From the sequence record MT446422.1: a stretch of 64,000 nt of DNA, one strand, 5' to 3'. Position 1 is the stretch's first letter. The number at the start of each line of letters is the position of its first letter. The position numbers and the translations under genes were made by a program. A model generated the notes under the pieces. The model was not told the origin of the DNA. It made no database searches and worked only from the letters and a program-made list of their open reading frames with translations. Of this stretch, positions 1 to 64,000 are shown piece after piece. This DNA comes from Escherichia virus TH57.

Positions 1-143
1 GCACCAGCAGCATGAGGATTTTCCCCATCACCGAGCTGGTAGTAAAGGTCATCAAAGTTATTATTAATTTTTTGACCGCCGAGACGAAGATAATCGCCGG
101 TGCCATCATCGACCATCACGCCTATTTTTAAATTTTGTTTCAT
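1..143 (-). CDS. 10: baseplate wedge protein gp10, N-terminal fragment (continues beyond window start)
   Basis: Minus-strand ATG at 143..141 overlaps gp9 stop (TAATG); N-terminus MKQNLKIGVMVDDGTGDYLR matches the conserved gp9/gp10 N-terminal module; lies downstream of gp9 as in T4. Confidence 0.7.
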   Translation of the reverse strand, partial: MKQNLKIGVMVDDGTGDYLRLGGQKINNNFDDLYYQLGDGENPHAAG

Positions 144-1012
144 TAGATTGCTACCCCAATGGTTTGTGTCTCGGCTACCTTAATGGCGAGCTTCATGGAG
201 ACTGGTGCGCTTACGGTCGCCGTAACGAAGTTGTCAGCGCCTATTTTAAAGTTAATGGTATATAACTCGTCATCGTCATCCACGTGACCACGACGCAATA
301 CACCGTATTCTGTGCTATACACTTGGTTAGTCTGAGTGTCTACAAAGAGCATGACCTCTGATGCTTTGTATTTAGTTTCATCGGTAGATATAGCGGTTAA
401 CAAAAGTTTCATTGTTTTGAAATCACCGCGCAATGCAATGGGAATATCTCTTGCGTTCAGGCCAATATTATAAGTTCGGTCCAAAGGAATGTGTTTTACA
501 CCAAACATATTTTCGATTGAATAATCCCAGGTACCGACACCGTTTGCATCATCAATACACCAAAGAGTAATCTTTGTATAAGGGCTGGTGAAGCGAATTT
601 TGTTGGTCGGAGCCGAAACGAAAGTATCTGTGCCTTGTAGTTCGATTTCTAAAGATTGAGTTGGCGATAAAGTCCCATTAGAGTTAATGAAGATAATACC
701 TTCACCCATTTTACCGCGGGCAATCCTGGCAGTAACAACACCCTTGGAGGTATCAACATCACGGAGAGAACCAAGCGCAACAGGAGTGTTCCATTCGATT
801 ATGTTTGTTGCTTTTTGATAATAACCAGTAGCATGCAAGACTTGGGAGTTCTGACCATTATCGATTGCATAAAGACGTTGGTCACCGAAGGTATTATAGA
901 CGTTATTAAAATCTTCGTTAATTTTACGACCACCATCATATAAGATATCGCCGGTGCTGGCGTTACCAATTTCGCCGACATCTATTAAAAGTTTTGGAGT
1001 TTGATTAATCAT
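143..1012 (-). CDS. 9: baseplate wedge / long tail fiber socket protein gp9
   Basis: ORF track 289 aa, same length class as T4 gp9; synteny gp8-gp9-gp10; RBS and late promoter upstream. Confidence 0.85.
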   Translation of the reverse strand: MINQTPKLLIDVGEIGNASTGDILYDGGRKINEDFNNVYNTFGDQRLYAIDNGQNSQVLHATGYYQKATNIIEWNTPVALGSLRDVDTSKGVVTARIARGKMGEGIIFINSNGTLSPTQSLEIELQGTDTFVSAPTNKIRFTSPYTKITLWCIDDANGVGTWDYSIENMFGVKHIPLDRTYNIGLNARDIPIALRGDFKTMKLLLTAISTDETKYKASEVMLFVDTQTNQVYSTEYGVLRRGHVDDDDELYTINFKIGADNFVTATVSAPVSMKLAIKVAETQTIGVAI

Positions 1013-1039
1013 AGGTAAGCCTCATTATTGATATAGTTA

Positions 1040-1047
1040 TATTTATA
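1040..1047 (-). promoter_or_regulatory. late promoter TATAAATA for gp9
   Basis: Minus-strand TATAAATA upstream of the gp9 RBS. Confidence 0.55.
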
Positions 1048-1051
1048 AAAT

Positions 1052-1073
1052 AAAAAAGGGACCCGAAGGTCCC
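1052..1073 (-). terminator. rho-independent terminator after gp8
   Basis: Minus-strand GGGACC-TTCG-GGTCCC hairpin followed by TTTTTT. Confidence 0.65.
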
Positions 1074-1076
1074 TAG

Positions 1077-2081
1077 TTAGAATTCAAAAATAATATTTAC
1101 TTCTTCAGTTTGGTCCATTGCACGATAAACAGGTGGCCTGTTTTCCATGTAAATCATTTCACCAGAATGACGACTCAAATCAATAGCATCGTAATATTCT
1201 TTTGTTGCTTTGATGTTCGGGTCATTAGGTGCAGCTTTGATTTCCAGAGGGTTGGCGACAATTGAAATCTGTCGAAAACCTTTGTTACCTGGAAGGCTGA
1301 ATTGAGGGAAATAAATCGAATCCATGAAAGCCTTGAAACGAATTGTATTGCCCTTGATACGATAGATTAAACCATAATCATTTTGCTGCCATGTCAGGTT
1401 ATCTTTGTATCCCCAACGTTCCGGGTCTTCTGCAATTTCTTCTGGCCATGGAACAACGATATATTCGTTTGTACAACGGTTAATGGATACATCAGGCGGA
1501 ATCTCATAGAGATATTCCCAGAGATAACCATCACCCATATCAACACGACCTTCGGTGTCACCAGTCCCAGATGGAGCACGACTGGAAGCATAGTCTGACG
1601 TCCATTTGCCGCCAAGCTTAAGACATTCTTGCTTATTGGTGATGGAATAAATCGAACATGTACCAGATTCAGGAATATCCACGCAACGATAAACCATCCA
1701 ACCTTTACCAACATCAGTTCGGTTATATGGAGCTGTATTACTTACGACAATTTCACCAATCTGAAAGTTCAGCGGGTTAGGATAACGAACATCACCCCAA
1801 TCTTTACGAGGAACCACGCAGTCAAGCATGGATTTATAAACCTTGACTGCGCCCATCATATTGGACCAAACATCTTCAACACCTTGAGCATCATCAACCG
1901 GATAAGGTGGAGCAAAGCCCGGGTCGTTTTCGTTTGCGGCCCATGGTTCTGCACGGCCAAACGTGACATACATTGTATTTTCAGTTGCGCCATCTCCGAT
2001 AGCGCTGTAGAAGTTATACATTTTTTCCGTTCTGAATTTTGATGTAACAATTGAACGGTAAACTACGGTAGAGTTATTCAT
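1077..2081 (-). CDS. 8: baseplate wedge protein gp8
   Basis: ORF track 334 aa (T4 gp8 is 334 aa); overlaps gp7 stop; synteny. Confidence 0.85.
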   Translation of the reverse strand: MNNSTVVYRSIVTSKFRTEKMYNFYSAIGDGATENTMYVTFGRAEPWAANENDPGFAPPYPVDDAQGVEDVWSNMMGAVKVYKSMLDCVVPRKDWGDVRYPNPLNFQIGEIVVSNTAPYNRTDVGKGWMVYRCVDIPESGTCSIYSITNKQECLKLGGKWTSDYASSRAPSGTGDTEGRVDMGDGYLWEYLYEIPPDVSINRCTNEYIVVPWPEEIAEDPERWGYKDNLTWQQNDYGLIYRIKGNTIRFKAFMDSIYFPQFSLPGNKGFRQISIVANPLEIKAAPNDPNIKATKEYYDAIDLSRHSGEMIYMENRPPVYRAMDQTEEVNIIFEF

Positions 2082-5000
2082 TTACATTTACCTGTGTAGG
2101 ATTAACCGGGTCTCTTGGATTACCAATATCATCTTTAAGACGTTGGTCAACTAATGCTCTCCAATTTGAGAATGTAACAGCCGACTGGTCAAACAGTGGA
2201 CTATATTTTCCACGACGTTGTGACGGTAACAACCCATAGAACATGGAGAAATCATTCTCGGCATCATAATCGGCTGGTAATGGGAATGGTTGACCAGCAT
2301 TAGGAGCGATGTTATATATTGCTTCACCTGTGATAGGGTTTTTCTCAATAGTACCATCAACACCAATCACTGCAACTCGGTCATTCCATTCTGACGGAAT
2401 ACCAGAAGACCATCTATAGTTACTTAATTTATTAATGATTGTCTCGGTGTGTTTAAGAGTCAAACCAACGTTAACAAACATTGTCAGCAACGTAATACCG
2501 ATGAATCCAAATCCAACCGGGTGAACGAATCGCAAAACATCATTACGATAACGAGAGGTTGGAAGGTTTGACTTAATTGTCATTACGTAATAAGAGCGGT
2601 TACGATTAATATAATCGATGTTGTTGCTCAACAACTCTTTACCACGAACACCTTGCACAATCATCCCCTTGAATGAGGTTCTTTCTGATTTAATTTCTTG
2701 CCCAACAATAAAACGTCCCAGGAGGTTATGAATAGTAATACGCCATCTTAATTTACCGTCTTTATAATCGCGCTCCATATAAGTCACATTACTGCGACCA
2801 GTTGCAGTATAAATGGTTTGGCCTACAATGTCTTCACTGATATTATCAGATTCAACTACGATATCATACTCGGTTCCGTTCTTGGATTCGATGTCAATTT
2901 CAACATCTTCATTATACAGCAATTTGAACAGGAATTTATAAGACGCTTCTGTGCCTTTTGTTGCCCAAAAATCAGACTGTCGGGCCTGGAAGAATCGAAC
3001 AGCTTCGTCACGTTTTTCCTTGGAGAGGTAAATGTTGCGTTTGTACATTTCACTCCAGAGGTATTCCCATGCATCTTCCTCGCGTGGATATTGGTTACGA
3101 ATAAGATTCAACAGGTTGTTATAGTATGTACCAGAACCATCACTGATGAACTGCAAATAATATTCACAGAATTTTTCAAATTTACTATCCTGCAAAAGAT
3201 AGCTATCCGGAACCATCTTCGTTAATAATGGCTGCAGGTCAGGGTCTTTTTCCTTATTCTCATTTTCTGGAGTCCATGGAATATCATGTTCCTGGTTTTG
3301 CAGTTCGGCCATAAGCATAATTTCTTTTGGCTTCCAGATGATACGCACTTCATCGCGCACGCGATAGTCAAACTCAAAATAGCCAATTAATTCCCCAGTA
3401 TTTTTATGAAGCATAATCCCGGAGGCATATTTTTTAAAGCCATTGAATTCGATGTTAGGTGCAGTAATCGTTACTTGACCTTTGTTCCAATATTCATGCA
3501 CGATACGTTCCGGGGAAGTTCCACTAAATGTATCGATGATATACTGGTAAAGAACATCGTTATAGACGACCATTGCTCGGTCTGAAGTCGTAATCCAGCA
3601 ACGAGTATCGTCACGTCTTGACCAGTTAAAGAACGGCTCTGCATAGTAAGTCATACGCCCAGGTTTGAACTCTTCAAAGCCAGAATCTTCGCCAGCTCTG
3701 AAACTCATCATCAGGTAATGCTTATCATGTATCCATTGTTCATCGTAAACGTATTTGACTGCTTCGTTAACTTCATCAGGATATTTAAGAGGAAGTTCAG
3801 TATCAGGCTCAACCGAATATTTGAAGTTGCTGGAGCTAAAGAATACTTCGATGCCATCAGTTGACATGCTTGCATAACCATGTTCGATTCGGCGGCGTTC
3901 TTCTTCTGTATTACCAAAAACTCTCGTCCATGTATCAGTAACAGGGTCTAATTTATAAACACCTTTATCCAGAGAGTCAACAACGTTTTCAGGTTTAGTT
4001 GGGTCTTGTCTTTCTTCTTTAACTTCACCTGTAATTAATGCAAACGTATGGCCTTGAACTGAATCCATTTTATAGCAAACTGCTTTAGGGTTCGCCGTAA
4101 TTGTACTGTAACCAGTTTCAAATAGTTTTTCACCAAAAGTCGGAGACCCTGGGGTTGTATCAATCGGCGCATCAGAGGTTTTTGCTTTATATACACGACC
4201 ACGAGCCGCAACATAAATGAACTCATCCGAAACCGTAATAGCTTCTGCTATTTGCGAAATATATGCCGGAAGTCTTGCATAGTTACCGAAGATTTCAATA
4301 TCAAATCCAAGGTTAATATCCGAACCGACTTTAGCAAATGTAATATCTTCAGAACTGAATCGAACATCATCTGCAGACCATCTTATATCGCTTGATTGGC
4401 GACCATAGAATATACGGTCATACCCCAAAACGTAAGTTGTGGTATCAGTCTGGTAATATACAGTTCTTGATACAGGGTTACCGACCCGCTCGTTAAAGAG
4501 TCTTATGTAATACCAGTTCTGGCCTTTGTCATTGGAGACTTTAACCATCGGCTGGAATCGTTCGAACAAATAAAGAACTCCACCGAGTTCAGCAAGCATC
4601 GTGCGGTTTTGGTCAACACAAACTGCTTGAATCGGTCCCTGGATTTCGTGATATTGGTCTTCTTGTAAAACATAGTTCGAGATTGAAGACAAATGAGAAT
4701 ATGCAGAGGTCCATGTAAAGTCTTCGGTCATCAATGAGGCCATAATAGCATCATTGTTAAAGTTGATATATCTCTGATTGTTATTGGTGAATTTTTCTTC
4801 AATGAATTTATTAGCCAAACTAAATTCGCGCATATGTTCAAAAGTATACGCGTTTGTTGCAAAGGTTTCAAATTCTTCGGTGTATTCCCAATCAGACCGT
4901 TCGAAGCCCATTGCCGCAACAGACACGCGCATCTGATAACTTGTTAACGGACGAATATATTCCTGCTCGAACCATTCATTGTCTGCGGTATAACCAAGGT

Positions 5001-5169
5001 CACGCCAAATTAAATCTCTAGTTGGGATGTGTACTCCATTTTCTGTGATTTGCGCAATCTCCACAAAATAGTAAAAGTTGGAGCCTACATCATCCCATTT
5101 AATACTAACTTGGTTGGCAGATAGTTTATCAATCCGCAAGCTAGTAACAGAAGGGGCTTTAACGGTCAT
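2074..5169 (-). CDS. 7: baseplate wedge initiator gp7
   Basis: ORF track 1031 aa (T4 gp7 about 1032 aa); synteny gp6-gp7-gp8. Confidence 0.9.
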   Translation of the reverse strand: MTVKAPSVTSLRIDKLSANQVSIKWDDVGSNFYYFVEIAQITENGVHIPTRDLIWRDLGYTADNEWFEQEYIRPLTSYQMRVSVAAMGFERSDWEYTEEFETFATNAYTFEHMREFSLANKFIEEKFTNNNQRYINFNNDAIMASLMTEDFTWTSAYSHLSSISNYVLQEDQYHEIQGPIQAVCVDQNRTMLAELGGVLYLFERFQPMVKVSNDKGQNWYYIRLFNERVGNPVSRTVYYQTDTTTYVLGYDRIFYGRQSSDIRWSADDVRFSSEDITFAKVGSDINLGFDIEIFGNYARLPAYISQIAEAITVSDEFIYVAARGRVYKAKTSDAPIDTTPGSPTFGEKLFETGYSTITANPKAVCYKMDSVQGHTFALITGEVKEERQDPTKPENVVDSLDKGVYKLDPVTDTWTRVFGNTEEERRRIEHGYASMSTDGIEVFFSSSNFKYSVEPDTELPLKYPDEVNEAVKYVYDEQWIHDKHYLMMSFRAGEDSGFEEFKPGRMTYYAEPFFNWSRRDDTRCWITTSDRAMVVYNDVLYQYIIDTFSGTSPERIVHEYWNKGQVTITAPNIEFNGFKKYASGIMLHKNTGELIGYFEFDYRVRDEVRIIWKPKEIMLMAELQNQEHDIPWTPENENKEKDPDLQPLLTKMVPDSYLLQDSKFEKFCEYYLQFISDGSGTYYNNLLNLIRNQYPREEDAWEYLWSEMYKRNIYLSKEKRDEAVRFFQARQSDFWATKGTEASYKFLFKLLYNEDVEIDIESKNGTEYDIVVESDNISEDIVGQTIYTATGRSNVTYMERDYKDGKLRWRITIHNLLGRFIVGQEIKSERTSFKGMIVQGVRGKELLSNNIDYINRNRSYYVMTIKSNLPTSRYRNDVLRFVHPVGFGFIGITLLTMFVNVGLTLKHTETIINKLSNYRWSSGIPSEWNDRVAVIGVDGTIEKNPITGEAIYNIAPNAGQPFPLPADYDAENDFSMFYGLLPSQRRGKYSPLFDQSAVTFSNWRALVDQRLKDDIGNPRDPVNPTQVNVNE

Positions 5170-5197
5170 TAAGATTCCTTAAAGCCTCCGAAGAGGC

Positions 5198-7156
5198 TTA
5201 TAATGTAATTGGTTCTAAATTAATAGTCGTATACTGTGGACGAAGGTCATTTTCGAATACGATAAGCGAACCGTCTTTTGTATAGATATTGTCCTGGACT
5301 GGACCTGCATACAATTCGATTGATTGCACTTCAAAACGTTCAGAAGATAAACCAATTGCAGCGATGTCCCAGAAAATATAATCAGACCAATAATCGATTT
5401 CGCCGATTACAAAGTATTGAGTCTGGTCAGCTGGTGCAGCCATCTTATTAAAGTCAGTACCTGTATAAGGTTGAATATTTGTATTAAGCTGAACATCACC
5501 TGGACGGAACGGACCAATGACCATTTTACCATCACCAGATGAGTTGCGGTCAGTCGCTACAATACGGACGTTATATGAGGTAACAGTATCACTTTGGTTA
5601 GTTGGAACAAATTCGAATTCGCTTGATTCCACAGACCTATTAGTATATTGATTATAATATTTAATGCCTGATTCTGGAGTCTTAAAGAAGTTCAAGACTT
5701 CACGAACCATTGTCACCGTTGCAGACGAACCCAAAATACTATGGTCAGTATTATCCACATAAGTGAGCATTTTCGATTTAGCAAAACTGTGGTTAAACAA
5801 TTCAACTTCATCGATATAATAGCGGTCAATCTGGTTAATGATTTGTGCTTGCAACCACTGTTCAGATTCCTGTAATTTATTCAGCGCATAAGACACTTTG
5901 ATATTGTGTTTAAGGAACAAATAATCAGGAGAAATAACTGATGGTGTAATTGTTGATACGTTGAACTCACTAAGGTAGTTTTTGATGTCCTCACGCTGCA
6001 CTGCGGTGAGATACAAGCCCGATTTAGGCTTAACTGATATAAACGCATACCCAGGTTTATTTGCGTCCGTAAACGTCTGTACGGCTTGTACGATTGAGCC
6101 AAATCTTTCTGATACGAAGGTATCATAATCAGTCCCGGTGACAGCACGCATCTGCGCTTCACGTTTAACTACAGCCAGTTCGCGGATTCGTTCAATATCT
6201 TCCGGGTCACCGCCACCATCAGCTCCAACGTAATCTTTATCGTTATTATAGTTTTCGGTAATCTTGTCAACAGTGATATAAGACAAGGAGTCAGCATAGC
6301 TGAAGTCAACTGCACCATTTGCATCAGCCCCTGATGTGCGAAGATATTCGATAACAATTGTTGAATCCTGTACGGGTTTCAGTCCACCAATATAGTTTGC
6401 TTCCAATACGCCACCGGCAACAGATTTGGTCGATTCACCTTCACCGAAGAAGAATTCGGTATTACCATCAACAGTTTCACGCATATAGAAAATAGTGGAC
6501 GTTGAACCAGCATGAACCATTGATTTGTTTGTCCAGTCAGTCCACTCGATGCCGTTCACAAAAAGCTTAACTTCTTTTCGGTCAATATCCGGGTCACGAA
6601 TAAGAATAGGCTGTTTCGGGTCATACAAAAGTTCGGTACGAATAATGCGGCCTTGTGCAAGGGATACAATCGGCAGATATTGGTTATTAATGTCTTTTAC
6701 CGCGATTACATTATCCGTTGTGACAAACATATAAGGGTCAGCTGATGTATCACGAGCATAAGCCAGGAACTTGGTCCCGCGTGGAATTTCAATATTCGAT
6801 GGTTGGAGAGCATGAGAACATGTTAGCATAACCGAAGTCTTTGCGGCCGAACGTGAAGATGGGAGATAACCATTATCCTGTGCAGCCTGAACAACCGAAG
6901 ACCTTAGGTTTGCAGTTCCGATAAATGATTCATAAACTGCTGTATTAGCAAACTGCTGCATATACAATGTATTATATGCAAGCATATCAATCAGGATATT
7001 CATTCGCGAACCTACGAAATCATAATCCTTAAATTCGTCCTGGCTTGATAGCCAGTCTATAATATTCTTTTTAATTTCTTCAAACGTAGCTCCCACAAAT
7101 ACTTTTGGGATAGCGTTAACGGTTCTTGTTAATTGGTAATTCGTAGGAGTAGCCAT
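5198..7156 (-). CDS. 6: baseplate wedge protein gp6
   Basis: ORF track 652 aa (T4 gp6 about 660 aa); synteny. Confidence 0.9.
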   Translation of the reverse strand: MATPTNYQLTRTVNAIPKVFVGATFEEIKKNIIDWLSSQDEFKDYDFVGSRMNILIDMLAYNTLYMQQFANTAVYESFIGTANLRSSVVQAAQDNGYLPSSRSAAKTSVMLTCSHALQPSNIEIPRGTKFLAYARDTSADPYMFVTTDNVIAVKDINNQYLPIVSLAQGRIIRTELLYDPKQPILIRDPDIDRKEVKLFVNGIEWTDWTNKSMVHAGSTSTIFYMRETVDGNTEFFFGEGESTKSVAGGVLEANYIGGLKPVQDSTIVIEYLRTSGADANGAVDFSYADSLSYITVDKITENYNNDKDYVGADGGGDPEDIERIRELAVVKREAQMRAVTGTDYDTFVSERFGSIVQAVQTFTDANKPGYAFISVKPKSGLYLTAVQREDIKNYLSEFNVSTITPSVISPDYLFLKHNIKVSYALNKLQESEQWLQAQIINQIDRYYIDEVELFNHSFAKSKMLTYVDNTDHSILGSSATVTMVREVLNFFKTPESGIKYYNQYTNRSVESSEFEFVPTNQSDTVTSYNVRIVATDRNSSGDGKMVIGPFRPGDVQLNTNIQPYTGTDFNKMAAPADQTQYFVIGEIDYWSDYIFWDIAAIGLSSERFEVQSIELYAGPVQDNIYTKDGSLIVFENDLRPQYTTINLEPITL

Positions 7157-7164
7157 TTTATTTC

Positions 7165-7458
7165 CTATTTTATAAAGACTTTTGATGAGGCTTGAGCCAC
7201 AGTATCACCACATGAAATCGGGTCTGCCATTTGAACAGCTTTCTTGCCGGTAACGAATACCTTCGGAGTTCTTGGTTGTGTTACTCCGCCGTGGGTTTCA
7301 TATGGTTTTTTAATTTCGGTATGCTCGGTAATAGGGTCTCCGGCAACTAATACCGGAATTCCCCCGGTGAATACTTTACCTTGAGTTGCATTGATTACAG
7401 TCGGTGGCCAGGCTTCGTGACCTGCTGTAACACATTGATTGAAACTTAATCCAGCCAT
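7165..7458 (-). CDS. 5.4: PAAR-repeat spike tip protein gp5.4
   Basis: 97 aa, same size as T4 gp5.4; Gly/Pro-rich PAAR-like sequence ([17 protein letters not shown]...GGVTQP); lies between gp5 and gp6. Confidence 0.8.
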
Positions 7459-7979
7459 TAATCCCTCGCGTATACGTATGAACGCAATTTATCTGCCCAT
7501 CTTGACCAGTTACCGACGATAGTTTTTGTGTAAACTTTTGTCATTGTCTTTCTTACTGGAGCAGGAGGTGGGTCGGTCTCATTACCTGTACGGCTATTAC
7601 TGCCACCAGAGTTCCCTGTGTCTCCACCAGAGCTCTCTTCTTGAAAGTCATAGGTTAGGGTTACCGTGTATGAAAAGACCTTCTGGAGGCTCGCTGGGGC
7701 CCTCCAGAGATACAATTGAGTACTCTTATCTGTAGGAAGGTCTTCCCATGAACCGGCAGTTTTGAATTCATCATTAAGCCGATATTTAAGCGCATCATCT
7801 GCAAATCCGAACACGGATTCATAAACACCGTAAAGATGATTACCCTCAACATTAACGCCAGGGGTGGCCTCATATTCAGTTATATTTATTTCGACTAATG
7901 TTTCGTTTGTTTCTAATTGAGCCGTAAACGTAACATCGATTGAGGCTCCTTCCATGGAGTCTCCTAGGTCAGTGCTCAT
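7458..7979 (-). CDS. conserved hypothetical protein at the T4 gene 5.1 position
   Basis: ORF track 7458..8039; first in-frame ATG outside gp5 is at 7979; an alternative ATG with AGGAG RBS at 7955; start uncertain. Confidence 0.5.
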
Positions 7980-7989
7980 TGGAAGTATA

Positions 7990-9732
7990 TTAGCCAATGT
8001 CAATCCTCGAACCATCAATAGTATATTGACCAGATGCAATTGAACTCATTGTTGACATTGTTTCGGACCAATTGCCAGCCACGGTCATATCAACGTTTCC
8101 ATTAACAGACCATTTGACATTACCATTTACCGTATAATCATGGTTACCTTCGACAAGAGTTTTTGCATCACCTTTAACAGTTATTTCAGCATTACCTTCG
8201 ACAAGAATACTTACATTACCTTTGACGATAATTGTACCATCACCTTCGATAGTTTTGGTTTCATTCCCTCTGATATGAATACTTTCGTTTCCATCGGTCT
8301 GGCGACGAACGTTAGCCATATTGTAATAGGTTTCATCACCGCCAACGTTGACTTTATTATTACCACCAACATAAGTACTCGAATCGCCCTGGGTCATATA
8401 ATAACCATCAGCCACAGTCTTCGAAGTTTTACGGCCATCTGGTGCAACTTCCTCATAGGACCCGGTTGGGTGAATCAGTCGATAACGTTCTTGCCCGGGT
8501 GTATTATCGAATTCCTGAATATGACCGCCTTCAGTTTGCATTGTCTGCACGTAAGGATATTCACCCTTGTAACTTGATTCTGGTTCTTTAAATAGAATCC
8601 TCGTATCTTCTGGAGTCCACGGGTCGGCCGGGTCAGAATTTGTAGGGGCTGCAAAGGTTTGAATCATCCTATAAGAACGGCCATTAAATTCTCTTTCTTT
8701 AGGGGCCATAATACCATATGATTCCATATTACCGGTAAGGATAATCATTGATACCCTTGATGCACGCCCTTTAGTTTGGTTAAACCATACTGAATTGCGA
8801 GCTTCCTCAAATGCCTTCTTATAATCGCCTATTAACATTGCACTAAGCATTCCACGGAATTTAGCCAATCCACCTAATCCCATTTGGAAAGCCATGTTTT
8901 CAAGAGCCATTTGTCTCGAACGGTTTTCTTTATTGTAAACCGGACCTACAACACTATGCTTGCCTATATCGTTTTGGACTTTTTTAAGGTCTTCCTGGAA
9001 TAACTTAGAAGCCTCGTCCATTGATATTGCACCAGGGTTACCTTTAACTTCACGGCCTATTTGATTAGATAATATTTTGTTTATCTGATTCATATCTCTA
9101 ATAGGTTGTGGTGCAATTAAGTGCCCTATACCTATAGTAGGATAACCCTCGGTGTCCCAATATACTTTCAAACGAAGACCTTCATCACGGTGAAGCATAT
9201 TTTCAATTGTGAAATTAGGGTTATCATCTGGTTTAACCTGACTCAAATCAAGACCATCCGGGTTAATACCCAAATCAAGGTTTGCATCTTGTATTACGTT
9301 CGAAGTGGCACCATAACCGACTTCGCCTCCACGGTTAAGCGCAGCAGCATCATTACCTACATAAAGCGGATATTGCCCGGTGGGGTCAGAGAAACCTTCG
9401 TTAGGATTTGCTTTTTGTCTTGAGGCTGAACCATATGTGCCAATGACAAGACCGTTGAGCTTCCACTTGTCTAAAAAGTGACCATACACTTGGGTTCCCG
9501 GGACCATACCAGTCATGGCAGTTTGAATTCCAGAAACCGATGCAGATGATGTTGGCATCAATACTGACATCCAAGGAAGGTCTTCAGTTCTGATACCTTT
9601 TACTGGCCCTTGTGCTTTCTCATATGGATGCATACCCCATACGCGAACACGTACACGACCTTGTTGAAGTGGGTCCATTCGGTCTTCAACAACCCCGACG
9701 AACCAACTTACATTATCTGACATATTAATCAT
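7990..9732 (-). CDS. 5: baseplate hub / cell-puncturing protein gp5 with lysozyme domain
   Basis: 580 aa; internal T4-lysozyme-like segment NMLHRDEGLRLKVYWDTEGYPTIGIGHL; C-terminal beta-helix-like VxGxxxVxV repeats; synteny 53-5. Confidence 0.9.
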   Translation of the reverse strand: MINMSDNVSWFVGVVEDRMDPLQQGRVRVRVWGMHPYEKAQGPVKGIRTEDLPWMSVLMPTSSASVSGIQTAMTGMVPGTQVYGHFLDKWKLNGLVIGTYGSASRQKANPNEGFSDPTGQYPLYVGNDAAALNRGGEVGYGATSNVIQDANLDLGINPDGLDLSQVKPDDNPNFTIENMLHRDEGLRLKVYWDTEGYPTIGIGHLIAPQPIRDMNQINKILSNQIGREVKGNPGAISMDEASKLFQEDLKKVQNDIGKHSVVGPVYNKENRSRQMALENMAFQMGLGGLAKFRGMLSAMLIGDYKKAFEEARNSVWFNQTKGRASRVSMIILTGNMESYGIMAPKEREFNGRSYRMIQTFAAPTNSDPADPWTPEDTRILFKEPESSYKGEYPYVQTMQTEGGHIQEFDNTPGQERYRLIHPTGSYEEVAPDGRKTSKTVADGYYMTQGDSSTYVGGNNKVNVGGDETYYNMANVRRQTDGNESIHIRGNETKTIEGDGTIIVKGNVSILVEGNAEITVKGDAKTLVEGNHDYTVNGNVKWSVNGNVDMTVAGNWSETMSTMSSIASGQYTIDGSRIDIG

Positions 9733-10331
9733 AATGCCTTCTCCATTTCACGGATAAGCGCGGAAATAAATGACTCAATGTCTTCCGGGTCAATTATTTT
9801 TATTTCGCGTTTGTATTCATTTTTACGGATAGCATCTTCATAGATATCCACTGCAGCTAATGGACCTTCATACTGCGGGTATAATTTGTTCTTGTCACCT
9901 TTATCGTACCAAGTGTATGGATTATCAGGATAAGAAACAAGGTTCCAGAACTTCTCGCCGTTTTCATTCACATGATAAAGGACCTGGTTACCACCAACAT
10001 TCGAATATTTCTGAATAGATGCCTGGTAAGATGATTCCTGAGAGCCGAGCCAACCATAATAAGGGTCATAGATATCATTGAGCATAAGGAGAACCCAATA
10101 TAGCTGCGTGTTCCCATAGAGCTGATATGCTAATTCTTCAGGTCTCGGAGCTCCTGCGATGTAATAGGTTTTTGGCGTATAATTAGCAGCGACCTTATCG
10201 AAATAAGCACGGTAGTTTCTGAAGATATCAGTCATTGGAATGCTTAAGACGTCTTCTTTCGTCAATGATGCTGAATTTTTTCTGATTGTTTTTGCATCAT
10301 AATCAATTGGGTTAAAAAATGAAAAAAGCAT
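9729..10331 (-). CDS. 53: baseplate wedge protein gp53
   Basis: ORF track 9729..10361 uses a TTG start; ATG at 10331 is preceded by GGAGG and gives MLFSFFNPIDYDAKT, matching the T4 gp53 N-terminus. Confidence 0.8.
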   Translation of the reverse strand: MLFSFFNPIDYDAKTIRKNSASLTKEDVLSIPMTDIFRNYRAYFDKVAANYTPKTYYIAGAPRPEELAYQLYGNTQLYWVLLMLNDIYDPYYGWLGSQESSYQASIQKYSNVGGNQVLYHVNENGEKFWNLVSYPDNPYTWYDKGDKNKLYPQYEGPLAAVDIYEDAIRKNEYKREIKIIDPEDIESFISALIREMEKAL

Positions 10332-10340
10332 AAAGCCTCC

Positions 10341-10351
10341 ATTTATAAATA
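10341..10351. promoter_or_regulatory. bidirectional late-promoter element between gp53 and gp4
   Basis: ATTTATAAATA reads TATAAATA on plus (for gp4) and TATAAAT on minus (for gp53) within the 48 bp between the two ATGs. Confidence 0.5.
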
Positions 10352-10379
10352 AGTATATCAATATTTATTAGGAGGCTAT

Positions 10380-10829
10380 ATGGCATACTCCGGGAAATTT
10401 AAGCCCACTAATATAGAAAAATATAAGGGCGACTGGAAGAAAATACAATACCGGTCAAGCTGGGAGGCTTGGTTGATGAGATGGCTCGACAACCATCCGA
10501 ACGTTGTTCAATGGGGCTCTGAGACTGTGATTATTCCATACTTCTGCAATGCTGAAGGTAAAAAGCGCAGATATTATATGGATTTCTGGGTTAAGTTTGA
10601 TACAGGGCAACAGTTCTTTTTTGAAGTTAAGCCATTAAAAGAAACAAGACCTCCAACCAAACCGGTTAATAATACCGCCGCGAGTAAAAAGAGATTTATT
10701 AACGAGATGTACACTTGGAGCGTTAACTCTGACAAATGGAAAGCTGCACAAGCTACCGCAGATAAAATGGGTATAACGTTCAGGATAATCACTGAAAACT
10801 CACTGAAAAAATTAGGATGGAAAGGATGA
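10380..10829 (+). CDS. 4: head completion protein gp4
   Basis: 149 aa; [18 protein letters not shown]...[19 protein letters not shown] matches T4 gp4; TATAAATA late promoter 29 bp upstream. Confidence 0.85.
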
Positions 10830-11650
10830 GTATTTTTACATTTATCAATGAATCTGTAGATAAACCAGGGCCAAAACCCAGTAAATCCGAACAACAATGG
10901 GTTGAGATAGGGGTTGAATTTTATACAGCAAAAGAAAAAGGAATGACCTCGAAGAAGTTTGCTGAAGAGAAAGGAATCAACTATTCGACCTTTACCAAAA
11001 GCATGTCAAGATACAATTCGAGAATTCAGACTGCTTATAAAGTATCCAAACTCAAAAAGAAACCTGCTGGTAAACTTACGAAGGCAGAACGCCAGCTGAT
11101 AATGGTGAATAGTTTTAGGAAGAGCATAAGAGATAAGATTGCCAACGAAGGCGCTGCAAGCAACACCAAATCTGCCAGATGGTTCGCAGAGACAATTAAG
11201 AAATCAGTTCGCGGACACGTAACGGCTAAACCTCAACCAGGTAAACTTTATGCTTATATCTATGATGCAAAGCATAAGGATACTCTTCCATACTGGGACA
11301 AATATCCGTTAATTATTTATCTTGGTCTAGGTAAGCATAATTTGATGTACGGTTTGAACTTGCACTATATTCCACCGAAGGCACGTCAAGAGTTCCTTGA
11401 GGAACTTCTTAAGCAATATGCTAATACTCCTACGATTACAAACAAGACTCATCTGAAGATTGATTGGTCAAAGGTGAAGGGATTTAAAGGGGCTGACCAG
11501 ATGATTAAAGCATATATACCTGGCAATATAAAAGGTACTATCACTGAAATCAAGCCCAGCGACTGGGCAAACGTTGTTATGCTTCCGTTGCAACAATTTA
11601 TGTCGAAAGGCAAAAGATTCTCTTCCCAGAAAGTATGGAGAAATTCATAA
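10826..11650 (+). CDS. 2: DNA end protector protein gp2
   Basis: ORF track 10817..11650; ATGA overlap start at 10826 after GGAAAGG; size and position match T4 gp2. Confidence 0.75.
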
Positions 11651-11735
11651 TCTATTATCGGTCAGTGTTATTGGTAAGGACAAAAGGTCTAGAACCATTA
11701 TAACACTGATTGTTTTAAAGCAAACAAGGTGCACT

Positions 11736-12335
11736 ATGTCAGGTTTATATAATCAAACTAACACGACTAACTTTATATTAGAGGTAAGCGATTCAAACCT
11801 CACACAGACCTTTAAACTCAACGTTCAAGACGTTACCCTCCCTGGAGTTCACATCCCTGTGACAGATGTCCCTGGGGGAACACAAGGTATAAATCGCTCC
11901 AGTCTTCCTGGTAGTACAATAGAATTCGACCCACTGATTGTCAACTTTCTGTGTGACAAAGACCTAAGAGCGTGGCTTGACATCTATAAATGGATGCTCT
12001 CGCTCAACAACTACATCACACACGAATCAAAAGCATGGCATCCGAAGGGTCGTCCCGAAGCGGTCACGCTTCATATCTTAGATAACAACAAGGACAAAAT
12101 TGTCATGTCAATCCATTACTATGGAGCATGGCCGTCCGACCTGTCAGAGATTCAGTATTCATATAAAGAAGATTCTGACCCTGCCATCAACGCAACAGCA
12201 ACTTTCAACTTCAAGTCTTTTGCTGTAGAAATTGATGGTATAATAATAGAAGGTAGACCACAGATTGATAGCAATGCAGCAATGCAACAGGAAATCAGGT
12301 CTAAGTCAATGCATCCATCTATGAGAAACATATGA
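11736..12335 (+). CDS. 3: tail completion / sheath stabilizer gp3
   Basis: ORF track 11574..12335; internal ATG at 11736 gives MSGLYNQ...; position between gp2 and gp1 as in T4. Confidence 0.7.
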   Translation: MSGLYNQTNTTNFILEVSDSNLTQTFKLNVQDVTLPGVHIPVTDVPGGTQGINRSSLPGSTIEFDPLIVNFLCDKDLRAWLDIYKWMLSLNNYITHESKAWHPKGRPEAVTLHILDNNKDKIVMSIHYYGAWPSDLSEIQYSYKEDSDPAINATATFNFKSFAVEIDGIIIEGRPQIDSNAAMQQEIRSKSMHPSMRNI

Positions 12336-13008
12336 AATTAATTGCGATTGTGGGTAAAAAACGCAGTGGTAAAGATACGACTGCTGATTATGTTATTAGT
12401 CAAAACGGAACAAAGTGGCAGCTTGCGGGTCCGATTAAAGAAGCGCTTTATAAAGCGTGGATTCGTCAAGACCTACCACACAATTTGACCCTGGAAAATT
12501 TTGATGGACAAGGTTATGACCGTGAAAAAACCTTAATAATGAACAACACCGAAGCTTATATTCTTCTGGTTGATGCTCTTGAATGGTTGAAACAACAATA
12601 CAATCTTGACCTTCCGAATCCAGATATGGTTCGTAAAATCATTGAATTTCACACACTAAATAATGTTGAGCCCTGGACAGTTAGACGTTTCATGCAGACC
12701 CTTGGAACTGACATTGTTTGTACAGAGTTCGACAGCATGTTTTGGATTAAAACTTTTGCATGCGACTATCTTGACAACCTCTATTCTGGATATAAATATT
12801 ACGTTGTCCCAGATGTTCGCCAAAAGAACGAACTTGATTCGCTTCGGGCGATGGGTGCTACAATAATTTTTGTAGAACGCGATGAAGCAAATCATTCTAC
12901 TGATACACACATTACGGAAGCTGGACTTCCACCACTAGCTAGTGACATTGTTATTAAAAACAATGGCACACTCGAAGAACTTTTTGATAAAATTAATAAG
13001 GTAATATA

Positions 13009-13009
<1 letters not shown>
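12332..13009 (+). CDS. 1: deoxynucleoside monophosphate kinase gp1
   Basis: MKLIAIVGKKRSGKDTTADYVI P-loop N-terminus matches T4 gp1; 225 aa. Confidence 0.85.
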
Positions 13010-13693
<684 letters not shown>

Positions 13694-13694
<1 letters not shown>

Positions 13695-13733
13695 TGTACA
13701 AATGAGTGTAGGTGCAGTAATATGTTCCTACAC
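13694..13733 (+). promoter_or_regulatory. early promoter with -10 inside an inverted repeat (PeSL-like)
   Basis: -35 GTGTAC, 18 bp spacer, -10 TAATAT inside GTGTAGG...CCTACAC inverted repeat. Confidence 0.5.
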
Positions 13734-13758
13734 TAACGAATGAACAAACGGAGTTAAA

Positions 13759-14091
13759 ATGAACATCAAGACTTACAACGAGTTTTTAGCCGAATCCGCC
13801 ATCAATGAGACCAAATCAATTGATGATAGTGAAGGCTCTCTGAAATTTGGTTTAACCAAAAATGCAGATGGTGTTTTCTTTCAGATTGGTAATGAACGTT
13901 TTCAAACGTCCAAATATTCCAAAGCTGCAGTTGAAGCTGTCCTGAAATCTGGTGGCAAGTGGAAAGGCAAAGAAGGTACTAAAGAAATTGGTATCGCTGT
14001 TGACGGCGGTATGGCTTATTTTAAAATTGGCGATGAACAATTTATTATGTCTGCTCGCGGACGTAAAGAACTGGCAAAACTTTATAAATAA
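13759..14091 (+). CDS. internal protein (IP) with capsid targeting sequence
   Basis: N-terminus MNIKTYNEFLAES resembles the T4 IP capsid targeting sequence MKTYQEFIAE with an x-E prohead-protease site; PeSL-type promoter upstream. Confidence 0.6.
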   Translation: MNIKTYNEFLAESAINETKSIDDSEGSLKFGLTKNADGVFFQIGNERFQTSKYSKAAVEAVLKSGGKWKGKEGTKEIGIAVDGGMAYFKIGDEQFIMSARGRKELAKLYK

Positions 14092-14099
14092 GGTTTCTT

Positions 14100-14372
14100 A
14101 TGAAAACTTTCAATGAATTTTTCAACGAGTCCCAACTGAATGAAGAAGTAAAAATTAGTAAAGCAGTCAAAGCTATGATTGACAATATCAATCACCTGTA
14201 TAGCATTGACTTGACTGACCATATAACAATTGGTAACAAACGCAACTTTTTCGCGTTTGACATTTCAGAACTTGACCAGAACCAAATTAATAACATTGAG
14301 CGTTTTGCCAATGACAAGGGTCTCCGCCATGAGACAGCTGGTTATAAAAAATATGCAATTTATCTAAAATAG
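14100..14372 (+). CDS. internal protein (IP) with capsid targeting sequence
   Basis: N-terminus MKTFNEFFNES; TATAAATA late-promoter motif upstream at about 14083. Confidence 0.6.
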   Translation: MKTFNEFFNESQLNEEVKISKAVKAMIDNINHLYSIDLTDHITIGNKRNFFAFDISELDQNQINNIERFANDKGLRHETAGYKKYAIYLK

Positions 14373-14380
14373 GATTTCAA

Positions 14381-14680
14381 ATGCAAACTTTTCATGAATT
14401 TTTGGTAGAAAATAATTACCTGGCAGAAGCAAAAACCTGGCCTCTGGGCCTTCAGAAGAAAAACACCTACAAATGGGTTGACTTCAAAGACAAAGGCGAC
14501 GCTGAAGACTTTGACCAGCTGCGTAAAAATGGTTATACTTTCCTTGACTCAAACTATAACAAAATTACCTCATTTAGTCAGAAATCCAGCATCGCATATA
14601 TTGAAACTGGTAAAAACACCCCTAAGAACATCACTGACGACTTCGCAGCTTATGGCGTGATTCGCGGTTCAAAAATGTAA
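14381..14680 (+). CDS. internal protein (IP) with capsid targeting sequence
   Basis: N-terminus MQTFHEFLVEN. Confidence 0.55.
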   Translation: MQTFHEFLVENNYLAEAKTWPLGLQKKNTYKWVDFKDKGDAEDFDQLRKNGYTFLDSNYNKITSFSQKSSIAYIETGKNTPKNITDDFAAYGVIRGSKM

Positions 14681-14716
14681 TGTACATGATGGGATAGTTG
14701 CAGTATAATTATCTCA
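14680..14716 (+). promoter_or_regulatory. early promoter cassette (PeSL-like, type A)
   Basis: -35 GTACAT, -10 TATAAT flanked by GGGATAG / TATCTC; conserved downstream CATCAACTACTGGAG leader. Confidence 0.55.
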
Positions 14717-14735
14717 TCAACTACTGGAGCTACTA

Positions 14736-15014
14736 ATGAAAACTTATCAAGAATTTATTAACGAATCAATTAGTCACCCGGATATGCTGGAAGACCTGAA
14801 AGGACATCTGATGGTTAAGGCCAAACCGGTTGATGGTGGCGCATTTGAGTTGTTTCTTGTTAAAGGCGAAAACGGTCCTGATAACAAGAAAGTTTCAGCA
14901 ATGATGTTGACTAAAGGTTACAAAGTCAGTTCTTCCTGGAATGCTCCATTCACTTACGCGGTAAGCCCTCGTGAACTGAAAAAAGTTAAAGCTGGACAAT
15001 ATACAAAAATTTAG
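14736..15014 (+). CDS. internal protein (IP) with capsid targeting sequence
   Basis: N-terminus MKTYQEFINES; early promoter cassette upstream. Confidence 0.65.
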   Translation: MKTYQEFINESISHPDMLEDLKGHLMVKAKPVDGGAFELFLVKGENGPDNKKVSAMMLTKGYKVSSSWNAPFTYAVSPRELKKVKAGQYTKI

Positions 15015-15050
15015 TGTACGTGATGAGATAGTTGTAGTATAATTATCCCA
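15012..15050 (+). promoter_or_regulatory. early promoter cassette (PeSL-like, type A)
   Basis: -35 GTGTAC, -10 TATAAT flanked by GAGATAG / TATCCC. Confidence 0.55.
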
Positions 15051-15068
15051 TCAACTACTGGAGACAAC

Positions 15069-15302
15069 ATGAAAACTTATCAAGAATTTATTAATGAAAC
15101 TGCTGATGTTAAAGTGCAATTCATTTACACCGGCAAGAAAGATAAAATGGGCGAAATGCCTTATGGAACTCTCCGCGACGCCTTAGATAATTACGGTCAG
15201 CTCGGCGGTGAAGAGTTTGGGGACTATTTTGTTATCCAGGGTCCAGCAGAAGTTATCGAGAAATGGGCTAAACAGTATAAATCAATTTTCCGTAAAAAAT
15301 AA
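15069..15302 (+). CDS. internal protein (IP) with capsid targeting sequence
   Basis: N-terminus MKTYQEFINET; early promoter cassette upstream. Confidence 0.65.
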   Translation: MKTYQEFINETADVKVQFIYTGKKDKMGEMPYGTLRDALDNYGQLGGEEFGDYFVIQGPAEVIEKWAKQYKSIFRKK

Positions 15303-15340
15303 GTGTACTTTTAGATATGGGATAGTGTATAATTATCCCA
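15301..15340 (+). promoter_or_regulatory. early promoter cassette (PeSL-like, type A)
   Basis: -35 GTGTAC, -10 TATAAT flanked by GGGATAG / TATCCC. Confidence 0.55.
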
Positions 15341-15361
15341 TCAACTACTGAGGAGAATAAA

Positions 15362-15547
15362 ATGAAACGTTGCGAATTAATTAGAAATGTTACTGCCCTT
15401 GTTGCTGTTTCCGCTTTCGGTTTTAGCATGTTTGCTGGCTTTATGTTGAATATGCTTTCAACTTCTGAGAATACAATCTCTTTAGTAGTTGCATTTTTAA
15501 TTGGTTCAATCTCTTTCGTTATGGATAAAATCTCCAAAGGTGAGTAA
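15362..15547 (+). CDS. small hydrophobic membrane protein
   Basis: 61 aa with hydrophobic segments; promoter cassette and GAGGAG RBS upstream. Confidence 0.5.
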   Translation: MKRCELIRNVTALVAVSAFGFSMFAGFMLNMLSTSENTISLVVAFLIGSISFVMDKISKGE

Positions 15548-15548
15548 A

Positions 15549-15938
15549 ATGTATAAAGTGTATGCGGATTATCAGGCAAATCCATCTGAAAAACCAGAAT
15601 GTCAAATTGGGTGGGCACATGACACCCTGCTTGAAGCGGTAGATAATGCCCAGAAATTAGGATATAGTTACGTAGATATTGTTCAACCATCTGGAACAGT
15701 TATTACTCTTGAAGAATTCAAGAATATCAAAACAAACTTTTTGCTCTTTGCTGGTGATAGCTATTATCCTCGCGGCGGTTATGCTGACTTAATTGCAAAA
15801 GCTGCGACTGAAGATGAACTGCGTGATATCATTAAAGAAAACGAGAAGAAGCCTTGTTATGGTTCCAACCGTTTTGACTGGTGGCAGATTGTTAATGCCA
15901 ATACGCATACTATTGTTGATGAAGGAACATGCGAATGA
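15549..15938 (+). CDS. hypothetical protein
   Basis: ORF track 15501..15938; ATG at 15549 follows the upstream stop. Confidence 0.5.
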   Translation: MYKVYADYQANPSEKPECQIGWAHDTLLEAVDNAQKLGYSYVDIVQPSGTVITLEEFKNIKTNFLLFAGDSYYPRGGYADLIAKAATEDELRDIIKENEKKPCYGSNRFDWWQIVNANTHTIVDEGTCE

Positions 15939-16408
15939 ATATCAAATTTGGTCAGACCATCCCTAAAGGTTATGTGATTGAAATTGAAACCTGGGAAAAT
16001 GATGGTGACAACTATAAAACCCAGACTGTATTTGGTGTAGAAGAACAAGAAATTCAACAGTACAAATATATCCTGGAACTTTTCCATGGTTCGCATTGCA
16101 ACAACCGCAATAAATGTGGTAATTCAGAATGGGATGTGGTTAAACACTTGGTTATCGCCCACATTGAATCTGGTGTAAAATCTGGTCAGTTAACCCATGA
16201 ATTTTTAAGTAAGGTTCTGGGTGTAGAAGATTTAGATGCATTGCTAAATGGCGATGAAGAATACTACCTGAATGAAGCCCTGACCGAACTTTTAGGTATG
16301 GCTTGTGAATATGATGGTGATTTCATGCGTGTAATTTCTTATGTTAAGCTATATATAATCGAAGAAGAAATCCAAATCCCATCTGTTAAAGCGCTTGATA
16401 TGCTTTAA
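15929..16408 (+). CDS. hypothetical protein
   Basis: 159 aa ORF overlapping the upstream gene end. Confidence 0.5.
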   Translation: MRMNIKFGQTIPKGYVIEIETWENDGDNYKTQTVFGVEEQEIQQYKYILELFHGSHCNNRNKCGNSEWDVVKHLVIAHIESGVKSGQLTHEFLSKVLGVEDLDALLNGDEEYYLNEALTELLGMACEYDGDFMRVISYVKLYIIEEEIQIPSVKALDML

Positions 16409-16485
16409 TAAAAACGCGTTATTATTAATAAGTACCCTCTATTACCAAAGGTTCTTCCCTCAAAGAGCCTTTCATAATAGAATTA

Positions 16486-16560
16486 GGCCCTTTAGCTCAA
16501 TGGGAGAGCTGTCAGCTCATAACTGATAGGTAGCTGGATCGAAACCAGCAAGGGCCACCA
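16486..16560 (+). tRNA. tRNA with CAT anticodon (Met, or Ile if lysidine-modified), CCA encoded
   Basis: Manual cloverleaf: acceptor GGCCCTT/AAGGGCC, D-stem GCTC/GAGC, anticodon loop CTCATAA, T-arm GCTGG-ATCGAAA-CCAGC, 3' ACCA. Confidence 0.8.
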
Positions 16561-16564
16561 AACG

Positions 16565-16641
16565 CGGGGTGTAGCTCAATTGTATAGAGCAACGGTCTTC
16601 TAAACCGTAGGTTGTGGGTTAGAATCCCACCACCCCGACCA
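16565..16641 (+). tRNA. tRNA-Arg (anticodon TCT), CCA encoded
   Basis: Manual cloverleaf: acceptor CGGGGTG/CACCCCG, D-stem GCTC/GAGC, anticodon stem ACGGT/ACCGT with loop CTTCTAA, T-arm GTGGG-TTAGAAT-CCCAC, 3' ACCA. Confidence 0.85.
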
Positions 16642-16656
16642 ATTACCGAGGATATT

Positions 16657-16896
16657 ATGGTTATTAGTGAATCATATGCAGTTATGGATATAACCAACAA
16701 CGAGCTGGTTTATAGCTTTGATGAGTTTGATGAAAATGATAAACAAGTCCCATGGTTTGCATTAACTGCTCCACCTGAGCATAATAAATATCTAAGTTTC
16801 CCGACTCGCAGATTAGCAACAAATTTTATGGAATTCAATGACCTTGATTCCAATTATAAGGTTGTTAAAGTCAAATTAGCTATTACAATTGAATGA
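16657..16896 (+). CDS. hypothetical protein
   Basis: ORF track 16612..16896 overlaps tRNA-Arg; first ATG past the tRNA is at 16657. Confidence 0.45.
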   Translation: MVISESYAVMDITNNELVYSFDEFDENDKQVPWFALTAPPEHNKYLSFPTRRLATNFMEFNDLDSNYKVVKVKLAITIE

Positions 16897-17195
16897 GAAA
16901 CCGGGTCGCTACCGGTAAGTCGTCGGACTGATGTTCCCTGTTTAAGGACTGACATTAATAAATCTTTACGATTTGTTGATGTCCCCTTATATCACAGCTG
17001 AAACGGCGCACCGAATTATCGATTCGAGGAAATATCTTTGCCGTAAGCCGAGTAGCGTTTTTGACGGAACGTTCGGATATGGTCGAGATATGGCCTTTTA
17101 AAAATATTGAGTAGCGTCAACTGCTTAATAACCGGGTTCGAATCCCGGCGTTTCGTACAAACACTTGCCTTGCAGGTGGAACCCCGACAAGGTAT
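16897..17195 (+). ncRNA. candidate small stable RNA(s) with a tRNA-like T-arm (analogous to T4 species 1/2 RNAs)
   Basis: About 300 bp without a supported ORF right after the tRNAs; contains CCGGG-TTCGAAT-CCCGG T-arm-like hairpin near 17136-17152; followed by a terminator. Confidence 0.3.
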
Positions 17196-17225
17196 AGCCC
17201 CTCCCGAAAGGTTGGGGCTTTTTTA
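17196..17225 (+). terminator. rho-independent terminator
   Basis: AGCCCC...GGGGCT hairpin followed by TTTTTT. Confidence 0.55.
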
Positions 17226-17259
17226 TACCCCGAATAAATTTGAAATTTTCTTCAAAAAG

Positions 17260-17292
17260 TAGTGTACATCCGAATTGACCGGGTGCATAATG
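17260..17292 (+). promoter_or_regulatory. early promoter cassette (type B, CATAATGATTCCATACTGAGTTAC leader)
   Basis: -35 GTGTAC, 18 bp spacer, -10 CATAAT; same cassette recurs at about 18148, 18676 and 37240. Confidence 0.5.
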
Positions 17293-17342
17293 ATTCCATA
17301 CTGAGTTACACACTGAATCAAACAAAACTTTGGAGAAATAAA

Positions 17343-17768
17343 ATGAACTTTCTGACCCTGACCTCTGCATTCTCTGTTACCCGCATCACTAACAAAATGG
17401 TTGCTGACGAAGTATGTGAAATCTGCATTCGTGAAGATGCACTTATCCATCTGACTTCAACCCAGATTGTTGCCATCGCCAAGTCCCTTAATTCTGAACT
17501 GAAGGTAAACACCAAACAGTCAAAAGAGTCCATCATTGAATTAATCCAAGCTGAAATGATTGAATTCCCAATTGAAGAAGTTAAAGAAGAAAAAATCCAG
17601 TCCAAATCTGGTAATGCTCGTGACATTTGCTTCCAGGCATTTGCAGAAATTGATATGGCAGATGGTGCAGCTCGTCGCGCTCTGATTGATGTTCTGGTTA
17701 ACACCCATGATATCAAAAAGACTGTTGTTCAGTCCTATGCTTCTAACTTCCGCAAAGCTCAAAAATAA
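17343..17768 (+). CDS. hypothetical protein, paralog of 18222..18665 (shared C-terminal domain)
   Basis: ORF track 17262..17768; ATG at 17343 after promoter cassette and GGAG RBS; C-terminus MADGAARRALIDVLV...SYASNFRK. Confidence 0.55.
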   Translation: MNFLTLTSAFSVTRITNKMVADEVCEICIREDALIHLTSTQIVAIAKSLNSELKVNTKQSKESIIELIQAEMIEFPIEEVKEEKIQSKSGNARDICFQAFAEIDMADGAARRALIDVLVNTHDIKKTVVQSYASNFRKAQK

Positions 17769-17778
17769 TTGAGAAAAG

Positions 17779-17815
17779 TGTTTTACTTCCAGGTGGGATA
17801 GTGTATAATTATCCC
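17779..17815 (+). promoter_or_regulatory. early promoter cassette (hybrid A/B)
   Basis: -35 GTTTTAC, -10 TATAAT flanked by GGGATAG / TATCCC, followed by type-B leader ATACTGAGTTA. Confidence 0.5.
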
Positions 17816-17851
17816 ATACTGAGTTAACAAATAAAACACTGGAGAATAAAA

Positions 17852-18148
17852 ATGTTTAACGCACCTGCATGGCACGCTACCCAAGCTCAAGAAGAAAACA
17901 AAGCAATCATTTCTGCTAAAATTGAAGCTCAACTGAATGAATTGTGCGAAACTGCTTCTGAAGAAGTTGTTGCAATCATCAAACAGTATCCTGCATCCAA
18001 CTATTCCCTGGCATGCATCAAAACAGAAATGGTTAACTTGTGGCGCAAGAATAAGAAAACTTTCTTAGGTATGCAGTACCAGGCAATCGCGTCTGCGGTA
18101 GTAAACATGTATGACTTTGAAGTTTATTTCCCAACTTCTGAAAATTAA
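17852..18148 (+). CDS. hypothetical protein
   Basis: 98 aa ORF after a promoter cassette. Confidence 0.5.
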   Translation: MFNAPAWHATQAQEENKAIISAKIEAQLNELCETASEEVVAIIKQYPASNYSLACIKTEMVNLWRKNKKTFLGMQYQAIASAVVNMYDFEVYFPTSEN

Positions 18149-18221
18149 TGTGTACTTTGGAATTTAACTAAGACATAATGATTCCATACTGAGTTACCAA
18201 ATAAACAAACGGGATAATAAA

Positions 18222-18665
18222 ATGAAAACTTCAAAACTGGTTAAGTACATTAAACTGGCATTAAACAACTCTTCTGAAGCTGAAGCACAATCCGCAGCAC
18301 GTATGTTCTTCAAACGTCTGACAGCTGAAGGTATTTCATTTAACCCGGCAGTATTTGGTATCACTCGTGGCGAAGCTGCTAAACTGGCAACGCTGGCAGG
18401 TAAAATTTTTAAAGGTCTGAATGATGGACAGGTTAAACCAGAAGTTAAACCTACTCCTAAAGCTGAACCAAAAGCTGAACGTAAGGCACCTAAACGCTCC
18501 GGCATGAGCAACAAAGATTTATGCTATGATATGTTCAAAACTGTTAATATGTCTAATGGTGCTGCCCGTAGAGCTGTTATTGATATGATTGTGCGTGAGT
18601 TTGGATTCAACAAAGCATCAGTTCAGTCTTATGCTTCCAACTTCCGCAAAGAATTTGAAATTTAA
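18222..18665 (+). CDS. hypothetical protein, paralog of 17343..17768
   Basis: C-terminus MSNGAARRAVIDMIV...SYASNFRK; promoter cassette upstream. Confidence 0.55.
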   Translation: MKTSKLVKYIKLALNNSSEAEAQSAARMFFKRLTAEGISFNPAVFGITRGEAAKLATLAGKIFKGLNDGQVKPEVKPTPKAEPKAERKAPKRSGMSNKDLCYDMFKTVNMSNGAARRAVIDMIVREFGFNKASVQSYASNFRKEFEI

Positions 18666-18671
18666 TTAAAA

Positions 18672-18707
18672 AGGGGGTATACAAGCCCCCTGCTTTAAGG
18701 CATAATG
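18672..18707 (+). promoter_or_regulatory. terminator hairpin fused to a type-B early promoter
   Basis: AGGGGG-TATACAAG-CCCCCT hairpin; loop GTATAC lies 18 bp upstream of -10 CATAAT. Confidence 0.45.
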
Positions 18708-18747
18708 ATTCCATACTGAGTTACCAAATAAAACACTGGAGAATAAA

Positions 18748-19053
18748 ATGAAATTCATCATCAACCTGGCACTTGTTGACTTTGATAAAACTGGTAATTT
18801 CGCATCTGCTGAAAATATGATTCGTAACACCAAGTTCAAAGTGCAAGTCCAACAGGCGGTAGCAAAAGAGTTCTTTACTGATAAATTAACTAACATTGTT
18901 AATCACCTGAATGTACAAGTTAAATTCACTCGTGAAGCGGAAACTACTGTTGCATTTGATTTTGACTGCCAATACCATGATGAATATGTTCGCCGCATCC
19001 TGGATATTGTGTCTGATGAACTTTACTATGGTGTGCAGGAAAACAAAATCTAA
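18748..19053 (+). CDS. hypothetical protein
   Basis: 101 aa ORF after terminator and promoter cassette. Confidence 0.5.
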   Translation: MKFIINLALVDFDKTGNFASAENMIRNTKFKVQVQQAVAKEFFTDKLTNIVNHLNVQVKFTREAETTVAFDFDCQYHDEYVRRILDIVSDELYYGVQENKI

Positions 19054-19125
19054 ATTAGTGCTTTAATGGGAACATGATAGTATGTTCCCTGGATAATAAA
19101 ACATTAACCAACTGAAGGAAATACC

Positions 19126-19719
19126 ATGAATACTTTAAAGAAACTTGTTGAATTCATCCGCTCCAAACTGGGTACTGCAATGGCAAAAAACCTGTCTATT
19201 GAAGACCAATATACTCAAGCGGCGTCTACCCTAATTGACAAGATTACTGAGCTCCAGACTGCCCACGTTAAGTCTGTTAATGAAGAAAAACGCATCCGCG
19301 AGTTAGCGAATGAAAAAGACCAACTCGCCGCTTCAAAAGAGCGTGAAATCCGCAAACTGATTGCTGATGGTGCAGATGTCCAGGTCCATGCTAAACTGGG
19401 TCTCCTGTATCGCCGCACTGCTAAACAACTTCGTAAGAAGGCAGATGATTATGTTGAAATGCGTAATGAAATTAAATTGAAAGTTAAAGAGCTAGATGAC
19501 TCTCGTCAGGAACTAGCTGTTAAACTGGAATACATCCGCGAAACCCGTAAAGTATCTGCCCTAGGTATTGCGACTGCAGATGATGTTGTTGAAATTGCTG
19601 CATTGACTAAGATTGATATTGAAGACACTCTGATGCGTGTTGAAACCTTCAAAGGCCCACAGGTTGGTGTGGATACCACGTCCGCTGACATTGAAGAATA
19701 CATCAATTCACTTAAGTAA
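19126..19719 (+). CDS. coiled-coil protein (weak resemblance to PspA/IM30-type helical proteins)
   Basis: 197 aa, charged and helical-looking; hairpin-embedded promoter upstream. Confidence 0.5.
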
Positions 19720-19762
19720 GATAAAAGGGGGCTTTGCCCCCTAATTGGGAGAGGAGAAAATT

Positions 19763-20317
19763 ATGAGCTTATATACTGACCTTATATCAAATGTAGACTG
19801 GTTTGGCGGTAGTGGCCTTGCTACCGAAACTAATACAGTTCTTTATAGAATCCGTGGCGACTTGGGTTATTCCAATGATTTCTTAAGAAGAACAACAAGT
19901 CGCGGTGATACTACAAAATTGCCTTTTATTTTTGCTTTAGCTGAAGACCTTTCTTTCGCAGATGCCTTGGAAATTATTGATGTAAATCTGGGTATTCAAC
20001 GAGTGGAATTCGCTGGACTACGTTATTCAGTATATGCTTTAAACGAGAGCGATGATTGTATACTTCTTAATATGGCAGATGATGATTACCATTTAGTATG
20101 TTATGTGGCGCTAGAAAATGGTGATGTATTTGGAATGGTTGACCGTCGGCCAGCTTATACTGATATTAAAAATTATGATAAAGCTGAGCTTCTTGATTTG
20201 ACGGCTGAGTACACATTAGAAAGTCATAAACAAAAACGAAAGCTTAATCGTTTTATTGCTGAATGTCGTGAATATGCTAAGGGGGTTCAAAATGCGAACG
20301 TTATATCTGCCAAGTAA
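19763..20317 (+). CDS. hypothetical protein with C-terminal FIxEC motif
   Basis: ORF track 19745 uses TTG; ATG at 19763 after GGAGAGGAG; C-terminus ...LNRFIAECREY. Confidence 0.5.
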   Translation: MSLYTDLISNVDWFGGSGLATETNTVLYRIRGDLGYSNDFLRRTTSRGDTTKLPFIFALAEDLSFADALEIIDVNLGIQRVEFAGLRYSVYALNESDDCILLNMADDDYHLVCYVALENGDVFGMVDRRPAYTDIKNYDKAELLDLTAEYTLESHKQKRKLNRFIAECREYAKGVQNANVISAK

Positions 20318-20651
20318 ACCAGAAAAATTTGTATACGCAGACAAGATTGATAAAGACCTTATGCCTCCATTTGGAGCTTTGTCCATGTGCATCGTTGGGG
20401 TTATAATGATGGTGCTTTGTGGGGATATGGATATCATTAGTGTCGGAGTCGCCTGGGCACTAATAATCGCAGCTCCTTTTATTACCGTCCTGAGCATGAT
20501 ATTGATAAATGTGTGGCATCAAAATCATATGAATAAAGGATATCGTGGTCGAGTTAAAGAGTGGGAACAAAAATGTGTTTCCCTACAAGAAGAGCACAAA
20601 ATTAAATGTGCCGAAGAATTTATTAAGGAGGTTCGTAATGGAACGGCCTAG
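20292..20651 (+). CDS. membrane protein, FIxEC-family C-terminus
   Basis: ATG at 20292 after AGGGGG; hydrophobic helices; C-terminus ...EEFIKEVRNGTA. Confidence 0.5.
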   Translation: MRTLYLPSKPEKFVYADKIDKDLMPPFGALSMCIVGVIMMVLCGDMDIISVGVAWALIIAAPFITVLSMILINVWHQNHMNKGYRGRVKEWEQKCVSLQEEHKIKCAEEFIKEVRNGTA

Positions 20652-20991
20652 TCTTGCCTCACATGTTTATCAATTGGCTGAATATGATATTGGTGGCAAT
20701 TTATTATTAGGGATTGTCACCGCCATGCTTGGTGGTTTGGTTGGTCTGGTAATGACCACGGTTATGGCTGCAATCGAGGGAGTCATGCCTATTGAGATGG
20801 GGTTCTTTATGATAATCGCTCCGGCTGTTGTGGCTTATTTTATCCCTGTTGTGTATGATATCTGTCACACAAACGCCGTGAATGCTCCTAGTCGGAAGAG
20901 ATATGCTTCAGCAATGGCTGAGTATAATAAGTTCCTAGACAAAACAAAACGTAATGACCTTGAAACCTTTATTAAGGAATGTAAATCATGA
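20638..20991 (+). CDS. membrane protein, FIxEC-family C-terminus
   Basis: ATG at 20638 after AGGAGG; hydrophobic helices; C-terminus ...ETFIKECKS. Confidence 0.55.
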   Translation: MERPSLASHVYQLAEYDIGGNLLLGIVTAMLGGLVGLVMTTVMAAIEGVMPIEMGFFMIIAPAVVAYFIPVVYDICHTNAVNAPSRKRYASAMAEYNKFLDKTKRNDLETFIKECKS

Positions 20992-21278
20992 ATAAAATTG
21001 AAATTGCTATCCCCAAGTATTATGATGAGAAATCTGCAGAAAAAGCTATCTATTCTCTTCTAAATAAGACCTCTGAAATTGAAAAACACTGTGAAGAAAT
21101 CGCAGATGAATATGGCATCGAATTCAGCACTGGCGATTACGGCACCGGCCGTACATATCACCCAGTCGGTTATGAATGTTCCGAATGGTTCGCTCACCAT
21201 ATTGAAAACAACGGCGGACAAGTTGAAAACGGCATTGTTACTGTTGGTGCCTGGGTTTCCTCTTCTGAGGTGTGCTAA
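20988..21278 (+). CDS. small protein, member 1 of GxW[VF]xSSxxC-tail paralog array
   Basis: C-terminus GAWVSSSEVC; ATGA overlap with upstream gene. Confidence 0.6.
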   Translation: MNKIEIAIPKYYDEKSAEKAIYSLLNKTSEIEKHCEEIADEYGIEFSTGDYGTGRTYHPVGYECSEWFAHHIENNGGQVENGIVTVGAWVSSSEVC

Positions 21279-21279
21279 T

Positions 21280-21561
21280 ATGATGAATGATTACCGTAAA
21301 AATAAAGAACTGGCTAACGCAGTAAATGATATCCATAAAGCTATTCGTCGTGCCGAGGAAATTGCAGACAAATATGAGACTCATTTTAATATATACCCTG
21401 CTCGCGGTATGGGCGGTGACTATTATTCTCCTGGCGCCTTGAAAGCCGACCTTGCTCATTGGGAAGAACATGGTCATCCTGAATGGGCTATTGTTAATAC
21501 TCATGACTATACAACTGACCTGGAAAATGGTGGTTGGGTGTCCTCTTCTGTTGAATGTTAA
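21280..21561 (+). CDS. small protein, member 2 of GxW[VF]xSSxxC-tail paralog array
   Basis: ORF track 21079..21561; ATG at 21280 just after member 1 stop; C-terminus GGWVSSSVEC; shares EEIADxY segment with member 1. Confidence 0.6.
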   Translation: MMNDYRKNKELANAVNDIHKAIRRAEEIADKYETHFNIYPARGMGGDYYSPGALKADLAHWEEHGHPEWAIVNTHDYTTDLENGGWVSSSVEC

Positions 21562-21570
21562 GGAATTATT

Positions 21571-21768
21571 ATGTCTCGTGAATTAGATTGTGCAATCCGT
21601 ACTGCCGCGGCAGCTATTGAAAACGTTATCCAGATTTGTAAAGAAGAACGTGAAGAAGCCGACATCTATATCGAAGGTGAAAACCATCTGGACCGTCATA
21701 TCACGATTTACAATGGCTGTATTACAATTACGGGTGGCTCCTGGGTGTCCTCCTCTTACGAATGCTAA
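21571..21768 (+). CDS. small protein, member 3 of GxW[VF]xSSxxC-tail paralog array
   Basis: C-terminus GSWVSSSYEC; TAAGGA RBS upstream. Confidence 0.6.
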   Translation: MSRELDCAIRTAAAAIENVIQICKEEREEADIYIEGENHLDRHITIYNGCITITGGSWVSSSYEC

Positions 21769-21777
21769 GGAAATAAA

Positions 21778-22005
21778 ATGACTGCTAAAACTGTTAAAGA
21801 AATTGAAGACCAAATCCGTGCACTAATCTGTGAAGGTGAACAACTGGCCGATAAAACTGGTGAATACTTTCATGTGTATGCTGACAGTCTTCAACGATAT
21901 ATTCCTGCGGGTTGTCCAGAATACGAAGAGTATGACTGGATTCGCGGTGATTATGGTATCCCAGATGGTAAAGGTTTCTGGTTTAACTCCTCTATGTCTT
22001 GCTAA
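21778..22005 (+). CDS. small protein, member 4 of GxW[VF]xSSxxC-tail paralog array
   Basis: C-terminus GFWFNSSMSC; TAAGGA RBS upstream. Confidence 0.55.
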   Translation: MTAKTVKEIEDQIRALICEGEQLADKTGEYFHVYADSLQRYIPAGCPEYEEYDWIRGDYGIPDGKGFWFNSSMSC

Positions 22006-22014
22006 GGTGATAAA

Positions 22015-22248
22015 ATGACTACTGCTGTTGAATATGCTGAATTAGAAAAAGCTGCCCTTGAATTGGCTGCGCTGTATAAGAAAGTAAAAGATATGGCGTC
22101 TGCTCAAGATTTCGGTGTTGAGCTTGATGATTATGACGGCGAAGTCCGTCTTGAAGACTGGTTGAACAGCTCTTGTTATGGTGAAGAAGCGGGCCGTACC
22201 TTCGTTGCTCGTGCCGATGGTAAAATCTGGTACCCGAGCAGCTGCTAA
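22015..22248 (+). CDS. small protein, member 5 (divergent) of the paralog array
   Basis: C-terminus KIWYPSSC plus internal WLNSSCYGEE; TAAGGTGA RBS upstream. Confidence 0.5.
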   Translation: MTTAVEYAELEKAALELAALYKKVKDMASAQDFGVELDDYDGEVRLEDWLNSSCYGEEAGRTFVARADGKIWYPSSC

Positions 22249-22278
22249 AATTATCACAAGGATGTGATAGGAGGACTT

Positions 22279-22608
22279 ATGCACAGAGATTCAGTATTTA
22301 AATATCTTTTAAAAACAGATAAAGAATTTTATATGGATGGACAAGCATTCTTGTTCGTTCGCGGTAAGCGTGAAATGTTTTATAAATGCGACCTCTCCAT
22401 GCATCATCACATGTACCATACCCATGGCGAGTCCATACTAGGGTTCTCTGGTGATGAGACTAAACATATAGCTATGTATTATGACCATTTCAAGCTCAAT
22501 GATTGTGGTGATAATGCTTTGGTCTGGAATCCATCTTGGTGCCGGTGGGATACAATAGACAACAATAAATTATTTTTAGAATATTGCAGAAGTAGTATAC
22601 AACTCTAG
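22279..22608 (+). CDS. hypothetical His/Cys-rich protein
   Basis: ORF track 22264 uses GTG; ATG at 22279 after AGGAGG. Confidence 0.5.
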   Translation: MHRDSVFKYLLKTDKEFYMDGQAFLFVRGKREMFYKCDLSMHHHMYHTHGESILGFSGDETKHIAMYYDHFKLNDCGDNALVWNPSWCRWDTIDNNKLFLEYCRSSIQL

Positions 22609-22672
22609 AAAATCGTGTTACTATTCTCTTATCAACTGATGACAATCACGTTATCAGAACAGGAGAATAAAA

Positions 22673-22873
22673 ATGTCTATCGCAAACGAATTAATCAAAG
22701 TTCTGAACGAAGCCAAAGCCAACCAACTGGAGGTTAATCTCCAGGAAGTTTCAGATGGCATTAAAGTAACCATCAGCGGCGATGGCGTTCCAGGCACTAC
22801 AGAGGTTTACGATTCTTTGGAAGAAGTGGTTTCTTGCATTAAAAGAGCCGTTTACTTATATGGTATAATTTGA
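22673..22873 (+). CDS. hypothetical protein
   Basis: 66 aa ORF with GGAG RBS. Confidence 0.45.
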   Translation: MSIANELIKVLNEAKANQLEVNLQEVSDGIKVTISGDGVPGTTEVYDSLEEVVSCIKRAVYLYGII

Positions 22874-22883
22874 GGAAAATATT

Positions 22884-23051
22884 ATGTATAATGTTCTTAT
22901 TGTTTTTGTCACTCACCCGCAAGGTGGAGTAAGACAGAATACTTCTCAAGTGGTTCAATTTTCTTCACTAGAGGCCGCCAATCTTGCTGCCTCACGAATT
23001 GAAGCGAAAAAATCGGCACTTGGAAAATATGAAGTAACTCGTCTTTACTAA
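22884..23051 (+). CDS. small hypothetical protein (55 aa, below ORF-track cutoff)
   Basis: ATG preceded by GAGGAAAATATT, the same RBS context used by neighbouring genes; fills a gap. Confidence 0.4.
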   Translation: MYNVLIVFVTHPQGGVRQNTSQVVQFSSLEAANLAASRIEAKKSALGKYEVTRLY

Positions 23052-23064
23052 TGAGGAAAATATT

Positions 23065-24024
23065 ATGATGTTAGTTATTGGCTCTCGCGCATTGCATAAC
23101 GCCGGTCTGATTGAAAGTAAGAAAATTGAAAACTCTGATTGGGACTTTATAGCAGACCAAGGTTCCTGGAACAACTTTAAAACCCAGATGATGGGGCAGC
23201 ACGTGCATGTGGATAACCCAGATGTTCAAGCTTTTAAATGTATGCACAATGGCAAAGAAACCTATTTTGAAGCATACATCGTCCGGGCACTGACAAGTGT
23301 TCGTGAACTGACTGATGAGTTACAAGAGGAAGATTTTACCTCTAGTTATCGTCTGCTCAAATATGCGAAGGCGAATATTCAGAAAGACCGTCTATCTGGT
23401 TTTTACTGGGCGACTCCTGATATTTGTCTGGCAATTAAACTGTCTCATCGTTACCTGAAGAACAATCCATTCTTCCTGAAGACCATGAGTCATATTAATT
23501 ACCTTCGCAATAAGGGTGTTGTTCTTAATGATGAACTGCAGAAAATTATGCAACAACGCCAGGCAGAAACACTGTCATATAGTCACCCTAAACTAGATGT
23601 GGGCAAGAAAACTTTCTTTAATGATACAATCTATACCCTTGACCATGACTCCATCCACGAGGCTGTGGCGCTTGCTGATAAGCCTGCATATAAGTTCTAT
23701 ATGAAGGATGATTCAGAAGTCATGACCTCGCGTGAAAAATTTGAAGCACTCCCTGAGATTATTAAACTGGCTGGGGTTTATGAAGAAGCATGTGTACTTG
23801 CTCTGGAGCGTTCGCAGGTTCCCAATGAGTTCAATATCTCTCCATCCGTGAGCTTCCATATTGCTCTGGAAAAAGTCTGCACCTCCATTACTTCTGGATG
23901 GTTCCGCGAGTATGCCTGGGAACATTACCAGGAAGTGGTTAATATGTACAACACCCTGGGTCACGAAGACTATGTTAAACGTTTCAAAGCTAACCAGCAT
24001 TTAATTCGCCCTTTCGAAAAATAA
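23065..24024 (+). CDS. hypothetical protein (319 aa)
   Basis: Long ORF with GAGGAAAATATT RBS context; no domain recognised. Confidence 0.6.
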   Translation: MMLVIGSRALHNAGLIESKKIENSDWDFIADQGSWNNFKTQMMGQHVHVDNPDVQAFKCMHNGKETYFEAYIVRALTSVRELTDELQEEDFTSSYRLLKYAKANIQKDRLSGFYWATPDICLAIKLSHRYLKNNPFFLKTMSHINYLRNKGVVLNDELQKIMQQRQAETLSYSHPKLDVGKKTFFNDTIYTLDHDSIHEAVALADKPAYKFYMKDDSEVMTSREKFEALPEIIKLAGVYEEACVLALERSQVPNEFNISPSVSFHIALEKVCTSITSGWFREYAWEHYQEVVNMYNTLGHEDYVKRFKANQHLIRPFEK

Positions 24025-24083
24025 TTGTGTACATCCAAGTGGGACTATGACACAATAGTCCCACAATCAATGAGGAAAATATT

Positions 24084-24770
24084 ATGAACGGTCCAAAAAC
24101 TTTTAATTCTCAAGCTCATGCAGTAGGCAGTTTCGCTGGTAAAATTTCTAATGATAAAATCAAAAACGAAACTATGTTCTTCAACAGCTCATTGGCTTTC
24201 GCTTTTGACAATGGCGGTCCTATTACTCGTAGCTTTATCATGAGTCTGCCGGATGATTGGAACACTGACCAGGTTGTATTTGATTCTCGGGTTCATATGC
24301 TGATGCCTGGTTGGTATCCCGCTATCCCAGGTTATCACCATGATGATGTACCACGCCCGGATATTCCGGTTGGTCAACACTTTATTACTGCAGGGCAACC
24401 TGATTATGATAATCCTCGTTACCATTCTGAACATATTCTTGGTCTTGTTAACGCTGATGTGTGTCCTACTTATTTTGCAACCGGAACTGCAGAATTCAGT
24501 CAGATTCCTGAAGGCGAACTTATCTATCGCCAGTGGCATAAAGAAGTTCTGGAAAAAATTGAGTCCAATGAATTAACCAAGTGGGATGCTCCTGACCGCA
24601 CGTTGCTCCAGTTTGATTGGCAGACATGGCATACAGGTTCTCGTGCAGTAAGTAACGGTTGGCGCTGGTTTGGTCGTGTGTCTCGTAATACCGACCGTGT
24701 TAAAAAGATTACAAATGAAATCCGCGTTAATGCTCAAGTATATCTGGAATTCCCTATGGAGGGCTGGTAA
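24084..24770 (+). CDS. hypothetical protein (228 aa)
   Basis: Promoter with hairpin-embedded -10 and GAGGAAAATATT RBS upstream; no domain recognised. Confidence 0.6.
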   Translation: MNGPKTFNSQAHAVGSFAGKISNDKIKNETMFFNSSLAFAFDNGGPITRSFIMSLPDDWNTDQVVFDSRVHMLMPGWYPAIPGYHHDDVPRPDIPVGQHFITAGQPDYDNPRYHSEHILGLVNADVCPTYFATGTAEFSQIPEGELIYRQWHKEVLEKIESNELTKWDAPDRTLLQFDWQTWHTGSRAVSNGWRWFGRVSRNTDRVKKITNEIRVNAQVYLEFPMEGW

Positions 24771-25357
24771 TGGCCCTTTATGAACCTGGCTGTATGGGTG
24801 TTGATGTAAACTTCATCCGACGGGCAGAAAATGCAGGTATAATTGTATCAAGAGACGAATTTATGATTACCAAAAAATATTGGGCAAACCTTGATGATGG
24901 TGATGAAGGAATCAAGGTTGAAAACGTTGATTGGTCGCGATGCAATCGTCATGTGAAAGAGCTTTTAATTAAGGAATATAAAATGGGATATATTGTTAAT
25001 GGGTATCAACCGGAACCACTCAAAGAACAGACACCCGACCCATTAATTTCTTATAGCAAGAAATATGGATTTCGTACCTGGAAAGATGAATTTGATAAGT
25101 TAATTTGTTCCAGGTTTTATGTGTGGGCTGGAATCTTATTTTTACCAATCCTGTTGTTTTTCTTGACAGGTAAAAATGAAGCGCCTGTGGCTGTAATGGG
25201 CGCGTGCATTTCTTCTGCTGCTGTTGGACTTATTGCATCATTTTTATGGACTATGGTTATTGAAGTACCTTTTCGTATTTCTAAAGTTAAAAAGGTATAT
25301 GACGATATCACTAAGAAAAATACATTGAACTCTTTTATTGAGGAATGCCGTAAATGA
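24770..25357 (+). CDS. membrane protein, FIxEC-family C-terminus
   Basis: Hydrophobic helices (GILFLPILLFFL..., AAVGLIASFLW); C-terminus ...LNSFIEECRK. Confidence 0.55.
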   Translation: MALYEPGCMGVDVNFIRRAENAGIIVSRDEFMITKKYWANLDDGDEGIKVENVDWSRCNRHVKELLIKEYKMGYIVNGYQPEPLKEQTPDPLISYSKKYGFRTWKDEFDKLICSRFYVWAGILFLPILLFFLTGKNEAPVAVMGACISSAAVGLIASFLWTMVIEVPFRISKVKKVYDDITKKNTLNSFIEECRK

Positions 25358-25590
25358 GTATTGCAATTTATATTAAATCAGAGTCGTGTGATTCTTATCT
25401 GTATTCCTATGACACTGGAACATCAGAAGAGAAAATCAAAGATGATTTAGAAACCGACTTGGATATGTTCCGACCTATTTCTGAATACAGAATTCAAATT
25501 TCTGATAGTGAATCCCCTTCATTGGAAAATAGACTTGAATTTTTAATGAGTGATATTTTTAACCAATCCTGGGAACGTGACGATGAGTAA
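25354..25590 (+). CDS. acidic hypothetical protein
   Basis: 78 aa ORF overlapping neighbours. Confidence 0.45.
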   Translation: MSIAIYIKSESCDSYLYSYDTGTSEEKIKDDLETDLDMFRPISEYRIQISDSESPSLENRLEFLMSDIFNQSWERDDE

Positions 25591-26041
25591 GAAAAACAAG
25601 GTGAAAGAATTATCTGCTGGCATTATTTTCATGACTGAAGATAAAGAGTTATTCATGGGTCGTGTGACCGGTTCTCGTAAACCAGGTATGCCTGCACACA
25701 AATGGGACATCCCTAAGGGTCATGTTGAAGCTGATGAATCCCCGATTGAAGCTGCTATCCGTGAAACTGAAGAAGAAACTGGGTTTACCCAATATGACCC
25801 AGCATTCTTAAAGGACCTGGGTGAATTTCGTTATTCAGATAATAAAAACCTTCACCTGTTTTTGTACACGGTTCCGGTCGAGCATGAGCAGTTCAGACAT
25901 AGTAAATGCTCTGCCTATCATACCTTCCCGGATGGTAGTTCAGTCCCCGAGTTTGATGCATTTGCTCTGATTAAACCGAGCCAATGGCAATACGTAATGG
26001 GTAAATCGATGTACAAGGTAATGACTCAAATTTTCGGATAA
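25583..26041 (+). CDS. nudE: Nudix hydrolase NudE
   Basis: Nudix box GHVEADESPIEAAIRETEEETG; directly upstream of endolysin e as in T4; ATG at 25583. Confidence 0.85.
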   Translation: MSKKNKVKELSAGIIFMTEDKELFMGRVTGSRKPGMPAHKWDIPKGHVEADESPIEAAIRETEEETGFTQYDPAFLKDLGEFRYSDNKNLHLFLYTVPVEHEQFRHSKCSAYHTFPDGSSVPEFDAFALIKPSQWQYVMGKSMYKVMTQIFG

Positions 26042-26068
26042 TAAATACCCCTATATAAGGGGGGTATT

Positions 26069-26560
26069 ATGAATATATTCGAAATGTTACGCATAGATGA
26101 AGGTTGTAAGTTGGATTTGTACCGTGACACCGAAGGCTTTTGGACCATCGGCATCGGTCAATTGATAACTAAGAACCCATCGAAAGACGTTGCTCGCGCT
26201 GAGCTGGACAAATTAATGGGTCGTGTTTGCAACGGTAGGATTACCCAGATTGAAGCTGAAACCTTGTTTAACCGTTCAGTGGAAAAAGCTAAAGCCGGAA
26301 TCTTGAAACATCCTGTCTTAAAACCTGTTTATGATGTACTGGATGAAGTTCGTCGTTGCGCACTCATTAATATGGTATTCCAAATGGGTGTAGCTGGTGT
26401 AGCTGGTTTTCCTAAGGGGCTGCGATTGCTCAAGGCTAAATCATGGGAAGCTGCTGCTAAGGAACTGGCTGACTCAAGATGGTATAAAGTCCAGACTCCG
26501 AACCGGGCCAAACGAGTTATTGAAACTTTCCGTACTGGAACTTTTGACGCATACAAATGA
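26069..26560 (+). CDS. e: endolysin (T4 lysozyme, gene e)
   Basis: [12 protein letters not shown]...DTEG..TIGIG...PNRAKRVI matches T4 lysozyme closely, with catalytic Glu11/Asp20/Thr26 positions conserved. Confidence 0.95.
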
Positions 26561-26616
26561 GTTTACATCTCCAAATGATAGGGTTATAATGACCCTATCA
26601 ACTACGGAGAACAAAC

Positions 26617-27033
26617 ATGACTCGCATTAATTTAACCCTGGTATCTGAACTCGCTGACCAACATCTTATGGCTGAATATCGTGAACTTCCTCGCGTGTTT
26701 GGTGCTGTTCGTAAGCATGTGCAAAATGGTAAAAAGGTGTCTGACTTTAAAATCCCATCATCTTTTCTTTTAGGGACTGGCCATGTCACCTTCTTTTATG
26801 ATAAGCTTTTGTTCCTTAAAAACAGGCATCAAGAACTTATTGCGGAATGTTTAAAGCGAGGGTTTAACATAAAAGATATTTCTACCCAAGATTTAAATGA
26901 TATTCCTGATGAATGGAAGAATGATTATCAACCATCAATCTGGTCAATTGAAATCAGTCAAGCCAGACTGAATGAGAAAATTTCTCAAAAGCCTACCTGG
27001 TACAAATACTATGGGAAAGCTGTGTACGCTTAA
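26617..27033 (+). CDS. denV: endonuclease V (pyrimidine dimer DNA glycosylase, DenV)
   Basis: [35 protein letters not shown]... matches T4 endo V over its full length; 138 aa. Confidence 0.95.
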
Positions 27034-27081
27034 CTAAAAAGGTTGTATAATGATTTTATCAACCAAACAATGGAATATAAA

Positions 27082-27396
27082 ATGAAAACTTATCAAGAAT
27101 TTATTACTGAATCTACCCAAAAACGTGTTGAAGGCGGTTATGTCTGGATTGAACAATTAACCCCACCAAGTGAAACGAGCACGGGTTCGTGGAAAATTAC
27201 TGTTGATGGCCCTGGTGGAAAACGTAAGACTATTAAAGAAATTAAAGGCTATTATGATGAAGCCAAATCATGGGCTGGTAGTCATGTAATGCAGATTAAA
27301 ATTGCAAACCCGGATAACGTTCATGCGGCAAAAGCATTCCGTCGCATTGGTAATAAACTTTATGATGCGTTTTTGCGTGATTTCCCTAAAGAGTAA
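27082..27396 (+). CDS. internal protein (IP) with capsid targeting sequence
   Basis: ORF track 27043; ATG at 27082 gives MKTYQEFITES; position next to denV as ipII/ipIII in T4. Confidence 0.6.
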   Translation: MKTYQEFITESTQKRVEGGYVWIEQLTPPSETSTGSWKITVDGPGGKRKTIKEIKGYYDEAKSWAGSHVMQIKIANPDNVHAAKAFRRIGNKLYDAFLRDFPKE

Positions 27397-27409
27397 TTAA
27401 AGAGACATT

Positions 27410-27673
27410 ATGAAAACTTATCAAGAATTTATTACTGAATCTGCTAAAGCTCCTACCGGTGCTTTTAAAGTCCGCGCCTTCGCTGGTGATGCTGAAGACT
27501 TTGGCACCATGAAGCGCAATGGTTATTCTTTCTTTGGTGGCGATGGTAAAGAAATTGTTACCTATGCAAAACGCCGCGAAATCGCATTCGTGGTTGCTGG
27601 TAAGAAAGTTGATGTTGACGATATTGAATGGGATTTTGATACCTTTGGTATTGTTTCTGGCGGTAAAGCATAA
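27410..27673 (+). CDS. internal protein (IP) with capsid targeting sequence
   Basis: N-terminus MKTYQEFITESAKA. Confidence 0.65.
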   Translation: MKTYQEFITESAKAPTGAFKVRAFAGDAEDFGTMKRNGYSFFGGDGKEIVTYAKRREIAFVVAGKKVDVDDIEWDFDTFGIVSGGKA

Positions 27674-27675
27674 CT

Positions 27676-27710
27676 GTTTACTTTATGATGGGATAGTGTA
27701 TAATTATCCC
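27676..27710 (+). promoter_or_regulatory. early promoter cassette (PeSL-like, type A)
   Basis: -35 GTTTAC, 17 bp spacer, -10 TATAAT flanked by GGGATAG / TATCCC. Confidence 0.6.
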
Positions 27711-27729
27711 ATCAACTTGGAGCGAATAA

Positions 27730-28029
27730 ATGAAAACTTATCAAGAATTTATTACTGAAGCCAAAGCTCCTAAAGCATTTCAAATTGGGGTTCAGGGTAA
27801 TTTAGACCAACAATACGTTGATGCTATTGTAGCAAGCCTCGGCAAGCAGGGTGTACAAGTGGATTTGGTTGATTTTACTAAAGGTAATACTTTTAATATT
27901 GTCACATCTAAAGGTTCTTTAGCTAAAGTTAAAAAGGCCTTTGGCGTAGCACAAGCATATGAAATCGACCATTCCGAATTGGAAAATAAAGGTCGCCAGA
28001 ACACAATTAAAGGCTCTGGTTCTTTCTAA
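27730..28029 (+). CDS. internal protein (IP) with capsid targeting sequence
   Basis: N-terminus MKTYQEFITEAKA; promoter cassette upstream. Confidence 0.65.
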   Translation: MKTYQEFITEAKAPKAFQIGVQGNLDQQYVDAIVASLGKQGVQVDLVDFTKGNTFNIVTSKGSLAKVKKAFGVAQAYEIDHSELENKGRQNTIKGSGSF

Positions 28030-28190
28030 TAAAGGCAAGCCGGCCCTCTCCTCATGAACGTCGCGTCCTCTGAGTGATGGACCTTTCCCTACCTGTAATA
28101 AGGTCGAGCCCGAGTGCGGTAAGGGGTTTACATTCGGATACATGGACGAATTAATGTGCCAAGGAATGGCCCTACAACTAAGAGACAACT

Positions 28191-28718
28191 ATGAAATTTT
28201 TAACTCCAATTTATCTAACCTTAATGCACGCCTTCGCTGAACGCGCCATTGAACGCTTAGATTCAGACCAATACACCTGGTATGAACCCGCTTCAAGAAT
28301 GCAAGAGTTTGGTACTCTTCGACTTGATGGTGGTCGTCAAACAGGTAAAACAAGTGCCCTTGCACAGTTCGCTGCGGATTGGGTTTCCAAGGGTAATGAT
28401 GTGATTGTTATGTCGAGTTCTTCACATCGCTCCCGAGAAATCTGTGATATAATAAAGCGGGTTTCTAAGGCGCAACCACATCTTAATGTTGAGCGACCTG
28501 GTTTTGTTGTATATGATACTGTTCGTTCATTTTTAGACGAAGATAATTTCCATAAGTACCGTGGATTGCGTTTTACGCGTCTTTTAATCATTATTGAAGA
28601 ACCTATTCGCCTCCCTACAATGGATAAGTTCTATGAAGCTTATCAGGTAATGATGAATAAATTTATGTGTCAAGGTGATAAGCCTTTGCCGTTATTCTTT
28701 GTGATAGGAATGCAATAA
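28191..28718 (+). CDS. small P-loop NTPase-like protein
   Basis: Walker A-like GGRQTGKTS and Walker B-like LLIIIEE. Confidence 0.5.
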   Translation: MKFLTPIYLTLMHAFAERAIERLDSDQYTWYEPASRMQEFGTLRLDGGRQTGKTSALAQFAADWVSKGNDVIVMSSSSHRSREICDIIKRVSKAQPHLNVERPGFVVYDTVRSFLDEDNFHKYRGLRFTRLLIIIEEPIRLPTMDKFYEAYQVMMNKFMCQGDKPLPLFFVIGMQ

Positions 28719-29014
28719 TGACTCATGAAGAGCTTTTTGACCAAATCTATTTTATTCCAAAGGTTAGGTCTGAAGATTTCGTAAAGAATTTTGAAATCTT
28801 TAATAAAGCAAATTTCTTTGAGTACGTGTTTTTGTCTGGACCTTTTATTGGGTCCAGATTTCGTTGCACTGCTCCGAGTATTCGCTTAATGAAGCTGGTT
28901 CCTTACTTTACTCTGGAATTTATTTCTGGACCATGTAAGGGTATTATAACTCGTAGCCTCCTGACATATGACCAGGATGTGCGATTAATTAGTGACTGGA
29001 AAAAATATGTCTAA
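28718..29014 (+). CDS. hypothetical protein
   Basis: 98 aa ORF, ATGA coupling. Confidence 0.45.
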   Translation: MTHEELFDQIYFIPKVRSEDFVKNFEIFNKANFFEYVFLSGPFIGSRFRCTAPSIRLMKLVPYFTLEFISGPCKGIITRSLLTYDQDVRLISDWKKYV

Positions 29015-29221
29015 ATTGACTATTGAAGGTTCTGAAGAAGCTCTGAAGATGTTTGTTGACTGGTTCCACGGTCAAGGCGAACAGGACTTTATGGAATGTT
29101 GGGACGGTGGCCAATGGAACGGTAAAGAAATTGTTTATCCGAGCACATATATCTCTGTTCGCGGCGGATATGATGGCCTTCGTTTGGTAGAATATGATAT
29201 TGCATCTGATGAGGAAGTGAA

Positions 29222-29225
<4 letters not shown>
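29007..29225 (+). CDS. hypothetical protein
   Basis: ORF track 28992; ATG at 29007. Confidence 0.45.
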
Positions 29226-29805
<580 letters not shown>

Positions 29806-29861
29806 TGTACAAGCAGATTGAAATGAGTTATGATTATCCCATCAAACAAAAGGAGATAATC

Positions 29862-30320
29862 ATGACTACTATCGATTCAAGTGTTTACATTCGCCGCAAT
29901 AAACTTCGTCGCATTTTTGAAACGGAGTTCCTCAAAATTAATAATGCTATCAACAAGGCTTGTAAAGAAGCAGGTCTTGAAGCATTCTTCATTAAGTACA
30001 GTCCGCACCTGTTGGACCGTGCAATCCAACGTGAAATTGACGAACAATATGTTTTTGACTTGTTTGGAAAAATCACACCACATGTAAAAGAAATCGTTGA
30101 ATTCTTGGAGATGAAACCACTCCCGGAAGTTGAAGCACAAATTGACCCGAATGTGAACTACCGTCCACTTCGTCTGGAAATCACAGACAAGAACCTGTGG
30201 TTAGGAATGACAGTTAACCCCGCTATTCCTGGGAAGTCTCCAACCATGTGTTGCCGTATGGCGTTTGTTAACTCTAATCGTCTGGAAGGAAAAATTAGCA
30301 CAAAAGTGATTTATATCTAA
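29862..30320 (+). CDS. regB: RegB endoribonuclease
   Basis: ORF track 29805; ATG at 29862; YIRRNKLRR...KYSPHLLDRAIQREIDEQYVFDLF...YRPLRLEITDKNLWLG matches T4 RegB. Confidence 0.85.
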   Translation: MTTIDSSVYIRRNKLRRIFETEFLKINNAINKACKEAGLEAFFIKYSPHLLDRAIQREIDEQYVFDLFGKITPHVKEIVEFLEMKPLPEVEAQIDPNVNYRPLRLEITDKNLWLGMTVNPAIPGKSPTMCCRMAFVNSNRLEGKISTKVIYI

Positions 30321-30330
30321 TGGGGAATTC

Positions 30331-30873
30331 ATGAAAAAAGTAATCGCCACCTTACTATTGACAGTTAGTATGTCTGCCCATAGCGTAGAGCCTACTTTCA
30401 GTAATGAACAAATGGAGAATCTCCAATATGCTTATGCATTTGGAGAACAGTTCCAGAAAAATGGTAAGTACAAAGAAAATCCGCACCAACATAATGGTTT
30501 GGGATATATCATGGCTGGTTTAACCTGGCAGGAAAGTTCTGCTGGCGTTAATACAGGATTAAATAAAGATAAGCATCATGCATATGGTATATTCCAAAAT
30601 TATCTTCCAACCGTGCGCGAGCGCGTAAAACAGGTTGGGTGGACAATGACAGATAAAGAAATAATCAAGATGATAAGCAAGAGAGAGAACAGTGCACGCT
30701 GGGCTTATATTGAGCTTTCATACTGGTTGAATATTCATAAGGGGGATATAAGAAAAACGCTATCATCATATAACGCAGGGTGGAATGTGAAAGCTGGAAA
30801 TACGTATGCTTCACAGGTTCTAGAAAAAGCTAACTACTTAAAATCACGAGGCCTATTAAAAACGGTGGATTAA
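30331..30873 (+). CDS. secreted lytic transglycosylase-like protein (SLT-type motifs)
   Basis: Signal-peptide-like MKKVIATLLLTVSMSAHS; motifs QES...GIFQ...SYNAG resemble SLT ES/GLMQ/AYNAG. Confidence 0.5.
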   Translation: MKKVIATLLLTVSMSAHSVEPTFSNEQMENLQYAYAFGEQFQKNGKYKENPHQHNGLGYIMAGLTWQESSAGVNTGLNKDKHHAYGIFQNYLPTVRERVKQVGWTMTDKEIIKMISKRENSARWAYIELSYWLNIHKGDIRKTLSSYNAGWNVKAGNTYASQVLEKANYLKSRGLLKTVD

Positions 30874-30875
30874 AA

Positions 30876-31235
30876 ATGGTAAGAGTTATCACTTTAGCCA
30901 TAGGGTTAGTATTCAGCATGGGAGGAATAGCTTCAGTACAGAGCGACGACAACAACAGCATCGTAGAATATGCAACGAGGACGGCTAAAGATTATTGCGC
31001 ATCAAGCAATGTGGATTGTGTAATCCGGTTCAGTGCCAAGCTCACAGCAGCCTATAAAGATGGTCAAAATGATGTTGAACATACGCTTTTGAAAAAGAAT
31101 GTATTATCCAACAAATATGAAAAGAAATTATTTGAAATGGATTGCATTCTATCAAGTGCAAAATATAAAGCGGCCTGCACCAGTATGGTTGACAGGTTAG
31201 TGGATTCATATAATAGAGGATTGAACTCTAAATGA
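30876..31235 (+). CDS. secreted small cysteine-containing protein
   Basis: Signal-peptide-like MVRVITLAIGLVFSMGGIASVQS; coupled to the upstream gene. Confidence 0.5.
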   Translation: MVRVITLAIGLVFSMGGIASVQSDDNNSIVEYATRTAKDYCASSNVDCVIRFSAKLTAAYKDGQNDVEHTLLKKNVLSNKYEKKLFEMDCILSSAKYKAACTSMVDRLVDSYNRGLNSK

Positions 31236-31705
31236 TTACCCAGTATATTAAGGGCGATATCGTCGCCCTCTTTCTTCAAGGCAATATTATTGCGCATGGT
31301 TGCAACTGCTTTCACACAATGGGTTCTGGCGTAGCTGGACAGTTGGCGAAGGCTTATCCAAAAGTTTTAGAAATAGATAAAACCACTACTGAATATGGTT
31401 CTCGTAATAAATTAGGCGATATGTCTATCGTTTTTAAACATAATCCAACTGGATTTGGTATGTGCTATAATTTGTATACGCAATACGAACCAGGCCCTAA
31501 TCTTGATTATGGTGCTTTAGTAAATTGTATGATAGAATTAAATCTACAAGCAGAAACCCTTTTGTTTAAACCTGTAATTTATATTCCTCGTATTGGTTGT
31601 GGTATTGCAGGTGGAGATTGGGAAAAGGTTTCTAAATTAATCGACATGTTTACTCCTGACATTGATTTGATAGTGGTGGATTATGAGCCAAGTCCGAATT
31701 CTTAA
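31232..31705 (+). CDS. macro-domain protein, TARG1/OARD1-like (ADP-ribose processing)
   Basis: [22 protein letters not shown] and [16 protein letters not shown] align with recalled TARG1 motifs [22 protein letters not shown] and MPRIGCGLDRLQWENV. Confidence 0.6.
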   Translation: [157 protein letters not shown]

Positions 31706-31889
31706 AACGGCCAAATGTGAAAAATGCGAATGGCCAGTAATCGCAGCTTTATGCAACGATGAAATGAATTGCGAATATGATTACTGGTGGTACTGTTCTA
31801 ATAAAGGATGTTCTAATCATAAGGGTGAAGGTTTTCATTCTGGTTATTGCGAACATCCTAAATTTGTGCGATATGGTGAACCGAAATGA
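31683..31889 (+). CDS. small Cys-rich (zinc-binding-like) protein
   Basis: 68 aa with CxxC pairs (CEKCEW..., CSNKGCSNHKGEGFHSGYCEH). Confidence 0.45.
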   Translation: MSQVRILKTAKCEKCEWPVIAALCNDEMNCEYDYWWYCSNKGCSNHKGEGFHSGYCEHPKFVRYGEPK

Positions 31890-32071
31890 GTTTAAGCATT
31901 AGTCAGAAAAGTAGATTATTTGAGCTTATCCATGAGCTTTTGGATGAGCATACGGAAGCAAACGCCTTTTATGATGAATATGGCCCGATAGATGCCGACC
32001 ATCTGGAAGAATTTGCTAATCGATTTGATGAGAAAGAAAACGAATTAATAGCTTATGTGAATACGCTTTAA
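31886..32071 (+). CDS. hypothetical protein
   Basis: 61 aa acidic ORF. Confidence 0.4.
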   Translation: MSLSISQKSRLFELIHELLDEHTEANAFYDEYGPIDADHLEEFANRFDEKENELIAYVNTL

Positions 32072-32080
32072 GAAGGTGAT

Positions 32081-32653
32081 ATGGCGAGTTTAATTTATCA
32101 TTACGCAGCAATGAATGCAGGCAAAACAGCTTCATTGCTGACTGCAGCTTATTCCTATAAAGAGCGTGGAATGAGTGTGCTTTTGCTAAAGCCTGTTATT
32201 GATAATCGGGACTCGGAATCTGAAATTAAATCACGTATTGGTATTAGTCAGGAAGCAAACCTGGTAACGGCCGACATGAACCTGTTTGAATTCTATAAAT
32301 GGGCCGAGTCTCAAAAGGATATCCATTGTGTCCTGGTCGATGAAGCTCAATTTTTGTTACCAGAGCAAATTGACCAGTTAGCTCAAGTGGTTGATAATTA
32401 CAATATCCCCGTTATGTGTTACGGGCTAAGAACAGATTTTCGGGGTCAGTTATTTCCCGGTTCAGCCAGACTTCTGGCTATTTCGGATAAACTGGTTGAA
32501 TTAAAGGGCGTCTGCCATTGCGGCCGGAAAGCAACCATGACCGCTCGAGTAATCGACGGTGCTGCTGTAAAGGACGGCGAGCAAGTATTGGTCGGTGGGA
32601 ATGAATCGTACGTATCTTTATGCAGGAAACATTGGCTCGAATTGACAAGCTGA
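32081..32653 (+). CDS. tk: thymidine kinase
   Basis: MASLIYHYAAMNAGKTASLL P-loop N-terminus and C-terminal CHCGRKAT zinc ribbon match T4 Tk. Confidence 0.9.
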   Translation: MASLIYHYAAMNAGKTASLLTAAYSYKERGMSVLLLKPVIDNRDSESEIKSRIGISQEANLVTADMNLFEFYKWAESQKDIHCVLVDEAQFLLPEQIDQLAQVVDNYNIPVMCYGLRTDFRGQLFPGSARLLAISDKLVELKGVCHCGRKATMTARVIDGAAVKDGEQVLVGGNESYVSLCRKHWLELTS

Positions 32654-32660
32654 GGTCCTT

Positions 32661-32936
32661 ATGATATATAAGATTTGGACGTATATCTCTATTTTTGTTA
32701 TTGCTGGAATTGCATTTATCCCCACACAAACAGATAGCGAGAGATATGAAAGGGAAATTGAAATAGTAGCAAGCACGTATCATTCTGTTAATAAAGAATG
32801 CCCGAATAAAAATGGAATAAATTTACAAAAAGCACATTATATGCTGACTGTTACTAGTCCGGTGCAAAGAATATGGGTTGATAGCCATTTTTCTGATTTA
32901 TTTGCAATATATTGTTTCAAGTTTAAAAGATTATAA
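32661..32936 (+). CDS. small membrane protein
   Basis: N-terminal TM helix IWTYISIFVIAGIAFI. Confidence 0.45.
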   Translation: MIYKIWTYISIFVIAGIAFIPTQTDSERYEREIEIVASTYHSVNKECPNKNGINLQKAHYMLTVTSPVQRIWVDSHFSDLFAIYCFKFKRL

Positions 32937-33010
32937 ATACAGTTACTAACTAGTATTCCGCTATGTTAAGGCTGCAAAGCGTAATCATGACCAACAATAA
33001 GGAGTCCTTT

Positions 33011-33304
33011 ATGGACCTTATTCGAGGACTTTCTCTAAGTCTATTACTAATGGGCTGTTTAGGCCCAAATCTGTCCTCTGCTACAGATGGTAAATTTACA
33101 CAGTATGCAGATAGTGCGATGCAAATCTATTCGCAATTCAAAGAACCTAGCGTCGAGCAGTCCGAACAATTTTGGGCTTTTATTAAAACCGAATGGAACA
33201 ATAAGAGTCAATGTGTAAATGAAATCACATGTCAAATTGATGGCCGTGCTGCTGCAGTCGAATACGCTAAATTAATGAAGGTAAAATTGGAAGATGAAAT
33301 TTGA
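33011..33304 (+). CDS. rI: RI antiholin (lysis inhibition)
   Basis: ORF track 32963; ATG at 33011 after AAGGAG; signal-anchor N-terminus; SVEQSEQFWAFIKTEW...C...C...YAKLMKVKLEDE matches T4 RI C-terminal domain. Confidence 0.65.
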   Translation: MDLIRGLSLSLLLMGCLGPNLSSATDGKFTQYADSAMQIYSQFKEPSVEQSEQFWAFIKTEWNNKSQCVNEITCQIDGRAAAVEYAKLMKVKLEDEI

Positions 33305-33677
33305 TGATTTCGTAACGGGTCGTGGGTCTGAGGTGGATTCATATATTGGGTGGTTGTTAGTCTCTTTGGCTTATTTTAAATCCGCCCATCTTGAAACCAA
33401 AAGTTACGCCCGCCATAAAGCTTATGATTTCTACTTCACAGAAATCCAAGGTCCACTCGACCAGTTCAGTGAGCAATGGTTAGGTTACAGCGGGAAACAA
33501 TACAAAGCTGCATTACCGTCCGCCTCGGACTTGCCGAAAGATACAATTTTGTTTTTAGATGAAATGATTAAAAGCTCGGAAAGAGTCTATAAAGTTGTAC
33601 CCAAGGCTATTCAATCGACTCTGGACGATATCGTTGGAGTTTTCTTTCAGACTAAGTATCTGTTAACATTAGAGTAA
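33294..33677 (+). CDS. hypothetical protein
   Basis: 127 aa ORF followed by a terminator. Confidence 0.5.
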   Translation: MKFDDFVTGRGSEVDSYIGWLLVSLAYFKSAHLETKSYARHKAYDFYFTEIQGPLDQFSEQWLGYSGKQYKAALPSASDLPKDTILFLDEMIKSSERVYKVVPKAIQSTLDDIVGVFFQTKYLLTLE

Positions 33678-33680
33678 TTC

Positions 33681-33710
33681 AAAAGGTCTGCCTTCGGGTG
33701 GACCTTTTTT
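33681..33710 (+). terminator. rho-independent terminator
   Basis: AAAAGGTC...GACCTTTT stem with TTCG loop region, followed by TTTTTT. Confidence 0.6.
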
Positions 33711-33778
33711 CATTTAGGGGGTTTACATCCTCATCAAAAGGGTGTACTATTATCCCATCAACTACTGAGGAGAACACA

Positions 33779-33982
33779 ATGAGAATTAAAAATATCAAGA
33801 TTGATGCAGTTAATACTGGTGATGAGGTTGTTATCTATCTTAATGATTATGCAATCTTTATGGACAGTGCCACTGATGAAGAAATGGTTGAACTCTTACA
33901 GAAAGCTCCATTTGAACTGTGTGAAGAAGATGCTACCCATCTTTCATCAGCAATTTTCTCATTATCATATGTGGTGGAATAA
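33779..33982 (+). CDS. hypothetical protein
   Basis: ORF track 33698; ATG at 33779 after promoter cassette and GAGGAG. Confidence 0.5.
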   Translation: MRIKNIKIDAVNTGDEVVIYLNDYAIFMDSATDEEMVELLQKAPFELCEEDATHLSSAIFSLSYVVE

Positions 33983-34218
33983 TGAAACTTACAAATACCA
34001 TGGTTTCATTGGAATATGAAACCAATAATCATATTCTTGAAATTAAGATATTTGATGACGGAAGCATATTTGCTGATTACCGCGGATATAGAATTCGCCT
34101 GGAAAAGGAACAGCTTAAAGATGTTGAGCTTTTTAAAGAAACATTAAAAAGTTGTGGGTGTAAACTGAAAAATACTCAAGTCCAAGAATTAATTTCTACC
34201 ATCAACAAATACTGGTGA
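33982..34218 (+). CDS. hypothetical protein
   Basis: 78 aa, ATGA coupling. Confidence 0.45.
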   Translation: MKLTNTMVSLEYETNNHILEIKIFDDGSIFADYRGYRIRLEKEQLKDVELFKETLKSCGCKLKNTQVQELISTINKYW

Positions 34219-34222
34219 TATT

Positions 34223-34405
34223 ATGTTAACTACTGAACAAATTGAAAAAATTATTAAACTCGCCTGGCATATTGAAAATGCATCTAATGACCTGGCAGTG
34301 GAATTATGTGAAGGCTATTCATATTCTGGAATAGAACAGTGTAAGCGTGATTTGAATAGTTCTAAAGCTAATTTGGTTGAATATCTGAATGGGTTGAAAG
34401 CATAA
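34223..34405 (+). CDS. hypothetical protein
   Basis: 60 aa ORF. Confidence 0.4.
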   Translation: MLTTEQIEKIIKLAWHIENASNDLAVELCEGYSYSGIEQCKRDLNSSKANLVEYLNGLKA

Positions 34406-34662
34406 TGGCTGTTGGATTTGCAAAAGATGGCGCTGAACAGTTAGAGATGGAAGCGGTTGTACAAGCCGCTATCACCCATGCGAGAGCACAGGTTGCAGTT
34501 GAAAGGGAGTCTGCTGAATTCTGTTTTGACTGCGACGAAAAAATTCCTGAAGCGCGGAGACAAGCGATTAAGGGTGTGATATATTGTGTTGGTTGTCAAT
34601 CAATGCATGATGAAATTTTTAAACGTGAGCCACGAAACTGTTGGCACAGGAGCATGAGATGA
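34405..34662 (+). CDS. DksA/TraR-type C4 zinc-finger protein
   Basis: CFDCDEKIPEARRQAIKGVIYCVGCQ is the CxxC-x17-CxxC TraR/DksA signature. Confidence 0.65.
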   Translation: MAVGFAKDGAEQLEMEAVVQAAITHARAQVAVERESAEFCFDCDEKIPEARRQAIKGVIYCVGCQSMHDEIFKREPRNCWHRSMR

Positions 34663-34753
34663 TTTACTATCTTGAACCTTGGGCTTGGTTAATAATGGCT
34701 GTAGGGCCTGTTTTAATTGGTTTATTCTTTTCATGGTTAGCGAGGAAACTGTA

Positions 34754-34969
34754 ATGTTATATGACCCTAGTGGTAATTCTGAAAATGGTGTGATTGTTCT
34801 GGAGCCTGAGCATCCAGTTGGTGACGTATACCGCCCGGTTGAAGTGTGCGAATGTAATTTTGTTAAAGGTAATACTGGTGGTATTTCCATTGAGCAAGAT
34901 GATGATGTTATTTACCTGGATGCAAGCCAAGTAGAAGCGCTTTATAGTATTTTAAAACACAACCGGTGA
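34754..34969 (+). CDS. hypothetical protein
   Basis: ORF track 34679; ATG at 34754. Confidence 0.4.
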   Translation: MLYDPSGNSENGVIVLEPEHPVGDVYRPVEVCECNFVKGNTGGISIEQDDDVIYLDASQVEALYSILKHNR

Positions 34970-35167
34970 TTTATGAAAACTAAAGAAAAGCATTTAAAGC
35001 TTGAAGAGCTTATCGAGGCCTTATGCAGGTACAGTTGCTAGATTCGAAACAGCATTTTGTCACCAATACTCGGTTGATGATTGTACTAGGCTTTCTAAAG
35101 AAGAAGATAATGCCCTTAAAGAATTGCTAAATTTTATTAAACAAAATGTGAAATGAGGAAATAGAAA

Positions 35168-35728
35168 ATGATTATTGAAACGACTGAATTGTTTGGCGAA
35201 CTGACCGCTGAAGTAGTTAATAACGCAATTGAGCTTTGTCAAGAAGACGATAAAATCGTACTGACTATCGCTGATATTAAACCGCTTTATGATTTAATGG
35301 TTTTGGATAGACACGATTATCTTAATGGTCGTGCTAGTGCTCCTATTGATATCAATGATGATATGTATGCCTATATCTATAAAAATGAAGCTGGGTTTAA
35401 TCTGGAAAATGGTATTGAATGTCTGAGCATCAGCGATTCTGATAAATTCTTTGATTGTATTTTCAAACTCTTTCAGGAAGAATGTAAACCAGAAGTTGAA
35501 TGGAAAGTCCCAGGACAAGACGCACTGATTCGTTCTAGCGAAACGTTTGAAGGCGATGAAGAGGAATTAGATTATAACACTGAACTGACTGTGCATCAAC
35601 ATAACGGCCGTGACTTGTTGTCCATTGTCCAAAGACATGACGGCGAAAGTGAAGTAGTATTTACTAAGGACGAGCTAAAAGTTTTAGTCTCTTATCTGAA
35701 CTCTGTTATCCCAACTATGAACGCTTAA
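35168..35728 (+). CDS. acidic hypothetical protein
   Basis: 186 aa ORF with GAGGAAATAGAAA RBS region. Confidence 0.5.
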   Translation: MIIETTELFGELTAEVVNNAIELCQEDDKIVLTIADIKPLYDLMVLDRHDYLNGRASAPIDINDDMYAYIYKNEAGFNLENGIECLSISDSDKFFDCIFKLFQEECKPEVEWKVPGQDALIRSSETFEGDEEELDYNTELTVHQHNGRDLLSIVQRHDGESEVVFTKDELKVLVSYLNSVIPTMNA

Positions 35729-35738
35729 GGAAAATATT

Positions 35739-36191
35739 ATGATTATCAATACAAACTCATGGCACGCTCGTTTCCACGACCGTTTTTATGACCGCCATTC
35801 TCGACCACACTCTTTGTGTGCTTACTTTTGGAAAATTGTATGGGCCTGCTTTATTTGTTCTGTGCTTGCAGGTAGTACAATCTTCGCCTTATCTGCTGCA
35901 GGTGCTGGTATATTGGAGCAGTTCTTTGTATTAAGTATTCCTGTTGGTTTAGGGTTAGGGTTTATTTTAGGACTAGCTACAGTAGCTCTTATTCTGGCTG
36001 TAGCATTTGGTTTAATGTACGGTCTAATGAATTTATGGTCCTGGTACGATTTACATAAAGAAGAAAAAGAATGGAAACGTATTCAAGCTGAGCGTGAAGG
36101 CCGAGAAACTAAAGAAAACGTTTTCATTCAATATATCAAAGCTCGTAAATCTAAGATGTGTCCGGTAATCCATTTTGAGGCGAAGAAATGA
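35739..36191 (+). CDS. multi-pass membrane protein
   Basis: Several hydrophobic helices; translationally coupled (ATGA) to the downstream nucleotidyltransferase-fold gene. Confidence 0.55.
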   Translation: MIINTNSWHARFHDRFYDRHSRPHSLCAYFWKIVWACFICSVLAGSTIFALSAAGAGILEQFFVLSIPVGLGLGFILGLATVALILAVAFGLMYGLMNLWSWYDLHKEEKEWKRIQAEREGRETKENVFIQYIKARKSKMCPVIHFEAKK

Positions 36192-37198
36192 GAACAGTTA
36201 TGAAAGGCTACTTCGGTAGCCATCTTTATGGAACAAGTACTCCTGAATCTGATGTCGATTTTAAGGAAATCTTTGTTCCACACCCACGTGATATTCTGTT
36301 AGGTACGGCTATGAACCATACCAACTTGAACACGAATAATACGGCATCCAAAAACACTAAAGACGATGTTGACCACGAGCTTTATAGTCTGAAATATTTC
36401 TTTAAACTGGCGGCTGAAGGCGAAACTGTTGCTCTGGACATGATTCACACTCCGGCTAACCTGGTAGTCAAATCCGATTTACCAGATGTATGGAAATTTA
36501 TCCAAGACAACCGTTCACGGTTCTATACAACTAACATGAAAGCCTATTTGGGGTATGTCCGTAAGCAAGCTTCAAAATATGGTGTTAAAGGTTCTAGACT
36601 GGCTGCTCTGCGTGGTGTACTGGCAATTGTTAACCAGATTCCTGAACAGTGGGTCGATTATCAAGAAGATGGTTCTGTTAAACAGCGTCGAACTAAGGTA
36701 GAAGATATTAAGCACCGACTCCCTGAAAACGAGTTCTGTGAATGGGTATTTCATAACCATGAGAAAACAGGTCCTCAAACGTTCTATACTGTCCTCGGTC
36801 GTAAATACCAAACCACTTTGTCGTTAATCGAGCTTAAGCAATCTCTGAATAAGCTTGATTCTGAATATGGTGAACGTGCTCGCAAGGCCGAAGCCAATGA
36901 AGGTATTGACTGGAAAGCTCTGAGCCACGCTTATCGTGCTGGATATCAGTTGAAGGAAATTTATATGACCGGTGACCTTCAATATCCTTTACGAACAGCC
37001 CCATTTATCCTTGAAATCAAACAAGGCCTACACGCTTTTAAAGATGTACAAGCTGAACTTGAAGCAATCGTCGATGAAGTCGAAACCAATGCCATCTGGG
37101 CGGCCAAGAACGGCATGCCAGACAAGGTAGACATGAAGTTCTGGGACAAGTTTGTTGAAGAGGTATATCTTGACAACCACAATTCCTATTATTGTTAA
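36188..37198 (+). CDS. Pol-beta-superfamily nucleotidyltransferase-fold protein
   Basis: N-terminal GS-x11-DxD motif (GSHLYGTSTPESDVDF) typical of the NTase fold; 336 aa. Confidence 0.55.
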   Translation: MRTVMKGYFGSHLYGTSTPESDVDFKEIFVPHPRDILLGTAMNHTNLNTNNTASKNTKDDVDHELYSLKYFFKLAAEGETVALDMIHTPANLVVKSDLPDVWKFIQDNRSRFYTTNMKAYLGYVRKQASKYGVKGSRLAALRGVLAIVNQIPEQWVDYQEDGSVKQRRTKVEDIKHRLPENEFCEWVFHNHEKTGPQTFYTVLGRKYQTTLSLIELKQSLNKLDSEYGERARKAEANEGIDWKALSHAYRAGYQLKEIYMTGDLQYPLRTAPFILEIKQGLHAFKDVQAELEAIVDEVETNAIWAAKNGMPDKVDMKFWDKFVEEVYLDNHNSYYC

Positions 37199-37204
37199 AT
37201 TCTA

Positions 37205-37229
37205 AGGACCCTTCGGGGTCCTTTTTTTA
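37205..37229 (+). terminator. rho-independent terminator
   Basis: AGGACCC-TTCG-GGGTCCT hairpin followed by TTTTTTT. Confidence 0.65.
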
Positions 37230-37241
37230 TTTTAAAAAGTA

Positions 37242-37271
37242 GTGTACGACCAGATGGTTATGAGGCATAAT
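37242..37271 (+). promoter_or_regulatory. early promoter cassette (type B)
   Basis: -35 GTGTAC, 18 bp spacer, -10 CATAAT, conserved leader. Confidence 0.5.
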
Positions 37272-37311
37272 GATTCCATACTGAGTTACCAAATAAAAAC
37301 TGGAGAATAAA

Positions 37312-37518
37312 ATGTTAGAATTAATCAAAGCTGCTGGTGAAAAAGGTCTGATGGTTAACACTCGTGACCCTGAACAACGTCAAGCATTTGGTGAGTTAAA
37401 AGCCAAAGGTCTGGTTAAAGCATCCCTTGGTATTGGCAATGCTTTGCGTGTGACTTTGACCCCTGCAGGTAAAGCAATGTTCTTCCCTAAACCATTACCA
37501 AAACGTCGTCGCAAGTGA
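37312..37518 (+). CDS. small basic protein
   Basis: 68 aa ORF after promoter cassette; basic C-terminus KRRRK. Confidence 0.5.
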   Translation: MLELIKAAGEKGLMVNTRDPEQRQAFGELKAKGLVKASLGIGNALRVTLTPAGKAMFFPKPLPKRRRK

Positions 37519-37524
37519 GGAATT

Positions 37525-37827
37525 ATGAAAAAGTATGAAATTGACATGATTGATGCATGTCTTAAATCTGCTGACCATTTTAAGTTGAAAATGCACAAGT
37601 TAAGAGGAATGGTCAAAACTCCAGAAGAGAAGAAACGTTATGCTCTGAAGGAGAAATGTAAAGCTCTTATCATGATGGATAAGTTGCAAATAGTCGCCGC
37701 AGAAGCTCACAGGACACGTAAAGCTGAGGCCCTTAGTGTTTATATGGCAGAACAGCTACAGCGCGCACAGCAAGCCGTTAAGAGCGCGTGGTTCAGTGGT
37801 GAAAATACTGAAAGAACTTTTAATTAA
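37525..37827 (+). CDS. hypothetical protein
   Basis: 100 aa ORF. Confidence 0.45.
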   Translation: MKKYEIDMIDACLKSADHFKLKMHKLRGMVKTPEEKKRYALKEKCKALIMMDKLQIVAAEAHRTRKAEALSVYMAEQLQRAQQAVKSAWFSGENTERTFN

Positions 37828-37896
37828 ATGTGTACATAGTATGGGGATAGCCGTATAATGTTCCCATACTGAGTTACCAAATAACTGGAGAATAAA

Positions 37897-38421
37897 ATGG
37901 AAGCCAAATCAATCTTTAATCTGATTAATTACAATAATGGTAATTTTAAATCAGAAGCACAAAGTAAGTTCTTTAATGATGTTGCTTGTGTGGGTGAGAT
38001 TACAGTATCAGGTGGTCAGACTTATAAAAACGCCTGGAACTGGATTGTGACTGTTGATTCAGTTGGTATTGTTGATGTATATAAAAACACCAATAAAAAT
38101 CGCTCCTTGTTCTGGTCAAGAGAGACTAATGCTGAGTATCAGGCAACAAGAGCAAAGAAAAATATGCCTACTGAATCTGATGTACAGAACATCAAATCAG
38201 ATATCCAATATTATGATGGTCTGATTGCTGAACAACAAGCGGTGCTTGATAAGTTCAATGAAATCAAAGCATGTAAAGAGATTCCTGAATTCATGCGGGA
38301 ATCGGTTAATGAACAATACAATCTCACTTCAGAGCGTATTGAAACCTATACCAAACAAAGAGCAGAGCGCCAGGTACTCCTTCAGAAGTTTGAAGAGCGT
38401 TTAAAGACGGTTCACGCATAA
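37897..38421 (+). CDS. hypothetical protein
   Basis: 174 aa ORF after promoter cassette. Confidence 0.5.
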   Translation: MEAKSIFNLINYNNGNFKSEAQSKFFNDVACVGEITVSGGQTYKNAWNWIVTVDSVGIVDVYKNTNKNRSLFWSRETNAEYQATRAKKNMPTESDVQNIKSDIQYYDGLIAEQQAVLDKFNEIKACKEIPEFMRESVNEQYNLTSERIETYTKQRAERQVLLQKFEERLKTVHA

Positions 38422-38484
38422 ACGCTTTATACCAAGGATGGTATAATGGTTCTGACCTTTGATTAATCTATTGAGGAAATTATT

Positions 38485-39333
38485 ATGTCACAAGCAATTA
38501 ATGAAATTCGTTCTGAAGTTAAAAAAGTTGTTAAATTCGGGCGTATTCCAAGCACTAAAGATGTGGTTTTAAATGTTCTATATATGATGTGGAATAAGTT
38601 CAATGTTTGTACTAATTCCGCTGAATTCACTAAAATCTTTGAAAAGACCAACGGTCTTCTTACATTAGAAGACCGAGTCATGAAATCTCTTCATCGTTCA
38701 GGTATGTTGTCTCGTGCTAATGCCAAAATTATTCTTAAAAAATATAACAAAGGTTACGACCTTTATGGTCGTGCGATTAGCACCATGACGTTTGATGAAG
38801 TGGTTAAAGACCTTTGGAAAAACCAGCGCCGTTTATTGGCATTAGGTGCTCGTTTAGCAAGCGGTCAAGATAAACAAATGACCTTTAAAACCAATAATTC
38901 TTTAGATTATAAACTATTTAATGTTATTAAAGGTCAAAATGAAGGCGAATACAGTATTTCTTCTTTTAGTGGATGTCAATACGAAAACTGGAAATTCCAC
39001 CTCCGTTTGGCTTTGTCTGAACTCGAATGTCACGGGGTTCTTACCTTTTATGATGTTAAAACTGGAGGCGTCCAGCGTATTAAATTATGTCAAATTAAAG
39101 ACCGAGTTGAAGTCGAGAGCCCCATTGAACAAGCTCCTAAAATGGAACCTGTTCCAGTGCGAAGCAATGAAAAATATTCAGAGCAAATTGAGCTTTTCAC
39201 TAAACAGATTGAAGAGCTCAACATCACCATCCAGCAGCAAGATGATGAAATTTTCCGTCTGTCGGGACTGAACAATGCAGCGAAAGCCGAACGTCAAAAA
39301 CTGATGAACGTTATTGAATTGCTTAAGGATTAA
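38485..39333 (+). CDS. hypothetical protein with C-terminal coiled coil
   Basis: 282 aa ORF; GAGGAAATTATT RBS context. Confidence 0.55.
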   Translation: MSQAINEIRSEVKKVVKFGRIPSTKDVVLNVLYMMWNKFNVCTNSAEFTKIFEKTNGLLTLEDRVMKSLHRSGMLSRANAKIILKKYNKGYDLYGRAISTMTFDEVVKDLWKNQRRLLALGARLASGQDKQMTFKTNNSLDYKLFNVIKGQNEGEYSISSFSGCQYENWKFHLRLALSELECHGVLTFYDVKTGGVQRIKLCQIKDRVEVESPIEQAPKMEPVPVRSNEKYSEQIELFTKQIEELNITIQQQDDEIFRLSGLNNAAKAERQKLMNVIELLKD

Positions 39334-39334
39334 T

Positions 39335-39550
39335 ATGACCATTTTGATTATCAGTATTATTTTTGGTTATCTTTTGACGGGATTTATTACTACCCTGTTG
39401 CTCCACAAGTTTGATAGTCCCTACGAAAGTGGGGACGAGTATGATGCGGTGTTCACAACATTTTGCTGGCCTATATTCTGGGTAGTCGCTGTTATAATGT
39501 GTGTGACCTGGCCTTTTGCTAAACTCTATGAAAAATTACTTGGAATATGA
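39335..39550 (+). CDS. small membrane protein
   Basis: ORF track 39314; ATG at 39335; hydrophobic helices. Confidence 0.45.
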   Translation: MTILIISIIFGYLLTGFITTLLLHKFDSPYESGDEYDAVFTTFCWPIFWVVAVIMCVTWPFAKLYEKLLGI

Positions 39551-39551
39551 T

Positions 39552-40439
39552 ATGAACATTAAAACACGTAAAGAATATTCTCGATTTGAACAGCGTGAAG
39601 GTCGTGCGACTCGTCTTATCGCGATGAATTCTCTGGTTAACTTTGGCAAAATTAAATCAGGTTCTGCCACCCAGGGGTATGGACAACGTATTGTAAGAAT
39701 TAACTCTCTGAATGATTACTGCCGCCGCCCGGCGTTTTTGTTTGGTGCCACAGTTCGTAAGAGCATCAAGGAAATCCTGGCTGCTGGGCTTCGTATTCGT
39801 AAAGCTCCGGTTAACATCAAGAACTATAATTTCAATTCTAGTAACTTGATTATCAATATCAAGAATGATGGTGTGCAGATTAAGTTCAAGCCAACTACTA
39901 AAGGCGATGTTGCCCTTTGTGATACCTTTAAAGAGGTTATGGGTATTGCTCTGTTTTATATGCGTCATGCTGTTGAAGCATACACGTTTGAAGAAGATAC
40001 AAATTATATCCATCAAACAGAAAAATTCCTTAAAACTATAACCATTGATATTAAATTAACTAAAGAATATCTTTTGTCTTATGCTCCTTATCAAGAGAAA
40101 AATGAACCAGAAGAGAAAAAGGAATCAGAAATGGAACGTATCCCTACTGCATCATATGGCCCAGCATTTGCAGGTCAGTATAAAACACAACCTATTTCAC
40201 CACCGGACGTTAAAAATATGTACAAATGGAACGTCCAGCCATCCAGCTCTCTTGGAATCTTTAACCCATCAATGAAACCTATTGAGAGCCATCATGCTGA
40301 TGCTATCCAGGAATCAGTCAACCGCTTAAACGGTCTGATTGAAGATGAGAAAAAGGGTATTCAGGACGTCCTGAATCGCATCAAGAACATGGAAAAACAA
40401 CGCAATAAATTGCAAGCTGCAATCAAAGCATTAAAATAA
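39552..40439 (+). CDS. hypothetical protein with C-terminal coiled coil
   Basis: ORF track 39516; ATG at 39552. Confidence 0.55.
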   Translation: MNIKTRKEYSRFEQREGRATRLIAMNSLVNFGKIKSGSATQGYGQRIVRINSLNDYCRRPAFLFGATVRKSIKEILAAGLRIRKAPVNIKNYNFNSSNLIINIKNDGVQIKFKPTTKGDVALCDTFKEVMGIALFYMRHAVEAYTFEEDTNYIHQTEKFLKTITIDIKLTKEYLLSYAPYQEKNEPEEKKESEMERIPTASYGPAFAGQYKTQPISPPDVKNMYKWNVQPSSSLGIFNPSMKPIESHHADAIQESVNRLNGLIEDEKKGIQDVLNRIKNMEKQRNKLQAAIKALK

Positions 40440-40496
40440 TGTTTACTTCCAAGGATGGAGGGAGTATAATGAATTCCTACTTTTGAGGAGAACACT

Positions 40497-41489
40497 ATGA
40501 CACGTAATGAATATATCCGGGCCTTTAACACCACTATCGATGCAAAAGTAAAACCATTAATAGGTGAATCGGCTATCCTTTCGATTATCAATTTCTGGTT
40601 AAATCAGATTGACGCATCGATTGTTGCATCCGGTCGTTTTAAGAAAGACATCATGACTATTGCGAGTCGTGCTGGTAATGATGATATCAAGAAAACTTTT
40701 AAAGGTTCCCGAGTCCTGGCATACCTGGTTAATAAAGACCTTCTTAATAAGTTTGGTGTTGAATCCAGACGTGGTAAAGGTACAATTGGGTATCATTGGT
40801 TTGGTGATGTTGAAAAATACTACCTTGATACGCAAGGCTATACTGTTTCTGAATTCGCAAATTGTTGGGCTCGTGAATTCAGAGATAACAAAATGTCTAT
40901 CATCAAATCAGCGACAAAAATGATGGGTGGTGATTTTCGCACTATCTCCCATTTGGCTGAGCACATGATAAATGTTAAAGATTCTGGTGAAAACCAGGTA
41001 ATTATTGCAGTTAAGTATGAATTCTTTACGCCAGTGGCTACCCCAGAAAATGTCAAAAAGTATCTTGATGTTGCATGTGTTCTTACTCATCAGCTGCAGT
41101 GTGCCCTTAACTATATGCGTACTGTTGAAAAAATTAAAGTAGACCCTATCACCAGTACTCATGGTTGGAAGGGTTATAAAATTGTGGTAACATTACGCAA
41201 AGTTAAATGTGCAAAGCAACCAACTGTTGCAGAAATCCATAAAAAGAAAAGTGAGGAAATTATGAATGCACCGCAAGAAGTTACCACCCTTGAAGACCTG
41301 ATTGATAATCTGAATAATGAACCAGTGAAACAAAAAGCGCCTGAAATTGTTGCCCTGGAAACAGCGTATAATGAAGCTCTTGTTATTAATAAAAAGGCAA
41401 CTGAAGATTATACAAAAGCCAAGCGACTTTGGGAAGAATCAACCAATCGTCTGGATAAACTGGAACAGGCTCTGGAGCTGCTGAAATGA
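40497..41489 (+). CDS. hypothetical protein with C-terminal coiled coil
   Basis: 330 aa ORF with promoter and GAGGAG RBS upstream. Confidence 0.55.
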   Translation: MTRNEYIRAFNTTIDAKVKPLIGESAILSIINFWLNQIDASIVASGRFKKDIMTIASRAGNDDIKKTFKGSRVLAYLVNKDLLNKFGVESRRGKGTIGYHWFGDVEKYYLDTQGYTVSEFANCWAREFRDNKMSIIKSATKMMGGDFRTISHLAEHMINVKDSGENQVIIAVKYEFFTPVATPENVKKYLDVACVLTHQLQCALNYMRTVEKIKVDPITSTHGWKGYKIVVTLRKVKCAKQPTVAEIHKKKSEEIMNAPQEVTTLEDLIDNLNNEPVKQKAPEIVALETAYNEALVINKKATEDYTKAKRLWEESTNRLDKLEQALELLK

Positions 41490-41803
41490 AAAATCGTTTA
41501 AGAGAAGATATTGCTGCGGCCTCTAATACAGATTTATTGAAATTTATTAAAGAAGCCGAGCTCGATGAAGTTAAATTGAATGGAAAAATTCATGGCTGTG
41601 ATGATTATAGCCGAGATATTCCTGATTGGAATGCTATTATTAAAATTGTCGAACGTCGTGAAAAAGCTTCTAAGAACGTTCCTAACTGTCCTATGTGTGG
41701 AACTGAACAAGTCCAGTTGATTCAATGGCGACATAATCCGCTTCAGTATAAATGTCGCATGTGTAAACACAAATTTGAGCGAGATGAAAATGGCAAAGCG
41801 TAA
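41486..41803 (+). CDS. zinc-ribbon protein
   Basis: C-terminal CPMCG...CRMCKH four-cysteine ribbon. Confidence 0.5.
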
Positions 41804-42035
41804 AGAATATGTTGAGACCGCCGAAAGGGTGGTCCGTGAATTAACTCTGGCCTATTATAAAGAACACGGCAAATTTCCGGATAGTTATTCGGTATTGAAA
41901 TCTGCTTTAACTCGTTCATATAATAATATCCTTACTGAAGTGCATGATATCAGAAATGCGCACCTTAAAGAAACCGGAACAGAGCTTGACCGCTCTGAAG
42001 TATTCAAACAAGTATTAGGAATTCAAGATGTTTAA
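41775..42035 (+). CDS. hypothetical protein
   Basis: 86 aa ORF; start uncertain (41775 or 41790). Confidence 0.4.
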
Positions 42036-42291
42036 AGTATATGGCTATGATTCAAACATTCATCGTTGTGTTTTCTGCGACAATGCAAAACGTCTACTTG
42101 ACGTTAAAAAACAGCCTTACGAATTCATCAACGTGATGCCTGAAAAAGGTGTGTTTGATGATGAGAAGATTGCTCAACTCCTGGCTGCACTTGGTCGCGA
42201 ATCCCAAATTGGTTTGACTATGCCACAAGTGTTTGCTCCTGACGGAAGTCATATTGGTGGCTTCGACCAACTGCGAGAATATTTCAAATGA
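42028..42291 (+). CDS. nrdC: glutaredoxin NrdC
   Basis: [24 protein letters not shown]...[21 protein letters not shown] matches T4 NrdC; 87 aa. Confidence 0.9.
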
Positions 42292-42455
42292 TTGAATTAA
42301 TGTTGGGTGTTTTGTATCTTATCATTGGTATTGGTTATGCTAAGACCCTAGCTAAATTAGATGATTTCGGTGCAGGTGACTTTTGCTGGTGGCTGACGTC
42401 TATGATTTGTTGGCCTTTATTTCTGGTTGGTGCTTCATTCTGGAACTTTAAATGA
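42288..42455 (+). CDS. small membrane protein (55 aa)
   Basis: ATG overlaps nrdC stop; hydrophobic. Confidence 0.35.
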   Translation: MIELMLGVLYLIIGIGYAKTLAKLDDFGAGDFCWWLTSMICWPLFLVGASFWNFK

Positions 42456-42477
42456 TTGACGAATTTATGGTGGAATT

Positions 42478-42786
42478 ATGATTGGATTAAATGAACAGAC
42501 TATTTTTCTAGGTGATGGTACCGAAGATGACCTAGAATATAAACTCTATGAATACATGGTAGCCCTGGCGAAAGAAGAAGGTATTGACTTTGCTGTGGCT
42601 AATCCATATGGCGAGAACACCGTTGTAATCGGTGGCACTGCTTATGAAGTCCAATGGCAATACGTTGGGCTTGAATCTGAAGAATATGAAGAAGATAAGC
42701 ATGGCGATTGGCATCCGGTTGGTCCTTGGTATTGGGACGACGGTGAGCCTGATTTTGAAGTATCAAGCTATTGGAGTGACCAATGA
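42478..42786 (+). CDS. acidic hypothetical protein
   Basis: 102 aa ORF. Confidence 0.45.
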   Translation: MIGLNEQTIFLGDGTEDDLEYKLYEYMVALAKEEGIDFAVANPYGENTVVIGGTAYEVQWQYVGLESEEYEEDKHGDWHPVGPWYWDDGEPDFEVSSYWSDQ

Positions 42787-43103
42787 CTATTGAAAATGAA
42801 TTAGATGTTGATGCTGTTTTAAGCGAAATCATTGAAGACCATGATGCGTTTACCGAATCATACGAGTTTGAATTTTCGGACTACCTGGTTCCGGTTGAAT
42901 TAGGCGAATGGACACAAACCGGCAAATACCAATATCGCCAGGCAATTTATTTCAGCAAAAAACATAATGTGCATGTGGCTGTAAACGAAACTCGTACCGG
43001 CTCTTATCATACCGATTGGGACTATATGGTCCCGACTGTTGAACTGGTTAAGCTCCAAGAACGTGTCGTAACCCAAACTATCAGAGAATGGATTACGCTA
43101 TAA
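42783..43103 (+). CDS. hypothetical protein
   Basis: 106 aa ORF, ATGA coupling. Confidence 0.45.
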   Translation: MTIENELDVDAVLSEIIEDHDAFTESYEFEFSDYLVPVELGEWTQTGKYQYRQAIYFSKKHNVHVAVNETRTGSYHTDWDYMVPTVELVKLQERVVTQTIREWITL

Positions 43104-43220
43104 AACCATGGTATACCGCTCGATGGGAAACTGTCGAGCCAGAGGAACCTGTTTACAACGATTCCGAAATAGATTATAATGAACCTTCAAACAATGATTT
43201 AATCGATATGGAGTTTGGAT

Positions 43221-43394
43221 ATGAGTACCAAAATTGAAGTTGGCCGCCACAAAGGTCGTTTAATTGAACATTCACTTTACGAATTGTCGGATTCTCGTAA
43301 GTTACCCGATGAAGAATCTGCTTTAATTTTTGCCGCGGCGGATTATATCCATTGGCTTGAAGCACAACTTCGCTTTTCTGATGAGGTCTTTTAA
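43221..43394 (+). CDS. small hypothetical protein (57 aa)
   Basis: ATG at 43221; stop overlaps the next gene start (TAATG). Confidence 0.35.
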   Translation: MSTKIEVGRHKGRLIEHSLYELSDSRKLPDEESALIFAAADYIHWLEAQLRFSDEVF

Positions 43395-43663
43395 TGTTTT
43401 TAGAAATTGTTAATATTCATGCTGCTCAATCAGGTTTTATGAAAGAGCTTCAAGACGCAGGATTTAAAAATGGCGATGTTATCCAGGCGTTAAGACAACG
43501 TTTTGACCCTGATGTTGAATGTAATGTTTGGGACGTTGTTGAAACAGATGAATACCTTTTTGATACCATAGAAATTGAAGGGTCATGGACTTGTATCACT
43601 GAGTATATGATAATTGATAATGGTAACGTTGAATGCCATTATCCTTGTTTTAGGATTGTTTAA
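43394..43663 (+). CDS. hypothetical protein
   Basis: 89 aa ORF. Confidence 0.45.
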   Translation: MFLEIVNIHAAQSGFMKELQDAGFKNGDVIQALRQRFDPDVECNVWDVVETDEYLFDTIEIEGSWTCITEYMIIDNGNVECHYPCFRIV

Positions 43664-43839
43664 TGAAAACTAAATTAGTCTATACTGAAAAGTTAAATGG
43701 TGCCAAGGTCTGGAAACTTCTTATCAAAGGAAGTCCTACTGACCAGTTTATGGCCACCTGTGTGGGATTGTATACTCGCCCTACCAAAAAGATGATTCGT
43801 CAATTTAAACGGTTGCATCGCTCGTTCTATAATATTTAA
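43663..43839 (+). CDS. small basic protein (58 aa) upstream of gene 49
   Basis: ATG at 43663 overlaps the upstream stop. Confidence 0.35.
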   Translation: MKTKLVYTEKLNGAKVWKLLIKGSPTDQFMATCVGLYTRPTKKMIRQFKRLHRSFYNI

Positions 43840-43874
43840 TAAATACCCTTATCTAATAATGGTAAGGGTTTATT
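43838..43874 (+). promoter_or_regulatory. hairpin sequestering the gene 49 RBS, with a late-promoter-like AATAAATA at its 5' edge
   Basis: ACCCTTA...TAAGGGT stem (43845-43851 / 43863-43869); the 3' arm contains the AAGGG Shine-Dalgarno 6 nt before the ATG. Confidence 0.5.
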
Positions 43875-44348
43875 ATGTTGTTGACTGGCAAATTATACAA
43901 AGAAGAAAAACAAAAACTTTATGATGCACAAGCTGGTAAGTGTCCAATTTGCCACCGTGATTTGGACTCTGATGTTCAGGCCAACCATCTTGACCATGAC
44001 CACGAATTGAACGGGCCAAAAGCCGGTAAGGTTCGCGGGTTACTATGCAATCTGTGCAATGGAACAGAAGGGCAAATGAAGCATAAGTTCAGCCGTTCGG
44101 GTCTGAAAGGTCGTGATGTTGACTACCTGGAATGGTTGGAGAGTTTGCTTGTCTATCTGAAATCTGATTATACCGAAAACAATATTCACCCCAATTTTGT
44201 AACAGACAAAGCCAAAGAGTTTGGCCGCCTGGGGAAAGAAGAAATGATTCGGGAAATGCTTTTGAATGGTATGACTTATAATGAATCTGACACCAAAACA
44301 CAATTAATGGCTTCATTTAAGAAGCAGCTTAGAAAGAGTTTAAAATGA
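43875..44348 (+). CDS. 49: endonuclease VII (Holliday junction resolvase gp49)
   Basis: MLLTGKLYKEEKQKLYDAQAGKCPICHRDLDSDVQANHLDHDHELNGPKAGKVRGLLCNLCN matches T4 endo VII; 157 aa. Confidence 0.95.
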   Translation: MLLTGKLYKEEKQKLYDAQAGKCPICHRDLDSDVQANHLDHDHELNGPKAGKVRGLLCNLCNGTEGQMKHKFSRSGLKGRDVDYLEWLESLLVYLKSDYTENNIHPNFVTDKAKEFGRLGKEEMIREMLLNGMTYNESDTKTQLMASFKKQLRKSLK

Positions 44349-46162
44349 CAATTGAAAACGAAATTGAAGGATTGATTCATAAAACTAATAAAGACCTTTT
44401 AAACGAGAATGCTAATAAAGATTCTCGTGTTTTTCCAACTCAACGTGACCTTATGGCTGGTATTGTATCTAAACACATTGCCAAAAATATGGTCGCGTCT
44501 TTTATTATGAAAGCACATGAAAGCGGAATTATTCATTTCCATGATATTGATTATTCCCCTGCTCTTCCATTTACTAATTGCTGTTTAGTAGATTTAAAAG
44601 GAATGCTTGAGAACGGATTTAAGCTTGGTAACGCACAGATTGAAACTCCTAAATCAATTGGTGTTGCTACTGCAATTATGGCACAAATTACTGCACAGGT
44701 TGCTTCTCACCAATATGGTGGAACGACTTTTGCTAATGTAGACAAAGTATTTTCTCCTTATGTTAAACGTACATACGCAAAACATATTGAAGACGCAGAA
44801 AAATGGCAAATCACTGATGCATTGAATTATGCCCAATCTAAAACAGAAAAAGACGTATACGATGCATTCCAAGCTTATGAATACGAAGTAAATACTCTCT
44901 TTAGTTCAAACGGACAAACGCCTTTTGTAACCATTACATTTGGTACGGGAACTGACTGGACTGAACGAATGATTCAGAAAGCAATTCTGAAAAATCGTAT
45001 CAAAGGTCTTGGTCGCGATGGGATAACTCCTATTTTCCCTAAACTTGTTATGTTCGTTGAAGAAGGTGTTAATCTTTATAAAGACGACCCGAACTATGAT
45101 ATTAAGCAGCTTGCTCTAGAGTGTGCAAGCAAAAGAATGTATCCTGATATTATTTCAGTTAAGAATAATAAAGCTATCACCGGTTCATCTATTCCTGTTT
45201 CTCCAATGGGTTGCCGTAGTTTCTTGAGCGTATGGAAAGATTCGACTGGTAATGAAATTCTTGATGGACGTAATAATCTTGGCGTTGTAACACTGAATCT
45301 TCCTCGTATTGCATTAGATTCTTATATTGGAACACAGTTCAATGAACAGAAATTTATCGAATTGTTTAATGAGCGAATGGATTTATGTTTTGAAGCATTG
45401 ATGTGCAGAATTAGTTCCTTAAAAGGAATTAAAGCGACTGTTGCTCCTATTCTTTACCAAGAAGGTGCGTTCGGGGTTCGTCTTAAACCTGATGATGATA
45501 TAATTGAGTTATTTAAAAACGGTAGAAGTTCAGTGTCTTTGGGATACATTGGTATTCACGAATTGAATATTCTTGTCGGTCGTGATATTGGGCAGGAAAT
45601 TTTAACTAAAATGAATGCTCGTCTTAAGCAGTGGACCGAAAGAACCGGTTTTGCTTTTAGCTTGTATTCTACTCCCGCTGAAAACCTTTGTTATCGATTC
45701 TGTAAACTTGATACTGAAAAATATGGAAGTGTAAAAGATGTTACCGATAAAGGATGGTACACTAACAGTTTCCATGTTTCAGTAGAAGAAAATATTACTC
45801 CGTTTGAAAAGATTTCTCGCGAAGCACCATATCATTTCATTGCGACAGGTGGTCACATTTCTTATGTTGAACTTCCTGATATGAAAAATAACTTAAAAGG
45901 TCTTGAGGCTGTATGGGATTATGCTGCACAACATTTAGATTATTTTGGTGTTAATATGCCAGTAGATAAATGTTTTACGTGTGGAAGTACCCATGAGATG
46001 ACTCCTACTGAAAACGGATTTGTTTGTTCTATTTGTGGAGAAACTGACCCTAAAAAGATGAACACAATAAGAAGAACATGCGGCTATCTTGGAAACCCGA
46101 ACGAACGCGGATTTAATCTCGGCAAAAATAAAGAAATCATGCATAGGGTTAAACACCAATGA
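44345..46162 (+). CDS. nrdD: anaerobic ribonucleoside-triphosphate reductase NrdD
   Basis: 605 aa, same length as T4 NrdD; C-terminal Cys cluster CFTCGSTHEM...CSICG; followed by nrdG. Confidence 0.9.
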   Translation: MTIENEIEGLIHKTNKDLLNENANKDSRVFPTQRDLMAGIVSKHIAKNMVASFIMKAHESGIIHFHDIDYSPALPFTNCCLVDLKGMLENGFKLGNAQIETPKSIGVATAIMAQITAQVASHQYGGTTFANVDKVFSPYVKRTYAKHIEDAEKWQITDALNYAQSKTEKDVYDAFQAYEYEVNTLFSSNGQTPFVTITFGTGTDWTERMIQKAILKNRIKGLGRDGITPIFPKLVMFVEEGVNLYKDDPNYDIKQLALECASKRMYPDIISVKNNKAITGSSIPVSPMGCRSFLSVWKDSTGNEILDGRNNLGVVTLNLPRIALDSYIGTQFNEQKFIELFNERMDLCFEALMCRISSLKGIKATVAPILYQEGAFGVRLKPDDDIIELFKNGRSSVSLGYIGIHELNILVGRDIGQEILTKMNARLKQWTERTGFAFSLYSTPAENLCYRFCKLDTEKYGSVKDVTDKGWYTNSFHVSVEENITPFEKISREAPYHFIATGGHISYVELPDMKNNLKGLEAVWDYAAQHLDYFGVNMPVDKCFTCGSTHEMTPTENGFVCSICGETDPKKMNTIRRTCGYLGNPNERGFNLGKNKEIMHRVKHQ

Positions 46163-46629
46163 ATTACGATAGAATATATCCTTGCGATTTTATTAATGGT
46201 CCTGGCTGCAGGGCCGTTCTTTTCGTTACAGGTTGTTTGCATAAATGCGAAGGGTGTTATAATAAATCAACATGGAATGCTAGAAATGGTGTTCCATTCA
46301 CTGGTGAAACACTAGAACAATTAATTGAATGTTTGAATAATGATTATATAGAAGGATTGACTATAACTGGAGGAGACCCTCTCTATCCCGATAACCGAGA
46401 TGTTATTCACTCTGTGGTTCAAACTATTAAAAATCTTTATCCCAATAAAAGCATTTGGTTGTGGACCGGATATAAGTTTGAAGATATTAAACAACTAGAA
46501 ATGCTTAAATATGTTGATGTTATTATTGATGGGAAGTATGAGAAAAATCTTCCGACCAAAAAACTGTGGCGAGGGTCAGATAATCAGCGACTTTGGTCAA
46601 ATACCGATGGGGTGTGGAAACATGATTAA
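46159..46629 (+). CDS. nrdG: anaerobic RNR activating enzyme NrdG (radical SAM)
   Basis: N-terminal CLHKCEGC radical-SAM cysteine motif; 156 aa; coupled to nrdD. Confidence 0.9.
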   Translation: MNYDRIYPCDFINGPGCRAVLFVTGCLHKCEGCYNKSTWNARNGVPFTGETLEQLIECLNNDYIEGLTITGGDPLYPDNRDVIHSVVQTIKNLYPNKSIWLWTGYKFEDIKQLEMLKYVDVIIDGKYEKNLPTKKLWRGSDNQRLWSNTDGVWKHD

Positions 46630-46743
46630 ATTTAATTATATTATGGACACTATAAATGATATGATTTTTCATTTTGGTCCAGAATTTTATTCGCAGTATA
46701 GTTTAGTGTTTATCAATGCTTGGTTAATCAATTAAGGGTAAAT

Positions 46744-46959
46744 ATGAATAAATTTCGTAATGCTACAGCAGATATTCTGGCAAACATAACGCTTGTGTTG
46801 TTCATCGTTTGTCTGCTTATTCTGGCTATCCCGTTTGGTTTACTGTTTGTTATCATCGGTTGGTTAAGCACCAATCCTGGCCTAGAAAGCTCTGAATTCA
46901 ACAAACGAATCCAGGCTATTCATAGTACCATTGCAAAAATGATGAAGGTGAAAGAATGA
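46744..46959 (+). CDS. small membrane protein
   Basis: ORF track 46720; ATG at 46744; hydrophobic helices. Confidence 0.45.
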   Translation: MNKFRNATADILANITLVLFIVCLLILAIPFGLLFVIIGWLSTNPGLESSEFNKRIQAIHSTIAKMMKVKE

Positions 46960-47255
46960 AACGTTTTGAAGAATATGTAGCTACTAATTGGACCGCGTGG
47001 GACAAATTCGGTGATGAATGGTACTTCCACGACTGTGACCTGGACCCGAAATTCTTTGCTGATAAAGAAGAAGACCTTAAAGATATCTATGCTCTATCTG
47101 AGATTCATGGAATCAAACCGACGGTTTATTTCTCTTTCAATGACACAGGTTTCCTTATTCAGGTTTATGTCCCGTATGCAACCGCCAGCGATGAAGAAGT
47201 TATTAAAACCTGGAACTACCAAGGAGTGATTTCCTGTGGGCCAAAACTCGACTAA
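46956..47255 (+). CDS. hypothetical protein
   Basis: 99 aa ORF. Confidence 0.45.
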   Translation: MKRFEEYVATNWTAWDKFGDEWYFHDCDLDPKFFADKEEDLKDIYALSEIHGIKPTVYFSFNDTGFLIQVYVPYATASDEEVIKTWNYQGVISCGPKLD

Positions 47256-47553
47256 GATTGAAATTTATGGTATCCCCGAAGAAGTCGGTCGATGCCCTGG
47301 TTGTATGCACGTAAGGAGCCTTCTGGGCTCCTTAAACCTTCCTTATACATTCTATTCAGTCCTTAACAAACAAGGCTCTGAAATCGCTTATGACAGGCCT
47401 TTAATCATGTCTTTGGCTAAGCGTGCTGGATATCCTACCCTTAACATTCGTTACCCAGTGATTTTTGTCAATGATGAAAAAATGACAAATATTCCTGCCT
47501 TTAAAACAAAACTGATATCCCTGGGGTACGACCAGGACTTAATTGAAGATTAA
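47236..47553 (+). CDS. glutaredoxin/thioredoxin-like protein (NrdH-like)
   Basis: CPGC redox motif near N-terminus; GTG start after AAGGAG. Confidence 0.55.
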   Translation: MGQNSTKIEIYGIPEEVGRCPGCMHVRSLLGSLNLPYTFYSVLNKQGSEIAYDRPLIMSLAKRAGYPTLNIRYPVIFVNDEKMTNIPAFKTKLISLGYDQDLIED

Positions 47554-47554
47554 A

Positions 47555-47574
47555 AAGGGGTGTACAAGCCCCTT
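47555..47574 (+). terminator. terminator-like hairpin whose loop carries the -35 of the next promoter
   Basis: AAGGGG-TGTACAAG-CCCCTT hairpin followed by T-rich run. Confidence 0.5.
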
Positions 47575-47620
47575 TGAACGGTGTATCATTATCCCATCAA
47601 CTACTGATGAGGAAAACAAA

Positions 47621-47803
47621 ATGGTTATTGAAGATAAAGAAATTAAACTTGACCATTATTATTCTGTAAATGGTTATCCTATACAAGTAACCAAAGTGAC
47701 TGACCAAGATGTATGGTATCGTCCTTTGAAATGGCCAGACGCTCCGTTGATGGTGTGCGACCGTAGCTTGTTCAATACAGTTGCGAAAGGACCTAAATTA
47801 TGA
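47621..47803 (+). CDS. hypothetical protein
   Basis: ORF track 47543; ATG at 47621 after promoter cassette. Confidence 0.45.
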   Translation: MVIEDKEIKLDHYYSVNGYPIQVTKVTDQDVWYRPLKWPDAPLMVCDRSLFNTVAKGPKL

Positions 47804-48054
47804 GCCTGAAATTACACTCAATGAAAAATATCATTACCCTTAATCTGGATGATGAGCGCCTGATTTTTCTCACCGTCACTGATAAGAATATTGAAATTGC
47901 AAATGGTCCTAAGACTTATTGTTGCCCAGTGAAGAATTGGAAACATGTAACCTTTTTGACCCTGGGTGAACGCCTGAAAGACCTTAAGTTGGATTTGGAT
48001 GTCAAAGATATCCAGTACATTAAAAATCTTATTGGATACAAACTGTTGAGGTAA
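47800..48054 (+). CDS. hypothetical protein
   Basis: 84 aa ORF. Confidence 0.45.
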   Translation: MSLKLHSMKNIITLNLDDERLIFLTVTDKNIEIANGPKTYCCPVKNWKHVTFLTLGERLKDLKLDLDVKDIQYIKNLIGYKLLR

Positions 48055-48056
48055 CT

Positions 48057-48350
48057 ATGGGTAAAACTATCCGTCGTAAAGAATTGTCTGTAAAAGATTT
48101 TTATTATTCCGGACGTCGTAAAGCACCAGACGGTGTAAGTCAGGAACAAGTTGAAGAAAATATTTTCCGTTCAGACAAATGGAAGCGTATGCGTGGCGTT
48201 GATTCAGAAGTCAAGAATGAAATGAATCGTCAACTGCGCAAAGAAGTTCGCCAGTTGAAAAAAGATGTATACGTTGAGGATGATTTTGATTATAATACTT
48301 CTCACCGTGTTGCAAAGCGTAAATCAAATGAATGTTATCGTTACAGTTGA
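48057..48350 (+). CDS. basic hypothetical protein
   Basis: 97 aa ORF. Confidence 0.45.
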   Translation: MGKTIRRKELSVKDFYYSGRRKAPDGVSQEQVEENIFRSDKWKRMRGVDSEVKNEMNRQLRKEVRQLKKDVYVEDDFDYNTSHRVAKRKSNECYRYS

Positions 48351-48357
48351 GGAAAAT

Positions 48358-48489
48358 ATGAATATCAAACGTATGCTTTTTAAACAAGGGTTATACACTT
48401 TAAATTCTGCTCCAAAAGGCGATACAACCAAGTGGTCAGTAAATGACTGGATTGAATTTATTGATGAAAACGGTAACTGGAAAATTTAA
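48358..48489 (+). CDS. small hypothetical protein (43 aa)
   Basis: ATG at 48358 after GAGGAAAATATG context. Confidence 0.3.
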   Translation: MNIKRMLFKQGLYTLNSAPKGDTTKWSVNDWIEFIDENGNWKI

Positions 48490-48687
48490 ATGAACCCTGA
48501 ATCTAAATTATCACAGCGAATTGCTGAAGCTCGTCGCCAGTTTTTTGAAAATATGATAGCTCAAGGTATCGATGACGAAGTTTTTCTAAACTGGTTTTGG
48601 AATCACAAGTATTCAAGTTGTTCAGGAGCGATATTCATATCAGCCGCAATGATGTATGAAGGCTGGAAAGCGGCTAAAGCGCAATAA
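48490..48687 (+). CDS. hypothetical protein
   Basis: 65 aa ORF. Confidence 0.4.
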   Translation: MNPESKLSQRIAEARRQFFENMIAQGIDDEVFLNWFWNHKYSSCSGAIFISAAMMYEGWKAAKAQ

Positions 48688-48759
48688 AAACCAACGGGGT
48701 CATGGTATAATGACCCTAGGATAATAAAATTTTAATTTAATGAGACTGAGGAATATATC

Positions 48760-49086
48760 ATGACTGCATCTATCACTAACATCATCGCTAATTTCGCATT
48801 TACTAAAGTTAACACTCTGATGAAATCTGGTTTTGTTACTCCTGAGATTCTGGACCAGTGGGAAGGCGATGTACAGAAACTGATTATTGCAGAAGGTCAG
48901 ACAATGGGTAAAGCGCGTATTCGTGAAAGCCTTGTCCAGTATATCCTGAATGAATTTGATGTAGTAGCGTTTGGTTTACCGCTTCTGCGTGAAAACAAAG
49001 AAGTTTCTGATAAAGCTATCAAGCGTATGAAGTCCCAACGCAAGAAGGGGTTTGTTGACCTGAAAATTGTTAAGGGTGCAAAATGA
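48760..49086 (+). CDS. hypothetical protein
   Basis: 108 aa ORF after hairpin-embedded promoter and GAGGAA RBS. Confidence 0.5.
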   Translation: MTASITNIIANFAFTKVNTLMKSGFVTPEILDQWEGDVQKLIIAEGQTMGKARIRESLVQYILNEFDVVAFGLPLLRENKEVSDKAIKRMKSQRKKGFVDLKIVKGAK

Positions 49087-49346
49087 TGTGCCCTGCTATT
49101 GAATTACCTGAAGGTGTTGCGGTAATAGTATCCTACAAACATACGTATGCTAATGGAATTCGCCGAGCTCATAAAATTAGTCACGGTTACTATTTACAAA
49201 GGACTTTAAATTATTTCATTTCAATGGGATATGAATTCAGAATCTATCCTATGTGTACTAAAACCAAGTACACTAAAATCGATGCTTGGGAAGCTTGGGC
49301 GGAAGGCATGACATTAGACGAATTCCTGGACTACTTAAATGATTAA
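49083..49346 (+). CDS. hypothetical protein
   Basis: 87 aa ORF, ATGA coupling. Confidence 0.45.
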   Translation: MMCPAIELPEGVAVIVSYKHTYANGIRRAHKISHGYYLQRTLNYFISMGYEFRIYPMCTKTKYTKIDAWEAWAEGMTLDEFLDYLND

Positions 49347-49605
49347 AATAAAACTCTCTAATTACGATAAAAACCTGGAAATGATTACTATGAAAGAAGA
49401 ACTCCTGAATGATGTCCGCTTGACGGGTTATGCAGTTCAATTTAATGATGTTGGTGTCCTCCAGATTGAAGGCGACCACTTTATTATTGAATATGAATTC
49501 CATCAGTATTGGTTGTATGCCAAAGATGAAGTAGGTGGGATTGATTATGTTGACCAGTTTGATAAGCTTGACGATGTTTTAGAAGCTGCCCAGATGGTTT
49601 ACTGA
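49339..49605 (+). CDS. hypothetical protein
   Basis: 88 aa ORF. Confidence 0.45.
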   Translation: MIKIKLSNYDKNLEMITMKEELLNDVRLTGYAVQFNDVGVLQIEGDHFIIEYEFHQYWLYAKDEVGGIDYVDQFDKLDDVLEAAQMVY

Positions 49606-49871
49606 TGCACATCAATCATACAATGATATCCGTCCAGGACCTGGGAACGTTTTGGGTGGATGAATTTATGAAAATAACATTCTTCCCGCATGCAGAAGGG
49701 TATGGCTCTTGGGAGTCTCATATCGGTATGCTGAATGAAGGACAATACCGCAACGAGCATGACCGTTTGATGGAATTCATTAGCGATGCCGAGGTTATTC
49801 CTTATATTGACATCCATGAATTTAAGGCAATTATGGAGAAGGTCTTTCAGGCTTACTGTTTACTTCGCTAA
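49605..49871 (+). CDS. hypothetical protein
   Basis: 88 aa ORF. Confidence 0.45.
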   Translation: MHINHTMISVQDLGTFWVDEFMKITFFPHAEGYGSWESHIGMLNEGQYRNEHDRLMEFISDAEVIPYIDIHEFKAIMEKVFQAYCLLR

Positions 49872-49919
49872 TGCTTTGTATTAAGGATGATATAATATTC
49901 ATATACTAAGTGAGGCGAT

Positions 49920-50477
49920 ATGAACGAAATTAAATTAACCAAGAATAACTATGTAAATAATAAAGAGCTTTTGAAAGCTATTTCGGAGTGGAAACAGAAG
50001 CTGAATGCGAACACCGACCCGAACAAAATTATTCGCCAGAACGATGTTATTGGTCTGGCGATTATGCTTATAGCCGAAGGTCTTAGCAAACGTTTCAACT
50101 TCTCCGGATATACCCAATCCTGGAAGCAAGAAATGATAGCAGACGGAATTGAGGCCGCAATAAAAGGTCTTCATAACTTCGACGAAACAAAATACGATAA
50201 TCCACATGCTTACATAACAATGGCTTGCTTCAATGCTTTCGTTCAGCGTATCAAAAAAGAACGTAAAGAAATGGCAAAGAAATATAGCTACTTCGTCCAT
50301 AACGTATATGATTCACGTGACGACGATATGGTGGCTCTGGCTGATGAAACATTTATCCAGGACATCTACGACAAAATGACACAGTACGAATCCTCTTTAG
50401 TTAAAGCGCCAGGGTCTGATAAGAGCGCCAAAGATAAAGAAGGTGATTTGGATTTTTTATATGGAACATCAATTTGA
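49920..50477 (+). CDS. 55: late sigma factor gp55
   Basis: 185 aa; NYVNNKELL...[46 protein letters not shown]... matches T4 gp55. Confidence 0.95.
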
Positions 50478-50694
50478 TATTACCGATTTTTTAGATAAAA
50501 TCGAGGAAGACTTTACTGCGCTCCCATATTTCATTAAACTTTATCTGCGAGACATAAAAGGTCTTCCAATTGATATCGACCCTTTAAACGTCCGGAATCT
50601 GGAATTTACTTCACCGGATAATAACGTTGATTACCGTTATCATGTGGATAATGCTAATCTATATTTTACAATTGAGTTAACTCCCAAGGATTAA
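50461..50694 (+). CDS. hypothetical protein
   Basis: ORF track 50443; ATG at 50461. Confidence 0.45.
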
Positions 50695-50695
50695 T

Positions 50696-51007
50696 ATGCA
50701 AGCTCCAGATATTTCTCAACTGACCGATAAGCAGATTGAAGAAGCACAGGAACGTCTCGAAGAAGCGAACGCACTCGAAGCGCAGAGTCAAGCAGCAAAG
50801 ATTCTGAAAAAGAATGCTCGTGAAATTGCACGACTGAATAAGCATGCTCAAGGGGCAGTGCTGGAAAACAATTTTGAAGCATACAAATATGCTTTAGTTA
50901 AACTGCGTGGAATTTACCGCCAACCAGTTACGGAAGACCTGATTAAGTTGATGTGGGAAACTACTCGCAAACAAATTTGGGAAATCGTAAATGGCATTAG
51001 TAAATAA
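50696..51007 (+). CDS. hypothetical protein
   Basis: 103 aa ORF. Confidence 0.45.
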   Translation: MQAPDISQLTDKQIEEAQERLEEANALEAQSQAAKILKKNAREIARLNKHAQGAVLENNFEAYKYALVKLRGIYRQPVTEDLIKLMWETTRKQIWEIVNGISK

Positions 51008-51194
51008 ACCTTTTAAACGGCTTCTTGTTGGAGCCGCTTTCAGACTTCGCTCATACGGTAATATCTGTATCAAGCAGACCGAAACCGAATATAAAATGGT
51101 TGGTCAGTATTCTGATGGTATTTTTCAGATTGAGCCTGTGGCCAAGGTTTGGGTGGATTCACACCAACTTAAGAAATGGTGGCAACGATGGTAG
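50991..51194 (+). CDS. hypothetical protein
   Basis: 67 aa ORF. Confidence 0.4.
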   Translation: MALVNKPFKRLLVGAAFRLRSYGNICIKQTETEYKMVGQYSDGIFQIEPVAKVWVDSHQLKKWWQRW

Positions 51195-51284
51195 GATTTT
51201 ATGAAAGCGGATGTAACGAAGACGAACATCCGGATTTTTAAGCTTATGAACGACGAATAAGAAAAAGTTTAAGAGGTTTTATGA

Positions 51285-51458
51285 ATGACGAATTCGACGG
51301 ATTTTGATAAGATTAAATCTGGCAAAAATGAGATGATACTTCAATTTGAAGCCGCTCGTATTAAAGCAGAAAATGAAGGCACTATTACCCATAAGAAAAT
51401 CAAGTTCAAGTCTAATCGCGAACCTCTGTATGGTGTATTAATTGGAAAGGAAGCCTAG
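51285..51458 (+). CDS. small hypothetical protein (57 aa)
   Basis: ATG 8 nt after AAGAGG; stop lies in the loop of a terminator hairpin. Confidence 0.35.
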   Translation: MTNSTDFDKIKSGKNEMILQFEAARIKAENEGTITHKKIKFKSNREPLYGVLIGKEA

Positions 51459-51470
51459 TGCTTCCTTTTT
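51448..51470 (+). terminator. rho-independent terminator
   Basis: AGGAAGC-CTAGT-GCTTCCT hairpin followed by TTTTT. Confidence 0.55.
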
Positions 51471-51514
51471 GCTTTATATTCGGGATGATAAAATGAACCA
51501 ACTGAGGAGAACAT

Positions 51515-51658
51515 ATGGAATTATTTTTAGGATATGTTGTGTTATTCATGGCATTCTACACATTCACACGAGCTTGTTGGATAGGATTCTTTTCTACTCC
51601 TGACGGGTTCATTTCAATAATTTTATTTTGCACTGCGATAACGGCGCTTGGCTTATGA
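51515..51658 (+). CDS. small hydrophobic protein (47 aa) overlapping gp47 start
   Basis: ATG after GAGGAG; hydrophobic; stop overlaps gp47 ATG. Confidence 0.35.
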   Translation: MELFLGYVVLFMAFYTFTRACWIGFFSTPDGFISIILFCTAITALGL

Positions 51659-52674
51659 AAATTTTAAATTTAGGTGATTGGCACTTGGGTGTCAAAGCTG
51701 ACGACCCATGGGCTCAAAACATTCAACGTGATGGTATTTTACAGGCGATTGCATATTCCAAAGCGAATGGAATTAAAGTTTGGATTCAATATGGTGATAT
51801 TTTTGACGTCCGTAAGGCCGTAACGCATAAGACAATGGAATTCAGCCGCGAGATTATGGAACTCCTTCGTGAAGCAGGAATTACTATGCACACGATAGTC
51901 GGGAACCATGACATGAATCTGAAGAATAAGATTCATCCTAATGCTATCACCGAACTCCTGAATAAGTATGACCATGTTAAAATCTACGACAAGCCAACGA
52001 CTGTTGATTTTGACGGTTGTCAGATTGATATGATTCCATGGATGTGTGACGAGAACGCGACTGACATTCATCAACACATCAAAACTTCTGGTGCCGAATA
52101 TTGCATCGGTCACTGGGAATTAACCGGGTTTTATTTCTATAAAGGATTGAAATCCCACGGGCTTGAGCCTGATTTCCTTAAGAAGTACAAGCAAGTTTGG
52201 TCTGGGCACTTCCATACCATTTCAGAAGCTGCGAACGTTAAGTACATAGGAACGCCATGGACATTAACAGCAGGTGATGAGAATGACCCGCGCGGATTCT
52301 GGGAATTTGATACAGAAACCGAAGAGATGAAATTTATTCCGAATGAAACCACCTGGCATCGGAAGATTTTTTATCCAAACGAAACTATTAACTACGACGA
52401 CTTCAAAGACTTATCAGTCCGTGTTATTGTAGAAAAAGTCGATAAAGACCTGACCAAGTTCGAATCTGAATTAGAAAAGCGTGTACATGAATTGCGTGTT
52501 GTCAATAAGGTTGATAACAGTGTTGATACGACTGACTCCGAAGAAGAGTTAGACATAAAACGCTTAACTGATATGATGGCAGAATATATTGATGCATTAC
52601 CTGACACCAATGAGAAAGAATCAAAAGCTCTTAAAGCATTGGCCAACAAATTATATCTTGAGGTGCAACCGTGA
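51655..52674 (+). CDS. 47: recombination nuclease subunit gp47 (Mre11-like)
   Basis: ORF track 51628; ATG at 51655 gives MKILNLGDWHLGVKADD..., matching the T4 gp47 N-terminus; GNHDM phosphoesterase motif. Confidence 0.9.
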   Translation: MKILNLGDWHLGVKADDPWAQNIQRDGILQAIAYSKANGIKVWIQYGDIFDVRKAVTHKTMEFSREIMELLREAGITMHTIVGNHDMNLKNKIHPNAITELLNKYDHVKIYDKPTTVDFDGCQIDMIPWMCDENATDIHQHIKTSGAEYCIGHWELTGFYFYKGLKSHGLEPDFLKKYKQVWSGHFHTISEAANVKYIGTPWTLTAGDENDPRGFWEFDTETEEMKFIPNETTWHRKIFYPNETINYDDFKDLSVRVIVEKVDKDLTKFESELEKRVHELRVVNKVDNSVDTTDSEEELDIKRLTDMMAEYIDALPDTNEKESKALKALANKLYLEVQP

Positions 52675-52934
52675 GACTTTATGATTTTAATGAAGCGGGG
52701 CTTGAACATATCCGCGAATGTGATGTGGTTGACGACGATAATCAACCGAATACTATTAAGTATTGGTTTGAAGCTATCACTGACCGGGAAACCGGTCAAC
52801 TTATCAAAGTCTATGTAGTCACCGATTGGGCCGTAGAATTTAGTTTTAATGTAATGGAAGATGATACTCCAGAAACATTAATTCATATGGCTGAATCATG
52901 CATCAAGGATGCTTATAATGATGAAAATGTATAA
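52671..52934 (+). CDS. hypothetical protein (T4 46.2 position)
   Basis: 87 aa ORF between 47 and 46. Confidence 0.45.
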   Translation: MRLYDFNEAGLEHIRECDVVDDDNQPNTIKYWFEAITDRETGQLIKVYVVTDWAVEFSFNVMEDDTPETLIHMAESCIKDAYNDENV

Positions 52935-53133
52935 ACATGATTTTCATATTGGCGATGGCTGGTTCGGTAATGTAGAATGGGACGTGGATGGTTCTTGGTA
53001 TACCGGAACTATGTATGTCACTTCTGAATATTCTGAAGGTGTTTCATGGGTCATGGAACTTGACGACGTGTTTGCTTCTTCCGAAGAAATGCTAGAATAT
53101 GCTGAACAAACAATTCGTGAGAACAATACATGA
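52909..53133 (+). CDS. hypothetical protein (T4 46.1 position)
   Basis: 74 aa ORF between 47 and 46; start uncertain. Confidence 0.4.
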   Translation: MLIMMKMYKHDFHIGDGWFGNVEWDVDGSWYTGTMYVTSEYSEGVSWVMELDDVFASSEEMLEYAEQTIRENNT

Positions 53134-54812
53134 AAACGTTTAAGCTTAAGAAAGTTATCTATAAAAATATTATGTCGGTTGGTGCTCAACCGATTACTGT
53201 TGAACTGGATAAAGTCCAGAAAACTCTTGTAACTGGCAAGAATGGCGCAGGGAAATCTACGTTCCTTGAAGCGGTTACCTTTGCTATGTTCGGTAAGCCT
53301 TTCCGTGATGTAAAGAAAGGTCAGCTGATTAACTCGAGCAACAAAAAAGATATGCTCGTTGAATTGTGGATGGAATATGATGGAAAAGAATACTATATCA
53401 AACGCGGGCAAAAACCCAATGTTTTTGAAATCTCTTGTGGCGGTAAACGTCTTGATGAATCTGCCAGCAGTAAAGACTTCCAAGCGGAATTTGAACAGCT
53501 TATCGGAATGTCATACGCAAGCTTCAAACAAATTGTCGTACTCGGCACAGCTGGATATACCCCTTTTATGGGCCTATCCACTCCTGCCAGAAGAAAGCTT
53601 GTCGAAGACCTTTTAGAGGTTTCTGTACTGGCCGATATGGATAAGCTGAACAAATCTCTTATCCGCGAAGTCAATAGCCAAATCCAGGTGATGGATGTAC
53701 AGCATGACGGTATCGTTCAACAGATTAAAATCTATCAGGACAACGAAGACCGTCAAAGAAAATTGTCAGGCGATAATCTGTTGCGACTGCAAACGATGTA
53801 TGATGAACTTGCCACAGAAGCACGTGGAATCAAGGCAACTATCGAAGAAGCAACGACAAGACTGACCGAGATAATCTTGGGAGAAGACCCTGAGCACGAA
53901 CTCACAAAGTTAAAGCAGGAATCATTCCTGATTAAATCGAAGATTGACGATTATCGAAAGGTTGTTGGTCTGTACGAGAAAGGTGGTTGTTGTCAGACCT
54001 GTGCCAGTCAGTTGCATCCAGGAGACCCTATTGTCGCCAGGATTGAGTCAAAGATTGAAGAATGTAATGCATCGGCTGATAAGCATAAAGCTCGCCAGAA
54101 TGCTGTTCAGGAGCAATTTGATGCGTATACCAAGGCAAGACAAAACCAGCGTACAATAGCTCAAGACATTCAAACTAAGAAACAAACCTTAGTCCAGACT
54201 GTCGAAAAAGCTAAAAAGGTTAAAGCATTAATCGAGCAAGCCAAGTCAGAATTCATTGACCATGCAGCAGACATTAAAATGCTTCAAGACCAGCTTGATA
54301 AAATAGTCAAACAGAAATCTGACCTTGTGATGGAAAAATATCAACGTGGTATCCTAACGGATATGTTGAAAGATTCTGGTATCAAGGGCGCGATTATTAA
54401 GAAATATATTCCTATCTTTAATAAGCAGATAAACGCTTATCTTAAAGTTATGGAAGCTGATTATAGCTTTACGTTAGATGAAGAGTTCAACGAAACGATT
54501 AAATCTCGTGGACGTGAAGACTTTAGCTATGCATCATTTAGCCAGGGTGAAAAAGCTCGTATAGATATTGCATTGCTGTTTACATGGCGCGATATTGCTG
54601 CGAAAGTATCTGGTGTTAATATTAACACATTGATTCTGGATGAAGTTTTTGACTCGGCCACTGATGTAGAGGGTGTTAAAGCAATTGCTACCATCCTGAA
54701 CAAATTGGAAGACACCAACATTTTTATTATCAGTCACCGAGACCATGACCCGGAAGCATACGGGCAACATCTCCAGATGAAAAAAGTTGGTCGATTCACC
54801 GTTATGGAATAA
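53130..54812 (+). CDS. 46: recombination ATPase gp46 (Rad50-like)
   Basis: 560 aa; Walker A GKNGAGKST; long central coiled coil; synteny with 47. Confidence 0.9.
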   Translation: MKTFKLKKVIYKNIMSVGAQPITVELDKVQKTLVTGKNGAGKSTFLEAVTFAMFGKPFRDVKKGQLINSSNKKDMLVELWMEYDGKEYYIKRGQKPNVFEISCGGKRLDESASSKDFQAEFEQLIGMSYASFKQIVVLGTAGYTPFMGLSTPARRKLVEDLLEVSVLADMDKLNKSLIREVNSQIQVMDVQHDGIVQQIKIYQDNEDRQRKLSGDNLLRLQTMYDELATEARGIKATIEEATTRLTEIILGEDPEHELTKLKQESFLIKSKIDDYRKVVGLYEKGGCCQTCASQLHPGDPIVARIESKIEECNASADKHKARQNAVQEQFDAYTKARQNQRTIAQDIQTKKQTLVQTVEKAKKVKALIEQAKSEFIDHAADIKMLQDQLDKIVKQKSDLVMEKYQRGILTDMLKDSGIKGAIIKKYIPIFNKQINAYLKVMEADYSFTLDEEFNETIKSRGREDFSYASFSQGEKARIDIALLFTWRDIAAKVSGVNINTLILDEVFDSATDVEGVKAIATILNKLEDTNIFIISHRDHDPEAYGQHLQMKKVGRFTVME

Positions 54813-54846
54813 TGCTTTAAACAAGGATGTTATAATAGAGGCTATT

Positions 54847-55038
54847 ATGGCTGACTTCTTAACCGGGCAGCATTTACTGGCTGTCCCTGAAATTAAACGG
54901 TATGTGTTAGTTAATACCTTTTCGAAAGATGAACACCTTGTCACTGAACGTGACTTGCAAAACGCTTTCGGTGAAGAATATGTTAAAATAATCGCGAACA
55001 GACACAATGCCTGGTTCGCATATGAATACTTTGATTAA
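54847..55038 (+). CDS. hypothetical protein (T4 45.2 position)
   Basis: ORF track 54787; ATG at 54847 after TATAAT promoter and AGAGG. Confidence 0.45.
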   Translation: MADFLTGQHLLAVPEIKRYVLVNTFSKDEHLVTERDLQNAFGEEYVKIIANRHNAWFAYEYFD

Positions 55039-55062
55039 TTGATAATGAATAGAGAGAATATT

Positions 55063-55470
55063 ATGAACAACGTAACTGCTAAAGATATCCAAGTTAAAAC
55101 CATCCGCACTGACGCTAACCCGCATAACCAAAACCGTGTGCGCAAATCCTGGGTTCTGGCCTGTGATGAAGCATCTGCTACCCGTCTGCAGTCTCTGCCG
55201 CAAGAAATTAAATTCATGCTGTACGGTGTGATTGATACTGATGTATCTGATAAGTGGATTGAACTGATGCGTAATCACTACAACGATTCACTGGCTGCTG
55301 GTGCTAAACTGGTTATCGACCGTGATGGTTCCGAACGTCTTGAAGATGATTATTGTGTTAACTCGGACGACCATCTGGTGCAAGCCGGTTCTATTATTGC
55401 TGCGCAACTTCCAGAGTATATTGAATCTCTTCCGGAAGCTATCCGCAAACAAATGGCAGTTGTTGCTTAA
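55063..55470 (+). CDS. rpbA: RNA polymerase binding protein RpbA
   Basis: ORF track 55039 uses TTG; ATG at 55063; position directly upstream of gene 45 as in T4. Confidence 0.6.
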   Translation: MNNVTAKDIQVKTIRTDANPHNQNRVRKSWVLACDEASATRLQSLPQEIKFMLYGVIDTDVSDKWIELMRNHYNDSLAAGAKLVIDRDGSERLEDDYCVNSDDHLVQAGSIIAAQLPEYIESLPEAIRKQMAVVA

Positions 55471-55500
55471 TTAATTTTGATTTGAATAAAAGGTAATTAA

Positions 55501-56196
55501 ATGAAATTCTCTAAAGACACTATCGCAGTTCTGAAAAACTTCACCTCCATCTACTCTGGCATTATGCTTAAGCCAGGTAATACCATCCTGACCCGTTCTG
55601 TAACTGGAGCGTCATATGGCGAAGCCGAAATCAATGATACAATTGACTTTGAAGCTGCGATTTATGACCTGAACGGCTTCTTAAGTATCCTGGGCCTGGT
55701 AACTGACCAAGCTGAAGTATCTCTGGCTGAAGATGCATCGAATATCATTATCAAAGACCAACGTTCAACGATTCACTGGCCTGCAGCAGACCCGAGCACT
55801 ATCGTGTTCCCTGCTAAGAAGATTCCTTTCCCGGTAGCTAAGGTTATCTTCGACCTGAAAGGCAGTGACCTGCAGCAGCTTCTGCGTGTGGCTGGTGGTT
55901 TGTCTCTGGATACTTTTGCAATCACCAACAAAGACGGTAAGATTGTTATCCATGGTTATAACCAGCTCGAAGATAAAGAATTAGCGCGTCCATTGTATTC
56001 CCTGGTGTGTGGTGATTACGAAGGTGATGCAGCGTTTAAATTTATCATTAACAAACTGAACATGAAAATGATTCCGGCTGATTACCGTGTTATGCTTTGG
56101 GCAAAAGATGATAAATTTGCTACGAAGTTTGAAGGTACACAAGCAAGCTATGTGATTGCAATGGAACAAGGCTCTAGCCACGAATTCCAAGATTAA
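55501..56196 (+). CDS. 45: sliding clamp gp45
   Basis: 231 aa; MKFSKDTIAVLKNFTSIYSGIMLK...HWPAADPST...LQQLLRV... matches T4 gp45. Confidence 0.95.
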   Translation: MKFSKDTIAVLKNFTSIYSGIMLKPGNTILTRSVTGASYGEAEINDTIDFEAAIYDLNGFLSILGLVTDQAEVSLAEDASNIIIKDQRSTIHWPAADPSTIVFPAKKIPFPVAKVIFDLKGSDLQQLLRVAGGLSLDTFAITNKDGKIVIHGYNQLEDKELARPLYSLVCGDYEGDAAFKFIINKLNMKMIPADYRVMLWAKDDKFATKFEGTQASYVIAMEQGSSHEFQD

Positions 56197-56254
56197 TAAA
56201 TGGGGCTTCGGCCCCATGGAGTACAAAGTAGAAACTAATATGAGGAAAATAATA

Positions 56255-57232
56255 ATGGCAACAGTAATTAACGGTCTAACAGTCAACGAATCCGACTTCA
56301 TGTGGGAACAAAAATACCGCCCAGGCACATTATCAGAGTGTATTCTGCCGGCTCATGATAAAGAAACGTTAGAGGCGATTGTTAAAAAAGGTTTGATTCC
56401 TAACTTGATTCTGGTCAGTAGTTCCCCTGGCACCGGTAAGACAACAGTTGCGAAAGCTATGTGTGCGGATACGAATTCTGATATGTTGTTTGTTAACGGC
56501 TCCGATTGTCGAATTGACTTTGTGCGTAATGAATTGACTCGCTTTGCATCATCCAAATCAATCGAAGGGCGCCGTAAGGTAATCGTTATCGATGAGTTTG
56601 ACCGTGCAGGTCTGGCAGAATCCCAGCGACATCTTCGTAGTTTCATGGAAGCTTATTCGAGCAACTGTTCAATCATTATGACCGCGAACAACATCGATGG
56701 TATCATCACTCCATTGCAGTCCCGTTGCCGTGTGATTAAATTCGGTGAGTCAACCGATGAAGACCGTACCTCCATGCTTAAACAGATGATTCATCGTTCA
56801 GTGGCTATCTGTAAGAACGAAGGTGTTGAAATCGAAGACCTGAAAGTTGTTGCTGCCCTGGTTAAGCATAACTTCCCGGACTTGCGTAAGACAATTAACG
56901 AGCTTGACCGTTACTCTGCGAAGGGTGTTATCGATTCTGGTATCTTAAGTATCGTGACAAATAATCGCACTCCAATCGATGATGTGATTGATGCCCTTAA
57001 GGACCGTAACTTTAAAGTTCTCCGTGGCCTGGCACCGAAATTTGCAAATGATTATTCAAACTTCATTGCCAAGCTCGCTGATGAAATGTACGGCAAACTG
57101 ACTGGTGCAAGCATCATCCGTATGTATGAGATTGTGGGTGAGAACAATCAGTATCACGGGCTGGCAGCGAACACCGAAGTTCACTTGACTTATCTGTTTG
57201 CTCAACTGGCTGGGGAAATGAAATGGCTGTAA
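56255..57232 (+). CDS. 44: clamp loader large subunit gp44
   Basis: ORF track 56156; ATG at 56255 after GAGGAAAATAATA; EQKYRP...SPGTGKTTVAKA...VIVIDEFDR matches T4 gp44. Confidence 0.9.
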   Translation: MATVINGLTVNESDFMWEQKYRPGTLSECILPAHDKETLEAIVKKGLIPNLILVSSSPGTGKTTVAKAMCADTNSDMLFVNGSDCRIDFVRNELTRFASSKSIEGRRKVIVIDEFDRAGLAESQRHLRSFMEAYSSNCSIIMTANNIDGIITPLQSRCRVIKFGESTDEDRTSMLKQMIHRSVAICKNEGVEIEDLKVVAALVKHNFPDLRKTINELDRYSAKGVIDSGILSIVTNNRTPIDDVIDALKDRNFKVLRGLAPKFANDYSNFIAKLADEMYGKLTGASIIRMYEIVGENNQYHGLAANTEVHLTYLFAQLAGEMKWL

Positions 57233-57801
57233 GTCTCTTTGATGATGACGTTCAATTAAACGAACATGAGGTTGCGTGGAAATCACGTGACTTTAACAAA
57301 ATTCAGGAATTGTCCGATTCATACAAAGAGAAAGCAGAAAATGAATTGTTCGCGATTCTTAATGACATAACCGTTAGCAAAAAACCACGGAACCTGATTC
57401 AATCGGAAAACTACAATAAATTCTGGTTGGAAAACGCATTGAGCCAACATGTCGATTGCATTATGCAGGTGAACGTGATGAACTTAATCGGTTCCGGGTT
57501 AACAGACCAACAGCATTATAATTATTTGCTGCATGCGGTTCCACAAGGCAAACGTTATGGTAAATGGGCAAAGGCTGAGCCGGATGCGGTCAACGTCCAG
57601 CTTGTGTTAAAGCTTTTAATGAAATATTATACAATTAATGCAGATGATGCTTTGATGTATATGGAAACATTGAAAGTCAAAGGTAGTCTTAAAGATGTTT
57701 TGAAAAAGACAAAAGGTCTGGTAACGGATGAATTCTTAAAGACCGTTACCAGTAATGTGAAAGAACAAAAAGAAATTAAAAAACAAATATTGGAATGGTA
57801 A
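57223..57801 (+). CDS. 62: clamp loader small subunit gp62
   Basis: 192 aa between 44 and regA as in T4. Confidence 0.85.
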   Translation: MAVSLFDDDVQLNEHEVAWKSRDFNKIQELSDSYKEKAENELFAILNDITVSKKPRNLIQSENYNKFWLENALSQHVDCIMQVNVMNLIGSGLTDQQHYNYLLHAVPQGKRYGKWAKAEPDAVNVQLVLKLLMKYYTINADDALMYMETLKVKGSLKDVLKKTKGLVTDEFLKTVTSNVKEQKEIKKQILEW

Positions 57802-57802
57802 A

Positions 57803-58171
57803 ATGATTGAAATTACATTAAAGCAACCTGAAGACTTCCTGAAAGTTAAAGAAACTCTGACCCGTATGGGCATCGCAAATAATAAAGACCGTGTGCTGTA
57901 CCAGAGCTGCCACATCCTCCAGAAGCAAGGTCGTTACTATATTGTTCACTTCAAAGAAATGCTGCGTATGGATGGTCGCCAGGTAGATATTGATGGTGAA
58001 GACTATCAGCGCCGTGATTCCATTGCTCAACTGCTCGAAGACTGGGGCTTAATCACTATCAAAGAAGAAGAGCATAATGAATTGTTCGCAGTAACAAACA
58101 ACTTCCGTGTTATCTCCTTTAAACAAAAAGACGACTGGAAGCTCGTAGCCAAATATACAATTGGTAATTGA
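57803..58171 (+). CDS. regA: translational repressor RegA
   Basis: 122 aa; MIEITLKQPEDFLKVKETLTRMGIANNKD...NNFRVISFKQK matches T4 RegA. Confidence 0.95.
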   Translation: MIEITLKQPEDFLKVKETLTRMGIANNKDRVLYQSCHILQKQGRYYIVHFKEMLRMDGRQVDIDGEDYQRRDSIAQLLEDWGLITIKEEEHNELFAVTNNFRVISFKQKDDWKLVAKYTIGN

Positions 58172-58172
58172 T

Positions 58173-58388
58173 ATGAAGCATGAAATTGAAACATGCGAAC
58201 GCCTTAAAGAAATATATGGACTTTCCCCAACTCAAACTATTTTTGACCTTTCCGAAGAACTTCAAATAGAATTTCAAAAGGAACTCAAGAAATTATTGCA
58301 TCCTGGGCAGAGAGTCTTCCAGGCTATGGTTAGAACTAAAGATGAAAAGGGGAATCCGACCATCGAACGTCGTACAATAGAAATTTAA
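58173..58388 (+). CDS. hypothetical protein between regA and 43
   Basis: ORF track 58161; ATG at 58173. Confidence 0.45.
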   Translation: MKHEIETCERLKEIYGLSPTQTIFDLSEELQIEFQKELKKLLHPGQRVFQAMVRTKDEKGNPTIERRTIEI

Positions 58389-58391
58389 AGC

Positions 58392-58412
58392 AAAGGGACT
58401 TCGGTCCCTTTT
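58392..58412 (+). terminator. hairpin (terminator or gene 43 regulatory structure)
   Basis: AAAGGGAC-TTCG-GTCCCTTT perfect hairpin followed by T-rich sequence and a TATAAT box. Confidence 0.55.
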
Positions 58413-58473
58413 GTAGTATAATAGCGTCAAGTCATAAAACAAAAGTCAATCACTCGACTATAAAGGAAACCAA

Positions 58474-61188
58474 ATGCAAGAATTTTATTTAACTATCGAA
58501 CAAATCGGTGACAATCTGCTTGAACGATACATTGACAAGAACGGTCATGAACGTGTTCGTGAAATCCCTTATGCTCCATGCTTGTTTATGCATGCCCGTG
58601 AAGACCAGGCTGCAAAGTATACAGACATCTATAATAAAGGTTGTGTGAAAAAAGAATTCGATTCCATGCGTGATGCATCCCAGTGGATGAAGCGAATGAA
58701 TGACATGGGTCTCGAAGCTATGGGTATGGATGACTTTAAACTCGCATACTTGTCCGACCGTTACCCGCACGAAATCAAATACGATTCAAGTAAAATCCGT
58801 GTGGCTAACTTCGATATCGAGGTGACATCTCCTGATGGGTTCCCTGAGCCGTCTGAAGCACGTCACCCTATTGATGCCCTGACGCACTATGATTCGGTAG
58901 ACGATAAATTCTATGTCTTTGACCTTTTGAGCTCACCATACGCCACTGTGGAGCAATGGTCTATCGATATTGCTGCTAAGCTGCAAGAAGATGGCGGCGA
59001 TGAAGTCCCCGAAGAAATCCTGGAAAAAATTGTTTATATGGCCTTCGATTCAGAAGAAGAAATGCTCCAGCAGTATTTGGTATTCTGGAACGAGAAAACT
59101 CCGGTTATGTTGACTGGTTGGAACATCGAGAAGTTTGATATTCCATATATCTACAACCGCCTTAAAAATGTGTTTGGTGAAGCTACGGCAAAACGTCTGA
59201 GTCCACATCGTCGTACAAAAGTTAAGGTCATTAACAACGGATTCGGTGAAGAACAAGAAATCATTCAGATTCTGGGTATCTCTGTTCTGGATTATCTGGA
59301 CCTGTATAAAAAGTTCAGCTTCACAAACCAACCATCTTATTCGTTGGATTATGTTGCAGAATCTGAGCTGGGTGTTGGTAAACTCCCGTATGATGGTCCG
59401 ATTTCTAAACTGCGTGAATCAAATCACCAACGGTATATTTCTTATAACATCATCGACGTTTATCGTGTTGTGCAGATTGACCGTAAGCGACAGTTTATTA
59501 ACCTAAGCCAGTCAATGGGTTATTATGCAAAAATGCAGATTCAGTCTGTATTCAGCCCAATCAAAACTTGGGATGCGATTATCTTTAACAGCCTGAAGAC
59601 GCAAAACAAAGTCATTCCGGAAACCAAATCGCATGTTCGCCAATCGTTCCCTGGTGCATTTGTTAAGGAACCGATTCCGAACGCATACAAATACGTTATG
59701 AGCTGTGACTTAACATCTCTGTATCCGAGCATCATCCGACAGATTAACATCAGTCCAGAAACGATTGCCGGGTCATTTGCACCTGCGCCGATGTACGAAT
59801 ACATTGCAGGAACTGCTGACCGTCCATCTGATACATTTAGTTGTGCTCCAAACGGTATGATGTATTTTAAAGATGTTGCGGGTATTATTCCGACAGAAGT
59901 CACCAAGGTGTTTAATCAGCGTAAAGAACACAAAGGCTATATGCTTGCGGCTCAACGTAATGGTGAACTGATTAAGGAAGCTCTGCGTAATCCAGGAACT
60001 GGTACAACCGAGCCTGAAGTTGATTATCGTTATGACTTTGATGACAATATGAAAACAACCTTGCATGGTCTGAATCAAACAGTCCTGAATGGTATGTTGT
60101 ACAAAGCGCAGATGGAAGAAGTTGCTGGTATGACCGCACAGATTAACCGTAAACTGCTTATCAACAGTTGTTATGGTGCTCTGGGTAATATCTGGTTCCG
60201 TTACTTTGACCTGCGAAATGCAACCGCGATTACATCTTTCGGGCAACTTGCATTGCAGTGGATTGAGCGTAAAGTTAACGAATATTTTGATAGTGTTTGT
60301 GGTACAAGTGGTGAAACATATGTATTCTATGGCGATACTGACTCCATTTATATCCAGTGCGATAACCTGATTAAAAAGGTTGGTGGCGAATCTAAATTCC
60401 GCGATACAAACCACCTGGTTGACTTCATGGACAAGTTTGCGAAAGACCGTCTGGAACCAGCAATCGATAAAGCTTTCCGTGAACTAGCTGAATACATGAA
60501 CAACAAACAGCACCTTATGTTTATGGACCGTGAAGCGATTGCATGTCCTCCACTTGGTTCTAAAGGTGTTGGTGGATTCTGGACGGCGAAGAAGCGTTAT
60601 GCTCTGAACGTGTACGATATGGAAGGCACACGATATGCTGTTCCGAAACTGAAAATCATGGGTCTGGAAACTCAAAAGTCGAGCACACCAAAAGCATGTC
60701 AGAAAGCTCTGAAAGAATGTATCCGCCGTATGTTGCAAGAAGGTGAAGAATCTCTGCAGACGTACTTCAAGGAATTCAACAAGGAATTTAATGAGCTTAA
60801 TTACATGACCATCGCAGGTGTATCATCGGTTAACAACATCCAGAAATATAATGAGGGTGGTTTCCCTGGATTTAAGTGTCCGGCTCATATCAAAGGCGTG
60901 CTTGCTTACATGCGTGCAACCAAAGGGCTGAAGACTGTTCCACAAATCATGGAAGGGGAAAAGGTGTATGTGCTTCCTCTTAAAGTTGGTAACCCGTTTG
61001 GCGAAACCGTGATTGCGTGGCCATCAGGGATTGAACTCCCGATTGAAATTCGTGACCAAGTCTTGCAGTGGATGGACTACAACACACTGTTCCAGAAGAC
61101 TTTTGTTAAGCCATTGACAGGGTTCTCTGAAGCAGCTAAGGTTGATTACGAGAAAAAAGCATCTCTTTTTGATATGTTTGACTTTTAA
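58474..61188 (+). CDS. 43: DNA polymerase gp43
   Basis: 904 aa; MQEFYLTIEQIGDNLLERYIDKNG... and VANFDIEVT exonuclease motif match T4 gp43; uninterrupted. Confidence 0.95.
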   Translation: MQEFYLTIEQIGDNLLERYIDKNGHERVREIPYAPCLFMHAREDQAAKYTDIYNKGCVKKEFDSMRDASQWMKRMNDMGLEAMGMDDFKLAYLSDRYPHEIKYDSSKIRVANFDIEVTSPDGFPEPSEARHPIDALTHYDSVDDKFYVFDLLSSPYATVEQWSIDIAAKLQEDGGDEVPEEILEKIVYMAFDSEEEMLQQYLVFWNEKTPVMLTGWNIEKFDIPYIYNRLKNVFGEATAKRLSPHRRTKVKVINNGFGEEQEIIQILGISVLDYLDLYKKFSFTNQPSYSLDYVAESELGVGKLPYDGPISKLRESNHQRYISYNIIDVYRVVQIDRKRQFINLSQSMGYYAKMQIQSVFSPIKTWDAIIFNSLKTQNKVIPETKSHVRQSFPGAFVKEPIPNAYKYVMSCDLTSLYPSIIRQINISPETIAGSFAPAPMYEYIAGTADRPSDTFSCAPNGMMYFKDVAGIIPTEVTKVFNQRKEHKGYMLAAQRNGELIKEALRNPGTGTTEPEVDYRYDFDDNMKTTLHGLNQTVLNGMLYKAQMEEVAGMTAQINRKLLINSCYGALGNIWFRYFDLRNATAITSFGQLALQWIERKVNEYFDSVCGTSGETYVFYGDTDSIYIQCDNLIKKVGGESKFRDTNHLVDFMDKFAKDRLEPAIDKAFRELAEYMNNKQHLMFMDREAIACPPLGSKGVGGFWTAKKRYALNVYDMEGTRYAVPKLKIMGLETQKSSTPKACQKALKECIRRMLQEGEESLQTYFKEFNKEFNELNYMTIAGVSSVNNIQKYNEGGFPGFKCPAHIKGVLAYMRATKGLKTVPQIMEGEKVYVLPLKVGNPFGETVIAWPSGIELPIEIRDQVLQWMDYNTLFQKTFVKPLTGFSEAAKVDYEKKASLFDMFDF

Positions 61189-61190
61189 GT

Positions 61191-61221
61191 GTTTACAACG
61201 GCAAAGGACTGCCGTATGATT
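61191..61221 (+). promoter_or_regulatory. early promoter upstream of the Imm-like gene
   Basis: -35 GTTTAC, 18 bp spacer, -10 TATGAT, followed by type-A-like leader CCATCAACTGATGA. Confidence 0.45.
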
Positions 61222-61257
61222 ACTCCATCAACTGATGAATAACTTAAGGATATTAAA

Positions 61258-61500
61258 ATGGAAACATTAATTGCGGGTACTGTTGTTCTGGGTGCTGGCT
61301 CTTTCTTCCTGGCTGCACTGGCATATTTTCTGCCGTGGATTATCGCACTACTGCGAGGAACCAAAAGTAATTGCGGAATCTTCTTTGTTAACCTCCTGTT
61401 AGGTTGGACAATGGTCGGATGGTTTATTGCATTTATCTGGGCACTCGTTGCTGAGCGTAAATCAAACGCACAAGTAATTATCATCAAGGAAACCAAATGA
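61258..61500 (+). CDS. small two-helix membrane protein (Imm-like position)
   Basis: 80 aa with two hydrophobic helices, directly after gene 43 where T4 carries imm. Confidence 0.5.
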   Translation: METLIAGTVVLGAGSFFLAALAYFLPWIIALLRGTKSNCGIFFVNLLLGWTMVGWFIAFIWALVAERKSNAQVIIIKETK

Positions 61501-61650
61501 AGATAATTACAATTATTATACTGATTGCATTTTTTAGTATGTCAATCTATTGGGCAATAATGACTCCGCATATGATTCCAACTTTAATTTTGGGTTGGGT
61601 ATTTTTGGGGCTCCAAGCTCGCTATGAATGTTTTAATTGAGGAAAATACA

Positions 61651-62154
61651 ATGAAAAAGTTAGCTATCGCAGCTGTTATGCTGCTATCTGGTTGTGCTTA
61701 CCAGGGCGATGTAGTTAATGTCAGTGAAATTGGTAAAGCGCGAATTGCTGCAGACCGTCAGGTGCATAATGGTTCCTTTGATTTCAAAGGTGGTACTGGA
61801 CTTATCTACAAACGCGACAACAATCAATGTGGAAACAACTGCGCAAAATATGCTCAACAAGAAATTGAGTACAAACGCGAGCAAGCTGCAAAGCATGACG
61901 AAATCATTGCCAAGCTGGAAGCAGAAACTAAGCGACAAAATGACTTGGATACTGTTAACCAGATTTCACAGGTCTGCATGTCATACATCAATATGCAGAT
62001 AAACATCATGCGCGCGGAAGCTTATCAGGCAGCGGAGACGGGTTCTCCAAAAGCCAATGAGTATCGCGATATGTATCAGCGGTCTGCTCAAAATCGTCTG
62101 AGCTATATTAATAAATGTGTGGCTAAAGAGAAAGCCCGCCAAGGTATTAACTAA
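61651..62154 (+). CDS. putative lipoprotein
   Basis: ORF track 61624; ATG at 61651 after GAGGAAAATACA; lipobox-like LLSGC. Confidence 0.5.
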   Translation: MKKLAIAAVMLLSGCAYQGDVVNVSEIGKARIAADRQVHNGSFDFKGGTGLIYKRDNNQCGNNCAKYAQQEIEYKREQAAKHDEIIAKLEAETKRQNDLDTVNQISQVCMSYINMQINIMRAEAYQAAETGSPKANEYRDMYQRSAQNRLSYINKCVAKEKARQGIN

Positions 62155-62239
62155 CATTAATTGCTCTAAAAATACAGTGATATAATTATCCTATCTTAAA
62201 CCTGTGAGAAAAATATAATGGTGCCTATGGAAAAAATGA

Positions 62240-63418
62240 ATGTCTATTGCAGATTTGAAATCCCGTTTGATTAAAGCTTCTACATCCAAAATGACTGCGA
62301 CTCTTACTAAGTCCAAGTTTTTTAATGATAAAGATGTAGTTCGTACAAAAATCCCGATGCTGAACATTGCAATCAGCGGTGCACTAGATGGTGGTATGCA
62401 GTCAGGTTTGACTATTTTTGCTGGTCCGTCAAAACACTTTAAATCCAATATGGGTTTAACGATGGTCTCTGCATATATGAACAAATACCCCGAAGCAATC
62501 TGTTTGTTCTATGATTCAGAATTTGGTATCACAGAAGCCTATCTGCGTGCAATGAAAGTAGACCCGGAGCGTGTTATCCACACACCAATCCAGTCGGTTG
62601 AACAATTGAAAGTTGATATGGTTAACCAGCTTGAAGCAATTGAGCGTGGTGAAAAAGTCATTATCTTTATTGACTCAATCGGTAACATGGCGTCAAAAAA
62701 AGAAACAGAAGATGCGATGAACGAAAAAGTCGTTGGCGATATGACTCGTGCTAAATCCCTGAAATCTCTGTTCCGTATTGTTACCCCATATTTTAGTATC
62801 AAGGATATTCCTTGTGTCGCGGTTAACCATACAATCGAGACGATTGAGATGTATAGCAAAACCGTTATGACCGGTGGTACAGGTGTTATGTATTCTGCGG
62901 ACACCGTATTCATTATCGGCAAACGCCAGATTAAAGAAACTGGTAAAGAACTTGAAGGTTTCCAATTTGTTCTGAATGCCGAAAAATCTCGTATGGTCAA
63001 AGAGAAAAGTAAATTCTTCATTGATGTAAAATTCGATGGTGGTATTGACCCGTATTCTGGCCTGCTTGATATGGCAATGGAAATCGGATTTGTAGTGAAA
63101 CCGAAAGTTGGTTGGTATAACCGTGAATATCTTGATGTTGAGACCGGTGAAATGGTCCGCGAAGAAAAATCATGGCGTGCAAAAGATACTAACTGTACTG
63201 AATTCTGGGGCCCGTTGTTTAAGCACGAACCTTTCCGTGACGCAATCAAACGCCATTACCAACTGGGTGCAATCGATAGCAATGCTGTTGTTGATGCCGA
63301 AGTTGATGCGCTTATTGCCTCCAAGGTTGAAAAATACTCTGCCCCTGAAGGTAAGGCAAAACCATCTGCGGCAGATATCGAAAACGATTTAGATATGATG
63401 GAAGACCTTGATGAATGA
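62240..63418 (+). CDS. uvsX: recombinase UvsX (RecA-like)
   Basis: 392 aa; LKSRLIKASTSKMTA...GPSKHFKSN...SLFRIVTPYF... matches T4 UvsX. Confidence 0.95.
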   Translation: MSIADLKSRLIKASTSKMTATLTKSKFFNDKDVVRTKIPMLNIAISGALDGGMQSGLTIFAGPSKHFKSNMGLTMVSAYMNKYPEAICLFYDSEFGITEAYLRAMKVDPERVIHTPIQSVEQLKVDMVNQLEAIERGEKVIIFIDSIGNMASKKETEDAMNEKVVGDMTRAKSLKSLFRIVTPYFSIKDIPCVAVNHTIETIEMYSKTVMTGGTGVMYSADTVFIIGKRQIKETGKELEGFQFVLNAEKSRMVKEKSKFFIDVKFDGGIDPYSGLLDMAMEIGFVVKPKVGWYNREYLDVETGEMVREEKSWRAKDTNCTEFWGPLFKHEPFRDAIKRHYQLGAIDSNAVVDAEVDALIASKVEKYSAPEGKAKPSAADIENDLDMMEDLDE

Positions 63419-63752
63419 TATCGATTTATCTGATTTAGATAATTTCGAGAAAGATGCGGAGGGAGCTAAGGCTCCTTCTGTGCCTTACTACGAAAAAAGT
63501 TTGGAGATTATCCGGCAATCCATGGGAACCGTACGACAGGAAATTCTGTTATCACTCCCTGATGGGTCCAATCACATTGTGTACGTAACCGGAATTAAAA
63601 TTGAACCATCTGGAAAAGTTTCCGTTGATTTCGGCACCCCTTCTGAAGACCGCAAAGCGGAGCTTGCAGTGCATGTAGAAAAGTGTGTTACAATGCAAAT
63701 ACAAGATGAAATTGATAAGATTAAAATGAAAAAGAGGTGGTGGAAGTGGTAG
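63408..63752 (+). CDS. 40: head vertex assembly chaperone gp40
   Basis: 114 aa ORF between uvsX and 41 as in T4. Confidence 0.7.
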   Translation: MMNDIDLSDLDNFEKDAEGAKAPSVPYYEKSLEIIRQSMGTVRQEILLSLPDGSNHIVYVTGIKIEPSGKVSVDFGTPSEDRKAELAVHVEKCVTMQIQDEIDKIKMKKRWWKW

Positions 63753-64000
63753 AAACTATTTTATCCCAGCTACTCTTTAACAAGGAATATTTTGTTAAAG
63801 TCTGGCCATATCTTAATAACACATATTTTGAAAAGGGTCCAGCAAAGACCCTTTTTAATACGATTAACGAACACGTAAAAGAATATCAAGCGGTACCAAC
63901 TAAGACTGCACTTGATATCGCGCTCGACAGTTCTGACCTTTCTGAAGTCGAATATGAAGGCACAAAGAAACTCTTAGGAGTCCTGGCCGATACTCCAGAA
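63746..64000 (+). CDS. 41: replicative helicase gp41, N-terminal fragment (continues beyond window end)
   Basis: GTG start overlapping gp40 stop; VVETILSQLLFNKEYFVKVWPYLNNTYFEKGPAK matches the T4 gp41 N-terminus. Confidence 0.8.
   Translation, partial: MVETILSQLLFNKEYFVKVWPYLNNTYFEKGPAKTLFNTINEHVKEYQAVPTKTALDIALDSSDLSEVEYEGTKKLLGVLADTPE

Follow-up and report, generated by a model that had tools for sequence, protein, structure and literature searches.

What does an 18-nt hairpin do between two baseplate genes that are transcribed together? The window, the whole stretch of 64,000 nt that was analyzed (MT446422.1, Escherichia virus TH57), comes from a Gaprivervirus of the Tevenvirinae with ~97% DNA identity to VR7/VR25. 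On its minus strand, the list of open reading frames places the coding sequence of baseplate wedge subunit gp6 (5198..7156, 652 aa, stop codon TAA at 5200-5198) ahead of that of the baseplate wedge initiator gp7 (2074..5169, 1031 aa, start codon ATG at 5169-5167). The identity of gp6 follows from the ORF annotated as gp6 baseplate wedge subunit in VR7/VR25, and the gp7 N-terminus, MTVKAPSVTSLRI, can be aligned with gp7 of T4, 44RR, RB49, and Acj9. On the minus strand the junction reads ...ATT ACA TTA TAA GCCTCTTCGGAGGCTTTAAGGAATCTTA ATG ACC GTT. It forms part of a late polycistronic transcript, gp53-5-5.1-5.4-6-7-8, and the hairpin, here called H1, is intra-operon because the gp6–gp7 interval contains no late promoter, the nearest good match (TATAAATG) lying upstream of gp53. 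One candidate late promoter, TATAA(G/A)CC, is always present where gp6 ends and resembles TATAAATA, but it was rejected: it agrees at 5–6 of 8 positions and is absent from the sites with at most one mismatch, and its TATAA arises because the last codon, NTA, is followed by the stop TAA.

The preliminary description had reported a hairpin over the gp6 stop codon just upstream of gp7, and H1 (AAGCCUC-UUCG-GAGGCUU, 5182..5199, minus strand) is exactly that. Its 5′ arm (5199-5193) and 3′ arm (5188-5182) form a perfect 7-bp stem of Watson–Crick pairs, with no mismatches and G-C at 5/7, around a loop at 5192-5189; the first bases are the last two (AA) of the gp6 stop codon, and 12 nt separate the 3′ end from the gp7 ATG. 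CTTCGG at 5193-5188 supplies the four-base loop and its closing C-G pair, and the loop is UUCG in the mRNA sense only. With this loop, an uninterrupted sense-strand helix, and a site between cistrons, H1 is a T-even intercistronic C(UUCG)G/UNCG hairpin. T4 mRNA is where UUCG-loop hairpins were discovered, the C(UUCG)G type being called "extraordinarily stable" (Tuerk et al. 1988, summarized in PMC4371310). Like the C(UUCG)G hairpins of T4 mRNA, H1 combines a C-G-closed UUCG loop with a short perfect stem in the mRNA sense and belongs to a set that is enriched in TH57 DNA. Unlike them, it stands at a position that is empty in T4, its relatives tolerate UCCG, UUAG, and UAAC loops, and its high thermodynamic stability is a prediction (about −10.0 to −10.5 kcal/mol for H1 alone in the nearest-neighbor model). 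A scan of the whole window with Rfam 15 at the gathering score returned two tRNAs only and no match at H1, and a permissive scan of 5050-5350 returned nothing relevant; CRISPR-DR46, on the plus strand near H1, is sub-threshold (22.4 bits vs. 50, E = 0.28). No second copy of H1 occurs in the 64,000 nt at up to 3 mismatches, and H1 is therefore not a dispersed repeat. Our literature search found nothing specific on intercistronic CUUCGG hairpins in T4 or on the terminators of VR7.

As a generic 7-bp hairpin, H1 is not beyond chance in this DNA: 20 perfect hairpins with 7-bp stems and 4-nt loops occur on the two strands vs. 11.1 ± 4.7 in 200 dinucleotide shuffles. As a member of the C(UUCG)G class it does exceed chance, because the class is strongly enriched, and conservation agrees independently. 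CTTCGG is observed 36 times against 17.6 ± 4.1 expected (0/100 shuffles reach 36), and C(UUCG)G hairpins whose stems have 6 bp or more number 7 against a shuffle mean of 0.175 and maximum of 3, a 40-fold enrichment. UUCG is in the mRNA sense in all seven, and six of the seven are intercistronic. Three members of the set, terminator-like hairpins of the same type as H1 at 1057-1074, 33681-33708, and 37204-37223, close operons and are followed by a leading run of 6–8 T, so the phage employs H1-type hairpins as terminators. The one at 37204-37223 begins, exactly as H1 does, with the AA that ends a TAA stop codon.

Similarity to these terminators extends to the flanks of H1, which is G+C-rich with A's upstream and U's downstream. 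Unlike an intrinsic terminator, however, H1 lies inside an operon and has only 3 U (3–5 in its relatives) before the Shine-Dalgarno sequence (SD). The U-tract that follows its G+C core is a truncated UUU (5181..5183, minus strand; tail UUUAAGGA), of which two U are base-paired to the stop-codon AA, and it falls short of the tract of an intrinsic terminator (some 5 U or more in the 8 nt directly 3′ of the stem). H1 is thus not a good terminator, because only 3 U follow the G+C core. Its tail score is 2.50, vs. 4.7–5.9 for the operon-end terminators and 0.6 for the 45/44 hairpin. All of the 6/7 hairpins in the comparison have 3–5 U directly after the core and tail scores of 2.5–3.7; the VR26/RZ lineage has 5 U (VR26 tail UUUUUAAGG). 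In the terminator scan the H1 site is not listed. An exact search of IMG/VR for the 14-nt core, GCCTCTTCGGAGGC, found it on more than 120 unrelated viral contigs among the matches listed, and at 49/82 sense occurrences among the matches listed at least 5 T lie within 8 nt downstream. A collection of this size should, roughly estimated, contain many chance matches to an exact 14-mer; the matches are silent on homology and show only that the core usually precedes a T-rich tail. The earlier proposal of an intra-operon attenuator remains a live reading, favored by the T-rich tails found elsewhere and by the 3–5 U of the 6/7 hairpins, and weakened by the 3 U here and the absence from the terminator scan. 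Because of these last two points, attenuation by H1, if any, is probably weak as far as sequence features can tell, and termination may be negligible. H1 is at most leaky, since the essential genes downstream have no promoter of their own.

The preliminary description survives its own criterion, conservation in related phages. H1 is kept in every Gaprivervirus and Dhakavirus sampled, and its 18 nt are 83–100% identical across the two genera, compared with 43–70% at flanking third codon positions. Pair 3 forms a compensatory series, G-C in Gaprivervirus, G.U in the JS98/VR5 type, and A-U in Bp7, of which the G.U state permits pairing in the sense RNA only. Further afield, the 6/7 slot of T4-like phages of Aeromonas and Pseudomonas holds hairpins with other stems (GGGCC/GGCCC in Aeromonas), which may have been gained independently and not be homologous to H1. 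Among nine variants that include these phages, a set gathered by searching for hairpins, 98.4% of cells are paired and both sides have changed in 4/7 pairs; 0/500 shuffles reach the observed covariation score, and slid registers drop to 25–70% paired. The loop at the 6/7 junction may be UUCG, UCCG, UUAG, or UAAC (UCCG, still UNCG, in VR7/VR25), variation that points to stability and not to a ligand that recognizes the loop sequence. Taken as a comparison of sequences, these patterns show H1 to be under purifying selection for pairing.

Such selection is difficult to reconcile with the possibility that H1 lacks any current RNA-level function and is instead a relic, for example of a former operon-end terminator or a recombination scar, or a palindrome acting at the DNA level. 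The hairpin is missing in T4 and most relatives, and is therefore dispensable in principle; its core is generic among phages; and the junction tolerates insertions, as in Klebsiella phage KpV477, where a homing endonuclease gene sits between gp6 and gp7. Yet H1 is conserved far above neighboring synonymous sites, the G.U step of its compensatory series can pair in the sense RNA only, the UNCG orientation is always gene-sense, and different stems have repeatedly filled the 6/7 slot. We therefore regard a relic or DNA-level palindrome as improbable. A homing-endonuclease scar as the origin of H1 was rejected, as the KpV477 insertion has ATGA-type overlaps and lacks a hairpin at either border.

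A comparison with the T4 6–7 junction, suggested in the preliminary description, yields no counterpart to H1, because in T4 the two genes share an ATGA overlap. Judged from aligned junctions, H1 takes the place of this overlap. The hairpin state is found in at least three lineages, with differing stems, and a metagenome scan for 6/7 junctions added few new types. On the sequences compared, the junction has two states: an ATGA overlap with a GAG-codon SD inside gp6, or a spacer in which stop codon, hairpin, a separate SD, and ATG follow one another. GGAG/GAGG is present in 20/21 distinct overlapping junctions, built on a GAG codon from the (L/M)-E motif conserved at the gp6 C-terminus and positioned at −14/−15 in 18 of them and at −17/−18 in the other two, which are TAATG junctions. 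Where the spacer measures at least 10 nt (11 distinct junctions), all have GAA in place of GAG, have lost the internal SD, and carry an SD-like AGGA/GGAG at −9 to −11. L104 has a spacer SD (TAAGGAATTGATGATG) and no hairpin; relocation of the SD therefore needs no hairpin.

In TH57, the gp7 SD is AAGGA (5180..5176, minus strand), 6 nt before the ATG and outside H1, and all lineages with the hairpin have a separate AAGGA, AAGGAG, or TGGAG 5–6 nt upstream of the gp7 ATG. The GGAGG of H1 is not the gp7 SD. The motif is where the preliminary description had placed it (5189-5185, the first G 20 nt from the A of the ATG), and it is kept within Gaprivervirus and Dhakavirus. It could in principle be a masked upstream Shine-Dalgarno, a standby site, or an SD decoy that becomes exposed when the hairpin opens. 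However, it is not conserved more widely, the purine run being missing from the GGGCC/GGCCC stems of Aeromonas phages and found in the 5′ arm in PspYZU05. At 15 nt from the ATG it is too far away for an SD, whereas AAGGA is optimally spaced. Nor is there a hairpin between GGAGG and the AUG, unlike in the split ribosome-binding sites of T4 genes 25 and 38, where an enhancing hairpin, by lying between the two, brings a distant SD closer to the AUG (PMC3014915). H1 differs from that type in lying upstream of the SD, with an SD-to-AUG spacing of 6 nt already. That the GGAGG, on which the preliminary description had laid emphasis, is the functional part of H1 seems to us extremely improbable.

The regular placement of the hairpin next to the SD suggests another possibility, that its role is mainly translational. 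A fast-folding, self-contained hairpin would lock up a G+C-rich spacer and keep the gp7 SD and AUG from pairing either with that spacer or with the coding sequence of gp6, insulating the ribosome-binding site. The ancestral initiation of gp7, coupled to termination (ATGA), would thereby become independent and use a strong SD at a good spacing. The hairpin ends 0–2 nt upstream of the SD in every hairpin-bearing lineage, and SD position tracks junction type, with the internal GAG-codon SD in overlaps and positions −9 to −11 in spacers. The predicted cost of opening the region from SD to AUG is 1.4–2.8 kcal/mol lower with the native hairpin than with its deletion in 8/9 lineages, and in 9/9 it is smaller than the average for shuffled spacers of matched composition. 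These effects, all of them thermodynamic predictions, are small and individually non-significant (0.01–0.47 of shuffles are at or below the native value); the Aer_L066 type derives no benefit, and the spacer SD of L104 exists without a hairpin. An insulating role is possible but, in our assessment, doubtful.

Direct occlusion of the gp7 start by H1 can be set aside. Like the inhibitory TIR structures of T4 (e, soc, 49, I-TevI type), H1 lies near a T4-type ribosome-binding site in a late mRNA; unlike them, it neither includes nor separates the functional SD (5180-5176) and AUG (5169-5167), both of which lie outside the stem, so the hairpin does not sequester them. A predicted alternative hairpin, H2 (5153..5189, minus strand), would resemble the inhibitory type, but it is unconserved. 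It pairs GGAGGCUUUAA (5189-5179) with UUAAAGCCCC (5162-5153, gp7 codons 3–6), encloses the gp7 SD and AUG, and is predicted to be mutually exclusive with H1. In the TH57 sequence H2 is the predicted minimum-free-energy fold (−14.2 kcal/mol vs. −13.0 for the best fold in which H1 is retained), and the closing pair of H1 has a probability of 0.16. This slight preference of the nearest-neighbor model for H2 is counted against the reading that we favor below, as is the absence of a 6/7 hairpin from T4 and most relatives.

H1 and H2 could form a two-state switch in which a ribosome at the gp6 stop codon melts H1, H2 forms, and gp7 initiation is transiently repressed, tuning the 2:1 ratio of the two proteins. 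In VR25 and VR20, too, H2 is a competitor (P(H1) 0.40–0.43), C6-like phages have a competing analogue in a different register, and blocking the 5′ arm takes the predicted opening cost of the TH57 ribosome-binding site from 4.5 to 7.9 kcal/mol. Elsewhere the predictions go the other way: P(H1) is 1.00 in the VR26 type, the Bp7 type, and 44RR and 0.96–0.99 in PspYZU05 and Aer_L066, and blocking the 5′ arm lowers the opening cost in VR26, PspYZU05, and 44RR. There is no covariation, because the C6-like pairing is in another register; the 3′ partner of H2 is conserved V-K-A-P coding sequence, which ribosomes on gp7 would mask; and the 81-nt fold has a z of only −1.72. As a conserved switch, H2 was rejected because its pairing is not conserved across lineages, and we consider the two-state mechanism highly improbable for the junction, with slightly lower odds again for the proposal that gp7 output would be a fixed fraction of gp6 output through such a switch. 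If true, the switch would be a negative translational coupling in place of the positive ATGA coupling of T4.

The explanation that we favor is that H1, a hairpin between cistrons of the mRNA, works as a barrier to decay, a leaky attenuator, or both, a tentative reading from sequence comparison to which we assign a probability of roughly 0.45. H1 occupies a slot of 18 nt that separates the stop codon of gp6 from the ribosome-binding site of gp7. As a 3′-end structure, it may block 3′-to-5′ exonucleases, act as a leaky intrinsic terminator, or do both, and RNA of the upstream segment, which ends in gp6, would then be longer-lived or more abundant than that of the gp7–gp8 segment. Translation of gp7 would proceed independently, from an SD of its own left unpaired beside a self-contained hairpin. 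Intercistronic stabilizer hairpins, such as the REP elements in malE-malF and the hairpins of Rhodobacter puf, produce differential expression within operons. Like these, H1 directly follows the stop codon of a cistron whose product must outnumber that of the next; unlike REP, it is not a repeated sequence. Differential output of gp6 and gp7 would fit the stoichiometry of the wedge, (gp6)2-(gp7)1 (PMC6300606). Simple polarity would nonetheless mismatch demand over the whole operon, because gp8, which is downstream of gp7, is needed as much as gp6. In the T4 baseplate, the copies of gp8 needed equal those of gp6.

By itself H1 matters little: it is one more well-documented and evolutionarily supported case of the long-known UUCG-capped intercistronic hairpins of T4-type phages. 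The hairpin together with the adjoining ribosome-binding site offers a ready-made part for phage engineering. The gp6/gp7 junction, with its two states, is a natural system for the effects of a hairpin on structural genes whose products are needed 2:1.

The gp6/gp7 junction carries a hairpin at the gp6 stop codon, upstream of gp7, as the preliminary description had reported. On the minus strand the junction reads ...ATT ACA TTA TAA GCCTCTTCGGAGGCTTTAAGGAATCTTA ATG ACC GTT AAA GCC CCT..., in which TAA (5200-5198) closes a 652-aa ORF (5198..7156) and the ATG at 5169 opens a 1031-aa ORF (2074..5169), both from the ORF list. The Escherichia phages VR25 and VR7 (Gaprivervirus, Tevenvirinae) share ~97% identity with the window across this region, have both ORFs annotated as the baseplate wedge subunits gp6 and gp7, and have a 28-nt spacer identical in length to the window's; the gp7 N terminus, MTVKAPSVTSLRI, can be aligned with gp7 of T4, 44RR2.8t, RB49, and Acj9. 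The hairpin, H1, pairs AAGCCUC (5199-5193) with GAGGCUU (5188-5182) around a UUCG loop (5192-5189), giving a 7-bp Watson-Crick stem capped by a C(UUCG)G tetraloop; it begins with the final two bases of the gp6 stop and ends 12 nt from the gp7 ATG. The coordinates also bear out its GGAGG (5189-5185), whose first base is 20 nt upstream of that ATG, and outside the stem AAGGA (5180-5176), the gp7 Shine-Dalgarno sequence (SD), lies 6 nt upstream of the ATG.

Selection on pairing has kept a sense-strand, UNCG-capped hairpin between the gp6 stop and the gp7 ribosome-binding site (RBS). We examined the junction in ~95 retrieved loci, in which many phages are represented more than once (GenBank, 20 records; IMG/VR, 57 loci; metagenomes, 17 loci; and a first IMG/VR scan, a further 14). 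T4, whose 6-7 junction had been suggested for comparison, has no H1 and its genes overlap as ATGA; T2-like phages, RB49, Acj9, T4-likes of Klebsiella, Serratia, and Enterobacter, and most others also lack a spacer, with ATGA overlaps and a few TAATG. A check in related phages, likewise suggested, found H1 in every sampled Gaprivervirus and Dhakavirus (VR7, VR25, VR20, SP18, CJ20, P896, phage 212, VR26, RZ, TH41, VR5, ABTNLsp5, IME540, C6, 04086, and Bp7). The loop varies to UCCG (VR7/VR25) and UUAG (C6/04086); in the JS98/VR5 type a 3′ arm of GAGGUUU turns one G-C pair into G.U, and in Bp7 (AAACCUC/GAGGUUU) the same pair is A-U. Between lineages the 18-nt H1 is 83-100% identical, vs. 43-70% at adjacent third codon positions. 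The same slot holds UAGAGGC-UUCG-GCCUCUU, roughly the window stem with its arms exchanged, in Pseudomonas phage PspYZU05, AAGGGCC-UUCG-GGCCCUU in Aeromonas phage 44RR2.8t, and AAGGGCC-UAAC-GGCCCUU in other Aeromonas phages (L066, L068, L080, and L105). UAAC is also the loop sequence of the T4/RB69 gp43 translational operator (PMC3014915), probably by coincidence. All hairpin-bearing junctions share one layout: a UAA stop at or a few nt from the 5′ end of a G+C-rich stem, 3-5 U, an SD (AAGGA, AAGGAG, GAGGAG, or UGGAG), 5-6 nt, and ATG. Across nine distinct variants, gathered by searching for hairpins, 98.4% of cells are paired, both sides have changed in 4/7 pairs, the covariation score is reached by 0/500 shuffles, and slid registers are only 25-70% paired. 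Because these sequences were chosen for having hairpins, Aeromonas and Pseudomonas phages may have gained theirs independently; this caveat does not touch the G-C, G.U, A-U series within the clearly homologous Gaprivervirus/Dhakavirus group.

Other arrangements also occur at this position. In Klebsiella phage KpV477 (L110, NC_031087.1 83298-85118) a homing endonuclease gene (369-1070) sits exactly between gp6 and gp7, overlapping gp6 as TAATG and gp7 as ATGA, so the junction is also an insertion site for mobile genes. In Shewanella phage Thanatos-1 (L109, MT457552.1, 340-403; also L108) a hypothetical gene, not gp6, lies upstream of gp7, and between that gene and the gp7 ATG come, in order, TATAAATA as a perfect late promoter, the GNRA hairpin AAAGGGC-GAAA-GCCCTTT, and an SD; this further lineage thus has a tetraloop hairpin just 5′ of the gp7 RBS, but in a 5′ leader.

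The earlier proposal that H1 modulates gp7 translation or acts as an intra-operon attenuator stands in part: H1 is conserved and could be an attenuator, but its GGAGG is not the gp7 SD. That motif lies 15 nt from the ATG and is conserved only within Gaprivervirus and Dhakavirus. GGAG/GAGG is found in 20/21 distinct overlapping junctions, built on the GAG codon of a conserved gp6 C-terminal (L/M)-E motif (5218-5213 in the window); relative to the ATG it is at -14/-15 in 18 of the junctions and at -17/-18 in the other two, which are TAATG junctions. The Glu codon follows junction type exactly, being GAG in the 20 overlapping junctions with Glu and GAA in 12/12 junctions whose spacer measures 5 nt or more; where the spacer is 10 nt or longer (11 distinct junctions), GAA is always combined with a spacer AGGA/GGAG at -9 to -11. 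Together, these codon and SD positions indicate that the functional gp7 SD has been relocated to the spacer, just past the hairpin's 3′ arm. A metagenomic relative (L104) has a spacer SD without a hairpin, TAAGGAATTGATGATG.

ViennaRNA favors an alternative, mutually exclusive hairpin, H2 (5153-5189), in which GGAGGCUUUAA (5189-5179) pairs with UUAAAGCCCC (5162-5153, gp7 codons 3-6), enclosing the SD and AUG (predicted -14.2 kcal/mol, against -10.5 for H1 alone and -13.0 for the best H1-keeping fold; P(H1) 0.16). The competitor is also predicted in VR25 and VR20, with a different-register analogue in C6-like phages, and could suggest an H1/H2 switch. However, the 3′ arm of H2 is conserved V-K-A-P coding sequence, and H1 is essentially the sole predicted structure in the VR26 type, the Bp7 type, PspYZU05, and Aeromonas phages; the 81-nt fold reaches a z of only -1.72. 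We consider a switch of low probability and treat H2 as incidental. Deleting the native hairpin raises the predicted cost of opening SD to AUG in 8/9 lineages, and in 9/9 the native cost is below the average for shuffled spacers of matched composition, with a weak effect per lineage (0.01-0.47 of shuffles at or under the native cost). These predictions fit H1 as a self-contained hairpin that leaves the RBS undisturbed and may insulate it, and do not strongly separate the readings. H1 fits neither the inhibitory TIR structures of T4 nor the split-RBS hairpins of T4 genes 25 and 38 (PMC3014915).

H1 exceeds chance as a C(UUCG)G hairpin, not as a generic one. Perfect hairpins with a 7-bp stem and 4-nt loop number 20 on both strands vs. 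11.1 +/- 4.7 in dinucleotide shuffles, which is not beyond chance. CTTCGG occurs 36 times in the window (17.6 +/- 4.1 expected), and seven times with a stem of 6 bp or more (0.175 expected, shuffle maximum 3). In 7/7 of these hairpins, H1 being the seventh, UUCG reads in the same sense as the flanking genes, and 3/7 are operon ends with a run of 6-8 T; H1 therefore belongs to a class that also serves this phage as terminators. UUCG hairpins were first discovered in T4 mRNA (PMC4371310). The operon-end terminator 3′ of gp8 is AGGGACC-TTCG-GGTCCCT plus a T-run (1057-1074, minus strand); within 10 nt of it, a perfect late promoter TATAAATA (1047-1040, minus strand) precedes the next ORF (143..1012), probably gp9. 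Another member (58392-58411) precedes the DNA polymerase gene. ATGGGGC-TTCG-GCCCCAT (56200-56217, plus strand), directly 3′ of the stop of a 231-aa ORF (55501..56196; the gene 45 homologue by its position), has no U-tract, is followed by GGAG, and is a second member that is no terminator; it lies ~35 nt upstream of ATGAGGAAAATAATAATG, which resembles the T4 gene 44 RBS/RegA site. The sole non-intercistronic member is GGCTAC-TTCG-GTAGCC (6-bp stem; 36206-36221, plus strand), which encodes G-Y-F-G-S early in ORF 36188..37198. Among other RNA features, the window has two adjacent tRNA genes (16486-16557 and 16565-16638, plus strand; Rfam RF00005, 61 and 74 bits).

As a terminator, H1 could act only partially. 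Its site is absent from the terminator scan listing, and its G+C core is followed in the window by UUUAAGGA, with 3 U and a tail score of 2.50, compared with 4.7-5.9 for operon-end hairpins, 0.6 for the 45/44 hairpin, and 3.69 for the VR26/RZ/TH41 lineage (UUUUU); the U-tract of H1 is shortened by the SD of the next gene. Among the matches listed, >120 unrelated viral contigs contain this same 14-nt core, which is followed by at least 5 T within 8 nt in 49/82 sense occurrences; being widespread and usually followed by T's, it is of a generic phage terminator type. No late promoter was found close to gp7, and the gp7 and gp8 ORFs overlap, so any termination at H1 must be partial. The nearest good late-promoter match, TATAAATG (10347-10340, minus strand; one mismatch from consensus), lies upstream of the gp53 homologue, is followed directly by GGAGGCTTT ATG, and is probably the late promoter of a gp53-5-6-7-8 operon.

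We infer that H1 serves the late polycistronic mRNA as a 3′-end structure that either blocks exonucleases or terminates transcription leakily, with gp7 initiating independently from its own SD. Such a structure would favor gp6 over gp7, which is consistent with the (gp6)2-(gp7)1 stoichiometry of the wedge (PMC6300606).

What the first reader, a model, noticed from the sequence alone, without database searches (positions are those of the whole stretch)
13759..15302. Cluster of five internal-protein genes with capsid targeting sequences next to 57B
Five consecutive small ORFs start with MKTYQEFINE-type N-termini (MNIKTYNEFLAE, MKTFNEFFNE, MQTFHEFLVE, MKTYQEFINES, MKTYQEFINET), matching the T4 internal-protein capsid targeting sequence ending in an x-E prohead-protease site. 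Their bodies are unrelated to each other. In T4, IPI* is injected with the DNA and inhibits a restriction system, so these are candidate injected anti-defense effectors.
Basis: partly seen in the sequence, partly recalled or inferred. Interest (0 to 1): 0.55.

Follow-up and report, generated by a model that had tools for sequence, protein, structure and literature searches.

The report
Variable internal-protein gene cluster, T4-like phage
This is the well-known variable "internal protein" locus of a T4-like coliphage: five small genes share a capsid-packaging leader, so their products are probably injected with the DNA to disarm host defences, though none has a known target.

Summary
Five consecutive + strand ORFs (13759-15302) start with the T4 capsid targeting sequence (CTS). 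They fill the slot between 57B and trna.4 that holds ipI in T4. The motif occurs 8 times in the window, always at an ORF start, against about 0.005 expected. The window is a Gaprivervirus, 97.7% identical to phage VR20. VR7/VR20 records already call three of the five genes internal head proteins (ip9, ip6, gp154-like); the other two are "hypothetical". The architecture matches the polymorphic IP locus described in 1994: unrelated bodies, a conserved leader and repeated early-promoter/palindrome elements.

What this work adds:
- ORF A is a genuine CTS family found in at least five Tevenvirinae genera. Its predicted fold is PUR/Whirly-like.
- ORF D is a genus-restricted ORFan.
- The Ip9 body also occurs without a CTS in Kagunavirus siphophages.
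- Close relatives swap cassettes at this locus.
- The window lacks T4's hmC and glucosylation genes at their syntenic sites, so the GmrSD targets of T4 Ip1-3 cannot simply be assumed.

Packaging, cleavage, injection and anti-defence activity are all inferred, not shown.

The parts
13239..13694 (+). 57B, a homologue of the anti-CBASS nuclease Acb1. It is the conserved left boundary of the IP locus.
   Evidence: Pfam PF23474 Acb1 at E 1.9e-59. Annotated as gp57B in VR20, VR7 and T4.
13694..13758 (+). Upstream element of A: GTGTAC (13694-13699), a TAATAT -10-like hexamer, a palindrome (13705-13734), and a GGAG ribosome-binding site.
   Evidence: Alignment with the other intergenic elements. DNA fold -7 kcal/mol, z -1.75.
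13759..14091 (+). IP gene A (110 aa). The leader is MNI-KTYNEFLAE, with LAE|S and INE|T sites. The body is predicted to have a PUR/Whirly-like fold made of two four-strand-plus-helix repeats. Public records call it 'hypothetical'.
14083..14090 (+). TATAAATA, the T4 late-promoter consensus, at the 3' end of gene A just upstream of B.
   Evidence: It is the only match in the cluster. The whole window has 5 matches against 5.7 expected by chance, so this is weak evidence.
14100..14372 (+). IP gene B, equal to Ip9 (90 aa). The leader MKTFNEFFNE is non-canonical at position 8, and the first L-x-E site is LNE at residues 13-15.
   Evidence: PHROG 7673 'internal head protein' at E 1.7e-56. Annotated ip9 in VR7/VR20. 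RB15 Ip9 at 81% identity. The body is found in 198 phage records, including CTS-less Kagunavirus homologues.
14381..14680 (+). IP gene C (99 aa; VR7 gp154 / RB69 ORF125c-like). The leader is MQTFHEFLVE|N, with a second site LAE|A at residue 16.
   Evidence: PHROG 2667 'internal head protein' at E 4e-20. RefSeq VR20 calls it 'internal head protein'. Paralogous to the ORF at 27410.
14682..14735 (+). Repeated intergenic element: TGTACA, 17 nt, TATAAT (an early-promoter-like site), with a palindrome spanning the -10 hexamer, then GGAG.
   Evidence: Repeat families D3/D4 and I1. Promoter scan 10 of 12. Alignment. Fold. The same kind of element flanks T4 ipI on both sides.
14736..15014 (+). IP gene D (92 aa) with the canonical leader MKTYQEFINE|S. 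The body is an ORFan restricted to Gaprivervirus, and every record calls it 'hypothetical'.
   Evidence: PHROG 15565, unknown function. Found in 17 phage records, all at 97.6% identity or more. A single cluster among 5.8 billion proteins. Full HMMER against 1.84 billion representatives finds only itself plus repeat-protein artefacts.
15016..15068 (+). Second copy of the repeated promoter/palindrome element.
   Evidence: 90% identical to the 14670-14729 copy.
15069..15302 (+). IP gene E, equal to Ip6 (77 aa), with the canonical leader MKTYQEFINE|T.
   Evidence: PHROG 8111 'internal virion protein' at E 2.5e-51. Annotated ip6 (T6 Ip6-like) in VR7/VR20. Found in 230 phage records.
15303..15361 (+). 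Third copy of the element, upstream of trna.4. It is the right boundary of the cassette array.
   Evidence: Its 3' part is nearly identical to the T4 sequence upstream of trna.4.
15362..15547 (+). trna.4 homologue, a small membrane protein. It is the conserved right flank.
   Evidence: PHROG 1692. Annotated Trna.4 in VR7/VR20/T4.
27082..28029 (+). Second IP locus, downstream of e and denV: three more CTS ORFs (27082-27396, 27410-27673, 27730-28029), all starting MKTYQEFITE.
   Evidence: Their CTS-coding DNA is 100% identical to each other and 93-96% identical to D and E.

Best explanation
The region is the ipI-type hyperplastic locus of a Gaprivervirus (T4-like) phage. It carries five independent internal-protein (IP) cassettes.

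Proposed mechanism:
1. Each protein is made with a roughly 10-residue N-terminal capsid targeting sequence. This docks it onto the gp22/gp21 scaffolding core while the prohead assembles.
2. The gp21 prohead protease removes the leader after a Leu/Ile-x-Glu site. Predicted mature N-termini are S13 or T18 for A, E16 for B, N11 or A17 for C, S11 for D and T11 for E.
3. The mature proteins of about 7-11 kDa stay in the DNA-filled head, at tens to hundreds of copies per head in T4.
4. They are ejected into the cell with the DNA, so they act before any phage gene is expressed.
5. Each unrelated body most likely neutralises a different host defence protein, as T4 Ip1, Ip2 and Ip3 each do for a different GmrSD restriction enzyme.
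6. A, which has a PUR/Whirly-like fold, may instead bind nucleic acid.

The array diversifies by recombination between the repeated promoter/palindrome elements plus the conserved CTS-coding DNA that flank the cassettes.

Shown here: the sequence features, synteny, homology, cassette polymorphism and the predicted fold of A. Inferred: packaging, cleavage, injection and any anti-defence activity.
For: - CTS: there are eight CTS motifs in the window, all at ORF starts, against 0.005 expected. The residues reported to matter for targeting (positions 4 and 7) and processing (8 and 10) in IPIII (PMC9026906) are Y/F, F, L/I/F and E in all five ORFs. Every protein has an L/I-x-E site within its first 17 residues.
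- Synteny: the order 57B, cluster, trna.4 is the same as around T4 ipI.
- Homology: B, C and E match PHROGs or annotations for internal head/virion proteins.
- A: its homologues at 47-67% identity in Kanagawavirus, Winklervirus, Moonvirus and Gelderlandvirus keep the CTS. K4, T5, Y6, F9 and E12 are invariant. They lie next to 57B or between e and denV.
- Machinery: the closest complete relative, VR20, encodes gp67, gp68, gp21, gp22 and gp23.
- Cassette exchange within the genus: the window, VR7 and VR20 have A-Ip9-C-D-Ip6. VR26 has A-Ip9-Ip5-Ip6. RZ and MN01 have A-Ip9-Ip5-X-Y. EAWsc9 has A-Ip9-C-Ip5-X. CJ20 has A-Ip9-C-D.
- Recombination substrates: CTS-coding DNA is 63-100% identical between cassettes, against about 25-30% in the bodies. 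The roughly 55-nt intergenic elements are about 90% identical, and the same type of element flanks T4 ipI.
- Literature: PMC3012670, PMC12373910, PMC4122927.
- Context: the neighbouring gene 57B is the anti-CBASS nuclease Acb1.
Against: - I found no virion proteomics or functional data for any of the five proteins.
- B has Phe at position 8. In VR7/VR20, Ip9 has Leu at the targeting position 7 and C has Leu at position 4, so packaging efficiency of B and C is uncertain.
- A carries two extra residues (MNI-) before the motif.
- Only A, C and D are clearly basic. B has pI 6.8 and E has pI 7.8.
- None of the five, nor the three in the second cluster, is homologous to T4 Ip1, Ip2 or Ip3.
- T4 gp42, beta-gt and alpha-gt have no match in the window although their flanking genes are present. 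A published survey finds no known base-modification enzymes in Gaprivervirus (PMC8056088). A GmrSD-type target is therefore not implied.
- The only late-promoter consensus in the cluster is no more than chance would give.
Confidence: 0.82

Rival explanations
1. The proteins are packaged and processed as described, but their main role is physical. They would neutralise DNA charge, help condensation or help ejection, with no specific host target. The sequence diversity would then reflect weak constraint rather than an arms race.
For: T4 IPs are abundant (about 300 copies each), basic and bind DNA at low salt (PMC9026906). Lysines of IPs contact DNA phosphates (PMC3012670). A, C and D have pI 9.1-9.6. 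A has a fold typical of nucleic-acid binders.
Against: All three T4 IPs now have specific restriction-enzyme targets (PMC12373910). B and E are not basic. Each family is well conserved across genera: Ip6 is found in 230 records and Ip9 in 198, and A has many invariant body residues. That argues for specific folds under selection. Presence/absence shuffling between near-identical genomes is typical of accessory counter-defence genes.
Confidence: 0.15
2. Some members, especially B (Ip9) and C, act mainly as ordinary early cytoplasmic proteins made after infection from the early-type promoters. Their degenerate leaders would no longer direct efficient packaging.
For: The cassettes are preceded by sigma-70/T4-early-like promoters rather than late promoters. 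The Ip9 body exists as a stand-alone 72-aa protein without any CTS in a Kagunavirus siphophage. Between close relatives, the CTS positions 4, 7 and 8 of B and C are non-canonical and polymorphic.
Against: T4 ipI, a proven packaged protein, has the same early-promoter/palindrome flanks and also F at position 4 and a non-L/I residue at position 8. Ip9 orthologues in other genera keep a canonical MKTYQEFI[AST]E leader. B and C both keep a canonical L-x-E site within their first 16 residues.
Confidence: 0.12
3. The shared N-termini are a by-product of recent tandem duplication or gene conversion of a non-functional sequence, or the ORFs are not real genes.
For: The D and E leaders and their upstream elements are nearly identical at the DNA level.
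Against: All five ORFs are intact and conserved at 95% identity or more in many independent isolates. The leader is conserved at the protein level across genera whose DNA and protein bodies have diverged to 47-67% identity. The motif count is far above chance.
Confidence: 0.01

Closest known systems
[quoted passage not shown] 1994, EMBO J 13:4181; cited from memory and through PMC12373910 and PMC4122927)
   Same: The genomic slot is the same (57B to trna.4). The N-terminal CTS is the same, and D and E differ from IPII/IPIII at one of ten residues. The L/I-x-E protease site is present. The proteins are small, about 8-11 kDa. The bodies are unrelated to each other. The flanking early-promoter-plus-palindrome elements are present, and a second locus lies near e/denV.
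   Different: No body here is homologous to Ip1, Ip2 or Ip3. There are five cassettes where T4 has one. A has a two-residue N-terminal extension and B has a non-canonical position 8. The host phage apparently lacks the hmC and glucosylation genes.
The annotated IP cluster of Gaprivervirus phages vB_EcoM_VR7 and VR20 (ip9, ip6, gp154, gp153, gp156)
   Same: The region is 97.3-97.7% identical over its whole length, with the same five genes in the same order.
   Different: In those records A (gp156) and D (gp153) are only 'hypothetical protein'. The VR7 start of gp156 is extended upstream through a codon that is a stop in this window. The Ip9 and C leaders differ at one CTS residue each.
PeSL (promoter-early stem-loop) recombination elements of T4-like phages (Arbiol 2010; Comeau 2014, PMC4122927)
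   Same: These are repeated intergenic modules of about 55-70 nt with a T4-early-type promoter (TTTACW, 17 nt, TAYWAT), a stem-loop and a Shine-Dalgarno sequence. They flank the variable ORFs, and the cassette content differs between close relatives.
   Different: Here the palindrome overlaps the -10 hexamer rather than lying upstream of the promoter. The folding energies are modest, with z from -0.5 to -3.7. No element separates A, B and C, which are spaced by 8 nt and are constant in the genus.
PUR / Whirly / MRP1-MRP2 / SsgA-type fold (for protein A only)
   Different: There is no sequence-level match to any Pfam, NCBIfam or PDB family, and identity to the structural hits is 8-14%. The protein is much smaller and carries a CTS. 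Nucleic-acid binding has not been tested.

Membership tests
T4-type CTS-bearing internal proteins | An N-terminal capsid targeting sequence resembling MKTYQEFIAE, with an aromatic residue at positions 4 and 7 for targeting. | tested here: met
   All five have Y/F at position 4 and F at position 7 (A is offset by two residues). T4 reference sequences are, and the residue roles come from PMC9026906. The motif is enriched 8 against 0.005 expected.
T4-type CTS-bearing internal proteins | A gp21 cleavage site L/I-x-E at the end of, or just after, the leader. | tested here: met
   The sites are A LAE12 and INE17, C LVE10 and LAE16, D INE10 and E INE10. B lacks a site at residue 10 (FNE) but has LNE15, comparable to T4 IPI, which is cut at ITE19.
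T4-type CTS-bearing internal proteins | The gene lies in one of the two IP loci (57B-trna.4, or the e/denV region). | tested here: met
   Synteny with T4, VR7 and VR20.
T4-type CTS-bearing internal proteins | The phage encodes the gp21 prohead protease and the gp22/gp67/gp68 scaffolding core. | tested here: inconclusive
   These genes fall outside the 64-kb window. They are present in the closest complete relative, VR20, which is 97.7% identical in the IP region.
T4-type CTS-bearing internal proteins | The protein is present in mature virions in N-terminally processed form and is ejected with the DNA. | not testable with these tools
   This needs virion mass spectrometry and injection assays. 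I found no proteomic data for these proteins in the searchable literature.
T4-type CTS-bearing internal proteins | A small basic protein. | tested here: inconclusive
   The mature sizes are 7.7-10.7 kDa. The pI values are A 9.3, C 9.1 and D 9.6, but B 6.8 and E 7.8.
GmrSD (type IV restriction) inhibitors Ip1/Ip2/Ip3 | Sequence homology to T4 Ip1, Ip2 or Ip3. | tested here: not met
   BLASTP of all bodies against the three T4 proteins gives E of 0.18 or higher. No PDB sequence match, including IPI*.
GmrSD (type IV restriction) inhibitors Ip1/Ip2/Ip3 | The phage DNA carries glucosyl-hmC, the substrate that makes GmrSD a threat. | tested here: not met
   tblastn with T4 gp42, beta-gt and alpha-gt finds nothing in the window, although imm, uvsX, gp47 and gp55, which flank them in T4, are present. 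PMC8056088 reports no known modification enzymes in Gaprivervirus. The rest of the genome was not examined here.
GmrSD (type IV restriction) inhibitors Ip1/Ip2/Ip3 | Inhibition of a GmrSD enzyme in vivo or in vitro. | not testable with these tools
   This needs plaque assays of the kind used in PMC12373910.
PUR/Whirly-like fold proteins (ORF A) | Two four-strand-plus-helix repeats forming one domain. | tested here: met
PUR/Whirly-like fold proteins (ORF A) | A sequence-profile match to the PUR, Whirly or related Pfam families. | tested here: not met
   Pfam gives 0 families at E of 1 or lower. NCBIfam gives none.
PeSL recombination elements | An early sigma-70-like promoter, a stem-loop and a Shine-Dalgarno sequence, repeated around variable ORFs. 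| tested here: met
   Three copies at about 90% identity lie at 14682-14735, 15016-15068 and 15303-15361, with diverged ones upstream of A, F and H. The stem-loop position differs from the published PeSL layout.

The most novel reading that the evidence does not exclude
In a T4-like lineage that seems to lack the hmC-glucose DNA modification, the eight CTS proteins may target defences other than GmrSD. One of them (A) may be an injected nucleic-acid-binding protein with a PUR/Whirly fold, which would be a mode of action not described for any internal protein. In addition, the Ip9 body occurs without a leader in Kagunavirus siphophages and as the C-terminal domain of a large Kuttervirus protein encoded among structural genes. 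It may therefore be a portable counter-defence module that different phage families deliver by different routes.
Probability: 0.2. Interest if true: 0.6.

Novelty: new member of a known kind. Interest (0 to 1): 0.33.

Why it matters
Internal proteins reach the cell together with the phage DNA, before any phage gene is expressed, so they are a first line of counter-defence. Only T4 Ip1, Ip2 and Ip3 have known targets. This locus offers five further candidates that already carry a delivery signal, plus three more elsewhere in the window, and none has a known target. Two of them have not been recognised as internal proteins in public annotation. They sit in a phage lineage whose DNA chemistry probably differs from T4, so testing them could reveal inhibitors of defences other than GmrSD. 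The biology itself is textbook for T-even phages, and a specialist would not be surprised by the cluster.

Tried and rejected
- Structure prediction of D from a single sequence gave pLDDT 47.6, so it was unusable and no fold search was run on it.
- Full HMMER search with the D body: the three non-self hits are long repetitive Ig/MBG-type proteins. Each matches only a 24-residue stretch many times over. I rejected them as summed-repeat artefacts.
- Weak Pfam hits for B (AHD, FNIP_C) and C (CspB prodomain, KorB_C) are far below the curated cut-offs. Rejected.
- PHROG 3966 groups A with the ORF at 27082, which suggested a paralogue. Profile comparison aligns only the 11 CTS residues, so the grouping is driven by the leader.
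- In phage EAWsc9 the gene A homologue is labelled 'profilin' and the C homologue 'homing endonuclease'. No sequence or fold result here supports either label.
- Depletion of internal [LI]xE sites in the bodies, which would indicate exposure to gp21: 1 observed against 2.4 expected (P 0.27), and 2 against 3.6 for all eight. Not significant.
- Late promoter: the single TATAAATA at 14083 is no more than chance.
- PDB sequence searches for all five proteins and NCBIfam for all eight returned nothing.
- BFVD fold search with A returned only its own homologue and uncharacterised phage proteins.
- The VR7 genome paper and Repoila 1994 are not held in the library. One literature search on Ip5/Ip6/Ip9 returned only unrelated papers.
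Full report
**Observation**

The five ORFs are real, consecutive and on the + strand at exactly the stated coordinates:

| ORF | Coordinates | Length | N-terminus |
|---|---|---|---|
| A | 13759-14091 | 110 aa | MNIKTYNEFLAE |
| B | 14100-14372 | 90 aa | MKTFNEFFNE |
| C | 14381-14680 | 99 aa | MQTFHEFLVE |
| D | 14736-15014 | 92 aa | MKTYQEFINE |
| E | 15069-15302 | 77 aa | MKTYQEFINE |

I translated the T4 genes from NC_000866. IPII and IPIII start MKTYQEFIAE, and IPI starts MKTFKEFTSTTTPVSTITE|A.

A six-frame scan of the 64-kb window for [KQR]T[YFW]x[ED][FWY] gives eight hits. All eight sit immediately after an initiator Met of a + strand ORF: the five above plus three at 27082, 27410 and 27730. 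Shuffled sequence gives 0.73 hits for this core and 0.005 for the full Met-anchored pattern ending in Glu. Chance is excluded.

All-against-all BLASTP of the bodies shows no similarity among the five (E > 0.8). C, however, is clearly paralogous to the ORF at 27410 (E 1.5e-13).

**What the window is**

The region is 97.7% identical to Escherichia phage vB_EcoM_VR20 and 97.3% identical to VR7 (genus Gaprivervirus, Tevenvirinae).

The gene order is gp2, gp3, gp1 (dNMP kinase), 57A, 57B, the five ORFs, trna.4, trna.3, then tRNA-Met and tRNA-Arg. This is collinear with T4, where the single gene ipI lies between 57B and trna.4. 57B is the anti-CBASS nuclease Acb1 (Pfam E 1.9e-59).

The second classical IP locus is also in the window. 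After e (26069-26560) and denV (26617-27033) come three further ORFs starting MKTYQEFITE.

**What is already annotated**

- In VR7 and VR20, B is ip9 (named after RB32/RB15 Ip9; UniProt Q38376 is 81% identical to the B body).
- E is ip6 (named after T6 Ip6).
- RefSeq calls C 'internal head protein'.
- A (gp156) and D (gp153) are 'hypothetical'.

PHROGs agree: 7673, 2667 and 8111 are internal head/virion proteins, while 3966 (A) and 15565 (D) have unknown function. Pfam, NCBIfam and PDB sequence searches find nothing for any of the five.

**Is A an internal protein?**

Yes, as far as sequence can show.

- tblastn finds the A body in 55 phage records.
- Homologues at 47-67% identity occur in Edwardsiella phage PEi20, Serratia phage CHI14, Citrobacter phage Merlin and Salmonella phage STP4-a. 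They start MKTYDEFLTE, MKTYKEFLAE, MKTYKEFLTE and MKTYDEFITE.
- These homologues lie either directly after 57B or between the endolysin and denV, which are the two IP loci.
- In a 12-sequence alignment, the leader residues K4, T5, Y6, F9 and E12 are invariant.
- The Gaprivervirus copies have two extra residues (MNI- or MNL-) ahead of the motif.
- The longer VR7 annotation (MFLHQRTNGVK-MNIK...) runs through a codon that is a stop in this window, so it is probably an over-extension.

An AlphaFold2 model built on the alignment has mean pLDDT 76.7, with 82-89 across the body. It shows two four-strand-plus-helix repeats.

- Foldseek independently ranks human PURA and MRP1/2 first.
- The two halves are homologous (hhalign probability 95%, E 2.6e-8).

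Most proteins with this fold bind single-stranded nucleic acids. For A this is only a lead, because the structure is predicted.

**D, B and E**

D is an ORFan. It occurs in 17 phage records, all Gaprivervirus at 97.6% identity or more. It forms a single cluster among 5.8 billion proteins. An exhaustive HMMER search of 1.84 billion representatives returns only itself plus artefactual hits to repeat proteins. Its leader is canonical. Its single-sequence model was unusable.

B (Ip9) occurs in 198 phage records. Orthologues in other T4-like genera carry the canonical MKTYQEFI[AST]E leader. Two homologues lie outside the T4-like phages:
- A 72-aa homologue at 50% identity in a Kagunavirus siphophage has no leader at all.
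- A weaker match (32% identity, E 8e-5) is the C-terminal ~76 residues of a 755-aa Kuttervirus protein encoded beside structural genes.

This fits the idea that the CTS is a portable address label placed on effector modules that other phages deliver differently.

E (Ip6) occurs in 230 records, mostly Tequatrovirus. It has a 35%-identical allele (X, 84 aa) in some Gaprivervirus genomes.

**Leader and cleavage details**

According to PMC9026906:
- gp21 cuts after Glu in L/I-x-E.
- The first ten residues of IPIII suffice for packaging.
- Positions 4 and 7 matter for targeting, and positions 8 and 10 for processing.

D and E fit perfectly. A and C fit and have a second site 5-6 residues further on. 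B has FNE at positions 8-10, and its first canonical site is LNE15, which resembles T4 IPI, cut at ITE19.

In VR7/VR20, Ip9 has Leu at position 7 and C has Leu at position 4. The leaders of B and C are therefore the least certain.

The processing machinery (gp67, gp68, gp21, gp22, gp23) is not in the window but is present in VR20.

**Locus dynamics**

Elements of about 55 nt precede D, E and trna.4. Each has TGTACW, 17 nt, TATAAT, a palindrome across the -10 hexamer, and GGAG. They are about 90% identical to each other. More diverged versions precede A, F and H. T4 ipI is flanked on both sides by the same kind of element.

The CTS-coding DNA of D, E, F, G and H is 93-100% identical. That of A, B and C is 63-74% identical. 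Body DNA is at background, about 25-30%.

The cassette content differs among close relatives:

| Phage(s) | Cassette order |
|---|---|
| window, VR7, VR20 | A-Ip9-C-D-Ip6 |
| CJ20 | A-Ip9-C-D |
| VR26 | A-Ip9-Ip5-Ip6 |
| EAWsc9 | A-Ip9-C-Ip5-X |
| RZ, MN01 | A-Ip9-Ip5-X-Y |

The tightly packed A-Ip9 pair has 8-nt spacers with no repeat element and is constant. The variable cassettes are the ones bounded by repeat elements and canonical leaders.

This is what Repoila et al. (1994) described for T-even IP loci (recalled from memory, and cited in PMC12373910 and PMC4122927). It is also what Comeau et al. attribute to PeSL-mediated shuffling.

**Mechanism and its limits**

The best-supported reading is the classical one: CTS-directed incorporation into the prohead core, gp21 processing, retention in the head, co-injection with DNA, and action on host defences. 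In T4 all three IPs are specific inhibitors of different GmrSD type IV enzymes (PMC12373910).

Nothing beyond sequence supports packaging or function for these five. Several points argue against simply transferring the GmrSD target:
- No body here is related to Ip1, Ip2 or Ip3.
- T4 gp42, beta-gt and alpha-gt have no match in the window, although their neighbours imm, uvsX, gp47 and gp55 are all present.
- A published survey finds no known base-modification enzymes in Gaprivervirus (PMC8056088).

The targets are therefore open.

**Verdict**

The locus type has been known for three decades, and three of the five genes already carry IP names in nearly identical genomes.

The modest additions are:
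- recognition of A and D as IPs;
- a predicted PUR/Whirly-like fold for A;
- CTS-less relatives of Ip9 outside the T4-like phages;
- the point that this lineage's DNA chemistry makes non-GmrSD targets likely.

The cluster is a good candidate list for anti-defence screening but not a surprising discovery.

Noticed in passing
window 27082-28029: A second cluster of three CTS-bearing ORFs (27082-27396, 27410-27673, 27730-28029; all MKTYQEFITE) lies downstream of e lysozyme and denV. This is the ipII/ipIII-type locus. The phage therefore encodes at least eight IPs, and none is homologous to T4 Ip1-3. The ORF at 27410 is a paralogue of C.
   Followed up: partly
window 49920-63418 (gp55, gp47, gp46, gp45, gp44, gp62, gp43, imm, uvsX): T4 gp42 (dCMP hydroxymethylase), beta-gt and alpha-gt have no tblastn match in the window, although the genes that flank them in T4 are all present. 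This is consistent with a report that Gaprivervirus lacks known base-modification enzymes. The DNA modification of this lineage is unknown.
   Followed up: partly
window 61624-62154: A 176-aa ORF of unknown function (PHROG 1754, no Pfam hit) lies between imm and uvsX, where T4 has gene 42 and beta-gt. It might relate to an alternative DNA modification.
   Followed up: no
window 13239-13694: 57B, often annotated 'RNA ligase' or 'hypothetical', is a clear Acb1 anti-CBASS homologue (Pfam E 1.9e-59). The IP array therefore abuts a known counter-defence gene.
   Followed up: yes
L008 2507-2725 (Kagunavirus vB_EcoS-K1_SXAU_B4); L009 2001-2228 (Kuttervirus aagejoakim gene 85): The Ip9 body occurs as a leaderless 72-aa ORF in a 44-kb siphophage at 50% identity. 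It also matches, weakly (32% identity, E 8e-5), the C-terminal domain of a 755-aa protein next to structural genes in an Ackermannviridae phage.
   Followed up: partly
P0030 (ip7 of Escherichia phage OLB35): The C-terminal 35 residues of Ip7 are about 80% identical to Ip9. By eye, its N-terminal part resembles the ORF at window 27730. This suggests mosaic IP bodies.
   Followed up: no
PHROG 3966 / PHROG 2667: PHROG 3966 contains both A and the unrelated ORF at 27082. Profile comparison shows that only the 11-residue CTS aligns. PHROG families of internal proteins can therefore be held together by the leader alone.
   Followed up: yes
L002 3485-3850 (VR7 gp156); L013 2035-2956 (EAWsc9): There are annotation problems in relatives. 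The VR7 gp156 start is probably over-extended by 11 codons. EAWsc9 labels the A homologue 'profilin' and the C homologue 'homing endonuclease', with no support from the searches here.
   Followed up: partly
window 16486-16641: tRNA-Met (CAT) and tRNA-Arg (TCT) lie downstream of trna.3 and two unknown ORFs. This is a much smaller tRNA cluster than the eight tRNAs of T4 at the same position.
   Followed up: no
L010 (phage CJ20) 3311-3508: In CJ20 the array ends after D and runs straight into trna.3. Both Ip6 and trna.4 are missing, which indicates a deletion extending past the usual right boundary of the locus.
   Followed up: no

Follow-up and report, generated by a model that had tools for sequence, protein, structure and literature searches.

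The segment from position 16897 to 17225 of a 64,000-nt stretch of DNA from Escherichia virus TH57 (MT446422.1; the whole stretch is hereafter called the window) is the rnaD–rnaC locus of this phage, namely, a pair of non-coding stable RNAs that lie after the tRNA genes, at the 3' end of their cluster, and ahead of an intrinsic terminator. These RNAs have been known in phage T4 since the 1970s as species 2 RNA (rnaD) and species 1 RNA (rnaC). The locus is therefore a rediscovery of a known T4 element, and its occurrence in a T4-like genome is ordinary because it is a textbook T4 feature. The useful part of the present analysis is a co-variation-supported model of rnaC, in which a tRNA-like top half is combined with a body locked by kissing loops. 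Leaving function aside, we consider the identity, biogenesis and fold proposed below to be highly probable.

RESULTS

Identity and layout of the locus

The window originates from a T4-like phage, and its best matches were the Escherichia phages vB_EcoM_RZ and CJ20 and the Shigella phage SP18. In an alignment with the T4 genome (NC_000866.4), positions 16893–17159 corresponded almost base for base to rnaD followed by rnaC (16893–17012 with rnaD and 17019–17157 with rnaC), and the match continued past rnaC through the trailer and the terminator. NC_000866.4 itself places rnaD (71171–71053) and rnaC (71046–70908) after tRNA-Arg, with the entries T4s001 and T4s002 for rnaC and rnaD, respectively. 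The same sequence is annotated as rnaC or rnaD in the records of RB3, RB10, T2L and Kha5h, and similar DNA is found in about 750 phage records. Judged by this alignment, rnaD and rnaC of the window are orthologous to the species 2 and species 1 RNAs of T4. The initial annotation, which was made from the letters of the sequence, had suggested a counterpart of the two small stable RNAs of T4, and the alignment bears this out; its description of a single candidate RNA has to be replaced by two RNAs, a trailer hairpin and a terminator. RNA folding, which it had named as a check, gave a z-score of –5.85 for positions 16893–17230 relative to shuffled sequence, and the values for rnaC and rnaD were –4.55 and –3.38, respectively. 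The coordinates of all features are summarized in Table 1.

Table 1. Features of the rnaD–rnaC locus and the adjoining tRNA genes in the window; helices and loops are those of the proposed folds
Feature	Position	Strand	Basis or remark
tRNA-Met(CAT)	16486–16560		ARAGORN and Rfam gathering thresholds
tRNA-Arg(TCT)	16565–16641		ARAGORN and Rfam gathering thresholds
79-aa ORF, phrog_33509	16657–16896		between tRNA-Arg and rnaD
rnaD homologue (T4 species 2 RNA), ~120 nt	16893–17012	+	T4 alignment, consensus fold, z-score
rnaD 5' hairpin ACCGG/CCGGU	16900–16916	+	invariant 7-nt loop GUCGCUA
rnaD hypervariable tip	16941–16990	+	includes co-varying lower stem
rnaD/rnaC spacer, rnaC 5' leader GAAUUAU	17013–17019	+	leader conserved
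rnaC homologue (T4 species 1 RNA), 140 nt	17020–17159	+	T2L record convention
rnaC acceptor stem, 5' strand CGAUUCG	17020–17026	+	pairs with 17149–17155; two U·U mismatches
rnaC long arm, 70 nt, D-arm position	17027–17096	+	length and pairing kept in all lineages
Long-arm apical loop UUGACG, kissing partner 1	17061–17066	+	exact reverse complement of 17115–17120
A-rich single-stranded linker UUUAAAAA	17097–17104	+	AAAA(A)U core conserved in 18 sequences
rnaC second arm, 10 bp, anticodon-arm position	17105–17130	+	17105–17114 with 17121–17130
Second-arm 6-nt loop CGUCAA, kissing partner 2	17115–17120	+	
rnaC T arm CCGGG, loop UUCGAAU, CCCGG	17132–17148	+	100% paired; two of five pairs co-vary
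rnaC acceptor stem, 3' strand CGUUUCG, then U73 and ACA in the tRNA CCA position	17149–17159	+	
Trailer hairpin CACUUGC-CUU-GCAGGUG	17162–17178	+	stem conserved
Intrinsic terminator AGCCCC...GGGGCU and U run	17196–17224	+	terminator scan

The gene order in the window is tRNA-Met, tRNA-Arg, ORF, rnaD, rnaC, hairpin and terminator, and the ORFs adjoining the locus all belong to PHROGs families of unknown function. T4 has the same sequence, gene order, trailer and terminator, but carries eight tRNA genes rather than two, and its rnaD starts 2 nt after tRNA-Arg, whereas the window has the 79-aa ORF between them; the tip of rnaD also differs in part from that of T4. The T4 and T2L annotations of rnaC differ by 1–2 nt at each end: by its own convention, NC_000866 gives positions equivalent to 17019–17157 (139 nt), whereas the T2L record (AJ880101) runs from C+1 to the terminal ACA, equivalent to 17020–17159 (140 nt).

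Conservation of rnaC and rnaD

We compared both RNAs with T4 and with the phage records that contain similar DNA. All 139 nt of rnaC (139/139) were aligned with T4 at 98.6% identity, and rnaC was 100% identical to that of teqsoen, RB3 and RB10; the coding regions flanking the locus showed only 73–80% identity to T4. Among the 750 phage records, rnaC was at least 99% identical in 490 and 95–99% identical in another 193, and a covariance model of rnaC (R1) had a single match in the window (161.7 bits, E = 3.5e-41). The 5' leader of rnaC was kept as AAUUAU, AACAAU or AAUAAU, also in genomes in which rnaC sits between tRNA genes. Such a pattern indicates that rnaC is a strongly conserved island, evidently under strong purifying selection. 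For rnaD, the identity to T4 (71171–71053) was 87.6% over 121 aligned positions, and just 26 of 734 records were at least 99% identical.

Coding potential

The plus strand contains only two ORFs in this region, both small, one of 42 aa (16973–17101) and one of 51 aa (17107–17262), and the equivalent stretch is annotated as a coding sequence or a hypothetical protein in G2469, AR1, Marfa and other phages. That the region encodes small proteins is nevertheless extremely improbable. Both ORFs start with TTG, and the 42-aa ORF spans the rnaD/rnaC boundary, a junction that is absent where rnaC sits between tRNAs. The rnaC homologues vary from 142 to 146 nt, with length differences of 1–2 nt, and no frame remains open in all of them; moreover, the substitutions are compensatory for RNA helices. 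Because no frame is open across the homologues and their lengths differ, we conclude that the small ORFs are not genes. The initial view of the segment as free of ORFs thus holds in substance, and a small ORF with clear homologues, which had been named as an observation that would speak against a stable RNA, was not found.

A tRNA-like half in the predicted fold of rnaC

One structure was tested on 18 distinct rnaC homologues from about ten genera, taken from GenBank phages and IMG/VR. The homologues collected included those of EcS1 (Kagamiyamavirus), KM16 and NM4.3 (Moonvirus), Entb_43 (Karamvirus), fHe-Yen9-01 (Tegunavirus), Melville and a Proteus phage (Gelderlandvirus), PEi20 (Edwardsiella), Marfa and related Klebsiella phages, and Kosakonia phage 305; the Marfa sequence was compared in addition to the 18-sequence alignment. 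Standard pairs occupied 91.3% of the cells in this structure, compared with 37–46% when the partners were slid by 1–3 columns. Changes on both sides were observed in 27 of the 54 pairs, and none of 500 shuffles reached the observed values. RNAalifold, when applied to the seven most divergent sequences alone, returned the same architecture with 13 co-varying pairs. On this comparative evidence, rnaC is predicted to be a tRNA-like four-way junction, in which a 7-bp acceptor stem is directly stacked on a canonical T arm and a 70-nt arm and a 10-bp arm stand in for the D and anticodon arms of a tRNA.

The T arm noticed initially is present (CCGGG at 17132–17136, loop TTCGAAT at 17137–17143 and CCCGG at 17144–17148), with the stem variants CCGGG/CCCGG, CCUGG/CCAGG and CUUGG/CCAAG among the homologues, and one unpaired A separates it from the second arm. 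CGTTTCG indeed follows the T arm at 17149–17155. CGGAACG, the partner proposed for it about 90 nt upstream, also exists (17065–17071), but at a distance of 78 nt, and the helix between the two is unsupported: no pair co-varies, and the third pair is broken in 10 of the 18 sequences. We rejected this pairing, which clashes with the apical stem of the long arm (96% paired, five of six pairs co-varying) and with the loop–loop helix described below. The true 5' strand is CGATTCG at 17020–17026.

Third-pair co-variation in the acceptor stem (A-U in 7 and G-C in 11 sequences) is accompanied by tandem U·U mismatches that weaken the helix, with 74.6% of the cells paired; in fHe-Yen9-01 (the Yersinia-phage type) and L010, the helix consists entirely of Watson–Crick or G·U pairs. 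At the 3' end, U73 is invariant, and the three bases after it are ACA, UCA or CCA depending on the lineage, with CCA encoded in the Klebsiella-phage type. These bases are consistent with a tRNA-like 3' maturation of rnaC.

Predicted kissing loops in two arms of rnaC

Despite two unrelated sequence versions, the long arm has 70–71 nt and 23–26 bp in all lineages, and a 3–4-nt bulge on its 5' side always lies just under an apical stem of 5–6 bp. The second arm has 8–10 bp across lineages, and 8 of its 10 pairs co-vary, with 95.6% of the cells paired. The two 6-nt loops of these arms can form a loop–loop helix, all six pairs of which hold in 18 of the 18 aligned sequences. Two positions of this helix co-vary, and the compensatory double changes occur at different positions in different lineages, giving UUGAUG/CAUCAA in the Yersinia phages and UUGGCG/CGCCAA in the Klebsiella phages; the latter pair is also kept in the Marfa homologue. 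This co-variation points to a kissing-loop lock.

The loop–loop helix probably forms within one molecule, although co-variation alone would be equally compatible with an intermolecular contact. According to the estimated geometry, the lower part of the long arm (~20 bp) could lie beside a stack of ~22 bp, to which the second arm would contribute 10 bp and the kissing helix and the apical stem 6 bp each, and the 3–4-nt bulge could be the hinge that allows this closure. The locked rnaC would be compact and resistant to nucleases and would leave no anticodon-like loop free, and its tRNA-like ends would further stabilise it.

Database searches for tRNA-like RNAs

At the Rfam 15 gathering thresholds, no family was detected over the rnaD/rnaC stretch, and the tRNA family RF00005 (gathering threshold, 29 bits) had no match in 16893–17225 even at E ≤ 10. 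An Rfam search with relaxed settings, of the kind that had been proposed as a check, yielded only noise (PrrF, snoRNAs, NsiR1 and tRNA-Sec), and tRNA-Sec, at 16.6 bits against a threshold of 47 bits, was the sole match from the tRNA clan over the region. ARAGORN called neither a tRNA nor a tmRNA in the rnaD/rnaC region. The single match to YrlA (RF02553; 16.3 bits against a threshold of 69 bits) lay over the true tRNAs at 16527–16592, not over rnaC or rnaD.

Taken as a whole, rnaC is not a canonical tRNA, since its arms comprise one of 70 nt and one of 10 bp with a 6-nt loop. Its acceptor/T module is that of a canonical tRNA, with a 7-bp stem joined to a 5-bp T stem that carries a UUCRANY loop (UUCGAAU), and both stems co-vary. 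Some annotation pipelines label rnaC as tRNA-OTHER or tRNA-Lys. We also ran the pattern TCGAGGA-gap-GGCCTT-gap-GGYTCGANTCC on metagenome and bacterial genome contigs, where most matches were chance matches in GC-rich DNA. Among the matches listed for the loose rnaC pattern, the real ones were five T4-type metagenome contigs, and the 120 bacterial loci in that list were all spurious. With the pattern of the 3' domain, the viral contigs gave ordinary tRNAs and one truncated copy only.

rnaD, the trailer and the terminator

We compared 24 variants of rnaD, which show essentially no variation in the first 48 nt and the last 22 nt; the tip between these ends has three unrelated sequences (T4-type, T2/HP3-type and dhabil-type). 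The closing pair of the 5' hairpin co-varies (A-U in 14, G·U in 3 and G-C in 2), and the other four pairs are invariant. The second part of the molecule is a long irregular stem in which positions ~27–55 are joined to the 3' end; its co-variation was observed at 41/111 (U-A in 9, A-U in 7 and U·U in 3) and also at 52/102, 53/101 and 54/100. The fold contains no T arm and has no tRNA-like look. We thus interpret rnaD, from its pattern of substitutions, as an independent structured RNA consisting of a 5' hairpin and a long irregular stem with a hypervariable tip. Two further complementarities, one of 6 nt linking the rnaD loop to GUAGCG in rnaC and one linking the trailer to an internal region of rnaD, were at chance level or involved invariant bases, in which co-variation is impossible.

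The loop of the trailer hairpin varies (CUU, CUUG, CUA and CUUA), and the hairpin directly follows rnaD in phages without rnaC. The terminator that had been noted at the end of the segment was confirmed, with the AGCCCC/GGGGCT stem at 17196–17219 and the T run at 17219–17224; it is kept in T4, dhabil, AV115 and VR20, and the record of G2469 contains an annotated terminator. No T4 late promoter (TATAAATA) was found near the locus. A sigma-70-like element (TTGTTA-16-TACAAT) at 16862–16889 was within chance expectation.

Cassette-like behaviour of rnaC among tRNA genes

Two tRNA genes (tRNA-Trp or tRNA-Phe, and tRNA-Gly or tRNA-Trp) enclose rnaC in a gap of ~150 nt in EcS1, Entb_43, Melville and the Proteus phage; there, rnaC has its own short leader and a UACAA trailer, without rnaD alongside. 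In the window and in most T4-type relatives, rnaC occupies the slot after rnaD. This slot is empty in the Dhakavirus dhabil, VR5 and others that do not have rnaC, leaving the constant junction GCGCACCGAA|CACTTGCC, and in VR20 a 127-aa ORF takes the place of rnaC. AV115 has lost rnaD and most of rnaC, and what is left is a chimera joined inside the T loop, in which another tRNA-like 5' part is combined with the 3' end of rnaC. Because rnaC is placed between tRNAs in some phages and is present, absent or replaced in others, it behaves like a tRNA gene cassette and is dispensable in nature.

Such behaviour would fit a route in which rnaC is co-transcribed with the tRNAs and excised by the host tRNA-maturation machinery, with RNase P acting at the 5' end of rnaC, followed by 3' trimming and possibly CCA repair. 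An excision of this type would explain how other genera can have rnaC embedded among their tRNA genes.

DISCUSSION

The function of RNAC and RNAD is called unknown in the searchable literature (PMC3014915, PMC9697503, PMC12685909), in which no newer functional work on them was found. For T4, a Northern blot confirmed RNAC, and both RNAs were assigned to the late class (PMC9697503). When the T4-like phage BW1 was evolved on the semi-permissive host ECOR34, the same rnaD SNP was present in three of three lines (PMC12685909).

We tentatively propose that rnaC is a non-decoding tRNA mimic, a reading that we put forward as possible rather than probable. Its acceptor/T-arm minihelix would be presented to a tRNA-binding host or phage factor, and rnaC would act as a decoy, a sponge or a scaffold during infection. 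A decoding role is not expected because the loop at the anticodon position has 6 nt and would be occupied. The acceptor/T-arm module is shared with canonical tRNAs, tmRNA and YrlA. As in the tRNA-like domain of tmRNA, the acceptor stem of rnaC stacks on a T arm whose loop is canonical, a functional anticodon arm is lacking, and the RNA is embedded in, or presumably processed like, a tRNA precursor. In contrast to tmRNA, rnaC contains no tag reading frame and was not called as a tmRNA by ARAGORN, and its pair 3:70 is A-U or G-C instead of the alanine identity pair G3·U70. It has U73 as the discriminator, and its sequence in the window ends in ACA rather than CCA. A bolder version of the proposal, which we regard as unlikely, is that rnaC is a self-locking tRNA mimic, conserved across the Tevenvirinae phages of Enterobacterales, which would divert or inhibit a host factor specific for the acceptor/T-arm half of tRNA, with rnaD, given its exchangeable tip and its convergent adaptive SNP, as a companion host-specificity RNA. 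Such a factor could be, for example, an immune nuclease or toxin directed against tRNAs, or an enzyme of tRNA processing.

Other readings of the locus have to be weighed against this proposal. A purely cis-acting processing and termination module would punctuate the tRNA transcript, shield the upstream tRNAs from 3' exonucleases and offer an entry site for RNase P or RNase E, and the RNAs would be by-products without function in trans. The placement of the locus at the 3' border of the tRNA cluster, right before the terminator, would agree with this, as would the loss or replacement of rnaC without loss of viability and the fact that rnaD keeps its trailer hairpin and terminator in phages lacking rnaC. 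However, stable forms of the two RNAs accumulate in T4 (PMC9697503); rnaC lies in the middle of the array, not at its 3' end, in the Karamvirus and Gelderlandvirus phages; and 3' protection needs no invariant loops, no co-varying loop–loop helix, no fixed arm lengths and no ~99% identity across genera. We therefore consider a purely cis-acting locus to be improbable. The chance that rnaC is a decaying or selfish pseudo-tRNA, that is, a tRNA gene disrupted by insertions and having no function of its own, appears very slight, although its tRNA-like ends, the labels tRNA-OTHER and tRNA-Lys, its gain or loss as a cassette and the recombination of its T loop with another tRNA gene in AV115 could be understood in this way. 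A decaying gene would not be expected to be far more conserved than its flanks, to show compensatory changes in every helix and in the loop–loop contact, and to keep its length across about ten genera. The suggestion of a degenerate tRNA in the initial annotation was thus right with respect to the tRNA-like shape and wrong with respect to degeneration, given the strong purifying selection that the conservation of rnaC implies.

The two complementary loops of rnaC might alternatively pair between molecules, producing a dimer or a ring-shaped oligomer. In phage phi29, intermolecular loop pairing joins pRNA molecules in a ring that sits on the portal and serves to package DNA, and its oligomerisation was established by the same kind of evidence, that is, by complementary, co-varying loops. 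Both pRNA and rnaC are structured RNAs of ~120–170 nt encoded by phages, and the two 6-nt loops of rnaC are perfectly complementary and co-vary, but rnaC and pRNA share no sequence or Rfam similarity. The estimated geometry, in which the lower long arm matches the length of the stack and a bulge is found at the hinge site, fits closure within one molecule, whereas the pRNA loops pair between molecules; moreover, to our knowledge, T4 DNA packaging does not need RNA. An oligomer is accordingly judged to be quite unlikely. More doubtful still is an antisense role, in which one or both RNAs would regulate mRNAs of the host or the phage by base pairing, seeded by the hypervariable rnaD tip or by a loop. 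The wholesale exchange of the rnaD tip between lineages on an invariant scaffold and the convergent rnaD SNP that arose during adaptation to one host (PMC12685909) would be in line with such a role. A precedent is the C4 antisense RNA of phages P1 and P7, which owes its release by host RNase P from a larger transcript to a tRNA-like fold (cited in PMC11143913). The loops of C4 pair with the target mRNA and thereby control the ant gene, whereas those of rnaC pair with each other in our model and, being mutually complementary, are probably occupied. In addition, searches of 5,426 E. coli genomes with rnaC and rnaD gave no match at E ≤ 1, and chance alone would be expected to produce complementarities of 6 nt.

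An Rfam family for rnaC appears to be lacking, and the searchable literature yielded no description of how rnaC folds; in many genome records it is given as a hypothetical protein or tRNA-OTHER, or is left unannotated. A covariance model could correct the annotation in hundreds of phage genomes. The cassette behaviour of rnaC and the natural presence/absence variants also offer comparisons for testing the function of the species 1 and species 2 RNAs. If the bolder version of the tRNA-mimic proposal were true, rnaC and rnaD would constitute an RNA-based module for counter-defence or host takeover that has gone unrecognised for about 50 years. The predicted fold, the kissing-loop lock and the cassette behaviour make this decades-old functional question easier to test.

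Organization of the locus and its annotation

In T4 (NC_000866), only 2 nt separate tRNA-Arg from rnaD, the gene of the species 2 RNA, whereas in the window a 79-aa ORF stands at this place and its TGA stop codon (positions 16894–16896) shares bases with the start of rnaD. A σ70-like sequence (TTGTTA-16-TACAAT) ends 4 nt upstream of the rnaD start, with a score within chance expectation. The features are summarized in the table.

Features in and around the rnaD–rnaC locus of the window
Feature	Position	Family or remark
159-aa flanking ORF	15929–16408	phrog_2290, phage family, function unknown
79-aa ORF	16657–16896	phrog_33509, unknown function; between tRNA-Arg and rnaD
σ70-like sequence	16862–16889	
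rnaD segments GUUCCCUG and GUCG(G)	16919–16940	invariant
9-mer GAGUAGCGU in rnaC, first copy	17050–17058	
9-mer GAGUAGCGU in rnaC, second copy	17109–17117	
Trailer segment CAGGUGGAACCCCGAC	17173–17187	3΄ of rnaC
141-aa flanking ORF	17343–17768	phrog_9997, phage family, function unknown

We found that rnaD and rnaC (species 1 RNA) are named as such in only a few GenBank records, such as those of the RB-series and T2L. One or the other is entered as a 'hypothetical protein' in many phage records (for example, G2469_00144, ar1_138 and CPT_Marfa_145), and elsewhere as 'tRNA-OTHER' (G9062) or 'tRNA-Lys' (G2133), or is left unannotated. The rnaC ends given in NC_000866 and in the T2L record AJ880101 differ by 1–2 nt.

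Sequence variation within rnaD and rnaC

In the alignment of rnaD variants, the pair at window positions 16932/17001 (columns 41/111) is U-A in nine variants and A-U in seven. It is U·U in the window and in two further variants, which looks like an intermediate or a recombinant between the two types. The trailer segment CAGGUGGAACCCCGAC is nearly complementary to the two rnaD segments listed in the table; such pairing could, in principle, bracket the position of rnaC, and it may be a chance match. Because both sides are invariant, this pairing is beyond the reach of co-variation analysis.

T4-type rnaC carries two copies of the 9-mer GAGUAGCGU, one for each kissing hairpin, where it forms the 5΄ strand that runs into the hairpin. 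The 9-mer is not repeated in the Melville/Klebsiella-type rnaC sequences. The repeat may have arisen by internal duplication.

Occupancy of the rnaC position in related phages

Phages dhabil and VR5, together with a number of IMG/VR contigs, have a vacant rnaC position, and their junction is invariably GCGCACCGAA/CACTTGCC. In a 170,336-bp IMG/VR phage, probably vB_EcoM_VR20, the same position (about 510 nt past the rnaD 3΄ end) carries a 127-aa ORF (MLTYAEFLNRNT...) with no PHROG match, flanked by rnaD on one side and, on the other, by the same trailer hairpin and terminator as in the window.

The locus of Escherichia phage AV115 (OR352945.1) lacks rnaD and most of rnaC. The tRNA-Asn(gtt) called there by ARAGORN (locus positions 1453–1530) is a chimera with mismatched acceptor strands, in which the sequence from the T loop GGTTCGAATCC to the 3΄ side consists of the rnaC 3΄ end and the rnaC trailer. 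This chimeric gene looks like the product of a deletion that occurred through recombination between T loops.
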